A stretch of 64,000 bases of DNA, from the NCBI GenBank assembly GCA_946965045.2, contig OX337242.1, forward strand, positions 2,728,001 to 2,792,000. The letters are read 5' to 3'. A model generated the notes under the pieces. That model ran no database searches and had not been told where the DNA came from. It saw only the letters and a program-made list of their open reading frames with translations. The stretch is from Epithemia pelagica (lineage: Eukaryota; Protista; Bacillariophyta). Positions 1 through 64,000 of this stretch are shown piece after piece. A program made the translations under genes and the position numbers. Each line of letters begins with the position of its first letter. Position 1 is the stretch's first letter.

Positions 1-3000
1 ACGGACGGAGCAGAGCCTCGCAAGTTTGACTTCGACCTGGATGGGAAGACTGCCGACAACGAAATTCCACCGCCAGACATCATCCCACACGAGGAGGAGG
101 AACGGCCAACGGCGGAGGCAGAGTTGCTCAGGTACCACTACGACTTTGGGCACCTGCCATTCGCTAAACTACAACAAATGGCAAAGGACAGAATACTGCC
201 GAAACGACTGGCGAATTGTCACGTCCCAGTGTGCTCGGCATGCAATTTCGCCAAAGCAACGAAGCGAGCATGGCGCACAAGGTCGTCGAAAGACTGGTCG
301 AACAAGACACCTCCAAGCAAACCAGGCATGGTTGTGTCGGTCGACCAGTTAGTATCGCCCACACCAGGACTCGTGGCCCAGATGACAGGGTTCATCACGA
401 AACAGCGCTACAGATACGCTACCGTGTATGTGGACCAAGCGACGTCACTGGGTTTCGTTTTCCTGCAGAAGACTTCAACCGTTGAAGAAACACTGCAAGG
501 CAAGAGAGCTTTCGAGCGCTATGCTATGAACAGAGGAGTGTCAGTGCGTGCCTATCACGCCGACAACGGAATTTTTAAGGCACACGGGTGGGTGAAAGCA
601 TGCCACGACCAAGGGCAAGACCTCACGTTCGCGGCCGTTGGCGCCCACCATTCCAATGGAAAGGCGGAGCGTAGAATAAGAGAATTGCAAGGGATGGCGC
701 GCACAATGCTTTTGCACGCAAACAAGCGATGGCCACAGGCAATCACTGCCAACTTGTGGCCTTACGCCGTGCGCCATGCAAACGACTGCATTAACGCGGC
801 CCCTAATATGCAACACGAAACGAAGCAATCGCCAATCCAACTGTTTTCCCAGACAGCCATTAACACGAACAAGAAGCACTGGAGGCCCTTTGGATGCCCA
901 GTGTACGTGCTGGATGAACGATTGCAAGGGAACAAACCACACAATAAGTGGGAAAATCGAGCACGCGTGGGAATTTACTTGGGCCAGTCGCCAATCCACA
1001 ACAGGAATGTGGCACTGGTCCTCAACCGACACACCGGGCATGTAAGTCCACAATTCCACGTACGATTCGATCGCAGTTTCCATACCCTTCAACAGGAGCA
1101 ACTGACGGCAACGTGGCAAGTCAGTACATTCTTCGCTGACGCCAAACGAACCGGACAACCGCTGAGGAGCCAGAAAGGGAAACGACGGAGGAGGCACAAG
1201 GGGCAAGAGGGAGCCCCACAATACACTCCAACTGGCACTCCACCGGAAGAAAGGCAACAACAATTGCCAAACAACACATGGCCGGATGAGGCACCCAACC
1301 ACAGTCCAACCACAGGTCCACCAGGTGGGACGCCACCACAAGCAACACAGACCGGACGAACCATGGAACGAATGCCTCCAGTGGACTCAGAGGGAGCACA
1401 CGGCCAGAGGGAGCGGCAACCCCCGCAAACAACAACAACCAACCAAATGCGGACTAGATCGGGACGACTGCGTAAACCGACGCAACGCCTCATCGAAGTA
1501 ATGTCCGCAGAGGTAGAGGATGACATGACGATACCGGGGGAACTATTTGCTCTCACCACCCTCACACCGCAAGACGATATGGAGGGGGAGGACCCACTCC
1601 TAGCATACAAAGCGGCAATCTCCGACCCGGATACAATGTATCACCATGAGGCTATGAAAGAGCCTGACAGGGCGGAGTTTATAAAGGGCATGCAAAAAGA
1701 AATGGAGCGACAGATGGAAGATGGAAATCTCTCTATCGTGCGTCGCGATTCAGTCCCAGCAGGCCAACGCATCTTCAGGGCAGTATGGCAAATGCGCAGA
1801 AAAAGGGACATCATGACACGCGAGATCAAAACTCACAAGGCAAGACTCAATTTCGATGGGTCCAAGATGGAAAAGGGCATAGACTACGACCAGACATATG
1901 CCCCAGTTGCATCGTGGGCATCCATCAGACTGGTCCTAGCTCTGGTATCAGCATTCAATTGGCACACACAACAAATTGACTACGTCCTGGCATACCCACA
2001 GGCACCGGTCGAAAGGGAAGTCTACATGGAGATCCCAGTGGGGTATGATCTGGACGAAGGAAAGTCCAAAAGAGATTATGTCCTCAAGCTCCATGCCAAC
2101 CTCTACGGGCAAAAACAAGCCGGTAGGGTGTGGTACCAACACCTGTCCAGGCGGTTGGTGGAGCAGGTGGGGTTCACCAAGTCGGCTGTGGATGAGTGTG
2201 TGTTCTACAGGGGCCAAGTGATCTACGTCCTCTACACTGACGATAGTATCATAGTGGGTCCGGATCAGGCAGAGATTGACAAAGCAATCAACGATATCCG
2301 GGCGGCAAAGCTCAATATCACAGTGGAAGGAAACATCAAGGATTTCCTTGGCGTAAATATCCACAAGAGAGACAACGGAGAAATAACATTCTCCCAACCA
2401 CACCTTATCGACAAGGTGCTGAAAGGATTGCGTTTGGGATCCGACACAGTCCCAAAAGATACGCCCGCAGCACCGTCCAAGATACTCCATCGCCATCTGG
2501 AGAAGCCACCATTCGACAACAATTTCAATTATCGATCCATCGTCGGGATGTTGAATTACATCGAAGCAGGGTCAAGGAGCGACATAGCGTACGCTACACA
2601 CCAATGCGCACGCTTTGCCTCCAACCCACGAAAGCCACATGGAGACGCAGTCCGATGGATTGGACGGTACCTACACGCGACACGAGACAAAGGAATGTCG
2701 TTCCGTCCAGACAAGAATGCAGGCTTGGAAGTATGGGTAGACGCTGACTTCGCAGGCAATTGGAAGCGCGAGGACGCAACAACAGACCGTGATACGGCAA
2801 GGTCGCGACATGGGTACATCATCCGTTATATGGGCTGCCCCGTAATTTGGAAATCACAAATTCAAACGGAGATCGCCCTCAGTTCAACGGAAAGTGAATA
2901 CACTGGGCTGTCGTATGCGCTCCGAGCAGCCATACCGATAATGCGCTTGCTGGAAGAGATGCAACAACAAGGTATCCAAATACAGCAAACGCGAGCAGAG

Positions 3001-3237
3001 GTCCACTGTAAAGTATTCGAGGACAACAGTGGGGCGCTCGAGATGGCTAAGGTCTACAAGTTTCGCCCAAGGACCAAACACCTGAACGTCAAGCTCCATC
3101 ACTTCCGTACATACGTGGAGGATGGTAGCGTAACGATTCACAAAGTGGCAACTGAGGACCAACTCGCCGACTATCTCACCAAACCACTGCCGCGAGACAT
3201 ATTGGAACGACTGCGCAAACGAGTACTCGGATGGTAA
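1..3237 (+). CDS. pol: Copia pol polyprotein (5'-partial): integrase, reverse transcriptase, RNase H
   Basis: Frame is open from base 1. HHCC zinc finger (HYDFGH...CSAC); integrase D-D-E (SVDQ, HADNG, AERRIR); RT motifs (KARL, YGQKQAGRVW, YTDD); RNase H (VDADFAG, ESEY, FEDNSG, LADYLTK). Confidence 0.95.
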   Translation, partial: TDGAEPRKFDFDLDGKTADNEIPPPDIIPHEEEERPTAEAELLRYHYDFGHLPFAKLQQMAKDRILPKRLANCHVPVCSACNFAKATKRAWRTRSSKDWSNKTPPSKPGMVVSVDQLVSPTPGLVAQMTGFITKQRYRYATVYVDQATSLGFVFLQKTSTVEETLQGKRAFERYAMNRGVSVRAYHADNGIFKAHGWVKACHDQGQDLTFAAVGAHHSNGKAERRIRELQGMARTMLLHANKRWPQAITANLWPYAVRHANDCINAAPNMQHETKQSPIQLFSQTAINTNKKHWRPFGCPVYVLDERLQGNKPHNKWENRARVGIYLGQSPIHNRNVALVLNRHTGHVSPQFHVRFDRSFHTLQQEQLTATWQVSTFFADAKRTGQPLRSQKGKRRRRHKGQEGAPQYTPTGTPPEERQQQLPNNTWPDEAPNHSPTTGPPGGTPPQATQTGRTMERMPPVDSEGAHGQRERQPPQTTTTNQMRTRSGRLRKPTQRLIEVMSAEVEDDMTIPGELFALTTLTPQDDMEGEDPLLAYKAAISDPDTMYHHEAMKEPDRAEFIKGMQKEMERQMEDGNLSIVRRDSVPAGQRIFRAVWQMRRKRDIMTREIKTHKARLNFDGSKMEKGIDYDQTYAPVASWASIRLVLALVSAFNWHTQQIDYVLAYPQAPVEREVYMEIPVGYDLDEGKSKRDYVLKLHANLYGQKQAGRVWYQHLSRRLVEQVGFTKSAVDECVFYRGQVIYVLYTDDSIIVGPDQAEIDKAINDIRAAKLNITVEGNIKDFLGVNIHKRDNGEITFSQPHLIDKVLKGLRLGSDTVPKDTPAAPSKILHRHLEKPPFDNNFNYRSIVGMLNYIEAGSRSDIAYATHQCARFASNPRKPHGDAVRWIGRYLHATRDKGMSFRPDKNAGLEVWVDADFAGNWKREDATTDRDTARSRHGYIIRYMGCPVIWKSQIQTEIALSSTESEYTGLSYALRAAIPIMRLLEEMQQQGIQIQQTRAEVHCKVFEDNSGALEMAKVYKFRPRTKHLNVKLHHFRTYVEDGSVTIHKVATEDQLADYLTKPLPRDILERLRKRVLGW

Positions 3238-3262
3238 CGAGTGTCACAAATGGGTGTAAATT

Positions 3263-3278
3263 GAAAAGTGAGAGGGAG
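3263..3278 (+). other. Polypurine tract (plus-strand primer) of the copia element
   Basis: GAAAAGTGAGAGGGAG directly abuts the TG that starts the LTR. Confidence 0.85.
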
Positions 3279-3512
3279 TGTTGGAAGATCCCCGTTGCCG
3301 CCTGGCGCATTCGGAACCAGGGGGGACATCTCCCGTGCGTAAGGGTTTCCCCCATGACCCACGTCACCATTTGACACTATTCACTGACGACCCTCATACG
3401 TCAGCACCATTTGCACCCATAGCGTAACATGACCATACCTATAATTTACTCAATCCCCTTTTACGAAACTAGTTGGCCCTTTTAATCGGCAGTGACCACG
3501 GTTAAAACAACA
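3279..3512 (+). repeat. 3' LTR of the copia element (234 bp)
   Basis: Starts TGTTG right after the PPT and ends CAACA (5-bp terminal inverted repeat). The following AGGAT (3513-3517) is the predicted 5-bp TSD; the 5' LTR is not in the window to confirm it. Confidence 0.8.
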
Positions 3513-4260
3513 AGGATGCGGAAACAGTACTGGGAGGAGTCGTGGTAGGGTCCATGCTCTCGTGGTGGTTGTGGCTGTTGGTGTCGTGGTCCAAACAAAA
3601 GCGTACCGACTTTTTCGGGGGAAATCGGTTTCCACCTCGTTTCTTGTTGTCCTTGGTTCGTTTGTCTCGTTGTTGTCGTGATTGTACCAAGATGGAAGAG
3701 GTGATGGAGTTGGTGGTTGGTGTCAAAGAGGTAGAAGTGGCGGACCCAAACGACCCCGAATGGACCGACGGAAGAGGAGGTGGACCTTCCAAAAGAGATG
3801 ACGACGACCATGATCTCCAAAACAGACTGGAACGACGACGTCTGCGACTACGACCACTTTGTTTGGGAGTGGTCGATGTTGCATCCACGACAACCGTGTT
3901 CTGCTGCTTGTTGTGATTGTGGCTGGCACTACCAAACCAGCTACTTCGTCGACTTGGAATGCTTGTTGTCGTCGTCTTGTGGTTTTTGCGGATGTTGGTG
4001 TTTGTATTGTTGTGGTTCTTGTTTGTAGTGAGGTTCTTGTTCATGAATTCCTTGGTTGTTGTGTTTGCTGGTTTGGCATGATCTACCCGTTTGGTGCTGC
4101 CGCTGATGGCGATGGAGCTGGTTTTGGAAAAGGATTTTTGGCGTGACAGGGAATGTGCATGAGCCTGTTGTGGTTGTTCGGACATTAAGAGCAACATGTC
4201 GGTGGTTCGTTGCAAGGTCATGGTCATGATGATGATGAATGGATTGTTTCTTGGCCGCAA
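3502..4260 (-). pseudogene. Low-complexity diatom-type protein gene truncated by the copia insertion
   Basis: S/T/K/R-rich ORF with a KKSVRF (RVxF-like) motif. Its stop codon lies inside the copia LTR end, so the ORF runs into the element. Confidence 0.45.
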
Positions 4261-5725
4261 AAAGCCACGTTTCTATTCTTGTGTCCGCAACAAAAACAAC
4301 CACCACAAGAACGTCTCTCGCACTGCGGTTCCTCCTCCAACGACGACTGCCCGTTTCTCTTTCTCTTTTTCACTTTGTGCCTCGAGTGTGGTTCATTCCG
4401 CAACGACCACCAAAAAAGAGGCCGAAGAGCAACCACAAACAAGAAAGCGAACAAGAAGACGAAGACAAAGAAGAAAATGTGTGAGAGAGAGAATGAAAAA
4501 ATAGGGTGCTGGTCACAATTGTTGGTTTCGAAATATCAGACACTGGTAGGATCCTATTATTTTACGTTTGGTTTCCAGCAAGACGTTACGCAGTTCAACA
4601 CAACAACTACTTTGACTCATGATGTAGTATGCATGTAGTATTTTCTCTCTCTCGCTAACAGTATACGAGCTCGTAGTGTGTTGGTTGTTTGAAAGTCGTA
4701 GCGAGTGATGATATCATGGATATGCTTGCAGCAGGTTGTCGCTTCAAGGATATAGAATAGTATAGTACTCTCCAATACCATGCACCTTTGAGACAACCGT
4801 AGACGTATCAACAAGTAAGATGGTATCGTGGTGGTTAGCAGTTAGCAGCCATATCGAGAATATATAACAATGAAAGAGAGAACTAGCAAGTAAGTGTCCT
4901 TCAATTCCAGTAAGAAGATCCTTAACCAAGTACGCGGCATGCTACTGTACTAAATTGGCTGGGGTCATGAGAATTAGTTACACTGTGACATTGTAGGACA
5001 GTCCAAAAAAGTACGATTAGAATGGGTTGGTATCGAAAACGCATGAGACAGAGAGGGTCGCCTCGCGCTTGGGTCCCCCACGACCTTGCCCTACCCGTAT
5101 CCAGTCAAAATATGCGACTGATATCGAACACTGCCCCTTCGGTGGCCTTCGTTTTCAAGAATACAGATTTAGCGGCGACCGCGACCATTCCCACAATTTG
5201 CGCAACACAAAACACCACACACCACACACCACACACGCGCAAGCAACAAGACGCAGGGTATCCTCCGAACAAAAGTGGGGTTCACTCAATGTTTCCAGTG
5301 TGTGATGTTTGGCAGGTGTGAGAAAGCTTGGATAGATGCCACGAAAAATCCGAGTCGCCTGTCCTACGTCACACCCGATCGAAACCAAAGGAACAACAAC
5401 AACCCTACATCGAACAACAACTCGCTCCTCTTTCTCGAATCACACTTATATCAATCTTATAAAATCATTATCGACTCATTGTTTCCACGTCTAAACGGCT
5501 GACCACATAATAGATGGCTGCCCTACAACAGAGAGGTTTTCTTGAGGCGCGAGCAAGTGTAGCTTGACCCTGCATAGGTATAATATTTCTAATCAATCAT
5601 GGTATCCTTACCTGTGCGACTGCAACACAGTATGTCGCTGTCATGCATTCTCATTTTTTCTTCTTAGACGAAGTGGGGGTGTGAGAATCTCTTCGTCTCT
5701 CCACCACCAAGAATAAGGAATTACC

Positions 5726-6850
5726 ATGAAACCACAGGACACCAAGAATGACAATATCATCAAGAATCCATCCACCAGTAGCACTCGGACAACCGTATCC
5801 TTGGAACTCTATCGTCAAGCATTGGCATGGAACAATGCGGCCGTGTCCTTACTAGAGCACGGTCAGGTTCGACAAGCCGTCAAGGTCCAACGGACATCCT
5901 TGTCCTTGTTTCAACAAGCGTTTGGTCGTCGTGGTCCTTCTTCTCGGAAACCAGGTACCAATCCTCCTATCCTACCGTTTGCGGGAGCCAATGGAAAATG
6001 GAACAAGAACGACTGCTTGTCGACACAACAAGTAAAAGCCGTGGACGACACTGACAGGACAGCCTTGGCCGAGGTAGCCGCTTGTCAAGATCGTTCGAGT
6101 CTCTGTTCTTTGTTTCAAAGTCTCGGCAAAACGGCCCATGGAGGAGGAGGACAACGAAAACCAGAGAAGCCTGTTGTCACACAGCCACAAGAAAAACACA
6201 TGCAAGATTCTAACGTGGTTCGCCTTTTCCCGGCTTACATTCGACAAGGTCCCAACACCAGCCCTATAGTCGATTCGACAACATCAAATGACCAGGAATC
6301 GACAACCAGCTTTGTGGCGCGTCAGTTAAGTATTTTGCTCTACAATCATGGTATTGCGGAATTGGTGCTGGTCATCTGTCATGGTAGTTGCTTCGGCAAA
6401 AAGCACTACCGCAAACCACAACAACGACAAATTGTCAAACATCTTCAAACTGCCCTGAAATCCCTGTAGCTATCGGAATTCGGCCTTGGTCACGATGGGG
6501 TGCACCCAGAAATGGCTCACAACGTCGAAACCCGACACATTGTTGTATTGCTTTCTACTCTGGTGGCGACATGTTTGCAACGACTTTGTCGGTAGTTATT
6601 GTTGTTTCTCGTCGTGTGTCCCGAACACCACCCGCCGCAAGAACCATCAGTAACTTGGTATCTGGAGGAATTGCACCGAGTCACGCGCCGAGTCATTCAT
6701 CTTCAAAACGAACGCATTCAGCTCGAACAACCACTAGAGCAACAGCAGTTTCCAGACTCGATTATGGGATACTACCAGGAAACCATGGGGCTGTTATCCA
6801 TGGCACATTGGTCCTCTGGATCGTCGGCTAGCAATGCTCCTGCGGCCTAG
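5726..6850 (+). pseudogene. Diatom-type helical-repeat (TPR-like) protein gene with two in-frame TAG codons
   Basis: ORFs 5726-6469 and 6599-6850 share a frame; TAG at 6467-6469 and 6593-6595. Motifs WNNAAVSLLE and ILLYNHGIA and a C-terminal APAA resemble a widespread diatom family (recalled, not searched). Confidence 0.6.
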
Positions 6851-7170
6851 TAGACGAGCTGCCGGACCACACAAGACCGAAAACATGGTTTCTTTGCATG
6901 AAGTATGCACTTCTTCACCATCTTTTATCTCATCATCCTCGAACACTATCCTTTGGATGAATGACATGAAAATATATAATACACTAATCACCGAACTTCA
7001 CAAATCCTACCACTCTTGTTATCGCGACTGAAAGATGACCAAGCTAGAATCCCAAACCCTATCGGGACAACGATCTACTCCTATGTTCAATCGAAAAAAT
7101 AGGAGTAGCAAGTATTGTGTCAGCTTCTATGAAATACAACTTGGGTGGCAAACTGCAAGAACGAGATAAA

Positions 7171-8016
7171 CTATTCGGCCATGGCGACTTCCATTTCCTG
7201 TGCCACTCTGCTCACCACCAGTGCCCAGGTGTCCTGGTCTTCAGCAGTAAAGGGAATGTGTTCTCGCGCCAAGGCCATTTGAAGTGCAAACGGAACCGCA
7301 TCACACAAGAGTGCCACACGAATTCCCTTGTCGGCACATTCTTGACCAAGATGTTCCAAATCATCCACATATTCATCCAGATCTGGTCCAAAGACGGATG
7401 CCATGAGGTCCACAACCACGACCAACATTTTGGCAATCTCATCGAATCGGGCGGATCGTAAGGAAGTAATGTGCATAGCTTGACGAGTACTGGGATCTTT
7501 TTCCATCATGCGCAACAAAATCTGTTCTCCCACCTTGGTCTCATAGTCTGGCATACTTCCCTTGACTGTTTGCCATACCTTGTCCACCACAATGGAATGC
7601 TGAAAGTACATGTTGTCCCTCTTCTTGATACCCCCCGCCGTACTACTAGTAGAGTCTTCGGGTCCTCCAGAGTCCGTCGAGGCACAAGTATGAGTCGAAG
7701 ACTTTCGCAATAGTTGTCCGGATGCTTCTGACAGCAACGAAATATCGACGGGTTGAGAACAAGAAATGGAGCCTGAATCCGCATCAAGAGTAGAGATTTT
7801 TGTCGTCCTTGTCGTGACTTTCTTGCTACCATGGGACGATTGCTTCTGTGAGGAAGACGAAGATTTCTTTCTCCTCATGGCCGAGGACGAGGAGCTGCCA
7901 ATGGTACCCTTCTTTTTCTTGTGATTTTGCTGATGACTGGCCTTTTTCCTCAGGATATCTTGGGCCATCAACACGGCAGTGTCGAGACTTCCGGAGGTCA
8001 TGGAAGGTGAAAACAT
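7171..8016 (-). CDS. Globin-fold-like protein (281 aa) with a low-complexity N-terminus; heme-ligand His absent
   Basis: C-terminal ~140 aa follow the globin helix pattern (VWQTVK, VGEQILLRMMEKDP, LEHLGQECADKGI, DTWALVVSRVAQEM). ATG at 8016. Confidence 0.65.
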   Translation of the reverse strand: MFSPSMTSGSLDTAVLMAQDILRKKASHQQNHKKKKGTIGSSSSSAMRRKKSSSSSQKQSSHGSKKVTTRTTKISTLDADSGSISCSQPVDISLLSEASGQLLRKSSTHTCASTDSGGPEDSTSSTAGGIKKRDNMYFQHSIVVDKVWQTVKGSMPDYETKVGEQILLRMMEKDPSTRQAMHITSLRSARFDEIAKMLVVVVDLMASVFGPDLDEYVDDLEHLGQECADKGIRVALLCDAVPFALQMALAREHIPFTAEDQDTWALVVSRVAQEMEVAMAE

Positions 8017-8790
8017 GGTGGGGCAAATCTTCTTGAAACACAAAAACAATGAGATGTTGTTTCCCTTTGACGTGAAAAGAATAAGACCAGGTTGTGGTGA
8101 CAAAACCGATTTCTGAAGCTAATGTCCCTGGAAAGGTTTCATTCTGTTATTGAGAGTTCTCTTTCGGGAAGATATCATGACTTTCAACATTCGAAGACCA
8201 ACTTCTGGAATTAGATCCTGGTCAATACACCAAACCAAACAAATACTGCGCACTACAGTGAAGAATTCGGGTTTCGACTCTTCGTTAACTGTGACCTTAT
8301 GTTGTCGGGAGAACTTTTGTTGTCGAGTTGTCCGAGTGTACAAAGCTGTCATGGATTTGAAATTGTGGGGCTCGACCATCGGCACGTATTGTAAAACATT
8401 CATTGAACGAACCTAAGCTCATTGTTGTATTGTTATTAATTTGTTATGCCCAAAATTATGGAAATACGGTTGGGAGTAAGGCATAACTTTTAAAAAAATG
8501 GCTACCTGGTTGGGGCTTGTGGTCGACAAGGATGCCTCTTTTTCCTTGGCTGTTGTTTCAGAATTGCCCTATCCTGGCGCGCTAACTACTACTACGAGTA
8601 CAAACTAAAAGTGCCTGATAAGAAACGTAACGTGTACGAGTAGGCAGTGATTGACAAGAGTCACTGGCATTTCAGGGCAATATAATCTCTCTACGTTCTC
8701 TGCCAGAAATCCAAACAGATGATTTAAGTGAAAGACCAATCCAAATCCACGTCCATGGTTCTAATTATTTCAACTCTCCATCAGAGCTAC

Positions 8791-9004
8791 TTACCAGTCC
8801 TAAACGAGCGCGTCGTGTCGATGGCGCCAGCACAACATGGATCGGGCGCGCACCTTCCCCCAAAGAATGCGGCGCGGTCGACTCCTACCCAAGATAGATG
8901 AGAGAGAGACAGAGGAGCTCACAATCTTTGGTTTGTGCAGAGTCTCAAGCCATCACACGTTGTGACCAGAAGACTGGATCGTAGCGTAGACACCTAAACA
9001 AAAA
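8791..9004 (+). repeat. Split direct repeat A1
   Basis: TTACCAGTCC...CCTAAACAAAAA, identical to 16747-16960. Confidence 0.95.
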
Positions 9005-9044
9005 CTGTTCGATTGTTGCCTTTGCCTTTGCTTACTTTTTCACT

Positions 9045-11999
9045 ATGACATTCAACGAGAACCCTTTTGACCTCCCTTCCGGTCCCGACAAGACGATTCG
9101 TCGCTCTGATGCTGATGGTTTGGACCTTCTCGCGGATGTGGTGGAAAAGTCCTCGCTCCCAACCGGGACTACCTCGAAGTCTGCCAAGGCTGCGCCGCCT
9201 TCCATCCCGCCGAAGGATAAGGGCGATCCCTTACCCTCTGATGAAGATTCTGCCTCCGTCCATTCGAAGCGCCCTCCGAAGAAGAAGTCGAAGGTTGCTC
9301 GCGGGAATGGGATTCCCAAGTCTCCTTCCAATACTGCCAAGGTTACCCAAGATGACTTTGTTGATACCGATACCGATTGTCCGAAGACCCCAGAGAAAGT
9401 TCTTAAGAAGAAGAAGTCGAGCCTCAAGAAAGACCCAACCGTTGAGATCCCTCCTTTTGAGACTCCTCCTCAGTTTTATGCTCGAATGAAGAAAGCCCTC
9501 CCTTCCAAGACGTGTTGCAAGTCAGAGTTGTTCTCCTACCCGTTTCCCCTTGACGAGACCGTCAAGTCGAAGTTCGATGCCATTGATAGCGACTTCTGGT
9601 CCGACTCCTTTTGCCGACCGTTCCATTTGACCGTGGAAAGTGATCCCGCTCACTGGGATTCACTTCTCTGCAAGTTTGACGATGTGAAGACGCCGGCAGA
9701 TTTCCAAGCCTTCTTGGAAATCCATTCGAAACGGAATCCTTTAGCCTTCCTTGGCTTTGATCGAAAGAAGAACCCTGTTGTGATTCATAACATTTTCGTT
9801 TCTCCCGATTCCGGCTCGGTGCTTGCTCCGGACCCAGTTTTCCTTTGCTTTTGCAAAGATTCCCTAGACGTTCCCCCTGGTACATTTGACCCAGAAGAAC
9901 TTGCCTCGATCCTTAACAGCCTCGAATATCTTCGGATCCCATCCTTTGATGAGATTGTTTCTGCGTGCTTGATTAAAGATTCGGACTCCCTTTCTGGCCT
10001 TGCCTTTGACGCTTCCAAGTTTTCCGAGTTCGATCCTTACATTGCTTTTCCGGACAATCTCTCCGACAAGAAGGAAGACATCGAGTTTCGTCGCAAGCAT
10101 CGGTTTGATTGTAAGAGTATTGTGTTGCTTCCGCCCTCAATCTCTGGTGAATTAATCAAGTTCTTGGATCCCTCTTGTCACTCGGTGCACAAGAAGACCT
10201 CATACCCCAAGTTGAACATTCCGAACCTTGTTGCGTTCATCTTCGACAAAATTTTGTTGCGTTGGCGACGATCTTTTGAATACCCAAACTGCCGTCCCGA
10301 TTCCATCAAGTTCTCCGTTGAAGACCCACATTGTATTCGTTTTCGAGATACGATCCGTTTCCTTTGGGGAGTCAACCGTGGCAAAGTTATCGTTGACGAT
10401 ATCTTCCTTGACCACCCCTCTGATTTCGGTAATGCGATGACAGCCGTTGAATTTTATTTCAAGACCTCTTTACCGGATCGTTTATCTGCGATGTATTCCA
10501 CTCGTCGCGGCCCCCGTCCCCCAGCCTCCGAACGTTCTGGAAACTTTTCACCTTCGAAATCTCGACGCCCTATTCATGATGGTCCTGTTGACTCTTCCGG
10601 AAATAACGAGTCCGCTGGTTCCCCGAAGATCTCGAAAGATATCTTGTACTTTACTTCACAAATGACCAAATCCATGACTGAGCACATCTCGAATGCTATG
10701 AATGATCGTCAAGACAAATTGACACAGGTGATTACCCAACAGAGCTCGATCATGAAGTCTCAAGAAGACCGTTTGGACCACTTCAAAACCTTTACAATCG
10801 ATACGCGCAACGCTATCATCTATGGACAAGTTGGTCCTCATAGCACTTGTCTACCTTCCACTCCAACTGAAAAGGCTAAGGAGATCTTCAAGCAGAAGAA
10901 CACGCACAACCTTTATACGACCATCCACTCCCAGGTATTTCGGCGGTCCGATAACACGTGCTTCTTAATCTTCGGCCAAGTGGGAGTTATCCAAAAGTAT
11001 GGACTTCGATGGCGTTCCGAAGAGCATCCTGGTGGATTCTCCCCTTTTTCTTTCGATCCGAATAACCATTCGGGTGCCTCGAATCAACTAGCCCTGGATC
11101 ATGATATCCATCAAGATATCTTCGAGTCTTCCCTTCGTCACTCCAACGGCCTTTCCACGAAAGAAATGAAAGATATCTTTTCGGACGACAAGTTATTCTT
11201 TCCCTTAACCTCCGACCATTACGGAACTCAACTTCGGAGCTATCTGTGCTTTGCTGACGCCATTTGGGGCTCCGATTCATACATTGTCTCGAACATTCGA
11301 AAGATGTATGACCACCTACTTCGTCATCGTCGCGTGTATGTTGCCAATCAAGCCGATGACAGTTCATTTTTCTCAAGACTCTTGTTTTCCTTGGATAATT
11401 GCGTCCAAAACTTTATTGCTGATAACCTCGAAGATGCGACTTGTATCGAAGATATTTCAGGCGATGCGATTGACTTTCATACGAACAAACTCTGTAACAA
11501 GATCATGAGCAAAGAGGATATCTGTCGAATGCCGAGATTTTTGAATTCAGCTGTCCAAGCCAAGTACAGGAATCAGAACAATTCCAACAGCAATCATAAT
11601 AACTCGGGTAATGGTAGAGGACGTGGTGGTTCCGATTCTAAACTCCCTGGAAACCCACCCGGACCCCTGCGAGCAAAACGTGGTCGCGAACATCATTCTA
11701 ACTCCGATCCAGATGCTCCAACCCCTGTGAAACCAAACTTCAACTATCCATCAGCTTGGAAACTCCCCTCGGAACTGAAGTACGGGCGTACCTTCCCTCG
11801 CTCTGTTTTGAACGACGTCCCTTCCATCACGGTTGAGGGATCGACTCGCCAATTCTGCGTAAAATTTTTCTGCCTTCAAATTTGTCGTAGTGGAGAGAAA
11901 TGTTACTTCTCCCATGCCGATCCTTCACAACATGGGAAGCAAGACGAATTGGATGCATTTTTCAAGCAAGCTTTCGAGAGAGCCCGTAAGAACTCGTGA
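9045..11999 (+). CDS. gag: ORF1, gag-like protein (984 aa) with a C-terminal CCCH zinc finger
   Basis: ATG 41 bp after A1; basic disordered N-terminus; C-x8-C-x5-C-x3-H motif (FCVKFFCLQICRSGEKCYFSH) near the C-terminus; first-ORF position in the element. Confidence 0.8.
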   Translation: MTFNENPFDLPSGPDKTIRRSDADGLDLLADVVEKSSLPTGTTSKSAKAAPPSIPPKDKGDPLPSDEDSASVHSKRPPKKKSKVARGNGIPKSPSNTAKVTQDDFVDTDTDCPKTPEKVLKKKKSSLKKDPTVEIPPFETPPQFYARMKKALPSKTCCKSELFSYPFPLDETVKSKFDAIDSDFWSDSFCRPFHLTVESDPAHWDSLLCKFDDVKTPADFQAFLEIHSKRNPLAFLGFDRKKNPVVIHNIFVSPDSGSVLAPDPVFLCFCKDSLDVPPGTFDPEELASILNSLEYLRIPSFDEIVSACLIKDSDSLSGLAFDASKFSEFDPYIAFPDNLSDKKEDIEFRRKHRFDCKSIVLLPPSISGELIKFLDPSCHSVHKKTSYPKLNIPNLVAFIFDKILLRWRRSFEYPNCRPDSIKFSVEDPHCIRFRDTIRFLWGVNRGKVIVDDIFLDHPSDFGNAMTAVEFYFKTSLPDRLSAMYSTRRGPRPPASERSGNFSPSKSRRPIHDGPVDSSGNNESAGSPKISKDILYFTSQMTKSMTEHISNAMNDRQDKLTQVITQQSSIMKSQEDRLDHFKTFTIDTRNAIIYGQVGPHSTCLPSTPTEKAKEIFKQKNTHNLYTTIHSQVFRRSDNTCFLIFGQVGVIQKYGLRWRSEEHPGGFSPFSFDPNNHSGASNQLALDHDIHQDIFESSLRHSNGLSTKEMKDIFSDDKLFFPLTSDHYGTQLRSYLCFADAIWGSDSYIVSNIRKMYDHLLRHRRVYVANQADDSSFFSRLLFSLDNCVQNFIADNLEDATCIEDISGDAIDFHTNKLCNKIMSKEDICRMPRFLNSAVQAKYRNQNNSNSNHNNSGNGRGRGGSDSKLPGNPPGPLRAKRGREHHSNSDPDAPTPVKPNFNYPSAWKLPSELKYGRTFPRSVLNDVPSITVEGSTRQFCVKFFCLQICRSGEKCYFSHADPSQHGKQDELDAFFKQAFERARKNS

Positions 12000-14900
12000 C
12001 TGATTGTTGGATCGTCGAACACCCTCCTACCGACCTTTGTTCCGCCGCCCAAGATCAGCCCCAATACAATCAATGATCCCCTGGCCCCACTCCTCCCTTT
12101 CGGCGATCCTACCCTCTCTTCATCTTCTGACCCTCCAAACCCTTCCCACGATTTCCTCAAGACCATCCCAAAAGTCCCAGTGCCCTCTCCTTTAACTTCC
12201 ATCGATCCATCCCTTCCGATTGACCCAGGATTGTTACTACCCCCAAAGATCCTCGACCCTCCCCAACAGACACCAGCGTCAATTGACCCCTTCTCCTCAT
12301 CACAACCTCTCCCTATGCCTTTGTCCAAGTCGATTTCCTTTGCTCCAACTTCCGAACTTTTCCCTTTTGACCCAATCGTAGCCCCTTCCTGTCGCTTGGA
12401 TGGCCAAGACGACACAACCCCCCTCAAGATTGACACTGAGACCCCACCACCCCTTACTGATGACCATTCCCTTTCCGATCCTCTCCTTCCGGTCAATCAG
12501 AATCTTCTTTCCTCCGTCCGCCGAGCTGCCGACGAATCAAGCCTTCCTCCTTCAATCCTCTCCCTTCGGAAGCAACCCTCTACCATCGATCCCTCCCTCC
12601 CAGGACATGCCACTCCAAACATTACGACCAACACGTCAGGAAAACCGTTGGAACGTAACTTGCTTCGACTTCAAAACTCGTTAGTTGAGAATCAAGCAAT
12701 CATTGGTAAGTCCATTTCCTCTTCCTTTCCTCCATACCTTTCCAATTCGATCGAAGATCACTTCCCTTCACCGATTACAATCCCTCCCCTACCACCTCCA
12801 TCCCATCCATTGAACATCGATACAATCCTTTCCGTTTTTCACTCGACCGTCCCAACCCCGAAAGCATCACCGTTTATTCACGAACGATCCGTAGCAGCTG
12901 CCGAAGCCAACTCTGTGTTAATTGCAAAGTATGATCACGACCTCCAAGCCCTTTTCGACGCCCACCCAGGAACCACGATAAGTCCAGGCTCGGAATTTCG
13001 ACCCCCATCGATACTCAAACCGCTTCTTTTCGGTCACCCATTTTGGCCGAAGATAGAACATGACTTAACATTTGGAGCCACGTACCAGTTCCGCGATGAC
13101 CTTCCAGATGATGATGCTCGAGTTGCCGAGAACGAAGCATTGATCGCTTACGGAAACCACAGCTCCGCCCGCAAACGACCTGCAGCGTTGATAAAAGTGT
13201 CTCAAAAAGACACGGTTCATGGTTGGGCTTTCCCCTTAACTTTTGACTGCGCTCGAAAAATTAAGGGAGGACGATTTGCCCCACTCGGGGTCGCTCAGCA
13301 CAACGGAATCACCGAGCGCGGCGAGATCATCGTAAAAGACCGCCTTGCACATGATCAAACGTTTTCAACCGGATTAGCACCCTCCCTCAACCTTGCCGTT
13401 GACGACAGCGATGACATTGATCTGGTATATGGTTGGTGTATTGAGAGATTGATTCACCAAATCGTAGCACTACGACTTGAATTCCCTCGTACACGGATAC
13501 TCGTTTGTAAGTTCGACTGGGGAGCGGCGTACCGACGTATAAACGGCGATGGACTCCTCGCTGCGAATGCCTTGACAACCGACGCGTCTGGTGAATTTGC
13601 TAATATTCTTAGCCGACTGTCATTTGGCGGCAAGACACATCCCGCAATGTTCAGCTTGTTCTCGGAAACAGCTTGCGACCTGTGCAACGACCTCATCGAA
13701 TTTAAGGAGTGGAATCCATCGATCTGCTACTCCCCCCTCCAAAAACTGATGGGCCCACCAAACCGCCTACCCGAAGATATCCCTTTCGAACAAGGGAAAC
13801 CGTTGATTGTTGATATACCTGCAAGACCAGATGGCTCAGTGGACGTATATCTCGACGATATGGTCCAACTCTTCGCCGACGAAGAGGACATTGTCTCAAG
13901 AACGAGTGCCGTGGTGCCGCTAGTACTCCACCTTTTCATCCGACCCTGCCAACCCGATAAAGAACCAATCAAACGAACGGACATACTGGCCGAGGACAAG
14001 ATGATGGCCGAAGGAAGTCCCAGTGAAGTTATGAGAGTCCTGGGCTGGGAACTTGACACACGACGTCTCCTATTGATACTTCCCATTGACAAGTACTTAA
14101 ATTGGTCCAAAGCCGTGCGACATTTGGCTGACCCGAAGACGCAAAAGACAAAATTCCGTGACCTCGAGACAACGGTCGGTAAATTGATACATTCCAGCAA
14201 GGGTATCCCCCTGGCGCGATTCTTCCTCCAGCGTACGCGGACGTACATGGAAAACTTGATCAAGCAATACGACGACAAACAAAGATCAGCGGCCGACGAT
14301 AGTGACGACGACGACGACGACCAATCCTCCATCTCAAGCTCCGGCACAGTTGGCTCCGACGGCGACCAAACAGTCCCACAACGAAGCAGCGACGCACGCT
14401 TCCGACCCAAACCTTGGTTCCGCTACGCCGTCCCCGAATATGTCAAAGAAGACATGACAGTCTGGATAGATCTACTCGAACGAGCGCACCAAGGCGTCAA
14501 CTTGAACCTCCTTACTTGCCGCAGACCCACAAATATTCTGCTGGCAGACGCATGCCCCTTGGGAATGGGCGGGTACTCGATAAAATCAGGCATAGCCTGG
14601 CAAGTACCGCTGGACCCGAGTGTTTACGAGATGGCAGGACACGCGGACGACCTCGACATAGACCCAACACTTTCATCGACGACCGATCTCAAACTGTCCA
14701 ACAATCTTTTTGAGTATATTGCGCAAGTCGTAACCATATGGCTCGAGCAACATCATGGTGACATCGAAGACTTGGGATCTGTACTGTGCATGTCGGACAA
14801 CAGTTCCGCTATCGGGTGGCTCCATAAAAGCTCGTTTGCGACGAATCAACCCCTCCATCGGCGGGTCTCCGAGAAACTCGTCCGAATGGCGTTGTCAGGA

Positions 14901-15749
14901 CAGTTTACCATACACGCCGAGCACGTACCCGGCAAACAGAACAACGTTGCCGATTACCTCTCACGAACTTTCGACAAACCCAAAGACGAGATTACTAACG
15001 ATGTGCACCGTCTTTTCCCTTCCCAGATTCCGAAAAATTTTCAGGTCTGCCAACTGCCACACGAAATAGAATCTTGGATCTCCTTGGTCGCTCCGCAGCG
15101 ACAAGGATATTCTTCGGCAAGGTCGAGTCAAGCCATGAATCCGGAGACAGGACATGGCGCAGGTGGAGAGAACACTTGCAACTCCTCAACCTTGACCACG
15201 ACCCCTTTTTGGACCAAGTCACGGACACAAGAGACAGGCTCACCATCGTATCCACGTTCCTGCAGCGACTCCGAGACGGCGACTTTAACCGAGGAGGGCA
15301 TCGCGGAACGCTTCGTGCGTCAACTGTCGAGAAAGCCGTTGGCGAGCTGGCGGCGACTTTCCGGCGTCACGACCGGCAGAGCCCCGCCCACATCCAAGGT
15401 GGCAACAACTACCACCCTACTATCGCGTCCCTCAAGAAGGGATGGAAGAACCTGGACCCTCCAGAGCAACGGGAAAAGGCAGTCACCCCAAGACACTTGG
15501 TCCATTTATGGAAACAAGCATGTACACCGAAACCCAACACCGCCGACTCCACCTCGACGGCGCCACAAGCGACATCAAACACCGAGAACAAGGAACAGGT
15601 ATTCACCGACAAGACAACCAAACAGCCCCAATACGAAACATCATCATTCAGAGCCTGTAACGCCGACCTCCTCTGCGGAGGATACTTCTACGCAACACGG
15701 AGTTGCGAGATCTCCACAGTCAAACAACGAGGAAAGACGAAGATGCTGA
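12000..15749 (+). CDS. pol: ORF2, reverse transcriptase + RNase H (DIRS-like); same frame as gag
   Basis: RT motifs (KDRLAHD, CKFDWGAAYRRI, RLSFGG, YLDD) and RNase H (LADAC, NLFEYIAQ, SDNSSA, HVPGKQNNVADYLSR). Frame is open from 12000; first ATG only at 12315. Confidence 0.9.
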   Translation: MIVGSSNTLLPTFVPPPKISPNTINDPLAPLLPFGDPTLSSSSDPPNPSHDFLKTIPKVPVPSPLTSIDPSLPIDPGLLLPPKILDPPQQTPASIDPFSSSQPLPMPLSKSISFAPTSELFPFDPIVAPSCRLDGQDDTTPLKIDTETPPPLTDDHSLSDPLLPVNQNLLSSVRRAADESSLPPSILSLRKQPSTIDPSLPGHATPNITTNTSGKPLERNLLRLQNSLVENQAIIGKSISSSFPPYLSNSIEDHFPSPITIPPLPPPSHPLNIDTILSVFHSTVPTPKASPFIHERSVAAAEANSVLIAKYDHDLQALFDAHPGTTISPGSEFRPPSILKPLLFGHPFWPKIEHDLTFGATYQFRDDLPDDDARVAENEALIAYGNHSSARKRPAALIKVSQKDTVHGWAFPLTFDCARKIKGGRFAPLGVAQHNGITERGEIIVKDRLAHDQTFSTGLAPSLNLAVDDSDDIDLVYGWCIERLIHQIVALRLEFPRTRILVCKFDWGAAYRRINGDGLLAANALTTDASGEFANILSRLSFGGKTHPAMFSLFSETACDLCNDLIEFKEWNPSICYSPLQKLMGPPNRLPEDIPFEQGKPLIVDIPARPDGSVDVYLDDMVQLFADEEDIVSRTSAVVPLVLHLFIRPCQPDKEPIKRTDILAEDKMMAEGSPSEVMRVLGWELDTRRLLLILPIDKYLNWSKAVRHLADPKTQKTKFRDLETTVGKLIHSSKGIPLARFFLQRTRTYMENLIKQYDDKQRSAADDSDDDDDDQSSISSSGTVGSDGDQTVPQRSSDARFRPKPWFRYAVPEYVKEDMTVWIDLLERAHQGVNLNLLTCRRPTNILLADACPLGMGGYSIKSGIAWQVPLDPSVYEMAGHADDLDIDPTLSSTTDLKLSNNLFEYIAQVVTIWLEQHHGDIEDLGSVLCMSDNSSAIGWLHKSSFATNQPLHRRVSEKLVRMALSGQFTIHAEHVPGKQNNVADYLSRTFDKPKDEITNDVHRLFPSQIPKNFQVCQLPHEIESWISLVAPQRQGYSSARSSQAMNPETGHGAGGENTCNSSTLTTTPFWTKSRTQETGSPSYPRSCSDSETATLTEEGIAERFVRQLSRKPLASWRRLSGVTTGRAPPTSKVATTTTLLSRPSRRDGRTWTLQSNGKRQSPQDTWSIYGNKHVHRNPTPPTPPRRRHKRHQTPRTRNRYSPTRQPNSPNTKHHHSEPVTPTSSAEDTSTQHGVARSPQSNNEERRRC

Positions 15750-16525
15750 CGATGGCAAACGTGGTGTTCGGCCGATGCGATGCAACCCGCTCCCGCATCG
15801 ACCCTCGCGACCCCAACTTTTACGACGAAGCATATTATGTCTCCATAACTTTCATCGCGCAAAAACACGACATCCCTCATGAGACGCGGACGCAAAGCAA
15901 GACAGAGGACCCCATACTTTGCCCCGTCCGAATTTGGGGACGAATCCTGCGACGCATCTTCCACCACCAGCCAAACGCGCCACCAGACACGCCGGTGAAT
16001 TGTTGGTTTCCTCCCCCAACAGCCAAAAACCCAAACCCACCACCGAGATTCATCCGCGCCGAAGACAGTCTCAAGCTCCTCCGCGAGACGTGCACTGACC
16101 CATCCACAAAAGAACCGTTGTTCGGATACCAACCAAGCGAAATCGGCACACATTCAATCCGATCCGGGGCGGCAATGGCCCTCTTCCTTTCGCCCGGCAT
16201 CTCCGTATTGCGCATCATGATACTCGGCCGATGGCAATCAGCCGCGTTTATGCGGTACATTCGACCACAAGTAATGGAGTGGACGGCGGGCATGTCCATC
16301 GCCATGCTCAATACGCCAGACTTCCGACACGCCGACCCAACAGGCGTTCCCAATACCAACAACAAGACCAGTGAAACATCGAAAGATACGAAAAATTTAA
16401 AACTCTCCGACATCGAAGCGATCCAACAGAACCTTGAATTCGCCATCGACTCGCCCGAGGAACTAACATTCAATGGCTCCGTGACCACTGCTTCCTTCGA
16501 CCTTCAACTTAACTTGGAATTCTAA
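14999..16525 (+). CDS. ORF3, tyrosine recombinase overlapping the 3' end of ORF2 in the -1 frame
   Basis: Catalytic motifs TRSCE (R), HSIRSG (HxxR), GRWQS and RYIR (Y), with an N-terminal core-binding region. Frame is open from 14999 with no ATG before the catalytic Arg. Confidence 0.92.
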   Translation, partial: RCAPSFPFPDSEKFSGLPTATRNRILDLLGRSAATRIFFGKVESSHESGDRTWRRWREHLQLLNLDHDPFLDQVTDTRDRLTIVSTFLQRLRDGDFNRGGHRGTLRASTVEKAVGELAATFRRHDRQSPAHIQGGNNYHPTIASLKKGWKNLDPPEQREKAVTPRHLVHLWKQACTPKPNTADSTSTAPQATSNTENKEQVFTDKTTKQPQYETSSFRACNADLLCGGYFYATRSCEISTVKQRGKTKMLTMANVVFGRCDATRSRIDPRDPNFYDEAYYVSITFIAQKHDIPHETRTQSKTEDPILCPVRIWGRILRRIFHHQPNAPPDTPVNCWFPPPTAKNPNPPPRFIRAEDSLKLLRETCTDPSTKEPLFGYQPSEIGTHSIRSGAAMALFLSPGISVLRIMILGRWQSAAFMRYIRPQVMEWTAGMSIAMLNTPDFRHADPTGVPNTNNKTSETSKDTKNLKLSDIEAIQQNLEFAIDSPEELTFNGSVTTASFDLQLNLEF

Positions 16526-16586
16526 AAGATGGACCGAAGATACCTTGAGGTTCCGAGCGGAAGACAATGTCAAAGATTCAATGGTG

Positions 16587-16746
16587 TTGGGAGCCATCTC
16601 GGTTCCCTCTGGGCCTTTACGGCAAACTTGCGACTACTCCCCCCAAACTAGTAGTCTAGCAAAGATGCCTAACCGTCTAAGCTACAGACTTGGTCGCCCT
16701 AAGAACAAAGCGCCGTCAGGATGGGTTCGTTGGGTACCACCCATCG
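16587..16746 (+). repeat. Split direct repeat B1
   Basis: TTGGGAGCC...CCCATCG, identical to 16978-17137 and directly fused to A2. Confidence 0.95.
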
Positions 16747-16960
16747 TTACCAGTCCTAAACGAGCGCGTCGTGTCGATGGCGCCAGCACAACATGGATCG
16801 GGCGCGCACCTTCCCCCAAAGAATGCGGCGCGGTCGACTCCTACCCAAGATAGATGAGAGAGAGACAGAGGAGCTCACAATCTTTGGTTTGTGCAGAGTC
16901 TCAAGCCATCACACGTTGTGACCAGAAGACTGGATCGTAGCGTAGACACCTAAACAAAAA
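16747..16960 (+). repeat. Split direct repeat A2
   Basis: Identical to 8791-9004. Confidence 0.95.
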
Positions 16961-16977
16961 TAACCCCATACCCGCCC

Positions 16978-17137
16978 TTGGGAGCCATCTCGGTTCCCTC
17001 TGGGCCTTTACGGCAAACTTGCGACTACTCCCCCCAAACTAGTAGTCTAGCAAAGATGCCTAACCGTCTAAGCTACAGACTTGGTCGCCCTAAGAACAAA
17101 GCGCCGTCAGGATGGGTTCGTTGGGTACCACCCATCG
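16978..17137 (+). repeat. Split direct repeat B2
   Basis: Identical to 16587-16746; separated from A2 by a 17-bp spacer. Confidence 0.95.
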
Positions 17138-17600
17138 GGTAGAGAACCGACAAAGAATACAGATTGATAGAAAATAGATCAATAATTGAATTATTAAATT
17201 TTTCCCCGCTCGCGGTCCAGTGTTTTGTCTTCTCTGTCTTTTCCTAATTCCTTTATTGCTTCCAATTCTCGCATCTAGCAGGAGCAAGAAGGCCCGGATT
17301 CTCATTGCCTTATGCCCTCCCAATCCCAACCATTGACAGTTGACAGTCGCTCTTTTCTTGCGTCGCTTGTCGCTAAAGGATTTCTAAATCAAAAATCAAA
17401 AATCAAAATACGGTCCCAGGAGATGGGGTAATCCTGAGCAGGTCGCTACCTTACCAGTCAGATACTGACTGGTACCTATAGGAGTTACCGAACGCTTTTT
17501 CTGCATAAAGAACACTCTAGCGACAAAAGATGACATACCGACTGCTAGTACTATTAAAACCCACCACCACCCGGTTCATAACCGCTACATATTTGTACTG

Positions 17601-18539
17601 CTAGTCATCTTCCACTTCGATCTGAAACACTTTCGCCTCACCATTTTCAATCTTCATCTGAACCAGATTCACCACTGCTCCAAACACCTTGTGATGCCCA
17701 TCCAGATCTCCTCTGTATTTCTCCTTTAAGATATTGTAATGTTTCAGTAAATTGTTGACAGTTTCATGTCTCGCCCTGGCATCAGCCATCATCTTGTCTT
17801 GATAGTCATTTCTTCCAGTAGGTGTGACAAAGTAGCATCCATAATCGTTGTAACCACCATCAGCAATCACTTTCTCATTCGGTAGTAGCTCTTGAACAAG
17901 CCAGTCTCTGGCAATCCGTAGGTCTGGCCAAGCGCCACAAGGGAATGCACCATTCCACCACACTATCCAGCCAGTTTTCAGGCAGATTCCCACCTCATAC
18001 CTCACACCTGCTCCCTTAAACTTGTGCGAGTACCATTTTGGATCAAAAGGTGACGGCTCCAAAATCCTGAAGTCAGTACCATCCAAACTAATGAAACAGA
18101 CCTGTCCAGGTACACAACAATCAAACCTATTGTCCCATACAATCTGTTATAAGAACAACAGCAATGGTCAGATATGAGGAGGACGACTTCATGGCAAATT
18201 CATGTAGGGCCATGTACTTACATAATTAAGACCACTATACAACAAATTTACAAACACTTTGACCCACTTCCTGTAGGTCTTCCTCGTTGTTTTGGCTATT
18301 GAGACCATAACATCCTCTGTAGCATAGACTTTCAGAAAAGCCAGTGTCCACAACAAATGACGAGGCGATGCACCTTTGGGCAATGAACTGTCCAGTTCAT
18401 CCCACACATGAACACAGAGCAAAGGAGACATTCCAAAGTAAGAACGAAAAGCACGTGAGAAATCAAGTGAGTGTGAGTGTCTTGCTCTACCAAGCATTGG
18501 CAGAGCCAAGTCGATGAATGTTCGTGGTGTCACCAACAT
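17601..18539 (-). CDS. Harbinger/IS5-like DDE transposase (DDE_Tnp_4-like), 286 aa, join(18222..18539, 17601..18143)
   Basis: Intron 18144-18221 (GTAAGT...ACAG) joins LNY/IVW in frame. Motifs SLDGTDF, WYSHKF, W-PDL, IADGGY, RARHETVN. Confidence 0.85.
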
Positions 18540-18879
18540 GGTGGGAGAAAACCGCTTTGGAAAATTTATGTTTGCTCAGTGTGTGTCGCGATGCTGACCA
18601 CACCTTTACTCTGATCTCGGTCTGTCTGTGTGTAGTACTGTCAGTTCATTGGAACAGGTTTTTTGGAATTTCATCACGTTCATTTGATTGGCTGGTCAGT
18701 TGAGCAGTGACACTAAACTTTGTACTGTTCTACATATAGTGACCAATTTGAATTCGTGTCCGGTCATTGGAACCGGCCTGGAACGGTGCAGAAATCGATT
18801 CAAAAATCGATTTCATTCAAAAACTGGAATTTCTGAATGGCCCTACCTCGCCAACATCCTATTACTTTCTACATCTTAA

Positions 18880-19101
18880 GCGACCCACATATTGCCCTTA
18901 TCTTGGGTTAACTGTGGGTCGTTTGATTATATCATTTGAACCACTAGAAAGTGTCCTGGGTCGGTTTTGAAAAAGCGACCTGGCTCGAAAAAATCGACCC
19001 AGCTCGTTTTTAAAAACCGACCCAGGACACCTTATAAGTGCCCAATTCACTTGGACGAACGACCCACGGTTGACCCGAGGCAAGGGCAATACGTGGGTCG
19101 C
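18880..19101. repeat. Nested 222-bp palindrome between the divergent transposon genes
   Basis: Outer arms 18880-18923 / 19058-19101 (6 mismatches) and perfect 18-bp inner arms 18951-18968 / 19013-19030 share one centre (18990.5). Confidence 0.85.
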
Positions 19102-19294
19102 ACTACTTTCAGAATTGGAGCCAAATTGGGCATGGCCTCCTCGATTGAAAAATGGAGTCCATGATGAAAACCGACCCAGTCCGGATTTTGGTGAACTGTT
19201 TTTAGGGTCATAATTAGTTTTCGTGCGAACAGACCAGTCTGGTTTTGCACTCCCTCGCGCTATTGTTTTACGTACTAATAGTACCTATACTCCG

Positions 19295-20365
19295 ATGACC
19301 AGGTCTGGCCGCAACACTTTGGGCGAGGGTGCCCTGCTTTCGTGGGATTCAAAGTCGAAAGATGCCGAATTCCTAGACAAAATCGTGTCAGAAGGCTTGA
19401 TTCTGGAGAGCGCCGCACCCAAATCTGTGTGGTTGGAACACGCTGTTTTCCAAAAGTACAAATTGGAATCATTCAGGTCGGCACTCAACAAAGCCAAAAA
19501 AATACCAAGTCCACTTGAAGGATCAACATGAGAGAGAGACTGGTCAAGAGTTGTTGGGTGGTGGTGAGACGGCCCCATCTATGGATGGAAAGGTAAGGAA
19601 CCCCAATGATGGAGATCTCAAACCAGCTCCTTCTTTGTTTGGGTCGTCCAAAGGACAAGGTAAGTGCCAGTGTACACTGTTTGTTTGATTGTTGAGTCAC
19701 TGTCCTTACCTGTGATGGTTTATTGTCTTTTATGACCAGGTGTTGCTGCCAAGGTCGCTCCTGAGTCTGTTGTCAGTGACGATGCTATGGTGAAGAAAAG
19801 GGTGGCAGGATCCATGCCATTACAGGAGACACTACAGGTACAACTACAACAAAAGAGGAAAAAGACAAATGAAGAAGACAGTGGTAATGACATGATGAGG
19901 AATTGGGAGCCTCCTCATGTCTTGACACAGTGGGTCGACGACAAGAAACAGCGTCATTTGGTGATTTTGGTGGTGTTGCCTACAGGTATTGCACATGAAG
20001 ACACAACAAATTGCTTGATTGAAGTGGATCCAAGCCAGCTACAGGTACATGTGAAGGTAATTTGGCCTGACAATGCAACTCATATCCTTTATCTAACCCA
20101 ACACATGCACAGAGAGTGGCATGTCGAGGAGAAAAACCTACGAATGAAACTTGCTTTGGAAGACGCCATGAATCAGATGCGAAAAAGAGAAACAGACTTT
20201 GTCAGGTCAAAGTTTTCTCTTTCTCTTCCTTTCATGGTCCAAAGCAGGTTCGACTACGAATTTATGTACGACACAACAAACGGATTCAGAGCGTTGTTGA
20301 TTTCCCTACATGAGCCGGACGCCAAGTTTGAAGGTGGCATGAAACACAAGATGGTGCGTCTGTAA
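19295..20365 (+). pseudogene. Transposon accessory gene (about 329 aa) with one intron and a +1 frameshift in an A7 run
   Basis: ATG 19295. Removing one A at 19496-19502 and splicing 19660-19739 (GTAAGT...CCAG) gives a 990-nt continuous frame ending in ORF 19787-20365. Lies inside the TIRs. Confidence 0.7.
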
Positions 20366-22101
20366 ATTAATGTAGTATGATTTGGGGCGGTTGCAAAAAC
20401 CGGGTGGTGGTGGGCCTAAATCTTTCTATTAGTTCTCTATTTGTCCATGTTCATAGTTTATGCCATAGTACATCGATTAAGCGTTCTGGTCGTGTTCCGC
20501 TTTGTAGTCAGACTTTGCCTGGCATGACAGCGAGCTGCTCAGGATTACCCCAGCTCCCCATAACAGTTCAAAGGACAAAATCCAAAACTCACCAGTGTGT
20601 TTCACGAATAATTTCTTTATTGCCCAAAGCATTCCCGATTCTTCAATCTCTCAACTCCCACAAAATGACGACACCTCGAAAACGCATAATCGTATAACGA
20701 CTTCGGATCATATGAAGAGGGGAAGTTTTTCCGTTACGATGCGAATCCGTGTCCTGCAGCAAGAAGGCCCTGACGCCATTGGTAGTTTACACAACTCTCA
20801 TCTTGACTGACATGATGTTTCCTGAAGGACATACCAAATACCAAGCATCCGGTCCAGCGGCAAAATGTCTGTATCTCTACAATGTTTGTTTTCCTCTAGC
20901 GCGCGCTCCTTCATCGTCACTATCAACATGATTTGTATTATTTCTACGACGCTTGTTTTGTTCCTCTTGTTGGTGCCGTGTAAATGACAAAGGCTTAAGT
21001 TCCGGGATTTGCGACTGTCGTACTCCATCATAAGACGCATATACAAAAAGACCAAAGTTCCCTTGGAAACTGAATATGAAACTGAAATGGTATCCTTTAT
21101 GACATCACCCTCCTTTGTCTCGTTGTGTGATGGCCGAAGATGAAGATGCGCATTGGTCCTTACACCCATGAAGTTGAATGGTTTGAGTGACTTGTATTGG
21201 CTTATTTCCCCATGATATCGAAAGCAGCAAGACGACGAACAACTCAAATTAACATCGGGTTCTTGTTTCATTTCAATGAAAATTGACGTTAGGGGCACTC
21301 CATCTCAAGATCTTTTTGCGATAGTGCAGGAGCTTTCTGTCTGCAAGTCCATTATTGTGGTCAAGAATCAAGAAGACTTTTCACGGAAAATAGTTGTTCT
21401 CACACGAGAACTCCCCCCGACTTTGGGGGGGGGCCCAGGCAGGCGAAGGGGGAAAGGGAAGGGGAAAGGAAGGACTTGCCATAGGATGAGGGATTCCACT
21501 TCCTAACGGGAAACCGATATAACCGTCGCCAATTTTTAATCTTGGTATATCTTGAGTACACTAATTTCTATAGTGATCATTTTTCGTGGAGGGAGTTAAA
21601 CGAGGAATGACAAATCCCCCGCGGCTGTGGGACTGGGCATAATTCGAACTTTCTAACTACGCAATCAAATCTTGCCATAAAAAAATGAGCGACAGAAACA
21701 GACAGATCCTCAGTACCAAGCTTTCTACACAGGAATCACGTATGTACATGGCTACGTGAAATTTGTACCGGAAAATCGCTTGATTCTCAGTATAACACAA
21801 ACAGTAGTACCAAAGACCGTGGACATCTCACCATCCACATTTCATTCCTCATAATTGGTAACAAAAACCAGTGATTACACCGAAGACACAACACCATCAT
21901 CACTCCATCCGTTCCCACCACCATAGCGTTCCCACCACCATAGCGTTGCCATTGCGTTGTCATACCGTTGTCATCACCAACAACAACAACAAGCCGAAAG
22001 CCACAGCGGCACAGAAAGTAAGTGGTTCCCTCGCCGATGGATGTGATGACAACAGTAACTAACCTTTGCTTTCTTCCATGTTTACAGGAAAAGTGGAGTG
22101 C

Positions 22102-22296
22102 AGTAAGGCCGTTCCCAAAACGGACCCGAAACCAAATCGAAAAGTAAGGCCGTTCCCAAAACGGACCCGAAACCAAATCGACAAGTAAGGCCGTTCCCAA
22201 AACGGACCCGAAACCAAATCGAACAGTAAGGCCGTTCCCAAAACGGACCCGAATTCATTCTTTCAGTAAGGCCGTTTTAACGGACCCGAAACCAAA
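22102..22296 (+). repeat. 41-bp tandem array (about 5 copies) immediately upstream of the ATG at 22312
   Basis: AGTAAGGCCGTTCCCAAAACGGACCCGAAACCAAATCGA starts at 22102, 22143, 22184 and 22225, with a variant at 22265. Each unit holds CCGTT-N-AACGG. Confidence 0.95.
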
Positions 22297-22311
22297 GTCC
22301 GGCCATTAACC

Positions 22312-23739
22312 ATGGCCCGGGACCGTCGACCCAAGGCGCCTCCAAAGGCGGCCTCAACAACATCCACGGCAGCAACCGCTGCTGTGAAATCTGAATCTCG
22401 TCCCAAAAAACGGGAACAAGAGGACGATGACAACTTTTCGATCTCGACTCCTATCCCGAAAAAGAAATCCAGGACGAAAGCGCCTGTGGATTCGGAGGAG
22501 GAAGAGGAGAACGAATCCGATGATGAAAACTCAGTCGTACCAATCGACAAACCTCCCAAAAAGAAGGGGGACTCCTCAAAAACGGCCGCCTTGAAAAAGG
22601 ATGAGTCGGATGAAGAGGAAGACGACGAGGAAGTCGAAGATGACTGTCCTATATTCGAGGACAAGACTCTCGCTTTGTCCAACTACCTCCCCCGCCATCG
22701 GACCAAAGTCAATAATTTTATGAACGAAAACGTTACGGCTTCCGCGGCGATCGCATTGGCAAATGCCATTGACGAGAATGTATGGTTCCCGCTGGGTCAA
22801 ACGACTCCTGGCGCGGATCTATACGGGTTCAGCCTGATTGCTCAGGCCAACAAGGTGCCGTTGAAAGAAGACGAGACGCTAGCAATGGCTATGAACAACC
22901 GCATTACGTCGTTGATCAAGCCTTTGTACAATTTTCAGAAAATCGAAGAAGCCAAGTTTAACTTGAGCGATTACAGCATCCCCACTCCAGTGGTGGTTGT
23001 CTTCCCGAGCAAAGGCGATGCCAAATACAAAGGCTTTGCTGTTTGTGGATCATGGATCTACGTTGCCAAAGAGAAGTACACGATGGAAGCAACCCAGCAG
23101 AACTTTTTGAATCTGGGTTACATGGAAATCGTGAACGAGAAAGGCGATCGTGTTCGTCACAAACACAGCCGATCCAAATTGGAAGAGACGACAAGGCGCC
23201 TCGAACAGGCTGTCACGAGTCTAGAGAACAGTGTCTTGGACATCAACACTGCCCATTTGGAATCGAGCATCAAAACGGAAGACACCACTCGGCGCCTCGA
23301 AGAGGCTGTCGCTGGATTGGTGTCGAGTACGAGCTCGATCTTAGAGAAGCTTGAACAAGGGACAAACAAGCCCTCCGGTTCATCTGAAGCTACTCTTGCC
23401 GAGTCTCCCGACTCCAAGGGAAAGGTTGGACCTCCTCCGGAAGCAGAAGGACCGGAACAGACCGACGAGGATATGATTCCTACCATTCCTTCTCCAGCAC
23501 CGGAAGCGGAAGCGAAATCGACCCCTCCCAAACCCACGGTTATCAACATCAGCCGAGGTGAAGTTGTTCTACAGAAGGGACAAATGCTCCGTGTCCGAAA
23601 GGGCATCAGGCATTTTGCCATTGTCCCCAACAAGGACTATGTCACAAAACTCCTACAAAAAGAAGAACAACGACGCAGGGAAATGGCAAACGCCGCCCTC
23701 AACCCGAATTCACACCATGTCCATGCGTCTCGCCGTTGA
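22312..23739 (+). CDS. Hypothetical protein (475 aa): acidic/basic disordered N-terminus, globular middle, coiled-coil repeat
   Basis: Long ATG-initiated ORF with a duplicated helix (LEETTRRLEQAV / TEDTTRRLEEAV). No family recognised. Confidence 0.65.
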   Translation: MARDRRPKAPPKAASTTSTAATAAVKSESRPKKREQEDDDNFSISTPIPKKKSRTKAPVDSEEEEENESDDENSVVPIDKPPKKKGDSSKTAALKKDESDEEEDDEEVEDDCPIFEDKTLALSNYLPRHRTKVNNFMNENVTASAAIALANAIDENVWFPLGQTTPGADLYGFSLIAQANKVPLKEDETLAMAMNNRITSLIKPLYNFQKIEEAKFNLSDYSIPTPVVVVFPSKGDAKYKGFAVCGSWIYVAKEKYTMEATQQNFLNLGYMEIVNEKGDRVRHKHSRSKLEETTRRLEQAVTSLENSVLDINTAHLESSIKTEDTTRRLEEAVAGLVSSTSSILEKLEQGTNKPSGSSEATLAESPDSKGKVGPPPEAEGPEQTDEDMIPTIPSPAPEAEAKSTPPKPTVINISRGEVVLQKGQMLRVRKGIRHFAIVPNKDYVTKLLQKEEQRRREMANAALNPNSHHVHASRR

Positions 23740-23940
23740 AGAACGACGAAAAACCCTATCCTACTCCAATTTGTTATTGGAGTGGTATTTGTCATGCCAC
23801 TCTACAAATGGGGAAGAAGATACGAGCACCATGTCCATGCGTCTCGCCGTTGAAGAACGACGAAAAACCCTATCCTACTCCAATTTGTTATTGGAGTGGT
23901 ATTTGTCATGCCACTCTACAAATGGGGAAGAACATACGAA
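23713..23940 (+). repeat. 114-bp tandem duplication spanning the stop of ORF 22312
   Basis: CACCATGTCC...GGGGAAGAA at 23713 and again at 23827. Confidence 0.9.
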
Positions 23941-24184
23941 TGGGGTAAACCTACTACTTGGAATTACTCTGTAAATCCTCGATACTAATATTGCTGTTTC
24001 AACACAGTCGATATCTCTGATAGGACTTGAAATTTTTCACGTGCTTATTATATTACTGACGATGGAAACTAAAGAAGACTCTGACGAAGTGTTGATTTAG
24101 AGGGGCCATGTAATCACATGGACTCCGATGAAGAAGGCAGGGCCACGTTCTCTCGTGGACTCTGAACGAAGAAGGGCCATGTAC

Positions 24185-27100
24185 TTACATGGACTCTTCC
24201 GAACTTTGGGTCCCATTGTTAATTCTGCGATTGGGACAACCAAGAAGATGAGGTGGGCGTCCGTTCCGATTAGGGCGTCTCACCCATTCTAAAAAAGCTT
24301 GACAGCAAATCTGTTGTTGTGCCTTGGGGCGTTTGGTACGAGCGATGTCTCTCCACGACCACGACGACGCAGATGCCTGTGAGCAAATCTCAATGGGACT
24401 CTCTCGAGTGCCCGACATTTCAATTGCCTTCCTGACACCCTCAGGAGGAGTATATTTTACCTTATAAGGATTGGTGATCTTGACCGATGAGGGAATACCC
24501 GAAGCATCGGAGACACGATGCTTGGAGGCCACAGACTTTTTCGCAGGCGTCTGCTTGAATGCTTGAGAAAAAATCGACGGTGCACTCAGGACATCGATAC
24601 AAACGGGCTCTTCGAAAGGATTGCCAATAGTATCCTGTGTTTTGGGTTCTTGTTGGGTTGGCACGATGGTTGCAATCTCTGCCGAAGTGTCCAATTCAAT
24701 GCGATTGGTGCTGATCGTGTCCACCTCGACACCATCACATTCCATAGAAGGTGGAAGTGAGCACGATAGCTGCGAAGGCGAGGCCGTTGGAGGAACGGAC
24801 GCCCTACCCGATCGTAACTCGTGTGGCAACGGCGTTGGATTATGCCCACACGCCCGACAATAACAACGATCAGACAAAGGACTTGTCTCCACTTCGGCTT
24901 CTCTCTGGAGTTGCTCCGACAAGTACTGGGCGAAGAAACGCTCACCGTTGTCTTCGGGGAGAGGACGAGCATAGTCGAAGGGTGACACCGGATAACCAAT
25001 GGATTCAGCCAATCCATTGGCGAAAGTCAAGTCACTATGATTGAAAAACTCGGGATGGTTCTTCCATCCTGAAGGAACATTGGGGCGAGAAACACTCGAC
25101 TCCTCCGCCATACGGATCTTGTGACGAATCTTGGTGTTGTAACGGGCAGTGCCCACCAGATTCAATGTATCACACAGATCCGCCCTCATTCCGCAATTAG
25201 CGAAGTGGGCCAACTGGTCGTGGTACTGCTCGACCTTGGACTCACATCGTAACGAGATATATTCGTTGCACTCGTGTTTTGTGGAAGGTGTTGGTTTGAT
25301 TACACGATAAGTTTCGTGTAAAGGCAGGGCATCCTGGATGTGGACTGCGTTCTTCATCTGTTCGGTCACGGCGGTCTTCGTGTCGACAGTGAACAGCTTC
25401 TTACCAGTACTTGGATCAGTATCGCCCTTATACTGGTCCATCCACCTCTGCAAGTTATGAGCGATCACATCCGGAGGATGTATCTGCTTCATAAGGAACT
25501 TGGAGTACTTGCGGCGGAACTCCGGTCCCGACTGCATCTCCAATATTTCAGCAGGGGAAAGAGGACCAGACCGTCCCATTTGACCCGCCTTCAATGCCTT
25601 GAGCAAGGCATTGTACGAGTCCGGCTCGAAACCATACACGCATTCCAAGAGCTCATTAAGAGCCTTGTGGTAATGGCGATGTCCCTGGCGCATTGTTTTG
25701 ATGATGCGCTGTTGGAAATGGTAGAGTCCAAGACGACCCTCCAAGGTATCTCCAAAGAGGAGTTTCCAGAACTCACACTTCTTTGGCCATGTATCGCTAT
25801 ACATGGAAACGGGGTTGAAACCCTTTCGACGGGCTAAACATTCAGCGGCATGAGCAAAAGACTTTGTCTTTGTGTCCTCGACACAAACGGCTGAGGCAAT
25901 CTCTCCAGTCTCTGTCGCCGAATCCCAAACGGCCTTGATTCCAAGGGATTTTTTATAATTCTTGGCGACCTCCATAGTATGATCCTGGGCGAACATACTG
26001 GAGGTCGTGACGGATTGTATCTCCCTGATACAACGATCTTTGTCCGAAACGCCATAGTTGTTGGCCGTGGAAGTCGAAGCACGGTCAAATAAATCACGGA
26101 GCGAATCTCCTGATGGTGGGAAGGTGGGGAGATATTCGCCCGCTAACTCCGGATACAAAGGGACGCCCAAAGGGGCGTCACTTACACCAATGAGACTCTT
26201 CCATTCCGACAGATATTCTGTGAATCGCCGGAGATGAGTGTTGGTGATGCCAGCATAAATGGAGCGCGACAATTTGTCGGCGTTACCATATGTCAGCATG
26301 TTCTCTTCGAGTACATGACTGCATGCCCGGTCAAGATGGAACATCATACCATTGTCGGCGAACTTCGGTTCGACCGGATAAGCCGACCGAACATGAATCG
26401 GAAGGGTCATGAGAACTTTGGCAGAGTTCCCATCATATCGCATTGGGCATTTTGAACATTTGTACGACATAACAATGGCCCAGTCGGGGGGACCATTGAC
26501 GTTAAAAATGGGAAACAACTTCTTATTCTTTGAGAAGTTGCTGCGGTCTCGGCGCAATGTCCCATTATCGCAATCTGGACAGGGGATGACAATGCCAGGG
26601 AATTGGTCTTCCCAGCAAACATTGTAAATCCTCTGACCCTCAATCGAATGATAATGAGGGTCAATTGGCTGTCCATAACGGACGACCGGAATCTGGAATT
26701 CCAGTGTCTGTGGTGTGAACCAATTCTGTTCCTTGTGGTTCAATAAATGGCGGGTAACTGCCATTATTGGTAGGGGAACCCCATTCTTCTTCTCGGTTGA
26801 GGAAGAGACAAAGTCCGGGTCGGCCATTGCATCTCGCACTGCGTCGTGAAGATTTGTATGGTTGGTTCTCTGAGGAGCCACCATTTGCTGGGCGTACTCA
26901 CGTACGCTCGGTTCTGCGGTCGATATGTTAAAAAAAGTCCCCGTGAAGGGCTTTTCGTTCGTAGCGGCAAGTTTCTTGTCGTTCTCTTCGGATTTCACGG
27001 TGGTTTTGTTCTTATGCCCCTTCGTCTTTCGATTGTGGGGGCAAAGAACATGGTGTCCTCGATGCGGCTGTTTTAGCCCATTGAGTTTGGTGTAGCACAT

Positions 27101-27460
27101 GATGCAGTCCCTCGAAGGGTCGAAGGCCTTTGCATCACAGTCGAGCGCATTGTCAGAGACTTTGCCAGTCATCTTCTTCTGCCCCTTATTCTGGTAGCAC
27201 CGGTATTGGTACTCTTGCTTTCGTTTGATAGCAGTGGTGGCTTTTTGGCGCATCTGGCTTTGGATGCCCATTTCACCGTCTTCTGCTTCGTCCGTTGGGT
27301 TCATTCGGTCCTGTGCTCTCGCTGCTGCGTTAGCGTCAACGTAGCAGCGGAAGAAGAAAGGATCCAGAGTCGACTTGATGCCGCCCTTCGTCCGTTGGGT
27401 CGTCTCCGGAGAGACGCCCTTTTGGCCAGTAAAGCCCATATTAGAATCCTCTTTGTCCAT
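24185..27460 (-). CDS. Large putative transposase-like protein (about 1091 aa; Zn-binding motifs plus a DDE-like core, DUF6729-like)
   Basis: Intact intronless ORF with first ATG at 27460. Cys/His clusters (CIMC...HRGHHVLC; CPDC...YKCSKC; CC...GRPPH...C) and candidate catalytic motifs AQDHT, YSDTWP, RLGLYHF (at the C/DxxH position) and ESKVEQYH. Family assignment is from memory only. Confidence 0.6.
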   Translation of the reverse strand: MDKEDSNMGFTGQKGVSPETTQRTKGGIKSTLDPFFFRCYVDANAAARAQDRMNPTDEAEDGEMGIQSQMRQKATTAIKRKQEYQYRCYQNKGQKKMTGKVSDNALDCDAKAFDPSRDCIMCYTKLNGLKQPHRGHHVLCPHNRKTKGHKNKTTVKSEENDKKLAATNEKPFTGTFFNISTAEPSVREYAQQMVAPQRTNHTNLHDAVRDAMADPDFVSSSTEKKNGVPLPIMAVTRHLLNHKEQNWFTPQTLEFQIPVVRYGQPIDPHYHSIEGQRIYNVCWEDQFPGIVIPCPDCDNGTLRRDRSNFSKNKKLFPIFNVNGPPDWAIVMSYKCSKCPMRYDGNSAKVLMTLPIHVRSAYPVEPKFADNGMMFHLDRACSHVLEENMLTYGNADKLSRSIYAGITNTHLRRFTEYLSEWKSLIGVSDAPLGVPLYPELAGEYLPTFPPSGDSLRDLFDRASTSTANNYGVSDKDRCIREIQSVTTSSMFAQDHTMEVAKNYKKSLGIKAVWDSATETGEIASAVCVEDTKTKSFAHAAECLARRKGFNPVSMYSDTWPKKCEFWKLLFGDTLEGRLGLYHFQQRIIKTMRQGHRHYHKALNELLECVYGFEPDSYNALLKALKAGQMGRSGPLSPAEILEMQSGPEFRRKYSKFLMKQIHPPDVIAHNLQRWMDQYKGDTDPSTGKKLFTVDTKTAVTEQMKNAVHIQDALPLHETYRVIKPTPSTKHECNEYISLRCESKVEQYHDQLAHFANCGMRADLCDTLNLVGTARYNTKIRHKIRMAEESSVSRPNVPSGWKNHPEFFNHSDLTFANGLAESIGYPVSPFDYARPLPEDNGERFFAQYLSEQLQREAEVETSPLSDRCYCRACGHNPTPLPHELRSGRASVPPTASPSQLSCSLPPSMECDGVEVDTISTNRIELDTSAEIATIVPTQQEPKTQDTIGNPFEEPVCIDVLSAPSIFSQAFKQTPAKKSVASKHRVSDASGIPSSVKITNPYKVKYTPPEGVRKAIEMSGTRESPIEICSQASASSWSWRDIARTKRPKAQQQICCQAFLEWVRRPNRNGRPPHLLGCPNRRINNGTQSSEESM

Positions 27461-28062
27461 CCCTCTTGGTTTTGTTTTTGTTTTTAGAATTATGAGAATA
27501 GTCGTGCGTTGTGCGTTTTTTAGAGAGCTGAGGAGGGAATTTTTCGTGTTGGCATTTTCTGGTGAACTCGGTGGGGAATCGGCATGTTCCGAATTCCTTC
27601 CGACCGGGACCACCGACTTTGAAATATTGAATAGTGTTACTTAGATGTTTTTTATAGCTAATTGGATCGCAATTGGATTTTTTTAGTCTAATTATTAGTG
27701 TTGCTCCGACAGTTGGTTGACAGTTGGAGGATAGTGATAGGGGGGAAAAGGCACCAATCAGATCGCTGCCTGAGGAAACTGCACCCCTCCCCCCAGCACT
27801 AAAAAGCTAGGAGTATCCAGTTAAAAAAGCTCTGATAATGAGCTAGTTTGGTTCCCGCGATCCCCAGTTCCAGTCTCCAGTCACGCGACCGAACTACCAC
27901 GGCATGGTGGTCTAGTCAAGAAGTCAAAACTCTAACAACCTACTCCTAGTCAAACCCTATGGACCCATCCAAATGTGCTCCCATGCACATGCACAATGCA
28001 TGTCACACATGAACTATTAAATTCATATCCATTTTAGAACAAGGTACAACTACATGGATTCT

Positions 28063-28801
28063 TTAGAGGAACATTGAGACCATAACCGCTGCCAATGCCA
28101 AGAGCTGGGTGACAATGGATCCCGTCACGACAGCTGCTGCTGAAGAAACACTGGGAGAAGGACCAGGTGAAAAAAGAAGCTGCCATTGAGCTGGTAGGCA
28201 CCATGGAACTGGTAGGTGCATTCGAAGGTGAACTTGTCGGAGCAACGCTGGGTGCTGGTTCCACGACCATGCACGGAGCAACAGTACTATTGCTGTCGTT
28301 TGTCATGGTGGACAACAAATCATCTTGTGTACAAGAACAAGAGGACTCGATCTGTATCGTTGCAAGAGCAATCAAACAACTTCCTCCATATTGACAGACA
28401 CCAAAGTTGATATCAATGTCGTAAAAACGGTCTTGGTCTAGTTCCGCCACCGTCAAACCTTTGCGATAGCGATTATCGTCATCAAAAGGATACCGAAAAC
28501 CTGCTGAAGAAGCACCAGAAACGTCGGCAAATATAGCATCTGGAATTCCATTCTCATGGTCTTTCTCATTAAATTCAATAGCAACCGCTTTATTTGTCAG
28601 TGGGCAATTGATTGTCGCCGCAGTGTCCAACTGAATGGCAAAACAAGCGAAAGACTTGTACCAACCCACGAACTTTTCCGACCTCAAGTAAGAATCGCGA
28701 CATCGTTCTTCCATTGTCTTGGCTTCAACACCAATCACAAGTCCGTGGAAGGCAGCCAGAGAAAGCACAAAGGGGCAACTGGTAATCCAGGAAAACGTCA
28801 T
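28063..28801 (-). CDS. Secreted, probably GPI-anchored Cys-containing surface protein (245 aa after correcting a 1-nt frameshift)
   Basis: Signal peptide (FVLSLAAFHGLVIGVEA) and PSVAPTSSPS linker. Removing one base from the A6 run at 28170-28175 gives the hydrophobic C-terminus SSAAAVVTGSIVTQLLALAAVMVSMFL. Confidence 0.65.
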
Positions 28802-28953
28802 GATCTTCGTATCTTTTCCCTTCCTCGATGAATCAGAAAGAATGGATACTGGAAACGGCCAAAGGTCAGTGAATCGTTGTTCTTACAGTCTTGAAGACAG
28901 ATCGCGATGTATGGTTCGTATGCACTTAGAAAGATTGCTTCACTGTTCTTCCA

Positions 28954-29462
28954 AGAGTTTTGCTTTTTTGGATTCTGTGTGTCCAAACCAGACGACGAAA
29001 AAGTGGACAAGGAAGATTTGGGGGATTGTCAAATAATGAAAAACAAAGTACTCTATTTCTCATGCTACGGTTCGAGTGGATCCAACATGTACACAGATCT
29101 GCATGGTTTGAGTGGATAGATCCAACATACAGATTTGCATGGAGCACAAAATGAGAAGCCAAGTAATCACGAAAATGTTTGTGCCCTCCGATTCGTCTCT
29201 TCTGGATCTTTGGGGGTATCATTCTTTTGAACTCCATATCTCCTTCCTTTCTAGAGCTTTGCTTTTTGGATTTTGTGTGTCCAAACCAGACAACGAAAAA
29301 GTGGACCAGGAAAATTTGGGGGAGAATGGGAGGACGCCAAATCTTGAGAAGCAAGGCACTCTACTTGTTGTGTTACGGTTCGCGTGGATCCAGTCTGCAA
29401 TCTGCATGGTTCGAGTGGATAGATCCAACATACAACCCGTGCATATTCAAAATGAGAAGCCA
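28954..29462. repeat. Diverged direct repeat, two ~210-bp copies 298 bp apart
   Basis: GTCCAAACCAGAC at 28981 and 29279; shared GAGTGGATAGATCCAACATAC and AAAATGAGAAGCCA. Confidence 0.8.
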
Positions 29463-31477
29463 TTAGCTCACGAAAATCTGGTTGTGTTCCGATTTGGATC
29501 CTATGTCCTTTTGAACTTCATATTTGAATTTAAACTTGGCGAAAGTCATCCAACTTGGCGAAAGTGTATTCTTATAAATCTTTGTACTCCTACTCCAACT
29601 CCTAGTTCAACACCACACTTTATCGTCTCACATGAACAAGAATATGAAACCACCGATTCAGTCAACATAAGAATGCGGAAATAGAAAATAGAGAAACCAC
29701 CCTGAGTGCTATGTACTTCTCCGAAGTAGGATTGCTTCTCTGTTCTCGTATCTAGACCTACTCCTACTAGAGTCTGTGGTTGATGATAGTTCGTTCCCCC
29801 GAGACTTGACCTATCCGTGCATTAAGCTATGTCTCCGAAGTTCTGATAGCTATAGGTAGACATGACGAAATGACCAAAAAACTCTAACTTCCATGTGTCG
29901 CTCATACAACAACAAATATAGTGCCAGCTATTACAGCAGTGGTCCGAAACAAGGTATCATTGCCAGGAGGGATCGCATATCACATCATCACAAGTAATTC
30001 TTTCGCGTAGACACCATGGCACTGCAAACTCACGAGAAGGAACACGACATTCGTATCACAACACAACGAAAGGAAAATGCAGTCCAAAACAACTGTTACG
30101 GAGCTCACAACCAGAGTGGTGGATCCTGCAACCACCTTTACTGCTATAGCATCACAGGTGAAACACGAAAGCAGCACACTTACCCTACTCTCCTGGTTCA
30201 CCATGGCACCCAGTCAGATAGTCGTCCCGCAGTTATCACCACATCAACAAAGGAGCTAAGATTGTCGGTGGGTTGACGTTGGGGTGGTTGAATGTGTCCT
30301 TTTACTTTTTTCCCAACGACAATAGGAATGACATTAACGTTGATAGGCCAACACGATGCCAGGACTAGCGTTGATAGGCCAACACGGTTCCAAGAATAGT
30401 ATGATTCTCTCCAAGTTGTCGGCACTCCATGTACTGACTTCACTCGTGAGGTCGACACCAACATACCTCGTAGTCGTAAAGATCTTTTGATGTAGCCTAG
30501 AATGACCCCCACTCATTCGACCTGCAATGGTGTTCGTGCGTACTTTGATGTTGCAAACTCGGCCCTCTCAACTCTCACCAATACATTGTCAGTCTGATTG
30601 CTGCCTAGGAATCCTTGGGGAAACGAAACTGGAGTCGCTCCGGAAACCAGTACTGTGTATGACCCGCAAGGGTCTACTCCGACCATGTTTTGCGTCTTGC
30701 GTAGTTAATGGAGTTCGCGCCTTCCTCGCTCCAACGTACTGATCTTGGATGGGACCTTTGCCCCACAGACAACATCATGATGAATGCATGTGTATGTGCG
30801 CCTCGATGCATTCTATCGTATCCTCTATCTTGTAGCACCTGTGTCAAGACACGAACAAGATGTGGAATGTCACTTTGCGCAACGATAGCCGAGTAAAAAT
30901 GGTCTTGAAGAAGGAATTGGTTGGGAGCTGTGGGAACGTGCGGCGGAGTATTGTGTATTTAAAGTACATCTGCTACGGAAAAAGGAAAAAGCTCAAGCGA
31001 CCGATTGGCTTCCATGTGCGGGCAATGTTCAAAGAGACTCTACATCAAATCGAATTTCCCTCGAATTGACTTCCTTTTCCCCTCTTTACCACTTCTTTCT
31101 GGTATATAACGCCGCATTTACCCCTAAGTTTTATGGTATGTGTATATGATACCCCCTAAACAAACACCCTCGAAAGAGGACAAGGTAAAGTTCAGTCGTA
31201 GGTACTTCTATAAAATGATAATTTTAGGTCGGAAGAATGGCATTACGCAAGAACCTGAATTCTATTGCCCATTCTTGGACTTGCGTGATATACCAGGGCA
31301 CACTGTCTTGTAGAAAGTGAGAGCTTATTGCGTGGGTCATTCCTCGAAACGGTCTCTTGTAAAAGACTGTCGATCTGAAAAAACAAAAAACATTTCCTTC
31401 TGCTCAAAATTTCCGTTCCTCCGAAAACAAGTTTGGTCAAATATTCAAAACTATCGTCGCTCGATACGTTCCAGTCC

Positions 31478-33021
31478 ATGATGATTCTCCAGAAACCGCA
31501 AATTATCTCGATTCTTTGGTTGCTTTCTTCCTCCTTTGCAAAGGCTGGGTACTGCACCTGGAGCGAATGCAATGGTGTTTCTTGGAATGATTGGTGTCAT
31601 GATGCAAGTGCGAATTGCCTCGGAAATTGTAGTAAGTTCTCCATCATGCTCGTGCTGACATGAATCATGAACAGCAAATATTCACTTAACCTTTCCCTCT
31701 TTTCTGTAATGATTCAGAGGGTGTAAAATGGTGTGAGGATGGCGGCTATAGCGGAGGTGATAGCGGAGGTGGCTCCACGACTCCGACCGAAGGCCAAGCA
31801 ACGACGACTCGATACTGGGATTGCAGTGGAGGGTCCTGCGGATGTGGTTATAAGTATAATGGCGATCCTAATAAGGAGCGTCATTGCAACTCCAATGCCC
31901 TTTTTGACGCACCCAACAACAATCCCTACAATGCCAGGTTTTATGGAGCAGCCGCCATTTCCGCCACCCTTGGTGGGGGTCTTTGGCTTGCCGAGGGATG
32001 TGGCAAATGCTTCCAGGTGACGGGAACGAGCAATGTTCCTGGGAATAGTGGTCAGGAATCCACATTGGTCCTCAAAGCGACCAACTACTGCCCCCCTGAC
32101 AATCCTGCTTGCAATGGAAAAGCCCACTTTGATATTGCAGCACCTGGATTTGACTACGCTGGAGGTATGTTCATGAAAAATAATCACCAGGAAACGACTG
32201 TACATATTCATGAATAACTAATACTCACACGAAACCTGGGTTTTCTTGTTGACTCTTCAGCTTCCTTGTGGCGTCGCTGTTCGGACGTGGCTCCCGAAGA
32301 AAATGAAGCCATGGAGAGCTGTGGTATGTGGATGATTTCGGATGAGGGTACAGCCCAGTGTGACTGCAACAAATTTAAGCATCCAGTCCTGAAAGCGGGG
32401 TGTGAAAACTTTTTGGCTTTGGGATGGAACAATCCTAAAGTCGACTATAAGGAAGTGACCTGTCCTCCTGAATTGGCTCAACTCCCTTGCTGGGATGACA
32501 ATGGCGGTGACTGGCCGGATTCTTCGCCAGACTTGTGCACGGATCCGTTTGCGCTCGGCATTCCATCACCACCTACGGCTCAGCCAGTGTCTCCGACTCC
32601 GGCACCTGTGGCTCCCACTCCGGCACCTGTTGCTCCGACTCCTGCACCTGTTGCTCCCACTCCGGCACCTGTGGCTCCCACTCCGGCACCTGTGGCTCCC
32701 ACTCCAGCACCTGTTGCTCCCACTCCGGCACCTGTGGCTCCCACTCCGGCACCTGTTGCTCCCACTCCTGCACCTGTTGCTCCCACTCCGGTGTCGGGAA
32801 CCGCCTGCTGCTCTTGGAATGGGAAAGAATGTCAAGGAGGAGCGTGGTGCAGTGTGGATAGTACCCATTGTGAACATTGTGGTGGTGACTGGATTGATCC
32901 TAGCCAGGTTAACTGCGTGTATGCCTACTGGGAACAGTGTAACAAGAATCCTGCTGGCTGCTGTGGTGCTTCCACCTGTTCTGGACCAGAAGGTGGATAC
33001 AAACAATGCAAACCACTCTAA
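31478..33021 (+). CDS. GH45-family endo-beta-1,4-glucanase-like secreted protein (453 aa), join(31478..31631, 31718..32164, 32261..33021)
   Basis: Signal peptide; two GT-AG introns restore the frame. GH45 motifs TTRYWDC and HFDIAAPG (both catalytic Asp present) and GCENFLALGWNNPKVDYKEVTCP; (PTPAPVA)9 linker; Cys-rich N- and C-terminal modules. Confidence 0.85.
32593..32790 (+). repeat. 21-bp coding minisatellite encoding (PTPAPVA)9-PTP
   Basis: CC(C/G)ACTCC(G/T/A)GCACCTGT(G/T)GCT units. Confidence 0.95.
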
Positions 33022-33708
33022 AAGTAACGATCCGAGGAAGTACCCAGAAGGAGCCCCAACAAAAGAGAGAGAGAGAGAAAAAAAAACTACACACGTGATA
33101 TCTGGAACGTTTGTCAAAAAGACGATTGATTGCAGGAAGAATATAATTCATACATAACGAAAGAATCTACATGTACCTCCAAAATTATTTTCTATGAAAA
33201 TAGAATACAAGAACGGATTTGGCCACTCAGCGAGTGGGTGTGGATACCAGTGGTGCTCCCGTTTCGATTTGGTCAATCGTCCAAACTCAGGACTGTCGAT
33301 TGGCGTCTTCTTGAGAAGATAGAGGTGGTAGTAAATGGTCGCAGAAACCGCGTGTGACTGGGATTAGGCTATCTTATCTCCTTCTTTTTGCTATTATTAG
33401 CTACTCCTACATCGGCACTGAAATTTTATTGGGTCTCTACTGTAAGTCATAAACTCAAAAAAGCATAAATCCTACATTTACGTTCGGAAAACACATTTTT
33501 AGTATAAGACGATGACTGCTACTGTAAGTCATAAAACCTAACCAGTGTCATTCTTTGGACAACCCAACGCACGTTATAGGATATACACAACCATATATAT
33601 GCATTGGCATGTCGCGCCATTTTCCCCCACGAAACCTCCCTCCACCTCGACACGCCTTTCGGCCTCATCGTCATCCTAACCTGTAGTAATATTTGTTGTT
33701 GTAATACC

Positions 33709-34893
33709 ATGGATGAAGACGATTCATTGATCCTTCTCCTCCTGGAGGAGGAGAAGAAGAAGAAGAAGCTTCGTCTTGAGGAAGCACAGCGTGTTCGTAA
33801 TCGTTCGGGAGGGATTCGTCGCGCTGCTCTCCAACATCCAAAATACTCTTCGTTCATGAGACTTTACAATAGTGGCAATGACCCCTCGTTGATAGCTTTG
33901 TGTGGCTTTGATCATGAGTCATTTGAGAGTCTGCTAAAGCTGTTCACGCCACTGTTTAACAGTTGGAGTCCCTATCCACAGAAAGCGAACAAAAAGTTTC
34001 ACATGAGACGCGTTCGACAAACTGGGAGAACAGGACGGAAACGGCAAATAGACGCAACGATATGTCTAGGATTAGTGCTCGCCTGGACGCGTACTCGTGG
34101 TTCAACGATCCCCTTGCAGGTCATCTTTGGGATGACTGCGAACCCAGTTTCTGTTTGGTTGCGCTTTGGGCGTCGTCTTCTGGTCAAAGTCCTCCAGAAC
34201 CATCCGGACGCCGAGGTGAGAATGCCAACGCGAAGCGAAATAGCGAGCTTCAAGGCGGTTATTAGGGAGAAATACCCTGTGCTCAAGAATGTGTGGGGAG
34301 CGATGGACGGACTCAAAGTCCTCATCGAAGCTAACCCTGATCTTGAAAACATCTTCTATAATGGATGGAAATGCGATCACTATATTTCAAACCTTTTTGT
34401 TTTTTCACCAGATGGAAGGATCCGGGCGTGTTACATCAACGCGCCTGGATCCTGGCACGATTCTACGTTGGCCCACCTCTCGAAGATCTACGAAAAATTA
34501 GATGCCGTGCACGACAGTGAACAACGACGTGGTGGCGGGCGCATTGTCGTGGACTCTGCCTTCGGATCGGAGAATCGCCCGAGCTTGTTGAAGTCGTATC
34601 AAAACAATGTGGATCGACAGGGTCGAGTGAGAAATACAAGGGAGATGTACAAGGCGGCCACTTCGGTGCGACAGCTGTCCGAGTGGGGGATGAGAGGCTT
34701 GCAAGCTTCCTTCCCTCGCCTGAAAGACCGCCTTAAGTATGAAGAGATGGGAGAAAGGAAGATTGTCCTGTCTCTCATTGTCCTATTGTACAACTACAGG
34801 GCTTCGTGTGTTGGCTTCAACCAGATTCGGACGACATTTTACCCCCATTTGTATCTTACAGGACAACAGGGATACCATTCATCTCTTTCGTAG
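33709..34893 (+). CDS. Harbinger transposase (DDE_Tnp_4 / HARBI1-like), 394 aa
   Basis: Motifs WGAMDG, FYNGWK, PGSWHDS, VVDSAF and RQLSEWGMRGLQASFPRL. ATG at 33709. Confidence 0.92.
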   Translation: MDEDDSLILLLLEEEKKKKKLRLEEAQRVRNRSGGIRRAALQHPKYSSFMRLYNSGNDPSLIALCGFDHESFESLLKLFTPLFNSWSPYPQKANKKFHMRRVRQTGRTGRKRQIDATICLGLVLAWTRTRGSTIPLQVIFGMTANPVSVWLRFGRRLLVKVLQNHPDAEVRMPTRSEIASFKAVIREKYPVLKNVWGAMDGLKVLIEANPDLENIFYNGWKCDHYISNLFVFSPDGRIRACYINAPGSWHDSTLAHLSKIYEKLDAVHDSEQRRGGGRIVVDSAFGSENRPSLLKSYQNNVDRQGRVRNTREMYKAATSVRQLSEWGMRGLQASFPRLKDRLKYEEMGERKIVLSLIVLLYNYRASCVGFNQIRTTFYPHLYLTGQQGYHSSLS

Positions 34894-34918
34894 TCAACTA
34901 TACCAGTTATTTTATCTA

Positions 34919-36253
34919 CTAAATTTCTTTTCCTACCTTGTCATCATTCTGGTCAATGTTCTGGTCTTCAGGTGTTAGAGTGTGTTGCGGTCGGAGCTGA
35001 CCCGCAGGCGTTATAGTGTTCTGTTGCGGTTGGACCTGTTGCGGTTGGACCTGTCCCATTACATTGGGTGCAAGCAACATGAGCAAGTTACTCTGTTGCT
35101 GCATCATCATTTGCAGCATTGATTGTTGCATAGCCATTGACTGTTCCGCACGACGCTCGTCTCTCTCACGTCGCTCGTCATCACGCTTCTGTCGCTCTTC
35201 TTTCTCACGGTCTTCTTTCTCTCTGCGAAACTTTCTTTCTTTCTCTTCCGCATCTTGACGATTCTGCTGCGACACCATCATGAATTTCATGATAGCGTCA
35301 GTTTTGTCGTCGGAGTAAATTGTTCGCTTGCGTCGACTTTTCGTATCCGACCGAAGGGGCTTTGATCCATGCGGCTTGAGACTTGTTTTGGGGGTCTCTA
35401 GATTTCCCTCCTTGTCTTGCTTCTCTCCTTGTTGATCGTCTGCTTCTTCGTCGTCTTCTTCATCTTCTCCGTAGTCTGCTTCTCCATCTGCAACACTCTC
35501 TCCTTCCGACGAGGTCGAGTCGAAGCCAATGTCGTGTCTGTTTGGCTTTTCGCCAACATCACATCGTGTTTGGATGTTGATGAGGATCTGTTTGGCCGCC
35601 TTCACTTCGTCGGGACAATGTGGATCTCCCGTAGGAATCTTTCTCCCATGTAGCGCACCAAAACGGCGTTTGAGAGATTCCCTGTCCCTGAGGCGGTCGG
35701 ACGCCTTGAACCTTTCGTTGTAGGCGTCCGTTACTCGATCCCAATCGTATTGCCCTGCAGGTTCTATGGCGGAAATAAGATCAAGGAGGTACCAGGTCTC
35801 GTCTTCAGTGAAGTTCCTCCCTCTCGCTCTACCTGGTCCTCCATTACCCTTTTTTGCGTGTGATACGCTTCCTTTTTTCGCTTTGGTTGTTGTGTTCGAT
35901 GTTGCTGTGTTTTTTCCGGAGGCTGTAGGAGCTGATGTTGGAGCAGTCTTCTTTGCCTTCTTGGCTTTGGCCTTCTTGTCGTTGTTTTGCTCTTGTAGGA
36001 GTCTCTTAATGCGGAGTCGGGGTGACTCACGTCGCACTGGTGGGACACTTGTTGCTGCAGGAGTGGGAGGGACGCTGGTTTTTGTCAAATTCAGTTGTTC
36101 GGACAAGTCAGGAGGTCCCTGTGTGACTGGCATCTGGGTCGGGGCATCTTCCTCCTCTGACTCCTCTGAGGTGAAGTCGTCCTGGTTTTGGGCCAAGCCT
36201 GCCTCGACTTCGGCAAAGGCTCTCTCCATCTTCTTTTCAAGATCCTCGGCCAT
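34919..36253 (-). CDS. Harbinger accessory Myb/SANT-like DNA-binding protein (444 aa)
   Basis: RGRNFTEDETWYLLDLI...WDRV...YN...RDRESLKRRF...PTGDPHCP helix-turn-helix, followed by acidic and coiled-coil regions. Its stop is 25 bp from the transposase stop. Confidence 0.85.
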   Translation of the reverse strand: MAEDLEKKMERAFAEVEAGLAQNQDDFTSEESEEEDAPTQMPVTQGPPDLSEQLNLTKTSVPPTPAATSVPPVRRESPRLRIKRLLQEQNNDKKAKAKKAKKTAPTSAPTASGKNTATSNTTTKAKKGSVSHAKKGNGGPGRARGRNFTEDETWYLLDLISAIEPAGQYDWDRVTDAYNERFKASDRLRDRESLKRRFGALHGRKIPTGDPHCPDEVKAAKQILINIQTRCDVGEKPNRHDIGFDSTSSEGESVADGEADYGEDEEDDEEADDQQGEKQDKEGNLETPKTSLKPHGSKPLRSDTKSRRKRTIYSDDKTDAIMKFMMVSQQNRQDAEEKERKFRREKEDREKEERQKRDDERRERDERRAEQSMAMQQSMLQMMMQQQSNLLMLLAPNVMGQVQPQQVQPQQNTITPAGQLRPQHTLTPEDQNIDQNDDKVGKEI

Positions 36254-37146
36254 TGTCAAGGGTGGAGGTACAAAGCGAAGAAGTCAAGGGTGGAGGTACA
36301 AAGCGAAGAAGAGGCTCGAGAAAAGGACGAGATGCTCGTGGTGGTAAGCTTTTTCCTTCTTGTATGGGGGGGATATATCATATACATGTATGGACATATA
36401 TATATACATGCGCTGAGAATAAGTTTGTGTCGAAAGTTCATAAGCCGAGGCCTACCCCCGGACAAATTTTGCCTTAAACGGATCTTAATTTCTCAGCGAA
36501 CAGGTTATGGGCTCAAGTTTAGGAACGATTTTTTTTTAGGATTTGGGGGTTATGACTTACAGTAGAGTTCCATTATCCGGTATCCGCAGTCCGCAAACTT
36601 CAAACTTCCCTATTCCGGAGCGATAGAAAGAAACCATAAATAATTATAAATCAGACCCAGACCACAGACCACCTTCTAGGTTCTAATGTTCCATGAAGCC
36701 CAACCAACAAGATGTTTTTTGCTATGGCCTTTTAAGTGACTGGTAGGCTTTTTGTGATCGTGGAAGCTTAAATCTAAAAGGTCCAGATCAGTCCCAACCA
36801 TATTTTCATAAGCTGAAGCAACTTCCATCGAATTCTCTCTGCGAGTTAAAGAGAGATTACCGCGGACGCAGAAACTGTTTGGGAATCTACGAATGCTAGG
36901 AACTATGGATGCAAACATGACACCCAACCGGTATCCTCAGACGCTGACTTCCTACGCCAGATCTACCCAGCGTTTATGACTAGTATTAGATGAGTCAGAG
37001 TTTGCAGTTTTTTGGGTTGGAACGCCGACGCGTATGCTGGGGGCTGCCTATGGAGGAATCCGATCCGGAGATCAGCCCAATCCGTTTGCCTTTTTTATCT
37101 GGGCGGCCACAGAAAACTAGCAACTACGAGCAACCGACAACCCGAC

Positions 37147-37147
<1 letters not shown>

Positions 37148-37240
<93 letters not shown>
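37148..37240 (+). repeat. (AAC)31 microsatellite
   Basis: Perfect 93-bp trinucleotide run ending 9 bp before ATG 37250. Confidence 0.97.
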
Positions 37241-37241
<1 letters not shown>

Positions 37242-37249
37242 TCATCACC

Positions 37250-38072
37250 ATGATGCTCTCTCAGTATCAACAAGGCTTTGCCATGGCACAAGCCTATGCC
37301 GCCGAACAAGCAAAGGTCAAAACCAAGAATCCAAAAGGAGGGACCAACCAGAAATCCACCAAATCGACTAGTATTTCTTCCACAAAACGGAAGACCAACG
37401 AAACCAGCAACTCCAAAACTCGCCTTTCGAATAGCAAGCATGGAACCGGCATTTTGCTGGTACACGGCAAACAAGAACAAGAAGAAGAAGAAAAGGAAGA
37501 GCTCACGTCGGCCGAAGACACGTGGAGTATGACGAGTAGCAGTCTTGGTGGTGGTAGCAGCGGACGTCGTCTCGTGTCGAGTCCTTCTCAATCTCCCAAG
37601 AAAAAGACAGTGGATAAAACGTCGGAACTCTTGTGGACGGGGACACCCTCCACGGCCAGCAGTGCATTGGATCTGCTCCGAGACCAGGTCCAAACCCAAG
37701 AACGACAAGACTTGGTGCAACAAATCGAACGCCTTGTCGTTCCCCGTCTGCAAGAGGAACAAACTCGATTGCAGCAACAGTCTCGAGAATTACAAGCCCC
37801 CTTCCAAGTCCATTCGGCTCGGGCCACGGCACGCTTTCAAACCCAAAATCCCCAAGGAACACTCTTGTCGCTCCGTCGATTGGCCAAGACACGGTTGGAA
37901 TACGAAGCGGTACAAACCGCTCACACCTATCTGACCCAACAAATCGAGTCAATTCGTCAACTCACCTCCGTTCAGAGCAAGAGCAGCAGCAGCAGCAACA
38001 ATTTGGCATCCTTGCACCAGTGGCTGGAAACGGGTGTCACGGATTGTTTGAATCACGTCCAAACCATTCTCC

Positions 38073-38103
<31 letters not shown>

Positions 38104-38254
38104 GGCAGCCTCAAAGCACCTGGTGGTGGATGGTGTAGCAATTTTTTCGCCTTTTTCGGGCAGGAACAACAACAACAAGGATGACGACGACGAATTGTTG
38201 TTGCAAGAGTTTTCCAAGTTTTTGGCATCCTCCTCCGAAACGACCAACCACTAA
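37250..38254 (+). CDS. Low-complexity protein with a C-terminal Snf7/ESCRT-III-like helical region (334 aa)
   Basis: ARATARFQTQNPQGTLLSLRRLAK...LTQQIESI and DDDELLLQEF resemble Snf7 helices 1-2 and its acidic tail; paralogous to 43881-45137. Confidence 0.6.
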
Positions 38255-39147
38255 TGTGTGTGTCGGTCCGAACCAACCAAGGCTTTTTCTATACTCTCCT
38301 AGATTCTTCGAGTGGGGAGGATTGTATCGACGGCGACGCACAGGTTTGGATTGTGAGTTTGGACACTCGTGGTGGGTGTCTTTTTTTTGACTCGACACCA
38401 AGGACACTCACGAGAGTGGATTCCCCCTTTGATACTCTAGATCTATATTATACATTTTTACATACAGTTCTGTTTTGCTCTTTGTGGTTGCTTTTTGGTT
38501 CCCTCCAACTGATGAGACACTATCTCGTTGTCGATTGTCGAACTCTCTGCCTACCTAGGAGTAGATACAGGCGCGTATCTAGGAGGATAGGTCTTGTGAG
38601 CGACTACCTTGTACCCAACCGGAGATGTGGTCCGGCACATTGCGCTCTCGCGGTACTCTACCGGCGCGTGCGCGCAAGCAACTCAAAGTGGTCGCAGAGG
38701 AATCGCTTGGTTCGCATCTCGCGAGTCCGCCGATCGCACCTCTCACTCGACAACTTCCTTGCGAACTGACTTGCTGTTGAAGGTTGAGGTGTAAAGAAGA
38801 AGGAAGAAGCGACGACGTGTGTCGTCGCACCGTCACAGTTCTGGATGATTTAAATGATCGTATTTCGTTGTGTTGCTACTCCCTAATGTTTGTGATTGAA
38901 AGTATTGAGTGGTGATTTTGAATAGAACTGAAAACCCCTTGCCAGGGTGTTGAGATACGGAAGATGACGTAAGATAGGGTGTCTCAGATTCACGAACAGA
39001 ATCAGAACGATCGGAAGTGTGGGCTCCCACTTACTTTGAGCAAGAGGGTAGAGGAGCAGGTTCACTCCCTCTCCTTGAAGACGAGCGATTGGTGGAGCGT
39101 TAGTGCACCTGTTAAAACGACGCAAAAAAACATAACTCTCCTCGCCG

Positions 39148-39227
39148 GCCACCCACCATGGTCCTAAGTGATCGAATGCGTTGAGGATGCCACCCACCAT
39201 GGTCCTAAATGATCGAATGCGTTGAGG
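39148..39227. repeat. 39-bp direct repeat, two copies, period 41
   Basis: GCCACCCACCATGGTCCTAA(G/A)TGATCGAATGCGTTGAGG at 39148 and 39189. Confidence 0.9.
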
Positions 39228-39665
39228 TCGGACCCTTCCGTTTCAACGCATCCATGCACACATGTGGGCGATGGACAACATGCAAAGAAGGAAGAAAACA
39301 CAACACTTGCCTTTTGCCTCACAATAATTGATGTTGTTGGTGGGTCGTAAACCGCAAGCTCCCTTCTCTGATCGACGACGAACCATCAACATGGACGTTA
39401 CTCCTCCCGTTGCTGCTCCGGTACTTGATCCTCACTTTTCCTCACGTACTCTCGAAATCTCTTCGCAGTAGTAGAGTAGTCAGCTGCTGTGGAGTGCCAC
39501 CCCCAAGCAACCAACTCGGAGAAGAACCCCCTCAACTTCCACAGTCAGGCTGAAAGACAATAAGCGACCAAGGCTTGCACCACTAGGTAGTACATCCGTG
39601 TCTTCTCGGGAGGGCGGGTGGGCGAAAGAAGAATGTAAAGAACCGGAGGGTGATCAGATCCAACG

Positions 39666-41511
39666 ATGACCTTCACAAATCTTCTTTCCAACAATTTATG
39701 ATTGTTGAAACTTTGTTGGGACAGTCATCTCGAAGACTGTCCCAACAGACTCTCTTCTTCCAGGAACTCCTTTGGGTGCGATGACTCGATCAGCGTTCGT
39801 CCGTCGGTCCCTTCTTGACCGGGGCGGTACGATGCGGTTGCCGCACCGGTTGCTGCTCCGGTTGCCGCCTTTGAGCCCCTTGGCGATGTCCCCACTGTGG
39901 CCTTTGATCAAACTGCGTTTTGCATGCAAGCGTTCAGCGGAGACGTCCAACAGAGTGCTCCACCTTGTGAGTGTTTTCGTATCGGTTATCCCTACCTGAT
40001 TGACACGACGATGACGGGATCGTTTCCCTGCGATCTCATTGACATTTGCAAAGGCGACCAACCCGCCGCAATTCATTCGTCCTGGACCGAAATTTGTGAG
40101 CAGCCTGTCTGCGATGCCGCCGTTGCCGGACAGATTTTTACGATCGATGATCTTGGACAGAGCAGTGTTCCCTGCGAATGTCTGCTCGAAGTGCCGCAAG
40201 CGTGATCGTCGCATCTGGAACGTTGGACTGCGATTGGTGGTTTGACGGGTGCTCCTCCTACGACGACCTCTCTGTCCATTTGTCCTGGATCGACGTTTGT
40301 GAGCCGCATGTCTGCGAGGGCGTCTTTTACGAAAGGATTTACACGATCGGTGATGACGGACAGCGTAATGTACCCTGTGACTGTCTTTCTCACAGTGCCG
40401 CAAGCGCTAACGGCGCGGTGGCAGCGTTTGACTGCGATTGGTGGTTTGACGGGTGCTCCAACCGCGCCGTCTCTGTCCATTCGTCCTGGAGCGAAATTTG
40501 CAAGGAGCGTGTCTGCGCAGCCACGTTGAATCTACCAGGCAATGCGTTAGTGGTGGACCGAGGCAATGCGTTGGGGGGATTTCCACAGAATGGTTTCTTT
40601 TGCGAATGCCTTGCGTACGAACCCCAACACCTGATCGACACGACGCATGCGTTTGACTGCGGATATTTTCAGCCTGGACCAGCATTTGTCCGTGGTTCCC
40701 TGGGCAACCTCCCGCTATTTTGATGATGCTCATGGTGTTGGTCTCTTGGATTAAGAAACTCCTTTGGCTCTTTGACGGTTGGTTTGATGATAATGACAGT
40801 GGAAAGGGGAGTGGAAAAGGAAAAAACAAGGACAAGAGAGGTCGTCGTCGTCGTCGTCATCGTCGCGCGGCCGCCGAAACTCAATGCCAAATGTTCCAGT
40901 CCAAAGGAGTCACCACGGACGAAGGAGCCTTGCAACGAGACGTCCAAGTCGTCCTGAACCACATGCAAGACCAGGGTGGCTTTTCGGTCAATACCCTCCG
41001 CTCTCTGTACAAGTCATTGTTGTCGGATTTGGACATGGAGGACAACGACATGACCCAAGAACAAATGGACCTATTGGTGGAAGACACCTTGACCTCGATC
41101 GATCTCAATGGAGATGGAATGATTGATCCCAACGAACTGGCCAGCTTGGACCTTCCTCAAGAAATGACTGACTTTGTCTTTGACGACGTGGTCGCCTGTA
41201 CATCGTCCAACTTCAAGACGGCTTCCAGAGAAACCTGTGTCACGCCGGACAATGTCGTGGAACTCCTCAACAACTTTTATGCCGGTACCAAGGTGGTGAG
41301 TCCTGCCATGGCCGACCAAATTCGCGAGCAGAGTGGGGCCGATGCCTGCTACACCCGCTCTGAATTTGAAGCGGCCTTTGCGGTCAATGGCATGCCCTCA
41401 TCTACTACCGCTTCCTTGGAAACCTTGTCGTCGTCGGCCGGATCTGCGGCCCAAGCCACGTGTGCTTGGACGGCAGCGGTCGGAACCGCCCTGTTTGTGG
41501 CTGGAATCTAA
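39666..41511 (+). pseudogene. EF-hand membrane-anchored family paralog 1, with an N-terminal array of Cys/Trp-rich ~70-aa repeats; disrupted as assembled
   Basis: Needs two 1-nt insertions (about 40183 and 40666-40669) and passes in-frame TGA at 39699 and 39816. Repeats DCDWWFDGCS...SW-EIC...VC...PC[ED]C, a hydrophobic segment, RRRRR, EF-hand DLNGDGMIDPNE and a hydrophobic C-tail. Confidence 0.65.
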
Positions 41512-43880
41512 AGGATGGATCTGGCACGGTAAATATTCATGGGGGGGATCCGCACAAGGAACCAACTCCAACGTTGAATACCCAGTTGTCGTGGACATGT
41601 TCTCGGTTCCACATAAATGTTGAATGTCTGTCTCGTTAATCACGTTACAAAAGTAATTCCAAGGTTTGTGTATCTCTCTTGTCTCTTTTTCTGAAATAGA
41701 GTTGTAGACCATTGACATGTCGAGAAGGGACCTCCCTCGTTGCTGTAAATCAGCAGTTGTGCGTCACATCATGCTGCGGTTGGGTGATTGGAAGTTGGAC
41801 CAAGGAAATTCGGAACCAGTGGGGAGGAGAGTTGTTTCGTCTTGCGTCTTGGATTGACGACGATCCCGCCGGACAACGACTTGCTGACAGGCTGCCTTCT
41901 GGACAGACCAAGCCTGCCGAAATCGTGGCGATACAGATACACCGTGCTCGCCACCGAGGTAGCAGAGGTAGTCAAGGTAGTGGTAGCAAGGGTAGCTACT
42001 GGGAAGAGGCATCGTTGGAACGAGAGGAGAAAGAACCACCACCAAGGAAAGGAGCGCAGCAACACCCATGGACACATGATGGGGAAAAGGAATCACCCCA
42101 CGTGGCTCCTTGGTTTTGTGTGGAACGCGCAAGATTCCATAGGTATCTACCTATATTAGTACCTATCTACCTAGATTGTGTGTTGCCATGTTATGTGTGA
42201 AACGGAAGATGGTCCTTCTCGTGTGTGTCATGGCCTCTGGAACACAGCAGACAAAACGTGTTGTGTTACCAAACCCAACAGCCTCCTCCTTCTCCTCCGT
42301 TCGGACGACAACGACAAGGACGACGAAGCGGGGTCTCCCTCCTCTAGGTACTTTCCCCGAGAATCATCCACTCCCACCCTCACCATCCAAAATCCAAACG
42401 AAGCAGCAGCACACAAGGGGGGAGATTGAACACAGCAGCTTCTCTCTTGCTAGTCGCTAGGTAGGTGCACGGCGCAGGAATACGAATCCATGGATTCGTC
42501 TTCTCCGTTGTATGTGACACACGGATCACAGAACCTTCCACAGAAGAAGAAGAAAAAGAAAAAGAAAACGAGGACGACCAAGAGAGGGGACTCACAAACT
42601 ACCCACCTAGTATGGGTCCATGATGTTGTATTGTTTGGATAGAGTCACCCCGAAGAAGAAGGGCTTACTGTCGGTCGGTCTCTCTAGCCCTCTTCAAGAA
42701 ACTGATGACGACGACGTTGACGACAAACTCATAAGGGAGGAAGAGGGACCAAACCATCAGTCTCGAGAAGAAGAAGAGCAAACAGCGCTTCCAAACCCCT
42801 TCTCTACGTATTACACCCTCTCACACAAAACCACCAAGTTCGTGAGGACGGGGCAAGGTCCATACGATGATGATATTATGTTGTAGTATATTGACTCTTG
42901 GTTCGAATGGTTCCCCCAGTTTCCCCCATCCCGGTCGTGTACGTGTACTCGCAGCCGTGAGGAACCCCTGTCACCCCTTTTTTGTTCCCGTACACCCCCG
43001 TTGTATGTACGTTCTTTGGGGACCTTTCTTGTCATTCTCGTGGACCATGGTTGTGTGCCCCCCGTTCCAATGCCAATGCACCCCGAGAGTCGTTGTGGAG
43101 TTGTGTTCCCGTGCATCGAACCAAGGATCCTCCCCAAGACGCTTCTCGTGATTGGCTGTTTCCCCCAAACGAACAAACACCGAGAAATGTGGTTGCGTTG
43201 TTCCCGATCGACTCTCCAGGATCTGGCAGGGACTACCACATCTCTCGTAGATGTTGGTATTGCCCTTTGTACAGGACATAGCCATTTTGTACAATTGGAA
43301 AGGAAGCGTTTGCCATTGCCTTGACTATGGCCCCGTTGAGCTCGTCGTGTGTGCTCCACCACAAAAGCGAACCATGGAAGAAGAAACAACCCACACTCGG
43401 TCCAGTGCGAATACGGACCAGGAGTCAAACCAATCGATCCCAGCGTCAACAACAACTCTCCCTTCCATACCAACAACACAGAGAAATGACGGGGATATTC
43501 CGCCTCCTCTTTTTTGTTTCTTCCACTTCCTCTCTTTGAAAGAATGGACATACGAAACATCATGCTTTGTATGTGTGTGGTCCCGATGCACCCACAAAGT
43601 AAACAGTGAAGCTTTCCCCCAAGTCGTTGGTTGCTTCTTGCTTGTGATTGGTGAGTGATGAATGCTTGTTGTTACTTCTACGGTAGTGTTTGAGGTGATC
43701 GTGTGGACTGGATGGATGGATCCCACATATGCTGACTCCCAACACTTTTGCTGCATTGTCTTCCCATACTCCCAGCAAGACACACACACATACACAAACA
43801 TTCGAACCGTTCTCTCTCGACTCATAAATTTCGGATTTGATATTACAAGAGCAACCACAACCACCACAAGAAGAAGAAGA

Positions 43881-45137
43881 ATGATTGCCACCCTGTCGCC
43901 CCCTTCCAGCCGTACAACGAACCACCACCACAAGACGGGTGTCGTTGCCAGCTCGACCCTTGCTGCTCCTCCTTCATCTTCATCTACCATGACGCCCCTG
44001 TCGTTGGATGCCGCTCACAGTCTCATGGCTCGTCAAATGTACTTGTTGGAGCACAATTTGTATTCTCCCGACAAACAGCAACAGCAACACGAACAACCAG
44101 AGGAAACGGAACATTCCACCTCGTCCTCGGATTCTTCCATGGCGGCCCTGACACCTCCTCCTCCTCATCTTTCTTCCAGCACGACGACCACACTGTCCTA
44201 TCCCCTCATGACGACACCGCGCATTGTCGACACGACCTTGACGGATCCAAAACACCAACAGAACCAGAACACGACACCCCTCCCCTCCAATCACAACCAC
44301 CATCATGAAGCCGCAGCAGCCACGTCGTCCTGGGATGCCTCCTTGCTCCTGTCCACAGGTGTTTCGCAGCAGTCCCATTCGGCGTCTCTTCTTCTTCCTC
44401 CTCCTCCTTCTCCTCCTCCCACGGTTCCTCTTGCAGCGACCCTTGCTACCACTACCAACAAGACGACCTCGGCGAGCTCGGTGGCGAGCCGCAGCACCGC
44501 TCCCACAACCACGACCACAACCACCACGACGACGAGCAACAACTCGCGCAAAAAGGGACGACGATTTCTCTTCTTTTCCCGAAGGCAACCATCGAAGGAC
44601 GACCGTTCGACGACGACTTTGACGACTCCAACGACGACGACTCCTTCGGGAACCACCACCAGCACCATGACCACCACACTGCTCGTTCAGACCAAGCGGT
44701 TGCACGTGCAACAATTGCACGAAGCGGTCCAACAGGGATTGGCCGTCCATACCGATCGCGCCCTGGCGCGGTACCAGTCGGGCAATCCCCGTGGTGCGCT
44801 GCTGAGTTTGCGCCGTCGGCACAAGCTCTTGCAGCAACGGGCCATTTTGCAACAAGCCCATCACTTGTTGAAACACGTGTCCCGTCAAGTCCTACAGCAA
44901 CAGCAGCATGCCACTCCCCATTCTACCAGTCTTCCCACGGGCTTGCAACAAGTCGACAATCTCTTGGCCTCCTTGGAGCAACCCGAACACTCGTCGTCGT
45001 CGCAACCGTTGGACGAACAACTCTTGGAAGAATTTGCCCACCTCGTCACGACGAGTTCCTCACAACAACCACACCGAAAACAACCACCACCACCACAAGA
45101 GGGAAACAAAGAAGAAACCCAAGACGCCGAATCCTGA
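43881..45137 (+). CDS. Ser/Thr-rich protein with a C-terminal Snf7/ESCRT-III-like region (418 aa)
   Basis: ALARYQSGNPRGALLSLRRRHK...DEQLLEEFAHL; paralog of 37250-38254. ATG at 43881. Confidence 0.6.
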   Translation: MIATLSPPSSRTTNHHHKTGVVASSTLAAPPSSSSTMTPLSLDAAHSLMARQMYLLEHNLYSPDKQQQQHEQPEETEHSTSSSDSSMAALTPPPPHLSSSTTTTLSYPLMTTPRIVDTTLTDPKHQQNQNTTPLPSNHNHHHEAAAATSSWDASLLLSTGVSQQSHSASLLLPPPPSPPPTVPLAATLATTTNKTTSASSVASRSTAPTTTTTTTTTTSNNSRKKGRRFLFFSRRQPSKDDRSTTTLTTPTTTTPSGTTTSTMTTTLLVQTKRLHVQQLHEAVQQGLAVHTDRALARYQSGNPRGALLSLRRRHKLLQQRAILQQAHHLLKHVSRQVLQQQQHATPHSTSLPTGLQQVDNLLASLEQPEHSSSSQPLDEQLLEEFAHLVTTSSSQQPHRKQPPPPQEGNKEETQDAES

Positions 45138-45912
45138 GCCGCCACGGGACATGTGTATGTGTATATGTGTGTGTGCCGGTTGGCTCACCCAGTACCAAGG
45201 AGCAATCATTATTCGGAGGGGAAATCGAATAATGGTTTATACATAGGATATGAGACTATAATAATATGATAACTAATAATAGAAGACCGTTGGATAAAGA
45301 CTGAGAAACAATTGTCCTCTGCCTGCAGTGAATGTTCGAATTCATCTGGTATAGATATACACGGTAGAGGTTTGTGGTTCATCCTCGTCTCCGTCCGTTT
45401 CATGTGACAGAGGACTAGTCTTTTTGTTCTCTCTTCTCTACGCAAAAGAGTCTCGATAGCTGGGCCAGCTATCCGGCAAGGTTACTCCACTAGTAGACGT
45501 AGAGTTCGAGTTATGGAGTCGGAGAGACAGTCGTTTGTAAGCGTGACACCCCCCAAGACCAAACGGGCTTCTGTTTGGTCTTGGTGTCTCCAGAGCACGC
45601 CCGGCGAGCGTCGGAGAAAGAAACGCCACCGCGGCCCTCACGAATCCTTCCCGCGTGACACTGGTCGTACCACCCTTCTCGTGGAGCTCCTGAATTTTTT
45701 GGGCGACGACGACATGTCAATGGTCTACAAAACTAGTTTGAAAAGAGAGAAGAGAGACTCACAAACCATGTAATTACTTTAAGGTAGGTTTACTAACGAC
45801 AGATACAGAACCTACAAATGTCGAGAACATTGAGCAGACAACCGAGTCTTTGTCATTGGAGTTGGATCCTTGTGCGGATACCCATGAATGTTTACCGTGC
45901 CAGATCCATCCA

Positions 45913-47006
45913 CTAGATTCCGGCCACAAACAGGGCGGTTCCGACGACACCCGCCGCAGCAGTCGTCCAGGCACATGTGGGTTGAGCCGCAGATCCAGCC
46001 GACGACGACAAGGTTTCCAAGGAAGCGGTAGTAGATGAGGGACTGGCCGCAAAGGCCGATTCAAATTCAGAGCGGGTGTAACAGGCGTCGGCCCCACTCT
46101 GCTCGCGAATTTGGTCGGCCATGGTGGGACTGACCACCTTGGTACCGGCATAAAGGTGGTTCAAGAATTCCACCACATTGTCGGGTGTGACACAGGTTTC
46201 GCCCCAAGCCGTCTTGAAGTTGGACGATGCACAGGCGACCACGTCGTCAAAGACAAAGTCTCCCATTTCGGAAGGAAGCTCCAAGCTTGCCAGTTCAGTG
46301 GGATCAATCCTTCCATCTCCGTTCAGATCGATTGAGGTCAACGTGTTTTCCACCAACAGGTCCATTTGTTCTTGCGTCATGTCAGCCATATCCAAATCAG
46401 ACAACAAGGACTTGTAAAGAGAGCGAAGGGTATTGACCGAAAAGCCACTTTCGTCTTCCATGTGGTTCTTGACGACATGCAAGTCTTGTTGCAAGGCTGC
46501 TTCGTCCGTTTCGGTGGTGGCTTCTTTGGACTGAAACATTTGGCACTTGTTTTCGGCGGCCGCGCGGCGACGACGACGACGACCATATTTTCCATTCTTG
46601 TTACCACCTTTCCTTTGCCATTCCCACCGTCTCCACCAAACAAACTTCCAAATAGGTAGATGAGTTTATTAATGACATGTCCATTCTTCAACCAGGCAAC
46701 CAACAACATGAACAACATCAACACACTGGGGTGTTTCACAGCAACAGGACTGCGGGTCGGACGATCGGTTGGAGATTCGGTGGGATTAAAGCTGGGTGGG
46801 TCCGTCTCACAAATTTTGGTCGCGGGCAATGAACAACGGTCGAGAACTGCGCAGAAAGCATCAGGGTTTACCTTTGCCGCCGTGTCGATAGCGCTTTCGT
46901 CGAGCTTGTTCAATGGAAAGCAGTCACAGAGATCAGGGTCGATAGTGCCATCTTCGCGATTGAGCAGGATAAATAATACGAGTAGTTTGTAGATTTGCTT
47001 CCGCAT
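45913..47006 (-). CDS. EF-hand membrane-anchored family paralog 2 (364 aa after correcting a 1-nt deletion near 46610)
   Basis: N-terminal hydrophobic leader, Cys domain, PTESPT linker, hydrophobic segment, RRRRRAAAE, EF-hand DLNGDGRIDPTE and hydrophobic tail. The 3' UTR is homologous to that of paralog 1. Confidence 0.7.
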
Positions 47007-47279
47007 TCCGCAAGATTACCAAAGAAAGAGCAGGATGATGCATGATACGGCTTGTTGTGTTCTCTGCGACTGCGACTGGAAGGATGTATTGCCTGACTCG
47101 CGACCTCTAAGTATTCGTCTTCATACTTAACGGATGGGGTAGAGGCTGGCGCTCGACTCTCGCTATTTTTAGATTTTCGCCTTGGGTGCTTGCCTTGCGT
47201 CGATGAAGAGGGAAGGAGCCTGAACACCATGACGAATTGCATAGCAATCAAAATGAGAAATCTAGTTCATGGCATACCA

Positions 47280-48764
47280 ATGAACAGACGAACTGAACGG
47301 TTGTGTTTCGTTGTGGTTTTGGTCATTTCCTCCTTGTCAAATATGGTTTACCTCTGGCCGCAACGAGATTCCTTCCAGTTCATTGACGGCCAAACATCAT
47401 CTCCAACGTTGGAGACAGAACGCAAGAACTCGTCGACAGAGCTCCGTCCTTCTACAAATAACTCTTGGAAGAATACTAGTGGCAAGGTACAATGTGGAGG
47501 TGGACGCTTTGCAACAAGCTGCAAGAAATGCAATCAAGATAACAATGGCAATCACTCCACCAGTAGTACAACGGCGAGCTCTTGCGGAAACGTGGATTGT
47601 GAGTTTAATTTTGCCACACTCGAGTGCGAGCCACTTGGACCGGTCAGTTGCGGGAATCATGAGGCTTCGAGGTGCAGTTACTGTCCACAGGGCAACGGCA
47701 AGACATGGTGCAACGGGGACTGCAGCTGGAATGACACAACAAACGTGTGTGAACCAGTGTCGATACCTCCACACATTCATCCCGCCTACAAATACCTAAT
47801 CAAATTGAAGCCGTTCCAATCGGCAGTGGATGAGAACGGGCAATTTGTGAATATCATTTTTGTGCACATGATGTTTTATGAGGATTTCCATGAACAATTG
47901 TTTCATAAATTCAAACATGAGATTCTCTTTTTCGGTATCATGAGCCGTGATACCTTCCCGTATCCAAGTCCGAATCCATGGTCCATCCAGTTTCCTCATG
48001 ATAAGTACATTGACATGTTCCCGGGATGGTTGAACATGTATCGAGAGAATCGTATAAACTTCCCCGATCATGTCAAGGTCATACAAATGTCACAATCGGA
48101 TTTTGACCTTCCCGATATCGACTTCCAGCAAGAACGGATGGAGGGAAAACATTTGAAAAAGTATGACTTTGCCTACGCCACGTCCGGTGTGGATATAGGC
48201 AATGGTAGTTGCGATTGTTTTGTGGCCTTTGTCAAGAACTGGACGTTTCTTCGCGATCACGCATTGGATGTCATGTGTGGCGAGTTTGGATTGACAGGTG
48301 TCCTCATTGCTACCAAAGACGAAACAACTGGCAGGACTTGCGATATCCCCCAGTCGTGCAAGGGACGAGTCGTTCAAACACCCTTGTTGTCGCCAGACGA
48401 GGTCTGGAACTACATACGAGAAAGCCGTTTTCTCATGTTGCCTCAAGTCTATGATGCATCTCCCCGCGTCGCTACGTAAGCCTTGACATTGAACGTTCCA
48501 CTCTTTATGAATGAGAACATTGTGGGTGGCTGGAAGTACATTAATAATCAAACGGGTGGATTCTTTCATGACATGTCCAATTTTCGTCCACGCTTGTCGA
48601 GCTTCCTCGCCAAGTTGGACACCTACCAGCCTCGTGACTATGTGTTGGAGCATTATGGGAATGTAAACGCAGGGAAACGATTGATGGAATTTGTCCGACA
48701 GAATTTTGCCCATCGCGTCCACATTCCCAATGGAAGCCAAACCCTCAAGCCCGTGTTTAGTTGA
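47280..48764 (+). pseudogene. Type II membrane glycosyltransferase-like (GT-B-like) protein with Cys-rich modules; one in-frame TAA at 48477-48479
   Basis: N-terminal TM; [25 protein letters not shown] module; C-terminal [37 protein letters not shown] continues in the same frame past the stop. Confidence 0.6.
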
Positions 48765-48976
48765 AAAGCACTGTCTAAATCAAAACTAATTTCTCGTCAC
48801 GCTTCTTGTTTCGATTCGATGATATCGAGAGATGCACCTGGGGTGAAAGTGTTTAATGTTATCGAACGTACAGCAGGTTGAAAGAAAAGTCTTTGCAGGA
48901 TGATCATGTTTTGTCCTCCTGCGTTCGCAACAGGAAGAGTGTAAGCTACCAAGACCATAGCACTCACAATCATGTA

Positions 48977-49162
48977 CTAAGGTATAGAAGACAAGACAAA
49001 GACACACGCTCTGGGTCTTCTGAAGCCATCACTGGTCGTGTCAATAAGGAAAATCACATCCAGAATCATGGTGTCAATTTCTTGTTTGATTTCAATATCT
49101 TCTTTGTCCGACTCATGGACCAGTCCGTACAACAAGGAAGAGTAGAGAGCACAAAGATCCAA
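48977..49162 (-). pseudogene. Degenerate fifth fragment of the EF-hand family
   Basis: LCALYSSLLYGLVHESDKEDIEIKQEIDTMI...IDTTSDG aligns with LRSLYSSLLYGLLDESDQEDDEIKQEIDGMI...IDTNNDG. Confidence 0.75.
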
Positions 49163-49831
49163 ACGTTTGGGGGACCATTATTTCTTTGCGGAATCAAGAC
49201 GTCTTGTTTGTACTTTCGCCGAACCTATAATGTCGTTGTTGTTGGTGGTGTTGTAGTCACCACAATCTGGTGGTAGGGGATGCTCTGTGATCCCGCGTCT
49301 TGGTGAAAAACACAGATACAAACGAATCTTTGTGACCCCAAACGTTTGGGGGACCATTTTTTCTTTGCGGAATAAAGGCGGCTTGGCCAGTGCCTGATTC
49401 ACGCTCCTGCCCCAAAAGAAAAATGGGGGGGGGTTGGCTTCAGAAAGAGCGCGGACGATTGCCTCCTACTCTCGTGTTCCTCCAATCTCAAGCCTCTTGG
49501 TGCATTCTGCAACCGGAATGGTATGGGAGAGTCATAATGAAAAGGCACTATGGAATCATTTTACTTTCACTGGCAATCTTTTCCATGAACCTATTGCCAC
49601 TTGTCTCACAGTCTCCATAACAATGATAGTTGTGCGTTGGATTTCATATGGTTCACTATTTTCGTTACTAGAGGTATTTACGGACTAAGATGCACTGGTC
49701 ACTTATTATGTTTCTTCATGTATTGGAGCTTTTTTCTGGGAGATATTCTGGATCGAGCTTTTCTGGGCGATATTCTTGATTTTATAGACTGGTCGGAAAG
49801 GGGACATGTATAGTAGATGATGGTCCAAGAT

Positions 49832-50866
49832 TTAGGACGACGAGGACAAGCGAGAGACAAAGAGAGCCGTTCCCACACCAAAGGCCAAGGTCAAGACAAA
49901 GGTCAAATCCATGGCGGGTTTGGAGGTAAATCCAGCCGACAAGGTCTCCAAGTCATCTGCCGTGGTGAAGGACGCCTCAAATTCTGGACGGGTAAAACAG
50001 GAATCCGGGCCGCTCTCATCACGAATGTGTTGGGCCAAGGCCGGACTGACAACTTCGGTGCCTCCGTAAAACATGTTCAAAAAGGCAATCACATTGTCGG
50101 CCGTGACACAGGCATCTTCGGGAGTCATTTCCGGAGTCGTACAGGCCACAACGTCGTCAAACAAGAATTCTCCCGTCTCACGAGGAAGGGCAATGTTTTC
50201 CATCTCCCAAACATCAATGGTTCCATCATTGTTGGTATCGATAAAGCCAATGGCCTGCTCAATCATGCCGTCAATTTCTTGCTTGATTTCGTCATCTTCC
50301 TGGTCCGATTCATCCAACAATCCATACAACAAGGAAGAGTAGAGGGAACGGAGCTTGTCGTTGGAAAAGTCGGTGTGGTCTTCCATGTGGCTGGCCACCG
50401 TCTGCAATTGCTCTTGAGCTTGCGTCAGCATGGTGGTGGTTGTAGTCGTTGTTTGAGAATTGTCTTGTTTCGTATCCGGTTTCATGAGGAAGCATTGGTT
50501 CGCTCCGGTATCAGCCTTGTTGTTAGCTTGACTCAAATAGCGACCGCGCTCGGGAAGCAGCTCGGGAAGCCCAGTGCAGTCGCAGATCCCTTGCAACCAT
50601 GAAGGAATCTGGATTCCTGCACTATTGTCAAGGAGCAATGGCACAAAGATCAAGGCGAGGACAAGGATGAGAATGCCGCCAAGCACAAGGAGGATGCCTC
50701 CATTGGAACCGCTAAAAATCTTTTTGATGGTCTTGTCAATGTCCTTGGGCAAATCAATATCAAAATCCGTTTGACCGATATCTCCGGCCTGTCCAAGGTC
50801 GAATGGAGCTGCCGCTGGAGCAGCAACGGGAGCCGAAACGGCAATGGCTGTCGGGGTCGTTGCCAT
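49832..50866 (-). CDS. EF-hand membrane-anchored family paralog 3 (344 aa)
   Basis: ATG 50866; TM GILLVLGGILILVLALIFVPLLL; EF-hand DTNNDGTIDVWE; hydrophobic C-tail; intact. Confidence 0.8.
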   Translation of the reverse strand: MATTPTAIAVSAPVAAPAAAPFDLGQAGDIGQTDFDIDLPKDIDKTIKKIFSGSNGGILLVLGGILILVLALIFVPLLLDNSAGIQIPSWLQGICDCTGLPELLPERGRYLSQANNKADTGANQCFLMKPDTKQDNSQTTTTTTTMLTQAQEQLQTVASHMEDHTDFSNDKLRSLYSSLLYGLLDESDQEDDEIKQEIDGMIEQAIGFIDTNNDGTIDVWEMENIALPRETGEFLFDDVVACTTPEMTPEDACVTADNVIAFLNMFYGGTEVVSPALAQHIRDESGPDSCFTRPEFEASFTTADDLETLSAGFTSKPAMDLTFVLTLAFGVGTALFVSRLSSSS

Positions 50867-52430
50867 GGTGAAATCAGAACTTGAGGAGCAGGGTAACAAG
50901 CTTCCGAAACGAAACTTTGGGCCGCTCCGAAACAATGGGCGAAGCAAGGCAAGGGTCGCTACATCGATCTTCTTGGGAAGGTATATCCTTAACGGATCAT
51001 GGGACTGATTCAACGCCAGACTCTCTAAGTAATTGTTTCCTTTCGTGCGTTGGATAAAGTGAGAGTAGATGTCGGTGAGTCGGCTGGCGCGATGTTCCAT
51101 CAAATACGAGTACTATTGTATGAAAGAGCGTGCTTGTAAACGTCGCTGAATATAACGGGTGCACGAACTGTATTCGCTGAAAAATTGGTTGGGATCCGTG
51201 CGACTAAAAGAGGTGCGCATGATCGACTGACATTTACTGACTGTCTGTATGCACTATCTTCATGTCGTTCGAATATTTACCTACAGCCCGTCGGACAATA
51301 CGTGATCTACCCTACATTGTGGTGGGTCCCGGGTTTTACGCTCCGGGCGGTCTCTCTGCTGGCGTCAAAGCGCGTGGGGCGAACCAGTCTTCTCCAAGGA
51401 TTTTTGTTGGAACACGGCGTCGGTTGGGAGACACCACACAGACACGGTGGAGATTCTTGTCGTCTCTCCCTCCTTTCGAAACGACAGAACATGGTGTGAT
51501 GCCTGAATGCTAGAAGTACTGCGACTACCGACCAACGTCCAAGGACCCAGACTCTGTTTGTGGGTGACCAAAATGGTTTGTGGATGATGCACCCACAAGG
51601 CGACTCTCTACCAACAACAACAACAACAACAAGACTACAGCACAATGATCCGGGAGGCATTGTGTGCGGTCAATCTATCTTTTCATCTCTGATACAAAGA
51701 CAAGAAGAGACGACGCATTCCTGCCCCCGAATGTGCCCTTGTGCGTGGCTACCCCCCCCCCCCCAAGTTCCGAATCGGAGAGCAACGGTAGACAAACTAG
51801 GTAGTAGTACGCAGTTGCCGCAGCGTTGGACTCCTTGGTTCTCTCTCTCTCTCTCTTTATCCTAGAGATACAGGATGGAGTCGTTCCCCAACCTGTCGAG
51901 TTCTCGACCCACAGACAGTAAACGAGGGCGCTTCTCGTGCCCCCTCCGAGAACTCATGGAACACAACAGACCAGAGTGTCGCTGGATTCGTGGACCTGTG
52001 CATTCTCACACAGACACACACACACACACAAAACAAACTGTTTGACCAACGACGACATACTACCTACTACTTGACTGTAGAGGAATGTCATGATTGGTTA
52101 GTTTACTGGAAACGAAAACGGAGCATATAGATTTGTACACGGTGGTATCGAACAAAATGGCCTGCATTGTGGTACGGTGTAGACATGCGCACATGTACAT
52201 ATAGATAAGAATGGGTACAAGCGTTTGACCCAATCCTTGTAGTCATAGTAGAGACACACAACAACGACAAGCCGAGTGTGATCAAGGCTTTTCCTTCCTC
52301 CTGCGAGAGAGAACGGAAGAACCGAATGGACCGCCTCCTGGAACCAAAGCCTGCGCGCCTTGGAACAAATACCTGGAACGGCACGGCTTTCCTCCATCCA
52401 TCCATGGCCTGGTTGGTGGTCTCATGATGA

Positions 52431-54083
52431 TTAAAAGGTTTGCGTACTTTCGTAGCCTCCCAAACTGTCATCGCTGCTGCTGCGGGTCATGTCGGACGAG
52501 GTCAAGAGGGACGAGGTCTCGCAGGCTTCTTCTTCGTCATATGAGGCGGACCGCTTCTTGTTCGGGACCATGGCTTGTTCTTCTTCTTGTTGCGCCGCCG
52601 CTTGTTGCAAATACCAGTCATCGGGTTGGTATTGCAACAAGGTGCGAATGCCATCGGCCAACATCCAGGCCGAGGAAAAGGCGCCCGTCGCTTCCAAGGC
52701 GAGGCAGAGTCGAATCGTGCCATTCACCACCGAACAATTCATGAACCAGACGGGATAATTGGCCGCGACAATCCGCCAATACAAACTCGCGACAATCGTG
52801 GTAATCAAGGCGCCGGGCAAGCCCGTATTGAAAAAGGCTTGGACGGCGGGAGCCACGCCCATGACCGTGGGGGGAGGCGGGGGTGGCGACATCATGCCAT
52901 CTTCGACAAGGGGTGCGGGCGGTCCGTCCATGTCCACCGTCGTGGTGGTCAAGCGGGCCAAGAGAAACATGCACGTCGTGACACAAATTTGTCGTCCAAT
53001 CAGAAATGCTTTAAAATTTTGTCCCTGGAACACGAGGGCACAATTGGCTTGGGCCGTGGCACTGCCTTCGAGCGCTTCCTTGGGCAACTTGACGACGGCA
53101 AAGACGGCAATTTGCATGGCTTCCATCATGCCCAATCCACACACCAAAGCGACAAACAAGGGCAAGGACACGCTGGGAGGCAAGCCAATGCTCGTTTCAT
53201 TGTCTTGCAGGGCCACATAGGTTACGGCCAAGGCACCGGCCAACAAAATCATGGACAAGACCACTCGGAAGCGATACCAAATCACTGGCCACAGGGATTC
53301 TTCTTGTGGGGCATCGTCTTGGTCGTCCAACTCGTCGTCGTCGTCGTCGTCTGGACTGGAAAAGAACCATTTCAACACATAAACAGCATGCAACAAGCCC
53401 GAAGCTTCCATGGCCAAACACAGGACCGTGGTACTGTACACGGCCGTGTTGTTGATGAAATCGAGCATGCAATTGGTGGCATTGACTTCGGCCGACAATT
53501 GTCCCAAGATTACCGTAATAAACATGCTGGCCAAACCGGAACTGAGCAGGGCTTGGACGGCCATGGGATGGCACCCCGGGATGATGGCGCCTTCGACACT
53601 GGTCGTGGCGAGATTGAGGGCATAGACGACCAAGACGACCAGGAATTGGCGTCCGACAATGAAGCGATTCAAATTGTCGCCGGCGTGGGCCAATTTCGTG
53701 CTTTGGGCGGCCATGGGATGCGAGGCTTGATAGTGTTGGGGCGACACGGGTTGCAAGCCGACCAAGGAACCTTGTCCACCTTCCAACAAACCCAACCAGA
53801 CAATCAAGAGGACCATAAAGCCGAGCGCGAGGGTCGGACCGGCCGATTGCGCCACGGGGGTTTGACGGAATCGAATGCCTTGGACAATCAAAAAGAGACA
53901 ATAGCCCAACAACCCGAGCGAAATACCAATCTTGATCGTCTGGATCCACGAAGCATTGGTCGTGGATTCCTCGGGCTGCGCCTTGTGCGGATCTTCAGGA
54001 TGATGAATGCTGGGAGGTGACAAGGCCGCATCGTCCTGGACTTCCTTCGTTTGGTTTGGTTCTGGTTGCTGATAGCCCTTCAT
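52431..54083 (-). CDS. SIT: Silicon transporter (SIT family), divergent, 550 aa, intronless
   Basis: Multiple TM segments with SIT motifs EGGQ, FIVGRQF, GQL, NCMLDFINN, E(A)MQ, FLIGRQI, GALITTIVAS and CLALEATG. ATG at 54083. Confidence 0.9.
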   Translation of the reverse strand: MKGYQQPEPNQTKEVQDDAALSPPSIHHPEDPHKAQPEESTTNASWIQTIKIGISLGLLGYCLFLIVQGIRFRQTPVAQSAGPTLALGFMVLLIVWLGLLEGGQGSLVGLQPVSPQHYQASHPMAAQSTKLAHAGDNLNRFIVGRQFLVVLVVYALNLATTSVEGAIIPGCHPMAVQALLSSGLASMFITVILGQLSAEVNATNCMLDFINNTAVYSTTVLCLAMEASGLLHAVYVLKWFFSSPDDDDDDELDDQDDAPQEESLWPVIWYRFRVVLSMILLAGALAVTYVALQDNETSIGLPPSVSLPLFVALVCGLGMMEAMQIAVFAVVKLPKEALEGSATAQANCALVFQGQNFKAFLIGRQICVTTCMFLLARLTTTTVDMDGPPAPLVEDGMMSPPPPPPTVMGVAPAVQAFFNTGLPGALITTIVASLYWRIVAANYPVWFMNCSVVNGTIRLCLALEATGAFSSAWMLADGIRTLLQYQPDDWYLQQAAAQQEEEQAMVPNKKRSASYDEEEACETSSLLTSSDMTRSSSDDSLGGYESTQTF

Positions 54084-54283
54084 TTTTGTGTTGCTGGATG
54101 AGTGTGTTTGTGTGAGTGATGGGCTTGTCCCTGATGCGGATTTTATGATTACACAAGGATGGGCGAAGGAAGCCAATGCGGAATGGATTGAAAAGAGAAA
54201 AAAAGATGAGCGAGAGGTTGCAGTCTTGTGAGTATCGGGAGTCGTTTGGGGGACATAACGGTGGATGAAGGTGGAATTTTGTA

Positions 54284-54927
54284 GTGCGTGGCCGTTGGTA
54301 CAGTACGATAATCAGTACCAGCGACGGTTGGTGGAGTCGTTTGTGTGCAAGCTCGTCCGGCGTTTGTACGGCTGAAGGCTAACGAATTTTTCCCGACAAG
54401 CGTGCGAGGAGTCGTGCGATTCCGACCGAAAGACTGGTATTTAAAGAAGCTATTGAGTAAGTAGATGCACCTCACTTATAGATCCTCAAATTGGATAAAC
54501 AGCAAAGACTTATAGATCCTCGTTGCGGCGCGGGCTCTTCACAAGAACGAAAGGAACCAAGACATATGTCGCATCCGGGGAGTCGTTCTGCCTCACGCAA
54601 TCGCCGTTGGTACTGTAGTGACAACAGTACCAGCGACGGTTGGTGGAGTCGTTTGTGTGCAAGCTCGTCCGGCGTTTGTACCGCGGATGGCTCATGTCGG
54701 TCGACGAATTTTTCCTAGAGAGCGTGCGAGGAGTCGTGCGATTCGCACCAATTGATTGGTACTTAAGGAAGCTATTGAGTAAGTAGAGGCACCTCACTTA
54801 TAGATCCTCAAATTGGATAAACAGCAAAGACTTATAGATCCTCGTTGCGGCGCGGGCTCTTCACAAGAACGAAAGGAACCAAGACATATGTCGCATCCGG
54901 GGAGTCGTTCTTCCTCACGCAATCGCC
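54284..54927. repeat. About 322-bp tandem duplication in the SIT/MFS divergent intergenic region
   Basis: 54468-54605 is near-identical to 54790-54927 (offset 322); 54313 and 54625 begin a more diverged part (offset 312). Confidence 0.9.
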
Positions 54928-55301
54928 AAGTGTTTGAAGAGACAGTTGCAGGTCGATTCCGAGCGGTCGCCAAAGCTACTCGAAGCAGTCACAAGAAGGT
55001 GTAACACAGCAGTGTCGTACCGTCATTGCATATATATCAACGATCAACGACAGTCCCCCACACGAACGAAGCAGTCGTTCGACGTGTCTCGAGCTACTCG
55101 CAACCGTTGTTCGACCGTGTCATTGCTGTGCGTGGTGCACCAACGAAACCATACATTCGACTCTCACAAATTTTACCTTTTTCCATCAACGGTCTCCATT
55201 CTCTGTTGTTTTCGATTCATCCATCTCATCCCTTTTGTTCCTGGAGATACCGTGTTCTTCCCTCCGTTCCTTCCTTTCTTCCTTTGCAATTCCATTCCAC
55301 C

Positions 55302-56841
55302 ATGACCAATACCAATACAGACAACACTTCCAATTCCAACAATACGCGATGGGTCTCGATTCGACTCGCCTTTTTGCTCGTATCCTTTTCCTTGGGCCAA
55401 CTCGGCGATGGCTTGAATATATTTCAAGGCATTTATTTGGTCGGACGGGGTTGGAACGAAGCCAGTGTCGGGACAGCCCTGAGTCTCATGGGCTTGACGT
55501 CCTTGTGCATTCAACCCATTGCCGGCGATGTCGTGGACAAGGCGACGATGGATCGCCGATGGTTTCTCGTCGTGGCCAGTGTCGTGACGGCCTTGAGTGC
55601 GTCGGCCATTTTATTCGTGCGACCGGGCAATGTCGATCATGCCTACATGTATGCGAGCAAAGTCGCCGAAGGCTGTGCCAGCAGCTTTATTGGTCCCTGT
55701 TTGGCCGCCTTGACGCTCGCCTCGTATGGTCCCGATGCCTTTGATTCCGTCATGGCGAGCAATATTTTTTGGGGTCATGTCGGTTCCGTCAGTGCCGCCG
55801 TCTTGGCGGGACTCGTGGCGTTTGTGGGATACCCGAATATTCAATATTGCTTTTTGGTCATTGGCGCCTCGGCGCTCGTGGCCATTGTATTTGTGCCGTC
55901 CCTACCGCAAGGCGATCCACTGCTCGGACGAGGCTTTCGACGCCATAGTACCGTCGAGACGACGACGAGTAGTGACGATACGACGGTTTCGTGCGAATCC
56001 ACACCCCTCATGACACCGGCGTCGTCGCAAGATCCATTGGATGACGAACCACAACAACCCATGATGCAGGAATCACCCGTGGTGGAACCGCAAGCCACGT
56101 CCTATGCTCAAGTCTTTTTGGAATACAAGACCTGTCTCTTGTGTTGTACCGGATTTTTCTTTCAGTACGTGGCTTGTCGTTGTTGTCTTGTGTTTCAGGA
56201 ATGCTCCTCTCACAAATCCCTCTTTCTCTCTATGACACAGCTTTGCTAATGCCAATGTCTTGCTCGTCTTGGGCGAATTAATGGGACAATCGAATGATGA
56301 CCAAGACGACGAGTCGTCCTCGTCCTTGAATCGCTGGGCCATTCCCTTTACGGCCGGTGCCATTGTCATGGCCCAACTCACCATGGCCTGGGCCACCCAT
56401 GTCGGGGATGCCCTGACGGCCCGTGGCGTCGGACGCAAACCCCTCTTTTTGGCCGCTTTGGCCAGTTTGCCCATTCGCTGTGCACTCATCATTCTCTGGG
56501 CCGATCAGGGTCATGTGTGGTTATTGTCGACCCAAGTGTTGGATGGCATTGGCGGCGGCTTGTTTGGCTTGATTCATCCCTTGTTGGTGGCCGATTTGAG
56601 TTATGGGACGGGTCGCTTCAATGCCGTCATGGGTTTGACGGCCTCCGCCTTTGGCTTGGGCGCCACCCTGTCCAATTACTTGGGACAAGTCGTCGTCCAA
56701 CACTTTGGCCATGTCGCCAGTTTGACGGCCAGTTTGTGCCTCTCGTTTATTCCGATTGCCCTCTTTTGGCACATGCCCGAAACCTATGGACGACGCAATG
56801 AACAAACAAGAATGGTGGAGACCAAAACCTTGATTGTCTAG
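55302..56841 (+). CDS. Major facilitator superfamily transporter (487 aa), join(55302..56164, 56241..56841)
   Basis: Two hydrophobic halves; GDVVDKATMDRR and GVGRKPLFL loop motifs. Intron 56165-56240 (GTACGT...ACAG) restores FFFH-FANAN. Confidence 0.88.
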
Positions 56842-56895
56842 ACCCAAACCTTGATTGTCTAAAACAACCACAAAAACAAACAACCACACCAACGA

Positions 56896-57036
56896 CACTT
56901 TGGTCGTCCACGTCACTGGATTGCGTGGGATCTCGGTTTTGTATACTACTAAGACTCTTTATAATCCACTTTGGTCGTTCACGCCACTGGTTTGCGTGGG
57001 TTCTAGTTTTATTGTATACTAGGTAGTAAGACTCTT
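56896..57036. repeat. 71-bp diverged tandem duplication downstream of the MFS gene
   Basis: CACTTTGGTCGT...GCGTGGG...GTATACT...AAGACTCTT at 56896 and 56967. Confidence 0.8.
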
Positions 57037-57699
57037 GGAACGGCTCGTACTAGAACCTGTCTTTGTCGTGGAGTAATCGTTTGTGGCACCTCGTTGTTGT
57101 TGGAGAGGGATTTGCTCCATGGGAGGTAGTCCCATTGGCACATGGATCTACTAGGTAGAGAGGTGGTGGTTGCCGTAGGTTCCGGCTGCTTCTTTGTGGA
57201 ACCAACCAACACTAGTACACCTCCAATCATTGTTTCGTGTCTTGAATGGATGGATGCATGGTTGGATTTTGGAGGGTGCATGCGCATGGGTTCTCGTCCT
57301 CGAGAGAGAGACGCTCCCTTCCTCTCTACGTACGACGAGTAGACGAGTAACGAGTATAGACCTCTGCCAGCCAGACTCGACCAGGGCAGGAGCTGTTGCG
57401 CGCGCAGTCCATTCAATTGGTTGTCATGTCGTGGGCCAACCAACAATCTCGTGACAGCCAGAATCCATTCTTGTGGGTAGGTAGAGATTGTGCGATCTAT
57501 CTAAGTCGTGGTGGCAGTGAGTGAAACGAATGGATTGGTCTTGGTATGCCGTTCCCCATGCCAGAACACACAAGTTTGCGTTTGTCTCACAGAACCAATG
57601 AATGACAGCGGCCGTGGTGGAACGGACACGACCCAAAGCTCTCGACACGAGAGAGACAGAAAAAGAAAGAGAGACTGTGTCAGCGTAACAAGAAAAAGT

Positions 57700-57933
57700 G
57701 TACCCCAGGAAGCCGCCAACGATGCCTACTGGATCGAGTATTTGAAACAGGGCCTCGTGGTGGCCAATGACAAGGCCACCAGTCATGCCCAACGCATTGG
57801 CAAATATGCTCTGCTACCAACTGACTTGTTTACGGAAAAGGCAGGCGAACTCACACCCACCTTGAAACTCAAGCGTTCCGTGACTGCTGACAAGTACAAG
57901 GACCTTATTGAGACCATTATGCCTCATAGATGA
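57700..57933 (+). pseudogene. Orphan C-terminal fragment of a long-chain acyl-CoA synthetase (ACSBG/bubblegum-like)
   Basis: ANDKATSHAQRIGKYALLPTDLFTEKAGELTPTLKLKRSV-DKYKDLIE matches the ACSBG/LACS C-terminus; no AMP-binding core upstream. Confidence 0.7.
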
Positions 57934-58142
57934 TGCGACCGACTGTGGAACAACGCGATTTCTAGTCTGGGAGACGAGCAAAAAGAACCTAGAAAGAAGA
58001 TTACTGGATGTAGGAATTTGGTGCATTCTAGGAGGTCACAGTCATGACAATTCATGTTTCGATTTCCAATTTATACTTCTTGTGTTGGTCAAAACATGTG
58101 GGACACCCCCAATATACCACTGTATACATGTTTGTCTGTCTT

Positions 58143-58934
58143 CTAGACGGTCCGTAGTTTGGGATAATCCGCAATGACATCTTGGAGGGTCAAGGTTTCC
58201 GATCGATCTTGAGGGGTCCACAAGATTTCGGCACTTTGCAAACAATCCGAAATCTTGGCATCCGTGGCAATGCGTTGCAAGGCTTGTTCCACGTTCGCCA
58301 TGGATCGAATGGCCGGCAAGGTCGTGCAATCGCCGTCAATGGCAATGACCAAGGTCACCACTGCCACTGTCGCCTTGTCACTACTACTACTCGATGATGA
58401 AGAAGAAGTGGTCGAACTCTCGCTGGAATAATTGACACCACCGTATTGACTGATCGCCGTTTCTTGTTCAAATTTTGCTCGTTCTTGAACCACGCGGACA
58501 GTAAAGTTTCGTTGCGCCGGTTCGATCGACTTGAACTTTTGGGACTCGGCATGGGCCGAAACAATGGAAGCCTTGCGTCTCAAGAGTTCCAAGGCCACTT
58601 GACTGGTCAAATTTTGAAGGCCCACACGAGAATCGGTCCGAGCCGTTTGGGCCAATCGATCCAAAATGGACAAGAGGGAATTCTCATCGTCTCGATTGGG
58701 AATTTCCAAGGCGACATTGAGTTGGGCGACCGTGACACCGCGTCCCAAAGCCGACGACGACACCTTGGTATCCAAGGTCGTCGAAGCTCCGGATAGCGAG
58801 GTCCAAACTCCGGATACGGCGCGATTTACGTCATGGAACACAAGAGGGATAACAAAAAAAACGGTTAAATATACAGACAATCCAACAAGGACGACTGTTT
58901 CGGAACGACCCAAAGAACTTACACCCACTTTCAT
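58143..58934 (-). CDS. DUF1517 (FLAP1-like) protein, probably 5'-truncated
   Basis: VTVAQLNVAL, LQNLTSQVALELLRR, ERAKFEQET, VAVVTLVIAI, AEILWTPQDRSETLT and DYPKLRTV match the DUF1517 C-terminal domain. No transit peptide or Gly-rich N-terminus seen. Confidence 0.75.
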   Translation of the reverse strand: MKVGVSSLGRSETVVLVGLSVYLTVFFVIPLVFHDVNRAVSGVWTSLSGASTTLDTKVSSSALGRGVTVAQLNVALEIPNRDDENSLLSILDRLAQTARTDSRVGLQNLTSQVALELLRRKASIVSAHAESQKFKSIEPAQRNFTVRVVQERAKFEQETAISQYGGVNYSSESSTTSSSSSSSSSDKATVAVVTLVIAIDGDCTTLPAIRSMANVEQALQRIATDAKISDCLQSAEILWTPQDRSETLTLQDVIADYPKLRTV

Positions 58935-58974
58935 TTGGAAGCTTGCTTATTCTTGTCCAAGTTCTGATTTCATC

Positions 58975-60006
58975 ATGGCAACCGCTCCGACAGCCATTGC
59001 CGTCTCGGCTCCCGTTCCCGTTCCTGCTCCAGCGGCAGCTCCATTCGATCTCGGACAGACCGGAGATATCGATCAAACGGATCTTGATATTGATTTCAAA
59101 GACGTGGAAAAATTCGTCAAAAAGATTTTTAGCGGTTCCAATTCAGGCATTCTCGTTTTTCTTGGATTCCTTCTCCTCATTGTCCTTGCCGTGATTTTGC
59201 TACGTCCTGGATTGATCCAAAGGCTGTGTCGTCGCATCGGAGCAACCAGATTGTGTCGGGGAAGTGGTACGATTTTCGATATTCTCGATAATCTCGGCGG
59301 TAACACCCGTGATTTGACTCAAGATAGCGAAGAAAGCCAGTGCTTCCTCATGACACCGGCGGATACGACACAAGACAATTCTCCAACTACGACAACCACC
59401 ACCACCACCATGTTGACGCAAGCTCAAGAGCAATTGCAGGCAGTTGCCACCCGCATGGAAGACCACACCGACTTTTCCAACGACAAGCTCCGTTCCCTCT
59501 ACTCTTCCTTGTTGTATGGATTGTTGGATGAATCGGACCAGGATGATGATGAAATCAAGCAAGAAATTGACGGGATGATTGAGCAGGCCATTGGCTTTAT
59601 CGATACCAACAATGATGGAACCATTGATGTTTGGGAGATGGAAAACATTGCCCTTCCTCGTGAGACGGGAGAATTCTTGTTTGACGACGTTGTGGCCTGC
59701 ACGACTCCGGAAATGACTCCCGAAGATGCCTGTGTCACGGCCGACAATGTGATTGCCTTTTTGAACATGTTTTACGGAGGCACACAAGTTGTCAGTCCGG
59801 CCTTGGCCCAACACATTCGTGACGAGAGCGGCACGGATTCCTGCTTTACCCGTCCTGAATTTGAGGCTTCCTTCACCACGGCCGAAGACTTGGAAACCTT
59901 GTCGGCTGGAATGACGTCGCAGCCCATGGATTTGACCTTTGTCTTGACCTTGGCCTTTGGTGTGGGAACGGCTCTCTATGTCTCTCGCTTGTCCTCGTCG
60001 TCGTAA
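58975..60006 (+). CDS. EF-hand membrane-anchored family paralog 4 (343 aa)
   Basis: ATG 58975; TM GILVFLGFLLLIVLAVILL; EF-hand DTNNDGTIDVWE; C-terminal ~200 aa nearly identical to paralog 3. Confidence 0.8.
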   Translation: MATAPTAIAVSAPVPVPAPAAAPFDLGQTGDIDQTDLDIDFKDVEKFVKKIFSGSNSGILVFLGFLLLIVLAVILLRPGLIQRLCRRIGATRLCRGSGTIFDILDNLGGNTRDLTQDSEESQCFLMTPADTTQDNSPTTTTTTTTMLTQAQEQLQAVATRMEDHTDFSNDKLRSLYSSLLYGLLDESDQDDDEIKQEIDGMIEQAIGFIDTNNDGTIDVWEMENIALPRETGEFLFDDVVACTTPEMTPEDACVTADNVIAFLNMFYGGTQVVSPALAQHIRDESGTDSCFTRPEFEASFTTAEDLETLSAGMTSQPMDLTFVLTLAFGVGTALYVSRLSSSS

Positions 60007-60812
60007 AGAACAAAAGAGTCAAGACGGGTCAACTGAACTCCATCCTTCACGTTCGTTCATCCACCCTTGCTTCTCATTGCCCCACGAAAACCAATGCATG
60101 TCAACATTCAATCGATTCGGTTGTTCTCACCAAGGCAGTGCCCATACTAATCTAGCTTATTACTATCAAGACCGACTGTTTCTCGTAGAACGAACGATAT
60201 CAATCTTCCTGATACGTGATAAAACCGACTGATTCTAAAAGAACGAATGATAGCAGTAACCTTCTAGCCAGGACTTTTAGCTCGAATTGTAAAACAGGAT
60301 GATTCGAATACTGGTATAGACCCTTGGATAGCAATGATCCTATCTCTGCATGGACGAGTCGCTCCGATTTGCAAAGTTCGATAGATTGTCTATCACAAGG
60401 ATTCCCCCTCCGACGACGAACGGTATAATGTATTCTATACAATTTATAGGTAGTTTTAGGATGGGAGGACGATCCTGCGGGGACCAGACCCCTTGGTATT
60501 TATAATAATAGAGATCCCTGCCTCTCCCCACGGCACGGACTCTCTTTGTATGTGTGCCCCTTGGGAGCGGTGATTTTGTTCCCGTCAGTATTATCATCAT
60601 TCTCATGATCCGGACACGGGTGACAGCAACAAGGATTGGGAGGAGGAGTACCGTGTAATGGCATTCGTCGTGTTGTTGTTGCTGTGCTGGTGCTGCTGGT
60701 GGACGCTGCTCTCCTGGCTTGTAGTGCTGGTCTGGGAACTGCTTTGTTGGGACACCAAGGAAGATGCGGACGAGGAGAGCAACGAAGTTCACGAGGCATT
60801 GAGGGAAGATGA

Positions 60813-62984
60813 CTACGACGAACCCGGACGACTCGACGACGCTGTGGACGACGAGGACGACACTGGCTGTGAAGAAGAGGAGGAGCCTGTCGTTGTGGGT
60901 CGATTCCGTCGAGCTCCGACAATGGCGGCATCGCCCTTGGCCAACAATCGTGCCACCCGTTGTGCGGCACGACTGGTCCGACAGGATTGATTGCGCAAGG
61001 CTTGTTCCAATCGAGACAGGGTCCAAACCTCATTGTCACCAGCAGCCGTTTGGGATTCCGATGCCGTTTGATGGCGCTTGTCTTGTGAATGCTCCTTCCG
61101 ATCATCATCGTCGTCGTCGTCTTGATACAAACTATCGCGGTTCGTGGGGCGAGTCGTTGTACCGGGACGAGACGGTTGTTGTTGCTCTGGACGTTCTTGT
61201 TCTTGGTGTCGCATTTCATTGGAAATGACCCGTTGCAATTCCAAGACGGACTGAATGGTTTGGTACCGTCGTCCTTCGCGCAGTGCCGTCGGCAACAAGT
61301 AGCGTTCCAAACCTCGCAAGGTTGTCCATTCCCAATCCTCGGAATTCTTGTCTTCGTCCATATCACCCTTTGCCGGTTGTTGCTGCTTGGCAGTGTCGTG
61401 GTGCGGGTCCTTGTCCTTGTCGTTGTTGTCATGGGTCTCGAGCGGTTCCCGTGCCACCGTGGTGGTAATAGGTTCGGGCACTTGACAAAAAAAGAAGGTT
61501 TGCATGGCCTTTTCCGGGGACATGGCATGGTGGTGGGTGCCAGACGCCGTGGAGGACGATGGTTCTTCAAAACATTGTTGCAAACAAGACACGACTTGGG
61601 GCAAGGGAGGATTTTGACGAGAACGAGAACGACCCGAAGCAGAGGATTCTTGTGGCGATGGTGGTTCCTGCTCCAAGACGGATTGGACCAAGCGGTTGGT
61701 GCGCTGTTGAATGGCGGCCAATTCGGCCGTGGTCCAAAACATGAATTGGTCTTGTTCGGCGGGGGTCAATTCTTCCAAGGGCGACGAGGGAGGTACCAAC
61801 AAGCCGGCGCGTGGTCGACTCAACAGAGTTGTCGTCGTCCCATCCTTGGAAGAAAAGTGCACATGTTTGGGAGCCTTTTTCAAAATGGATTTGGGACCAT
61901 GCGGATTCTTGTGGCGAGTAGTGGCATGCTGGTCTGGATGGACCAAGATGGATTTGGGTGGGGGCAACATGTCGAGTCGAATGGTTCGAACGCGTTTCCT
62001 GCTGCTGGTTTCGTTGTGAAGGTGATTGTGAAGGTGATCCATACCACCACCACCCGGCAGGTGGAATCGACCTGACGACGATGAGGACGACGATGCGGTG
62101 GATCCGGCCAGACTGGTACCCGTGGCACTGCTTGTGGTGGACCAGGTGGTACTGGTCGTATGCGAGGCCACCGACACGACCGAAGAGGATTGCAAACTGG
62201 TAAAGGAGGCCGAGGGGGACAGGGGTGGCAGCGACGAATACGAGGGACAGGGCGATGCCAAGAGCAGCGACATGCTGGCAGTGTGTCGATCGGCAGCCGA
62301 CCAACTTTGATGATGTTGATGCTCTTGTTCTTCGTCTTGTGTAGATGGCACAGACTTGCTGGTCTTTTTCTTCTTTGTTTTGGTCTTGAGACCCTTTGGT
62401 TTGGTAGTAGTCTTCTTCATCGACCCTGATTCCAGAGTGCTCTTTTCGGATTTCTTCTTTTTCTTCTTCTTCTTTTCCTGTTTCTTCTCGACGCTATTGT
62501 TCGTTGGAACCTTGAAGGATTTCTTTGCTTTGGGGTCCTTTTTCGGAATGTTGTTGTTGTTGTTGTTGCTGCTCTCGGATTGGAGGTCCTTCTTTTTGGT
62601 CTTTTTCGGTTTGGTACTAGTACTTCTCGTAGTACAATCACTCATTTTGTGATATGCTGCTGTATCATCCTCATGATTGGGAAGCATGGGAGGTGGAGCA
62701 AAATCGGCAATGGAAGCGCGTCGTGGTCGTCGTGGTGGAACCACCAATGGCAATTGGGTCGAGGCAGTGTGGTGATTGTGGTTGTGATTGTGATTGGGAG
62801 GATGCTGCAAGTGTTGCATCGAAGACGAGCGAGGAACGGACAAGGGCCGATCGTGTTTGGTGGTTTTGCGAGAAACAGTGGTCCCCCATCGATCCTCCGG
62901 GACACTCTTGGTTTTCCTAGTTCCACTTTGATGGTCATGGCTGCGGCTCCGCCACGAGGCTTGTCGTTGAAACAGACTCTTCAT
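60813..62984 (-). CDS. Large low-complexity diatom-type protein (about 723 aa) with KHVHF, FWTTAEL and RGLE motifs
   Basis: Long ORF with ATG at 62984; Lys/Ser-rich N-half. The KHVHF...FW...RGLERY...IQSVLELQ pattern is typical of an expanded diatom family (recalled, not searched). Confidence 0.65.
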   Translation of the reverse strand: MKSLFQRQASWRSRSHDHQSGTRKTKSVPEDRWGTTVSRKTTKHDRPLSVPRSSSMQHLQHPPNHNHNHNHHTASTQLPLVVPPRRPRRASIADFAPPPMLPNHEDDTAAYHKMSDCTTRSTSTKPKKTKKKDLQSESSNNNNNNIPKKDPKAKKSFKVPTNNSVEKKQEKKKKKKKKSEKSTLESGSMKKTTTKPKGLKTKTKKKKTSKSVPSTQDEEQEHQHHQSWSAADRHTASMSLLLASPCPSYSSLPPLSPSASFTSLQSSSVVSVASHTTSTTWSTTSSATGTSLAGSTASSSSSSSGRFHLPGGGGMDHLHNHLHNETSSRKRVRTIRLDMLPPPKSILVHPDQHATTRHKNPHGPKSILKKAPKHVHFSSKDGTTTTLLSRPRAGLLVPPSSPLEELTPAEQDQFMFWTTAELAAIQQRTNRLVQSVLEQEPPSPQESSASGRSRSRQNPPLPQVVSCLQQCFEEPSSSTASGTHHHAMSPEKAMQTFFFCQVPEPITTTVAREPLETHDNNDKDKDPHHDTAKQQQPAKGDMDEDKNSEDWEWTTLRGLERYLLPTALREGRRYQTIQSVLELQRVISNEMRHQEQERPEQQQPSRPGTTTRPTNRDSLYQDDDDDDDRKEHSQDKRHQTASESQTAAGDNEVWTLSRLEQALRNQSCRTSRAAQRVARLLAKGDAAIVGARRNRPTTTGSSSSSQPVSSSSSTASSSRPGSS

Positions 62985-64000
62985 GGTTGGGAGTTGCTTC
63001 GATTTCTTTGTGGATTCGTTTCTTGTTGTTGTTGTTGCTGTTGTTTGGTTGTGTGGCGTTTCCCCTCTCTCTCTCCCCAACGAATACTGCGCAACTCGCA
63101 ACGATCACACTTGTTTGGCCTTGTTGTGGTTGTTCTTGGGTGGGAGTTGTGGTGGAGGAGGATAAAGGCTGTGTCGTGGTGGGTTCTTGTTCTTGTTTGG
63201 TTTGTCCGACGAATCTTTTAAATACGATATGGCGTAGATCCTGCTCGGACACGCACTAAACTACACTTGGTAGGGCTCTTGTATTTCAGTTGGTAGGGCA
63301 TACTGTGGAGAGAATGAGCAGAATGTTGCTCCACGGCTATTCCCCAACCAGTGTATTCAAGGGCCTACAAGAAATAAGAAACCCAACCAATCTTGGAGGG
63401 TGGCCATCGAAGATGCTGGGTAAGGTTTGACTATAGCCCTATGGAGGAGGACCAAGAAAGAATCGATCGATACTCGTTAGGCCAATTCCATTATTGGAAT
63501 CGTGCCAGCCTGCTGCAAGATAGAATAATATATCCCTTTCGTACTTCGGTATCTACTTTGCTTCCTGCTATTATACTGTGGTTTTCACGACAGGATCTAT
63601 ATATTTCTACAATAGAATACGACAGGGTGGCCGCCTCTAATTATACTTGACATTTTAGAGCCATTCTAAGAGTATCTAGTTATATTATACCTGCGATTTC
63701 AAACTCTAAAACTCTTTAGAGTGCTATCCCGTAACACCAATGGAGCCCAATAAGGTGAAAACCTTAACCCTAGAGGATATCAAACAACATCAATGACAAG
63801 AATGACGGTAAAATGCAAGGTCTCATTCAATGAGGCTCTGACACCAAAACAACAACAATAAGAAGAGATAAAGGATGCAGTTTCCGACTGTCATGGCAGC
63901 ATTTCACTTACATGAACAAAAAATGAGACACCATGGTCGTAGACTCGCTAAAAGGTATAATTATACTCTAAAACGTATAATTTTACTTATACTTCGAAGC

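Follow-up and report, generated by a model that had tools for sequence, protein, structure and literature searches.

The tyrosine-recombinase (YR) retrotransposon on the forward strand of this Epithemia pelagica sequence is likely to contain one large alternative intron (12706–15026) in its genomic RNA, with YR reached by splicing on a Gag-readthrough scaffold. In the proposed mechanism, the unspliced RNA would be both the genomic RNA and the mRNA for Gag, and readthrough of the UGA at 11997 on this RNA would yield Gag–PolN–RT–RNase H–CTD, where PolN denotes codons 1–235 of the pol frame. Splicing of G/GTAAGT (12705/12706) to CAG (15026/15027), both in phase 1, would remove the RT/RNase H core and join PolN, via a new GAT (Asp) codon, to the AUG-less YR frame (...NQAII-D-SEKFSGLP...). 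The recombinase would then be an alternative C-terminal module on the same scaffold, and the YR fusion could be packaged through Gag.

In the window (the whole 64 000-nucleotide stretch that was analysed), the element is a young YR retrotransposon with split direct repeats:

8791–17137 (+): whole YR retrotransposon, with two 100% identical repeat pairs.
8791–9004 (A1) and 16747–16960 (A2): split direct repeat A, 214 nt, 100% identical.
16587–16746 (B1) and 16978–17137 (B2): split direct repeat B, 160 nt, 100% identical.

The repeat order A1...B1-A2-B2 is canonical for Ngaro/PAT-like split-direct-repeat YR elements, which also share the gene order gag, RT/RNase H, YR. Inverted repeats of at least 20 nt were absent from 8600–17300, whereas DIRS1-like elements carry both inverted terminal repeats and internal complementary regions. 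As in other members of the DIRS order, an RT with RNase H is encoded, and a tyrosine recombinase with its catalytic residues takes the place of a DDE integrase. Pfam search of the element ORFs detected neither an integrase nor a protease, and Pfam models recognized none of the three ORFs (gag, pol and YR). The element is a Ngaro/PAT-like tyrosine-recombinase retrotransposon, but it differs from these relatives in its unusually long gag and in the conserved GT...AG pair that brackets RT/RNase H. Ngaro elements lack a methyltransferase domain and usually lack ORF overlap (PMC3266345); the pol–YR overlap of about 125–150 codons found here in all loci is atypical for Ngaro, and the pol C-terminal domain of about 140 residues belongs to no family recognizable by Pfam.

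The coding regions and predicted splice signals are as follows:

9045–11999 (+): gag ORF of 984 aa whose C terminus has a CCCH-like zinc knuckle; shares its frame with pol and ends in TGA-C (TGA at 11997–11999).
12000–12705 (+): PolN, Pro/Ser-rich, ending in a conserved RN..RL helix motif.
12706–12711 (+): conserved 5' splice site GTAAGT (ATT G/GT AAG TCC), phase 1, invariant as GT[AG]AG[TC] in about 24 distinct elements.
12706–15026 (+): predicted retained/alternative intron, 2321 nt; unspliced, its 773 open codons encode the core of pol, RT and RNase H.
14993–14999 (+): candidate TACTAAC branch point, 27 nt before the AG, conserved only in part.
15010–15026 (+): pyrimidine tract and 3' splice site CAG (15024–15026), phase 1, supported by comparative evidence.
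15027–15749 (+): pol C-terminal extension, in the pol frame (+1 relative to YR), predicted to be read from unspliced RNA.
15027–16525 (+): downstream exon encoding the tyrosine recombinase, with catalytic R234, R388, W412 and Y420 (numbered from the frame opening at 14999).

Sequence searches of Pfam and the PDB with the RT/RNase H region gave no match. Pol contains recognizable YLDD, DAC..G.GG and ADYLSR motifs, and the AlphaFold model of 12708–15026 (pLDDT 79) was matched by Foldseek to the RTs of MMLV, CaMV, XMRV, Ty3 and HIV (E values of 1e-7 to 1e-5); as modelled, the region has an RT/RNase H fold. The downstream exon was modelled with a pLDDT of 70 and has a Cre-like YR fold, the top Foldseek match being Cre recombinase (E = 2.8e-6), followed by Tn1549 Int and XerA/D/H. 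The four catalytic residues are invariant in the YR alignment. Over its first 125–150 or so codons, the pol C-terminal extension is a conserved dual-coding stretch that overlaps the YR N-terminal domain. The pol frame of relatives stops at the equivalent of window pol residue 1127–1170 or thereabouts (about 15380–15510); beyond this point the open frame of the window is longer than theirs and is not conserved.

The YR frame is open from 14999 to 16525, and its earliest in-frame ATG (15743) lies past the catalytic Arg (R234, 15698–15700), as the sequence-only reading had pointed out. Of 62 loci, 47 lack an in-frame ATG within 45 codons of the AG; it is present in only 15, and its position is not conserved. 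The same reading proposed that the whole RT/RNase H region is a 3041-nt intron, running from a donor at the end of gag to the CAG at 15026. All of the sequence features it listed are present where it placed them. The RT/RNase H region does lie inside a conserved GT...AG pair, but the intron so defined measures 2321 nt; the acceptor AG is conserved across homologues, the gag-end donor is not and TACTAAC is only partly so.

On comparative evidence, the CAG at 15026 behaves as a real and conserved 3' splice site, as had been proposed. It is preceded by the pyrimidine run TCTTTTCCCTTCC. Among 61 distinct related loci, the aligned acceptor is CAG in 60 and AAG in one, and the synonymous CAA never occurs; Gln codons elsewhere in pol number 408 CAA versus 329 CAG. 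The residue encoded by the YR-frame codon that opens with the acceptor G varies (D/G/A/V). Pyrimidines are enriched even at synonymous sites, making up 81% of the third codon positions at −6 to −24 (background 52%). This acceptor signal is strongly above chance. The YR frame stops only 0–1 codons upstream of the AG in L003, L007 and L080, and an NCBI gene model from Fragilaria crotonensis (MHU86_16410) places an acceptor exactly at the homologous AG, which is an independent pointer. A second acceptor suggested earlier (TTTTCAG, ending at 15044 in the same phase) is not conserved in relatives. TACTAAC, which contains the TAA (14996–14998) that closes the YR frame, occurs three times in the window, a chance-level count, and its position before the AG is no more than suggestive; of 62 related loci, 32 have a YTRAY motif 15–50 nt ahead of the AG.

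The conserved donor lies 709 nt downstream of the gag stop. Its nucleotides are fixed while the encoded residues vary (G/S/C, then K/E, then S/Y/F/C): the first codon is GGT, AGT or TGT, the second is AAG or GAG and the third begins with T, and the background usage of these codons is 14% for GGT, 10% for AGT, 38% for TGT, 52% for AAG and 51% for GAG. In every locus with enough sequence (21 distinct donor–acceptor pairs and F. crotonensis) it is found 2105–2321 nt upstream of the AG, and the intervening sequence is an open pol-frame ORF of 701–773 codons in 19 of the 21 loci checked. The predicted intron thus runs from G/GTAAGT to TCTTTTCCCTTCCCAG with both ends in phase 1, conserved at the nucleotide level in about 24 distinct elements at the donor and 61 at the acceptor. 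Because the acceptor is conserved and the 12706 donor is invariant, while the gag-end donor is not positionally conserved, 12706–15026 is the best-supported intron, and it is at these sites that the spliceosome would act. Two other phase-1 donors in the window, at 11986 and 13507, are possible competitors.

A TGA divides gag from the in-frame pol in all 14 distinct same-frame lineages, never TAA or TAG, and is followed by C in eight of them; this single stop between same-frame genes is therefore conserved in kind, and UGA readthrough would be the means of passing it. No stable structure was detected after the gag UGA. PolN is predicted to be the upstream exon sequence common to both isoforms, and no conserved ATG was found in it across relatives. 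Since no AUG is conserved in this exon, which continues the gag frame beyond a stop that is always UGA, YR is probably made as a Gag-readthrough fusion. The Gag tether proposed previously is plausible, but the direct Gag–YR product is not what the conserved sites predict: the first 235 pol residues would sit between the two parts, and readthrough would be needed.

That direct product would come from a different 5' splice site:

11986–11991 (+): earlier candidate donor C/GTAAGA, phase 1, 11 nt before the gag stop and after codon position 1.

Joining 11985 to 15027 does give ...ERA-H-SEKFSG..., a fusion of 980+1+498 = 1479 aa with a 3041-nt intron, as had been calculated, and it would bypass the UGA and so remove the need for readthrough. 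Whether as the main route or alongside 12706, we regard this splice as unlikely. The site matches GTAAGA in phase 1 and is retained in a 99% identical copy. The phase match weighs little alone because GTAAG or GTGAG in phase 2 would make an in-frame stop. Phase-1 GTRAG lies within 100 nt of the gag stop in five of 14 lineages (window −11, L083 −62, L001 −74, L035/L041 −17 and L080 −71), an approximately eightfold enrichment (5 sites in 1.4 kb versus 15 in 33 kb elsewhere in gag) with a Poisson P of 5e-4 and a K/E-aware binomial P of 0.0016, for a 100-nt range picked post hoc. However, the other nine lineages have no phase-1 GTRAG close to the gag end, the codon equivalent to 11986 has no usable GT in L083, L084, L085 and L001, and the universally conserved donor sits elsewhere, at 12706. 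The 11986 site may be a lineage-specific alternative 5' splice site. A further copy, L086 (97% identical), has GC at this donor; it is decayed and thus uninformative.

Routes that need no splicing fare worse. At all loci YR is read in the −1 frame with respect to pol, and a heptamer just past the acceptor might allow a programmed −1 ribosomal frameshift from pol to YR, giving a Gag–Pol–YR polyprotein:

15035–15041 (+): A_AAT_TTT, formally perfect −1 slippery heptamer in the pol frame, not conserved.

Although the heptamer lies 9 nt past the point where the YR frame becomes usable, only six of 62 loci have one (the closest outgroups read C_AAT_TTC and G_ACT_TTC), the downstream structure is not significant (z = −0.84) and about 35 nt separate the heptamer from the nearest hairpin. 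That YR always sits at −1 is a trivial consequence of the dual-coding overlap these elements inherited, and frameshifting leaves the invariant AG, the pyrimidine tract and GTRAGT unexplained; we consider it highly improbable. Independent translation of YR, whether from a subgenomic transcript or through internal or non-AUG initiation shortly past 15026, is scarcely more credible. Drawings of DIRS-type elements usually show YR as a separate ORF (PMC3266345, PMC6681497), and the in-frame ATG of the 15 relatives noted above falls 7–40 codons past the AG, but neither the absence of such an ATG from the window and most other loci nor the conserved donor–acceptor pair fits this route.

Besides the possible competing donors, several points count against the preferred splicing model. 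The predicted intron of 2.3 kb is far above the diatom norm (the mean intron in P. tricornutum is 142 bp; PMC5859163), the upstream exon lacks an AUG of its own so that a second, putative step, UGA readthrough, is required, and a branch-point motif is present in only about half of the loci. No joined Gag–YR or PolN–YR protein was found among the best 120 and best 150 matches of two YR searches or among all 19 gag and all three PolN matches, and no intron-less retrocopy was seen.

Reviews of the DIRS order describe a YR ORF that is frameshifted and overlaps pol (PMC3266345, PMC3783388, PMC6681497), as is the case here. That this ORF is often frameshifted, overlaps pol and has no start codon is a long-standing remark in reviews of DIRS, PAT and Ngaro elements. 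The same reviews give no expression mechanism for an overlapping AUG-less YR ORF and mention neither introns nor splicing. DIRS-1 of Dictyostelium and DIRS1-like elements likewise combine YR with RT/RNase H and have a long pol–YR overlap, with the catalytic YR domain in the non-overlapping 3' part; no methyltransferase domain could be recognized in the present element. Alternative splicing is known in Ty1/copia elements, namely Drosophila copia, barley BARE and Arabidopsis copia elements (PMC5580714, PMC3735527). In these too, an intron in the coding region of the element, retained or removed, sets the proteins made from one transcript, and the unspliced RNA is the genome. Their splicing removes pol to leave a Gag-only mRNA and adjusts the Gag:Pol ratio, whereas here it would put the recombinase in place of RT/RNase H behind a common N-terminal scaffold, with a dual-coding exon. 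Retroviruses offer a leaky in-frame gag–pol stop (gammaretroviruses) and alternative splicing to downstream genes (env; foamy-virus pol). Their integrase is part of Pol and is freed by the protease; in the present element, with no protease detected, only the removal of RT/RNase H by splicing would give access to the integration enzyme.

With somewhat less confidence, we think it likely that a large diatom (perhaps wider stramenopile) clade of YR elements shares this arrangement, in which the entire RT/RNase H region would be a conserved alternative intron, the scaffold would carry either RT/RNase H or YR and the downstream exon would be dual-coding. For annotation, the rule is GTRAGT about 2.1–2.3 kb upstream of a pyrimidine tract and CAG, both in phase 1, which allows the modelling of these abundant elements, wholly missed by current Pfam models. 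The overlap between pol and YR would be explained by a conserved intron whose removal puts the recombinase in place of RT/RNase H. If true, the model would for the first time give a mechanism for the expression of the AUG-less YR ORFs that overlap pol in the DIRS order, and it may also hold for other DIRS/PAT elements in which the pol–YR overlap is long. It would also represent a new retroelement expression strategy, combining module exchange by splicing, stop-codon readthrough and a dual-coding exon.

The retrotransposon that carries the tyrosine recombinase (YR) occupies positions 8791-17137 of the window (8.35 kb) and ends in split direct repeats, which is the Ngaro/PAT-type architecture of YR retrotransposons; inverted repeats were looked for within the element and none were found. 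The repeats and reading frames are as follows.

Repeats and reading frames of the element
8791-9004, repeat A1, 100% identical to A2 at 16747-16960
9045-11999, gag frame
12000-15749, pol frame, 1249 codons, continuing the gag frame with TGA alone between them
14999-16525, YR frame (open), in the -1 frame relative to pol
16587-16746, repeat B1, 100% identical to B2 at 16978-17137

The identity of both repeat pairs suggests a young copy. ENA assembly ERZ21939226 contains copies 97-99% identical to the element. One of these (L087; ctg1347l, 2470-10387; 99% identical) is internally rearranged, with a B-A repeat junction in place of element positions ~5987-6644, as expected from recombination between split direct repeats or tandem copies. 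In several metagenome contigs (loci L010, L013, L020, L023/L024, L041 and L080) the gag and pol of a further, similarly oriented copy lie within 2-4 kb downstream of a YR gene, so that elements are often arranged head to tail. The window itself is rich in transposable elements.

Other features of the window
124-3237, copia-type RVT_2 ORF
22312-23739, + strand, long ORF with no Pfam match
24185-27613, - strand, long ORF with no Pfam match
33604-34890, Harbinger-type DDE_Tnp_4 ORF, adjoining the DUF6818 ORF
34919-36259, - strand, DUF6818 ORF
52431-54176, - strand, silicon-transporter gene
55026-56246, MFS transporter

The silicon-transporter gene marks the host as a diatom. Inverted repeats of ~0.5-1 kb at 49831-50883 and 58958-60007 (a 537-nt stretch of 94% identity, with further pieces beside it) flank this gene and the MFS transporter, and there is a second set at 40847-41543 and 45881-46583. 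The window also has tandem repeats with units of 21 nt (at least nine copies, 32542-32812) and 41 nt (three copies, 22102-22253).

Searches of Pfam with the gag, pol and YR frames gave no match, nor did sequence and profile searches of the PDB with the three frames, and domains were confirmed by AlphaFold models and Foldseek only. For the model of the YR frame (17 homologues as input, pLDDT 70) the top match in the PDB is Cre recombinase (Foldseek E 2.8e-6), followed by Tn1549 integrase and XerA/D/H, and residues R234, R388, W412 and Y420 are invariant in the alignment. The model of 12708-15026 (pLDDT 79) matched the MMLV, CaMV, XMRV, Ty3, foamy-virus and HIV reverse transcriptases in Foldseek. 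These matches, together with the invariant YR residues, bear out the RT and YR assignments of the sequence-only reading.

The YR frame had 323 matches in a 90%-clustered database and 1819 in an exhaustive search, including Epithemia and Fragilaria proteins and MMETSP transcripts, and 89 related loci were fetched. Wherever a locus includes upstream sequence, pol continues for 125-150 codons beyond the start of YR homology, with YR in the -1 frame. At 15027-~15450 the pol frame contains conserved motifs (e.g. LP.EI.SW and KPLASW.R.SG.T.G), and the conserved N-terminal domain of YR (DRTWRRW...) is read from the same stretch in the -1 frame, also in all related loci. Since the pol frame is open and conserved across the overlap and stops at about one place in different lineages, the overlap is, on this comparative evidence, truly dual-coding.

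The acceptor proposed in the sequence-only reading, CAG/ at 15026 (the slash marks the splice point), shows nucleotide-level conservation. When 61 distinct loci are aligned by codon threading, CAG occurs at the site of 15024-15026 in 60, AAG in one and CAA in none; the CAG is the same codon in 35 loci and lies one codon upstream in 25. Glutamine elsewhere in pol is encoded by CAA (408) and CAG (329), and the YR-frame codon that starts with the acceptor G codes for D, G, A or V; the invariant G is thus explained by neither reading frame. Pyrimidines make up 81% of pol third codon positions at -6 to -24 of the AG, compared with 52% in the background. Three loci have a YR-frame stop adjoining the AG, L003 (TAA TCAG/), L007 and L080 (both TAAG/), so the YR frame cannot be entered upstream of that point. 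In Fragilaria crotonensis (GCA_022925895.1, contig JAKSYS010000329.1), NCBI gene model MHU86_16410 has its acceptor at exactly the homologous AG, with TACTAAC 30 nt upstream, and 32 of 62 loci have a YTRAY motif (in most cases CTAAC or CTGAC) 15-50 nt upstream of the AG. The second acceptor AG that had been proposed, at 15044, shows no conservation in related loci.

A scan for GTRAG over gag and pol identified the following donor.

12705/12706, + strand, ATT G/GT AAG TCC, predicted donor at pol residues 236-237 (G-K)

The codon-threaded alignment has N/GT-RAG-T at this column in every main-group element. The first codon is GGT, AGT or TGT, the second AAG or GAG, and the third begins with T; the nucleotides GT[AG]AGT are constant and the encoded residues vary (G/S/C, K/E, S/Y/F/C). 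These codons are little used in the background, where GGT accounts for 14% of Gly, AGT for 10% of Ser, TGT for 38% of Cys, AAG for 52% of Lys and GAG for 51% of Glu. This phase-1 donor lies 2105-2321 nt upstream of the AG in every locus with at least ~2.2 kb of upstream sequence, the divergent subgroups L052/L055 and L072/L074 among them; F. crotonensis has it too, and in L001 and L031 it is visible once internal frameshifts are allowed for. Between donor and acceptor the pol frame is open throughout, over 701-773 codons, in 19 of 21 cases. The donor of the F. crotonensis gene model itself (G/GTATGG in RNase H, where the consensus is G-L-G-G) was rejected as not conserved. A third phase-1 GTAAGT (13507-13512, T/GT AAG TTT), in RT motif A (CKFD), would likewise be in phase with the acceptor; a few relatives have comparable sites, at no fixed alignment column.

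The sequence-only reading had instead joined the acceptor to C/GTAAGA at 11985/11986, across a 3041-nt interval, giving a 1479-aa Gag-YR product (junction ...GAGAGCCC/ATTCCG). Its features, which also included TACTAAC at 14993-14999, TTTTCAG/ at 15044 and a first YR-frame ATG at 15743, were reproduced in every coordinate, phase and number. The donor is kept in a 99% identical copy, and five of 14 lineages have a phase-1 GTRAG no more than 100 nt from the gag stop, an ~8-fold excess over the remainder of gag (Poisson P = 5e-4, or P = 0.0016 allowing for K/E content, with the 100-nt distance chosen post hoc). This positional enrichment test replaced a statistic on the phase of the best donor close to the end of gag (phase 1), which was dropped as evidence since a GTRAG within an ORF cannot be in phase 2. 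The position itself is not conserved, however, a usable GT being absent in L083, L084, L085 and L001, and we retain 11986 as a candidate lineage-variable alternative donor, of low probability, that would give a direct Gag-YR fusion bypassing the UGA, and not as the conserved mechanism. A short intron could also start at 11986 and end beyond the UGA in PolN (the first 235 pol codons); the pyrimidine-rich PolN offers many in-phase AGs, none of them conserved. As the donor is conserved at 12706 and not at 11986, the window's conserved intron is predicted to be 12706-15026 (2321 nt), which is probably the one used and is ~16-fold longer than the average diatom intron (PMC5859163).

Routes into the YR frame that dispense with splicing are less probable again. 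Independent initiation at a start codon of its own, which would give a free YR of ~55 kDa, was rejected as improbable: an in-frame ATG occurs within 45 codons in only 15 of 62 loci and a start codon is conserved in no locus, apparent 'M' starts being GTG chosen by prokaryotic gene callers, as in the database match P0004. A -1 frameshift from pol into YR at A_AAT_TTT (15035-15041) was rejected as highly improbable, since the heptamer is present in only six of 62 loci, no structure lies downstream, and neither heptamer nor stimulatory structure is conserved. Database match P0151 looks like a single RNase H-YR ORF because a lone metagenome contig (L088) carries a 1-nt indel; the acceptor is intact there. 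As to products of the predicted splice, no Gag-YR fusion was found among 19 gag-query matches (all of at most 1029 aa) or the best 150 YR-query matches from 1.84 billion representatives (all of at most 512 aa); the PolN query gave three matches, all unspliced pol ORFs, and regex and BLAST searches found no gag-like or PolN-like N-termini on YR matches. This absence is weak evidence, as it applies to the best-ranked matches listed, mostly from DNA assemblies. No intron-less retrocopy was found among 80 metagenome loci. We strongly infer splicing of the RT/RNase H region from comparison and, because neither fusion protein nor retrocopy was seen and the intron is unusually long, do not regard it as demonstrated.

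The separator between gag and pol is a single TGA in all 14 distinct same-frame lineages (the window, at 11997-11999, and L001, L010, L013, L017, L020, L024, L031, L035, L040, L041, L066, L080, L081 and L083), never TAA or TAG, and the next base is C in eight; in L052/L055 and L072/L074 gag overlaps pol in another frame. The PolN exon (12000-12705) has no conserved in-frame ATG, and L081 lacks any ATG there. No stable structure was found 3' of the UGA. The invariable TGA points to programmed UGA readthrough for Gag-Pol, and readthrough would be the simplest reading of PolN translation. Unspliced RNA would then yield Gag-PolN-RT-RNase H and spliced RNA a Gag-PolN-YR protein of ~1720 aa, the 12705/15027 splice giving ...NQAII-D-SEKFSGLP... 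with the junction ...GCAATCATTG/ATTCCGAAAAA.

Retroviruses are known to make spliced subgenomic RNAs. Such RNAs are also known from copia-type elements (PMC5580714, PMC3735527). Reviews (PMC3266345, PMC3783388, PMC6681497) describe frequent frameshifting of YR ORFs and their overlap with pol, and introns or splicing as a route of YR expression are named in none of the papers retrieved. The proposed splicing model leads to a sharp and cheap experimental prediction.
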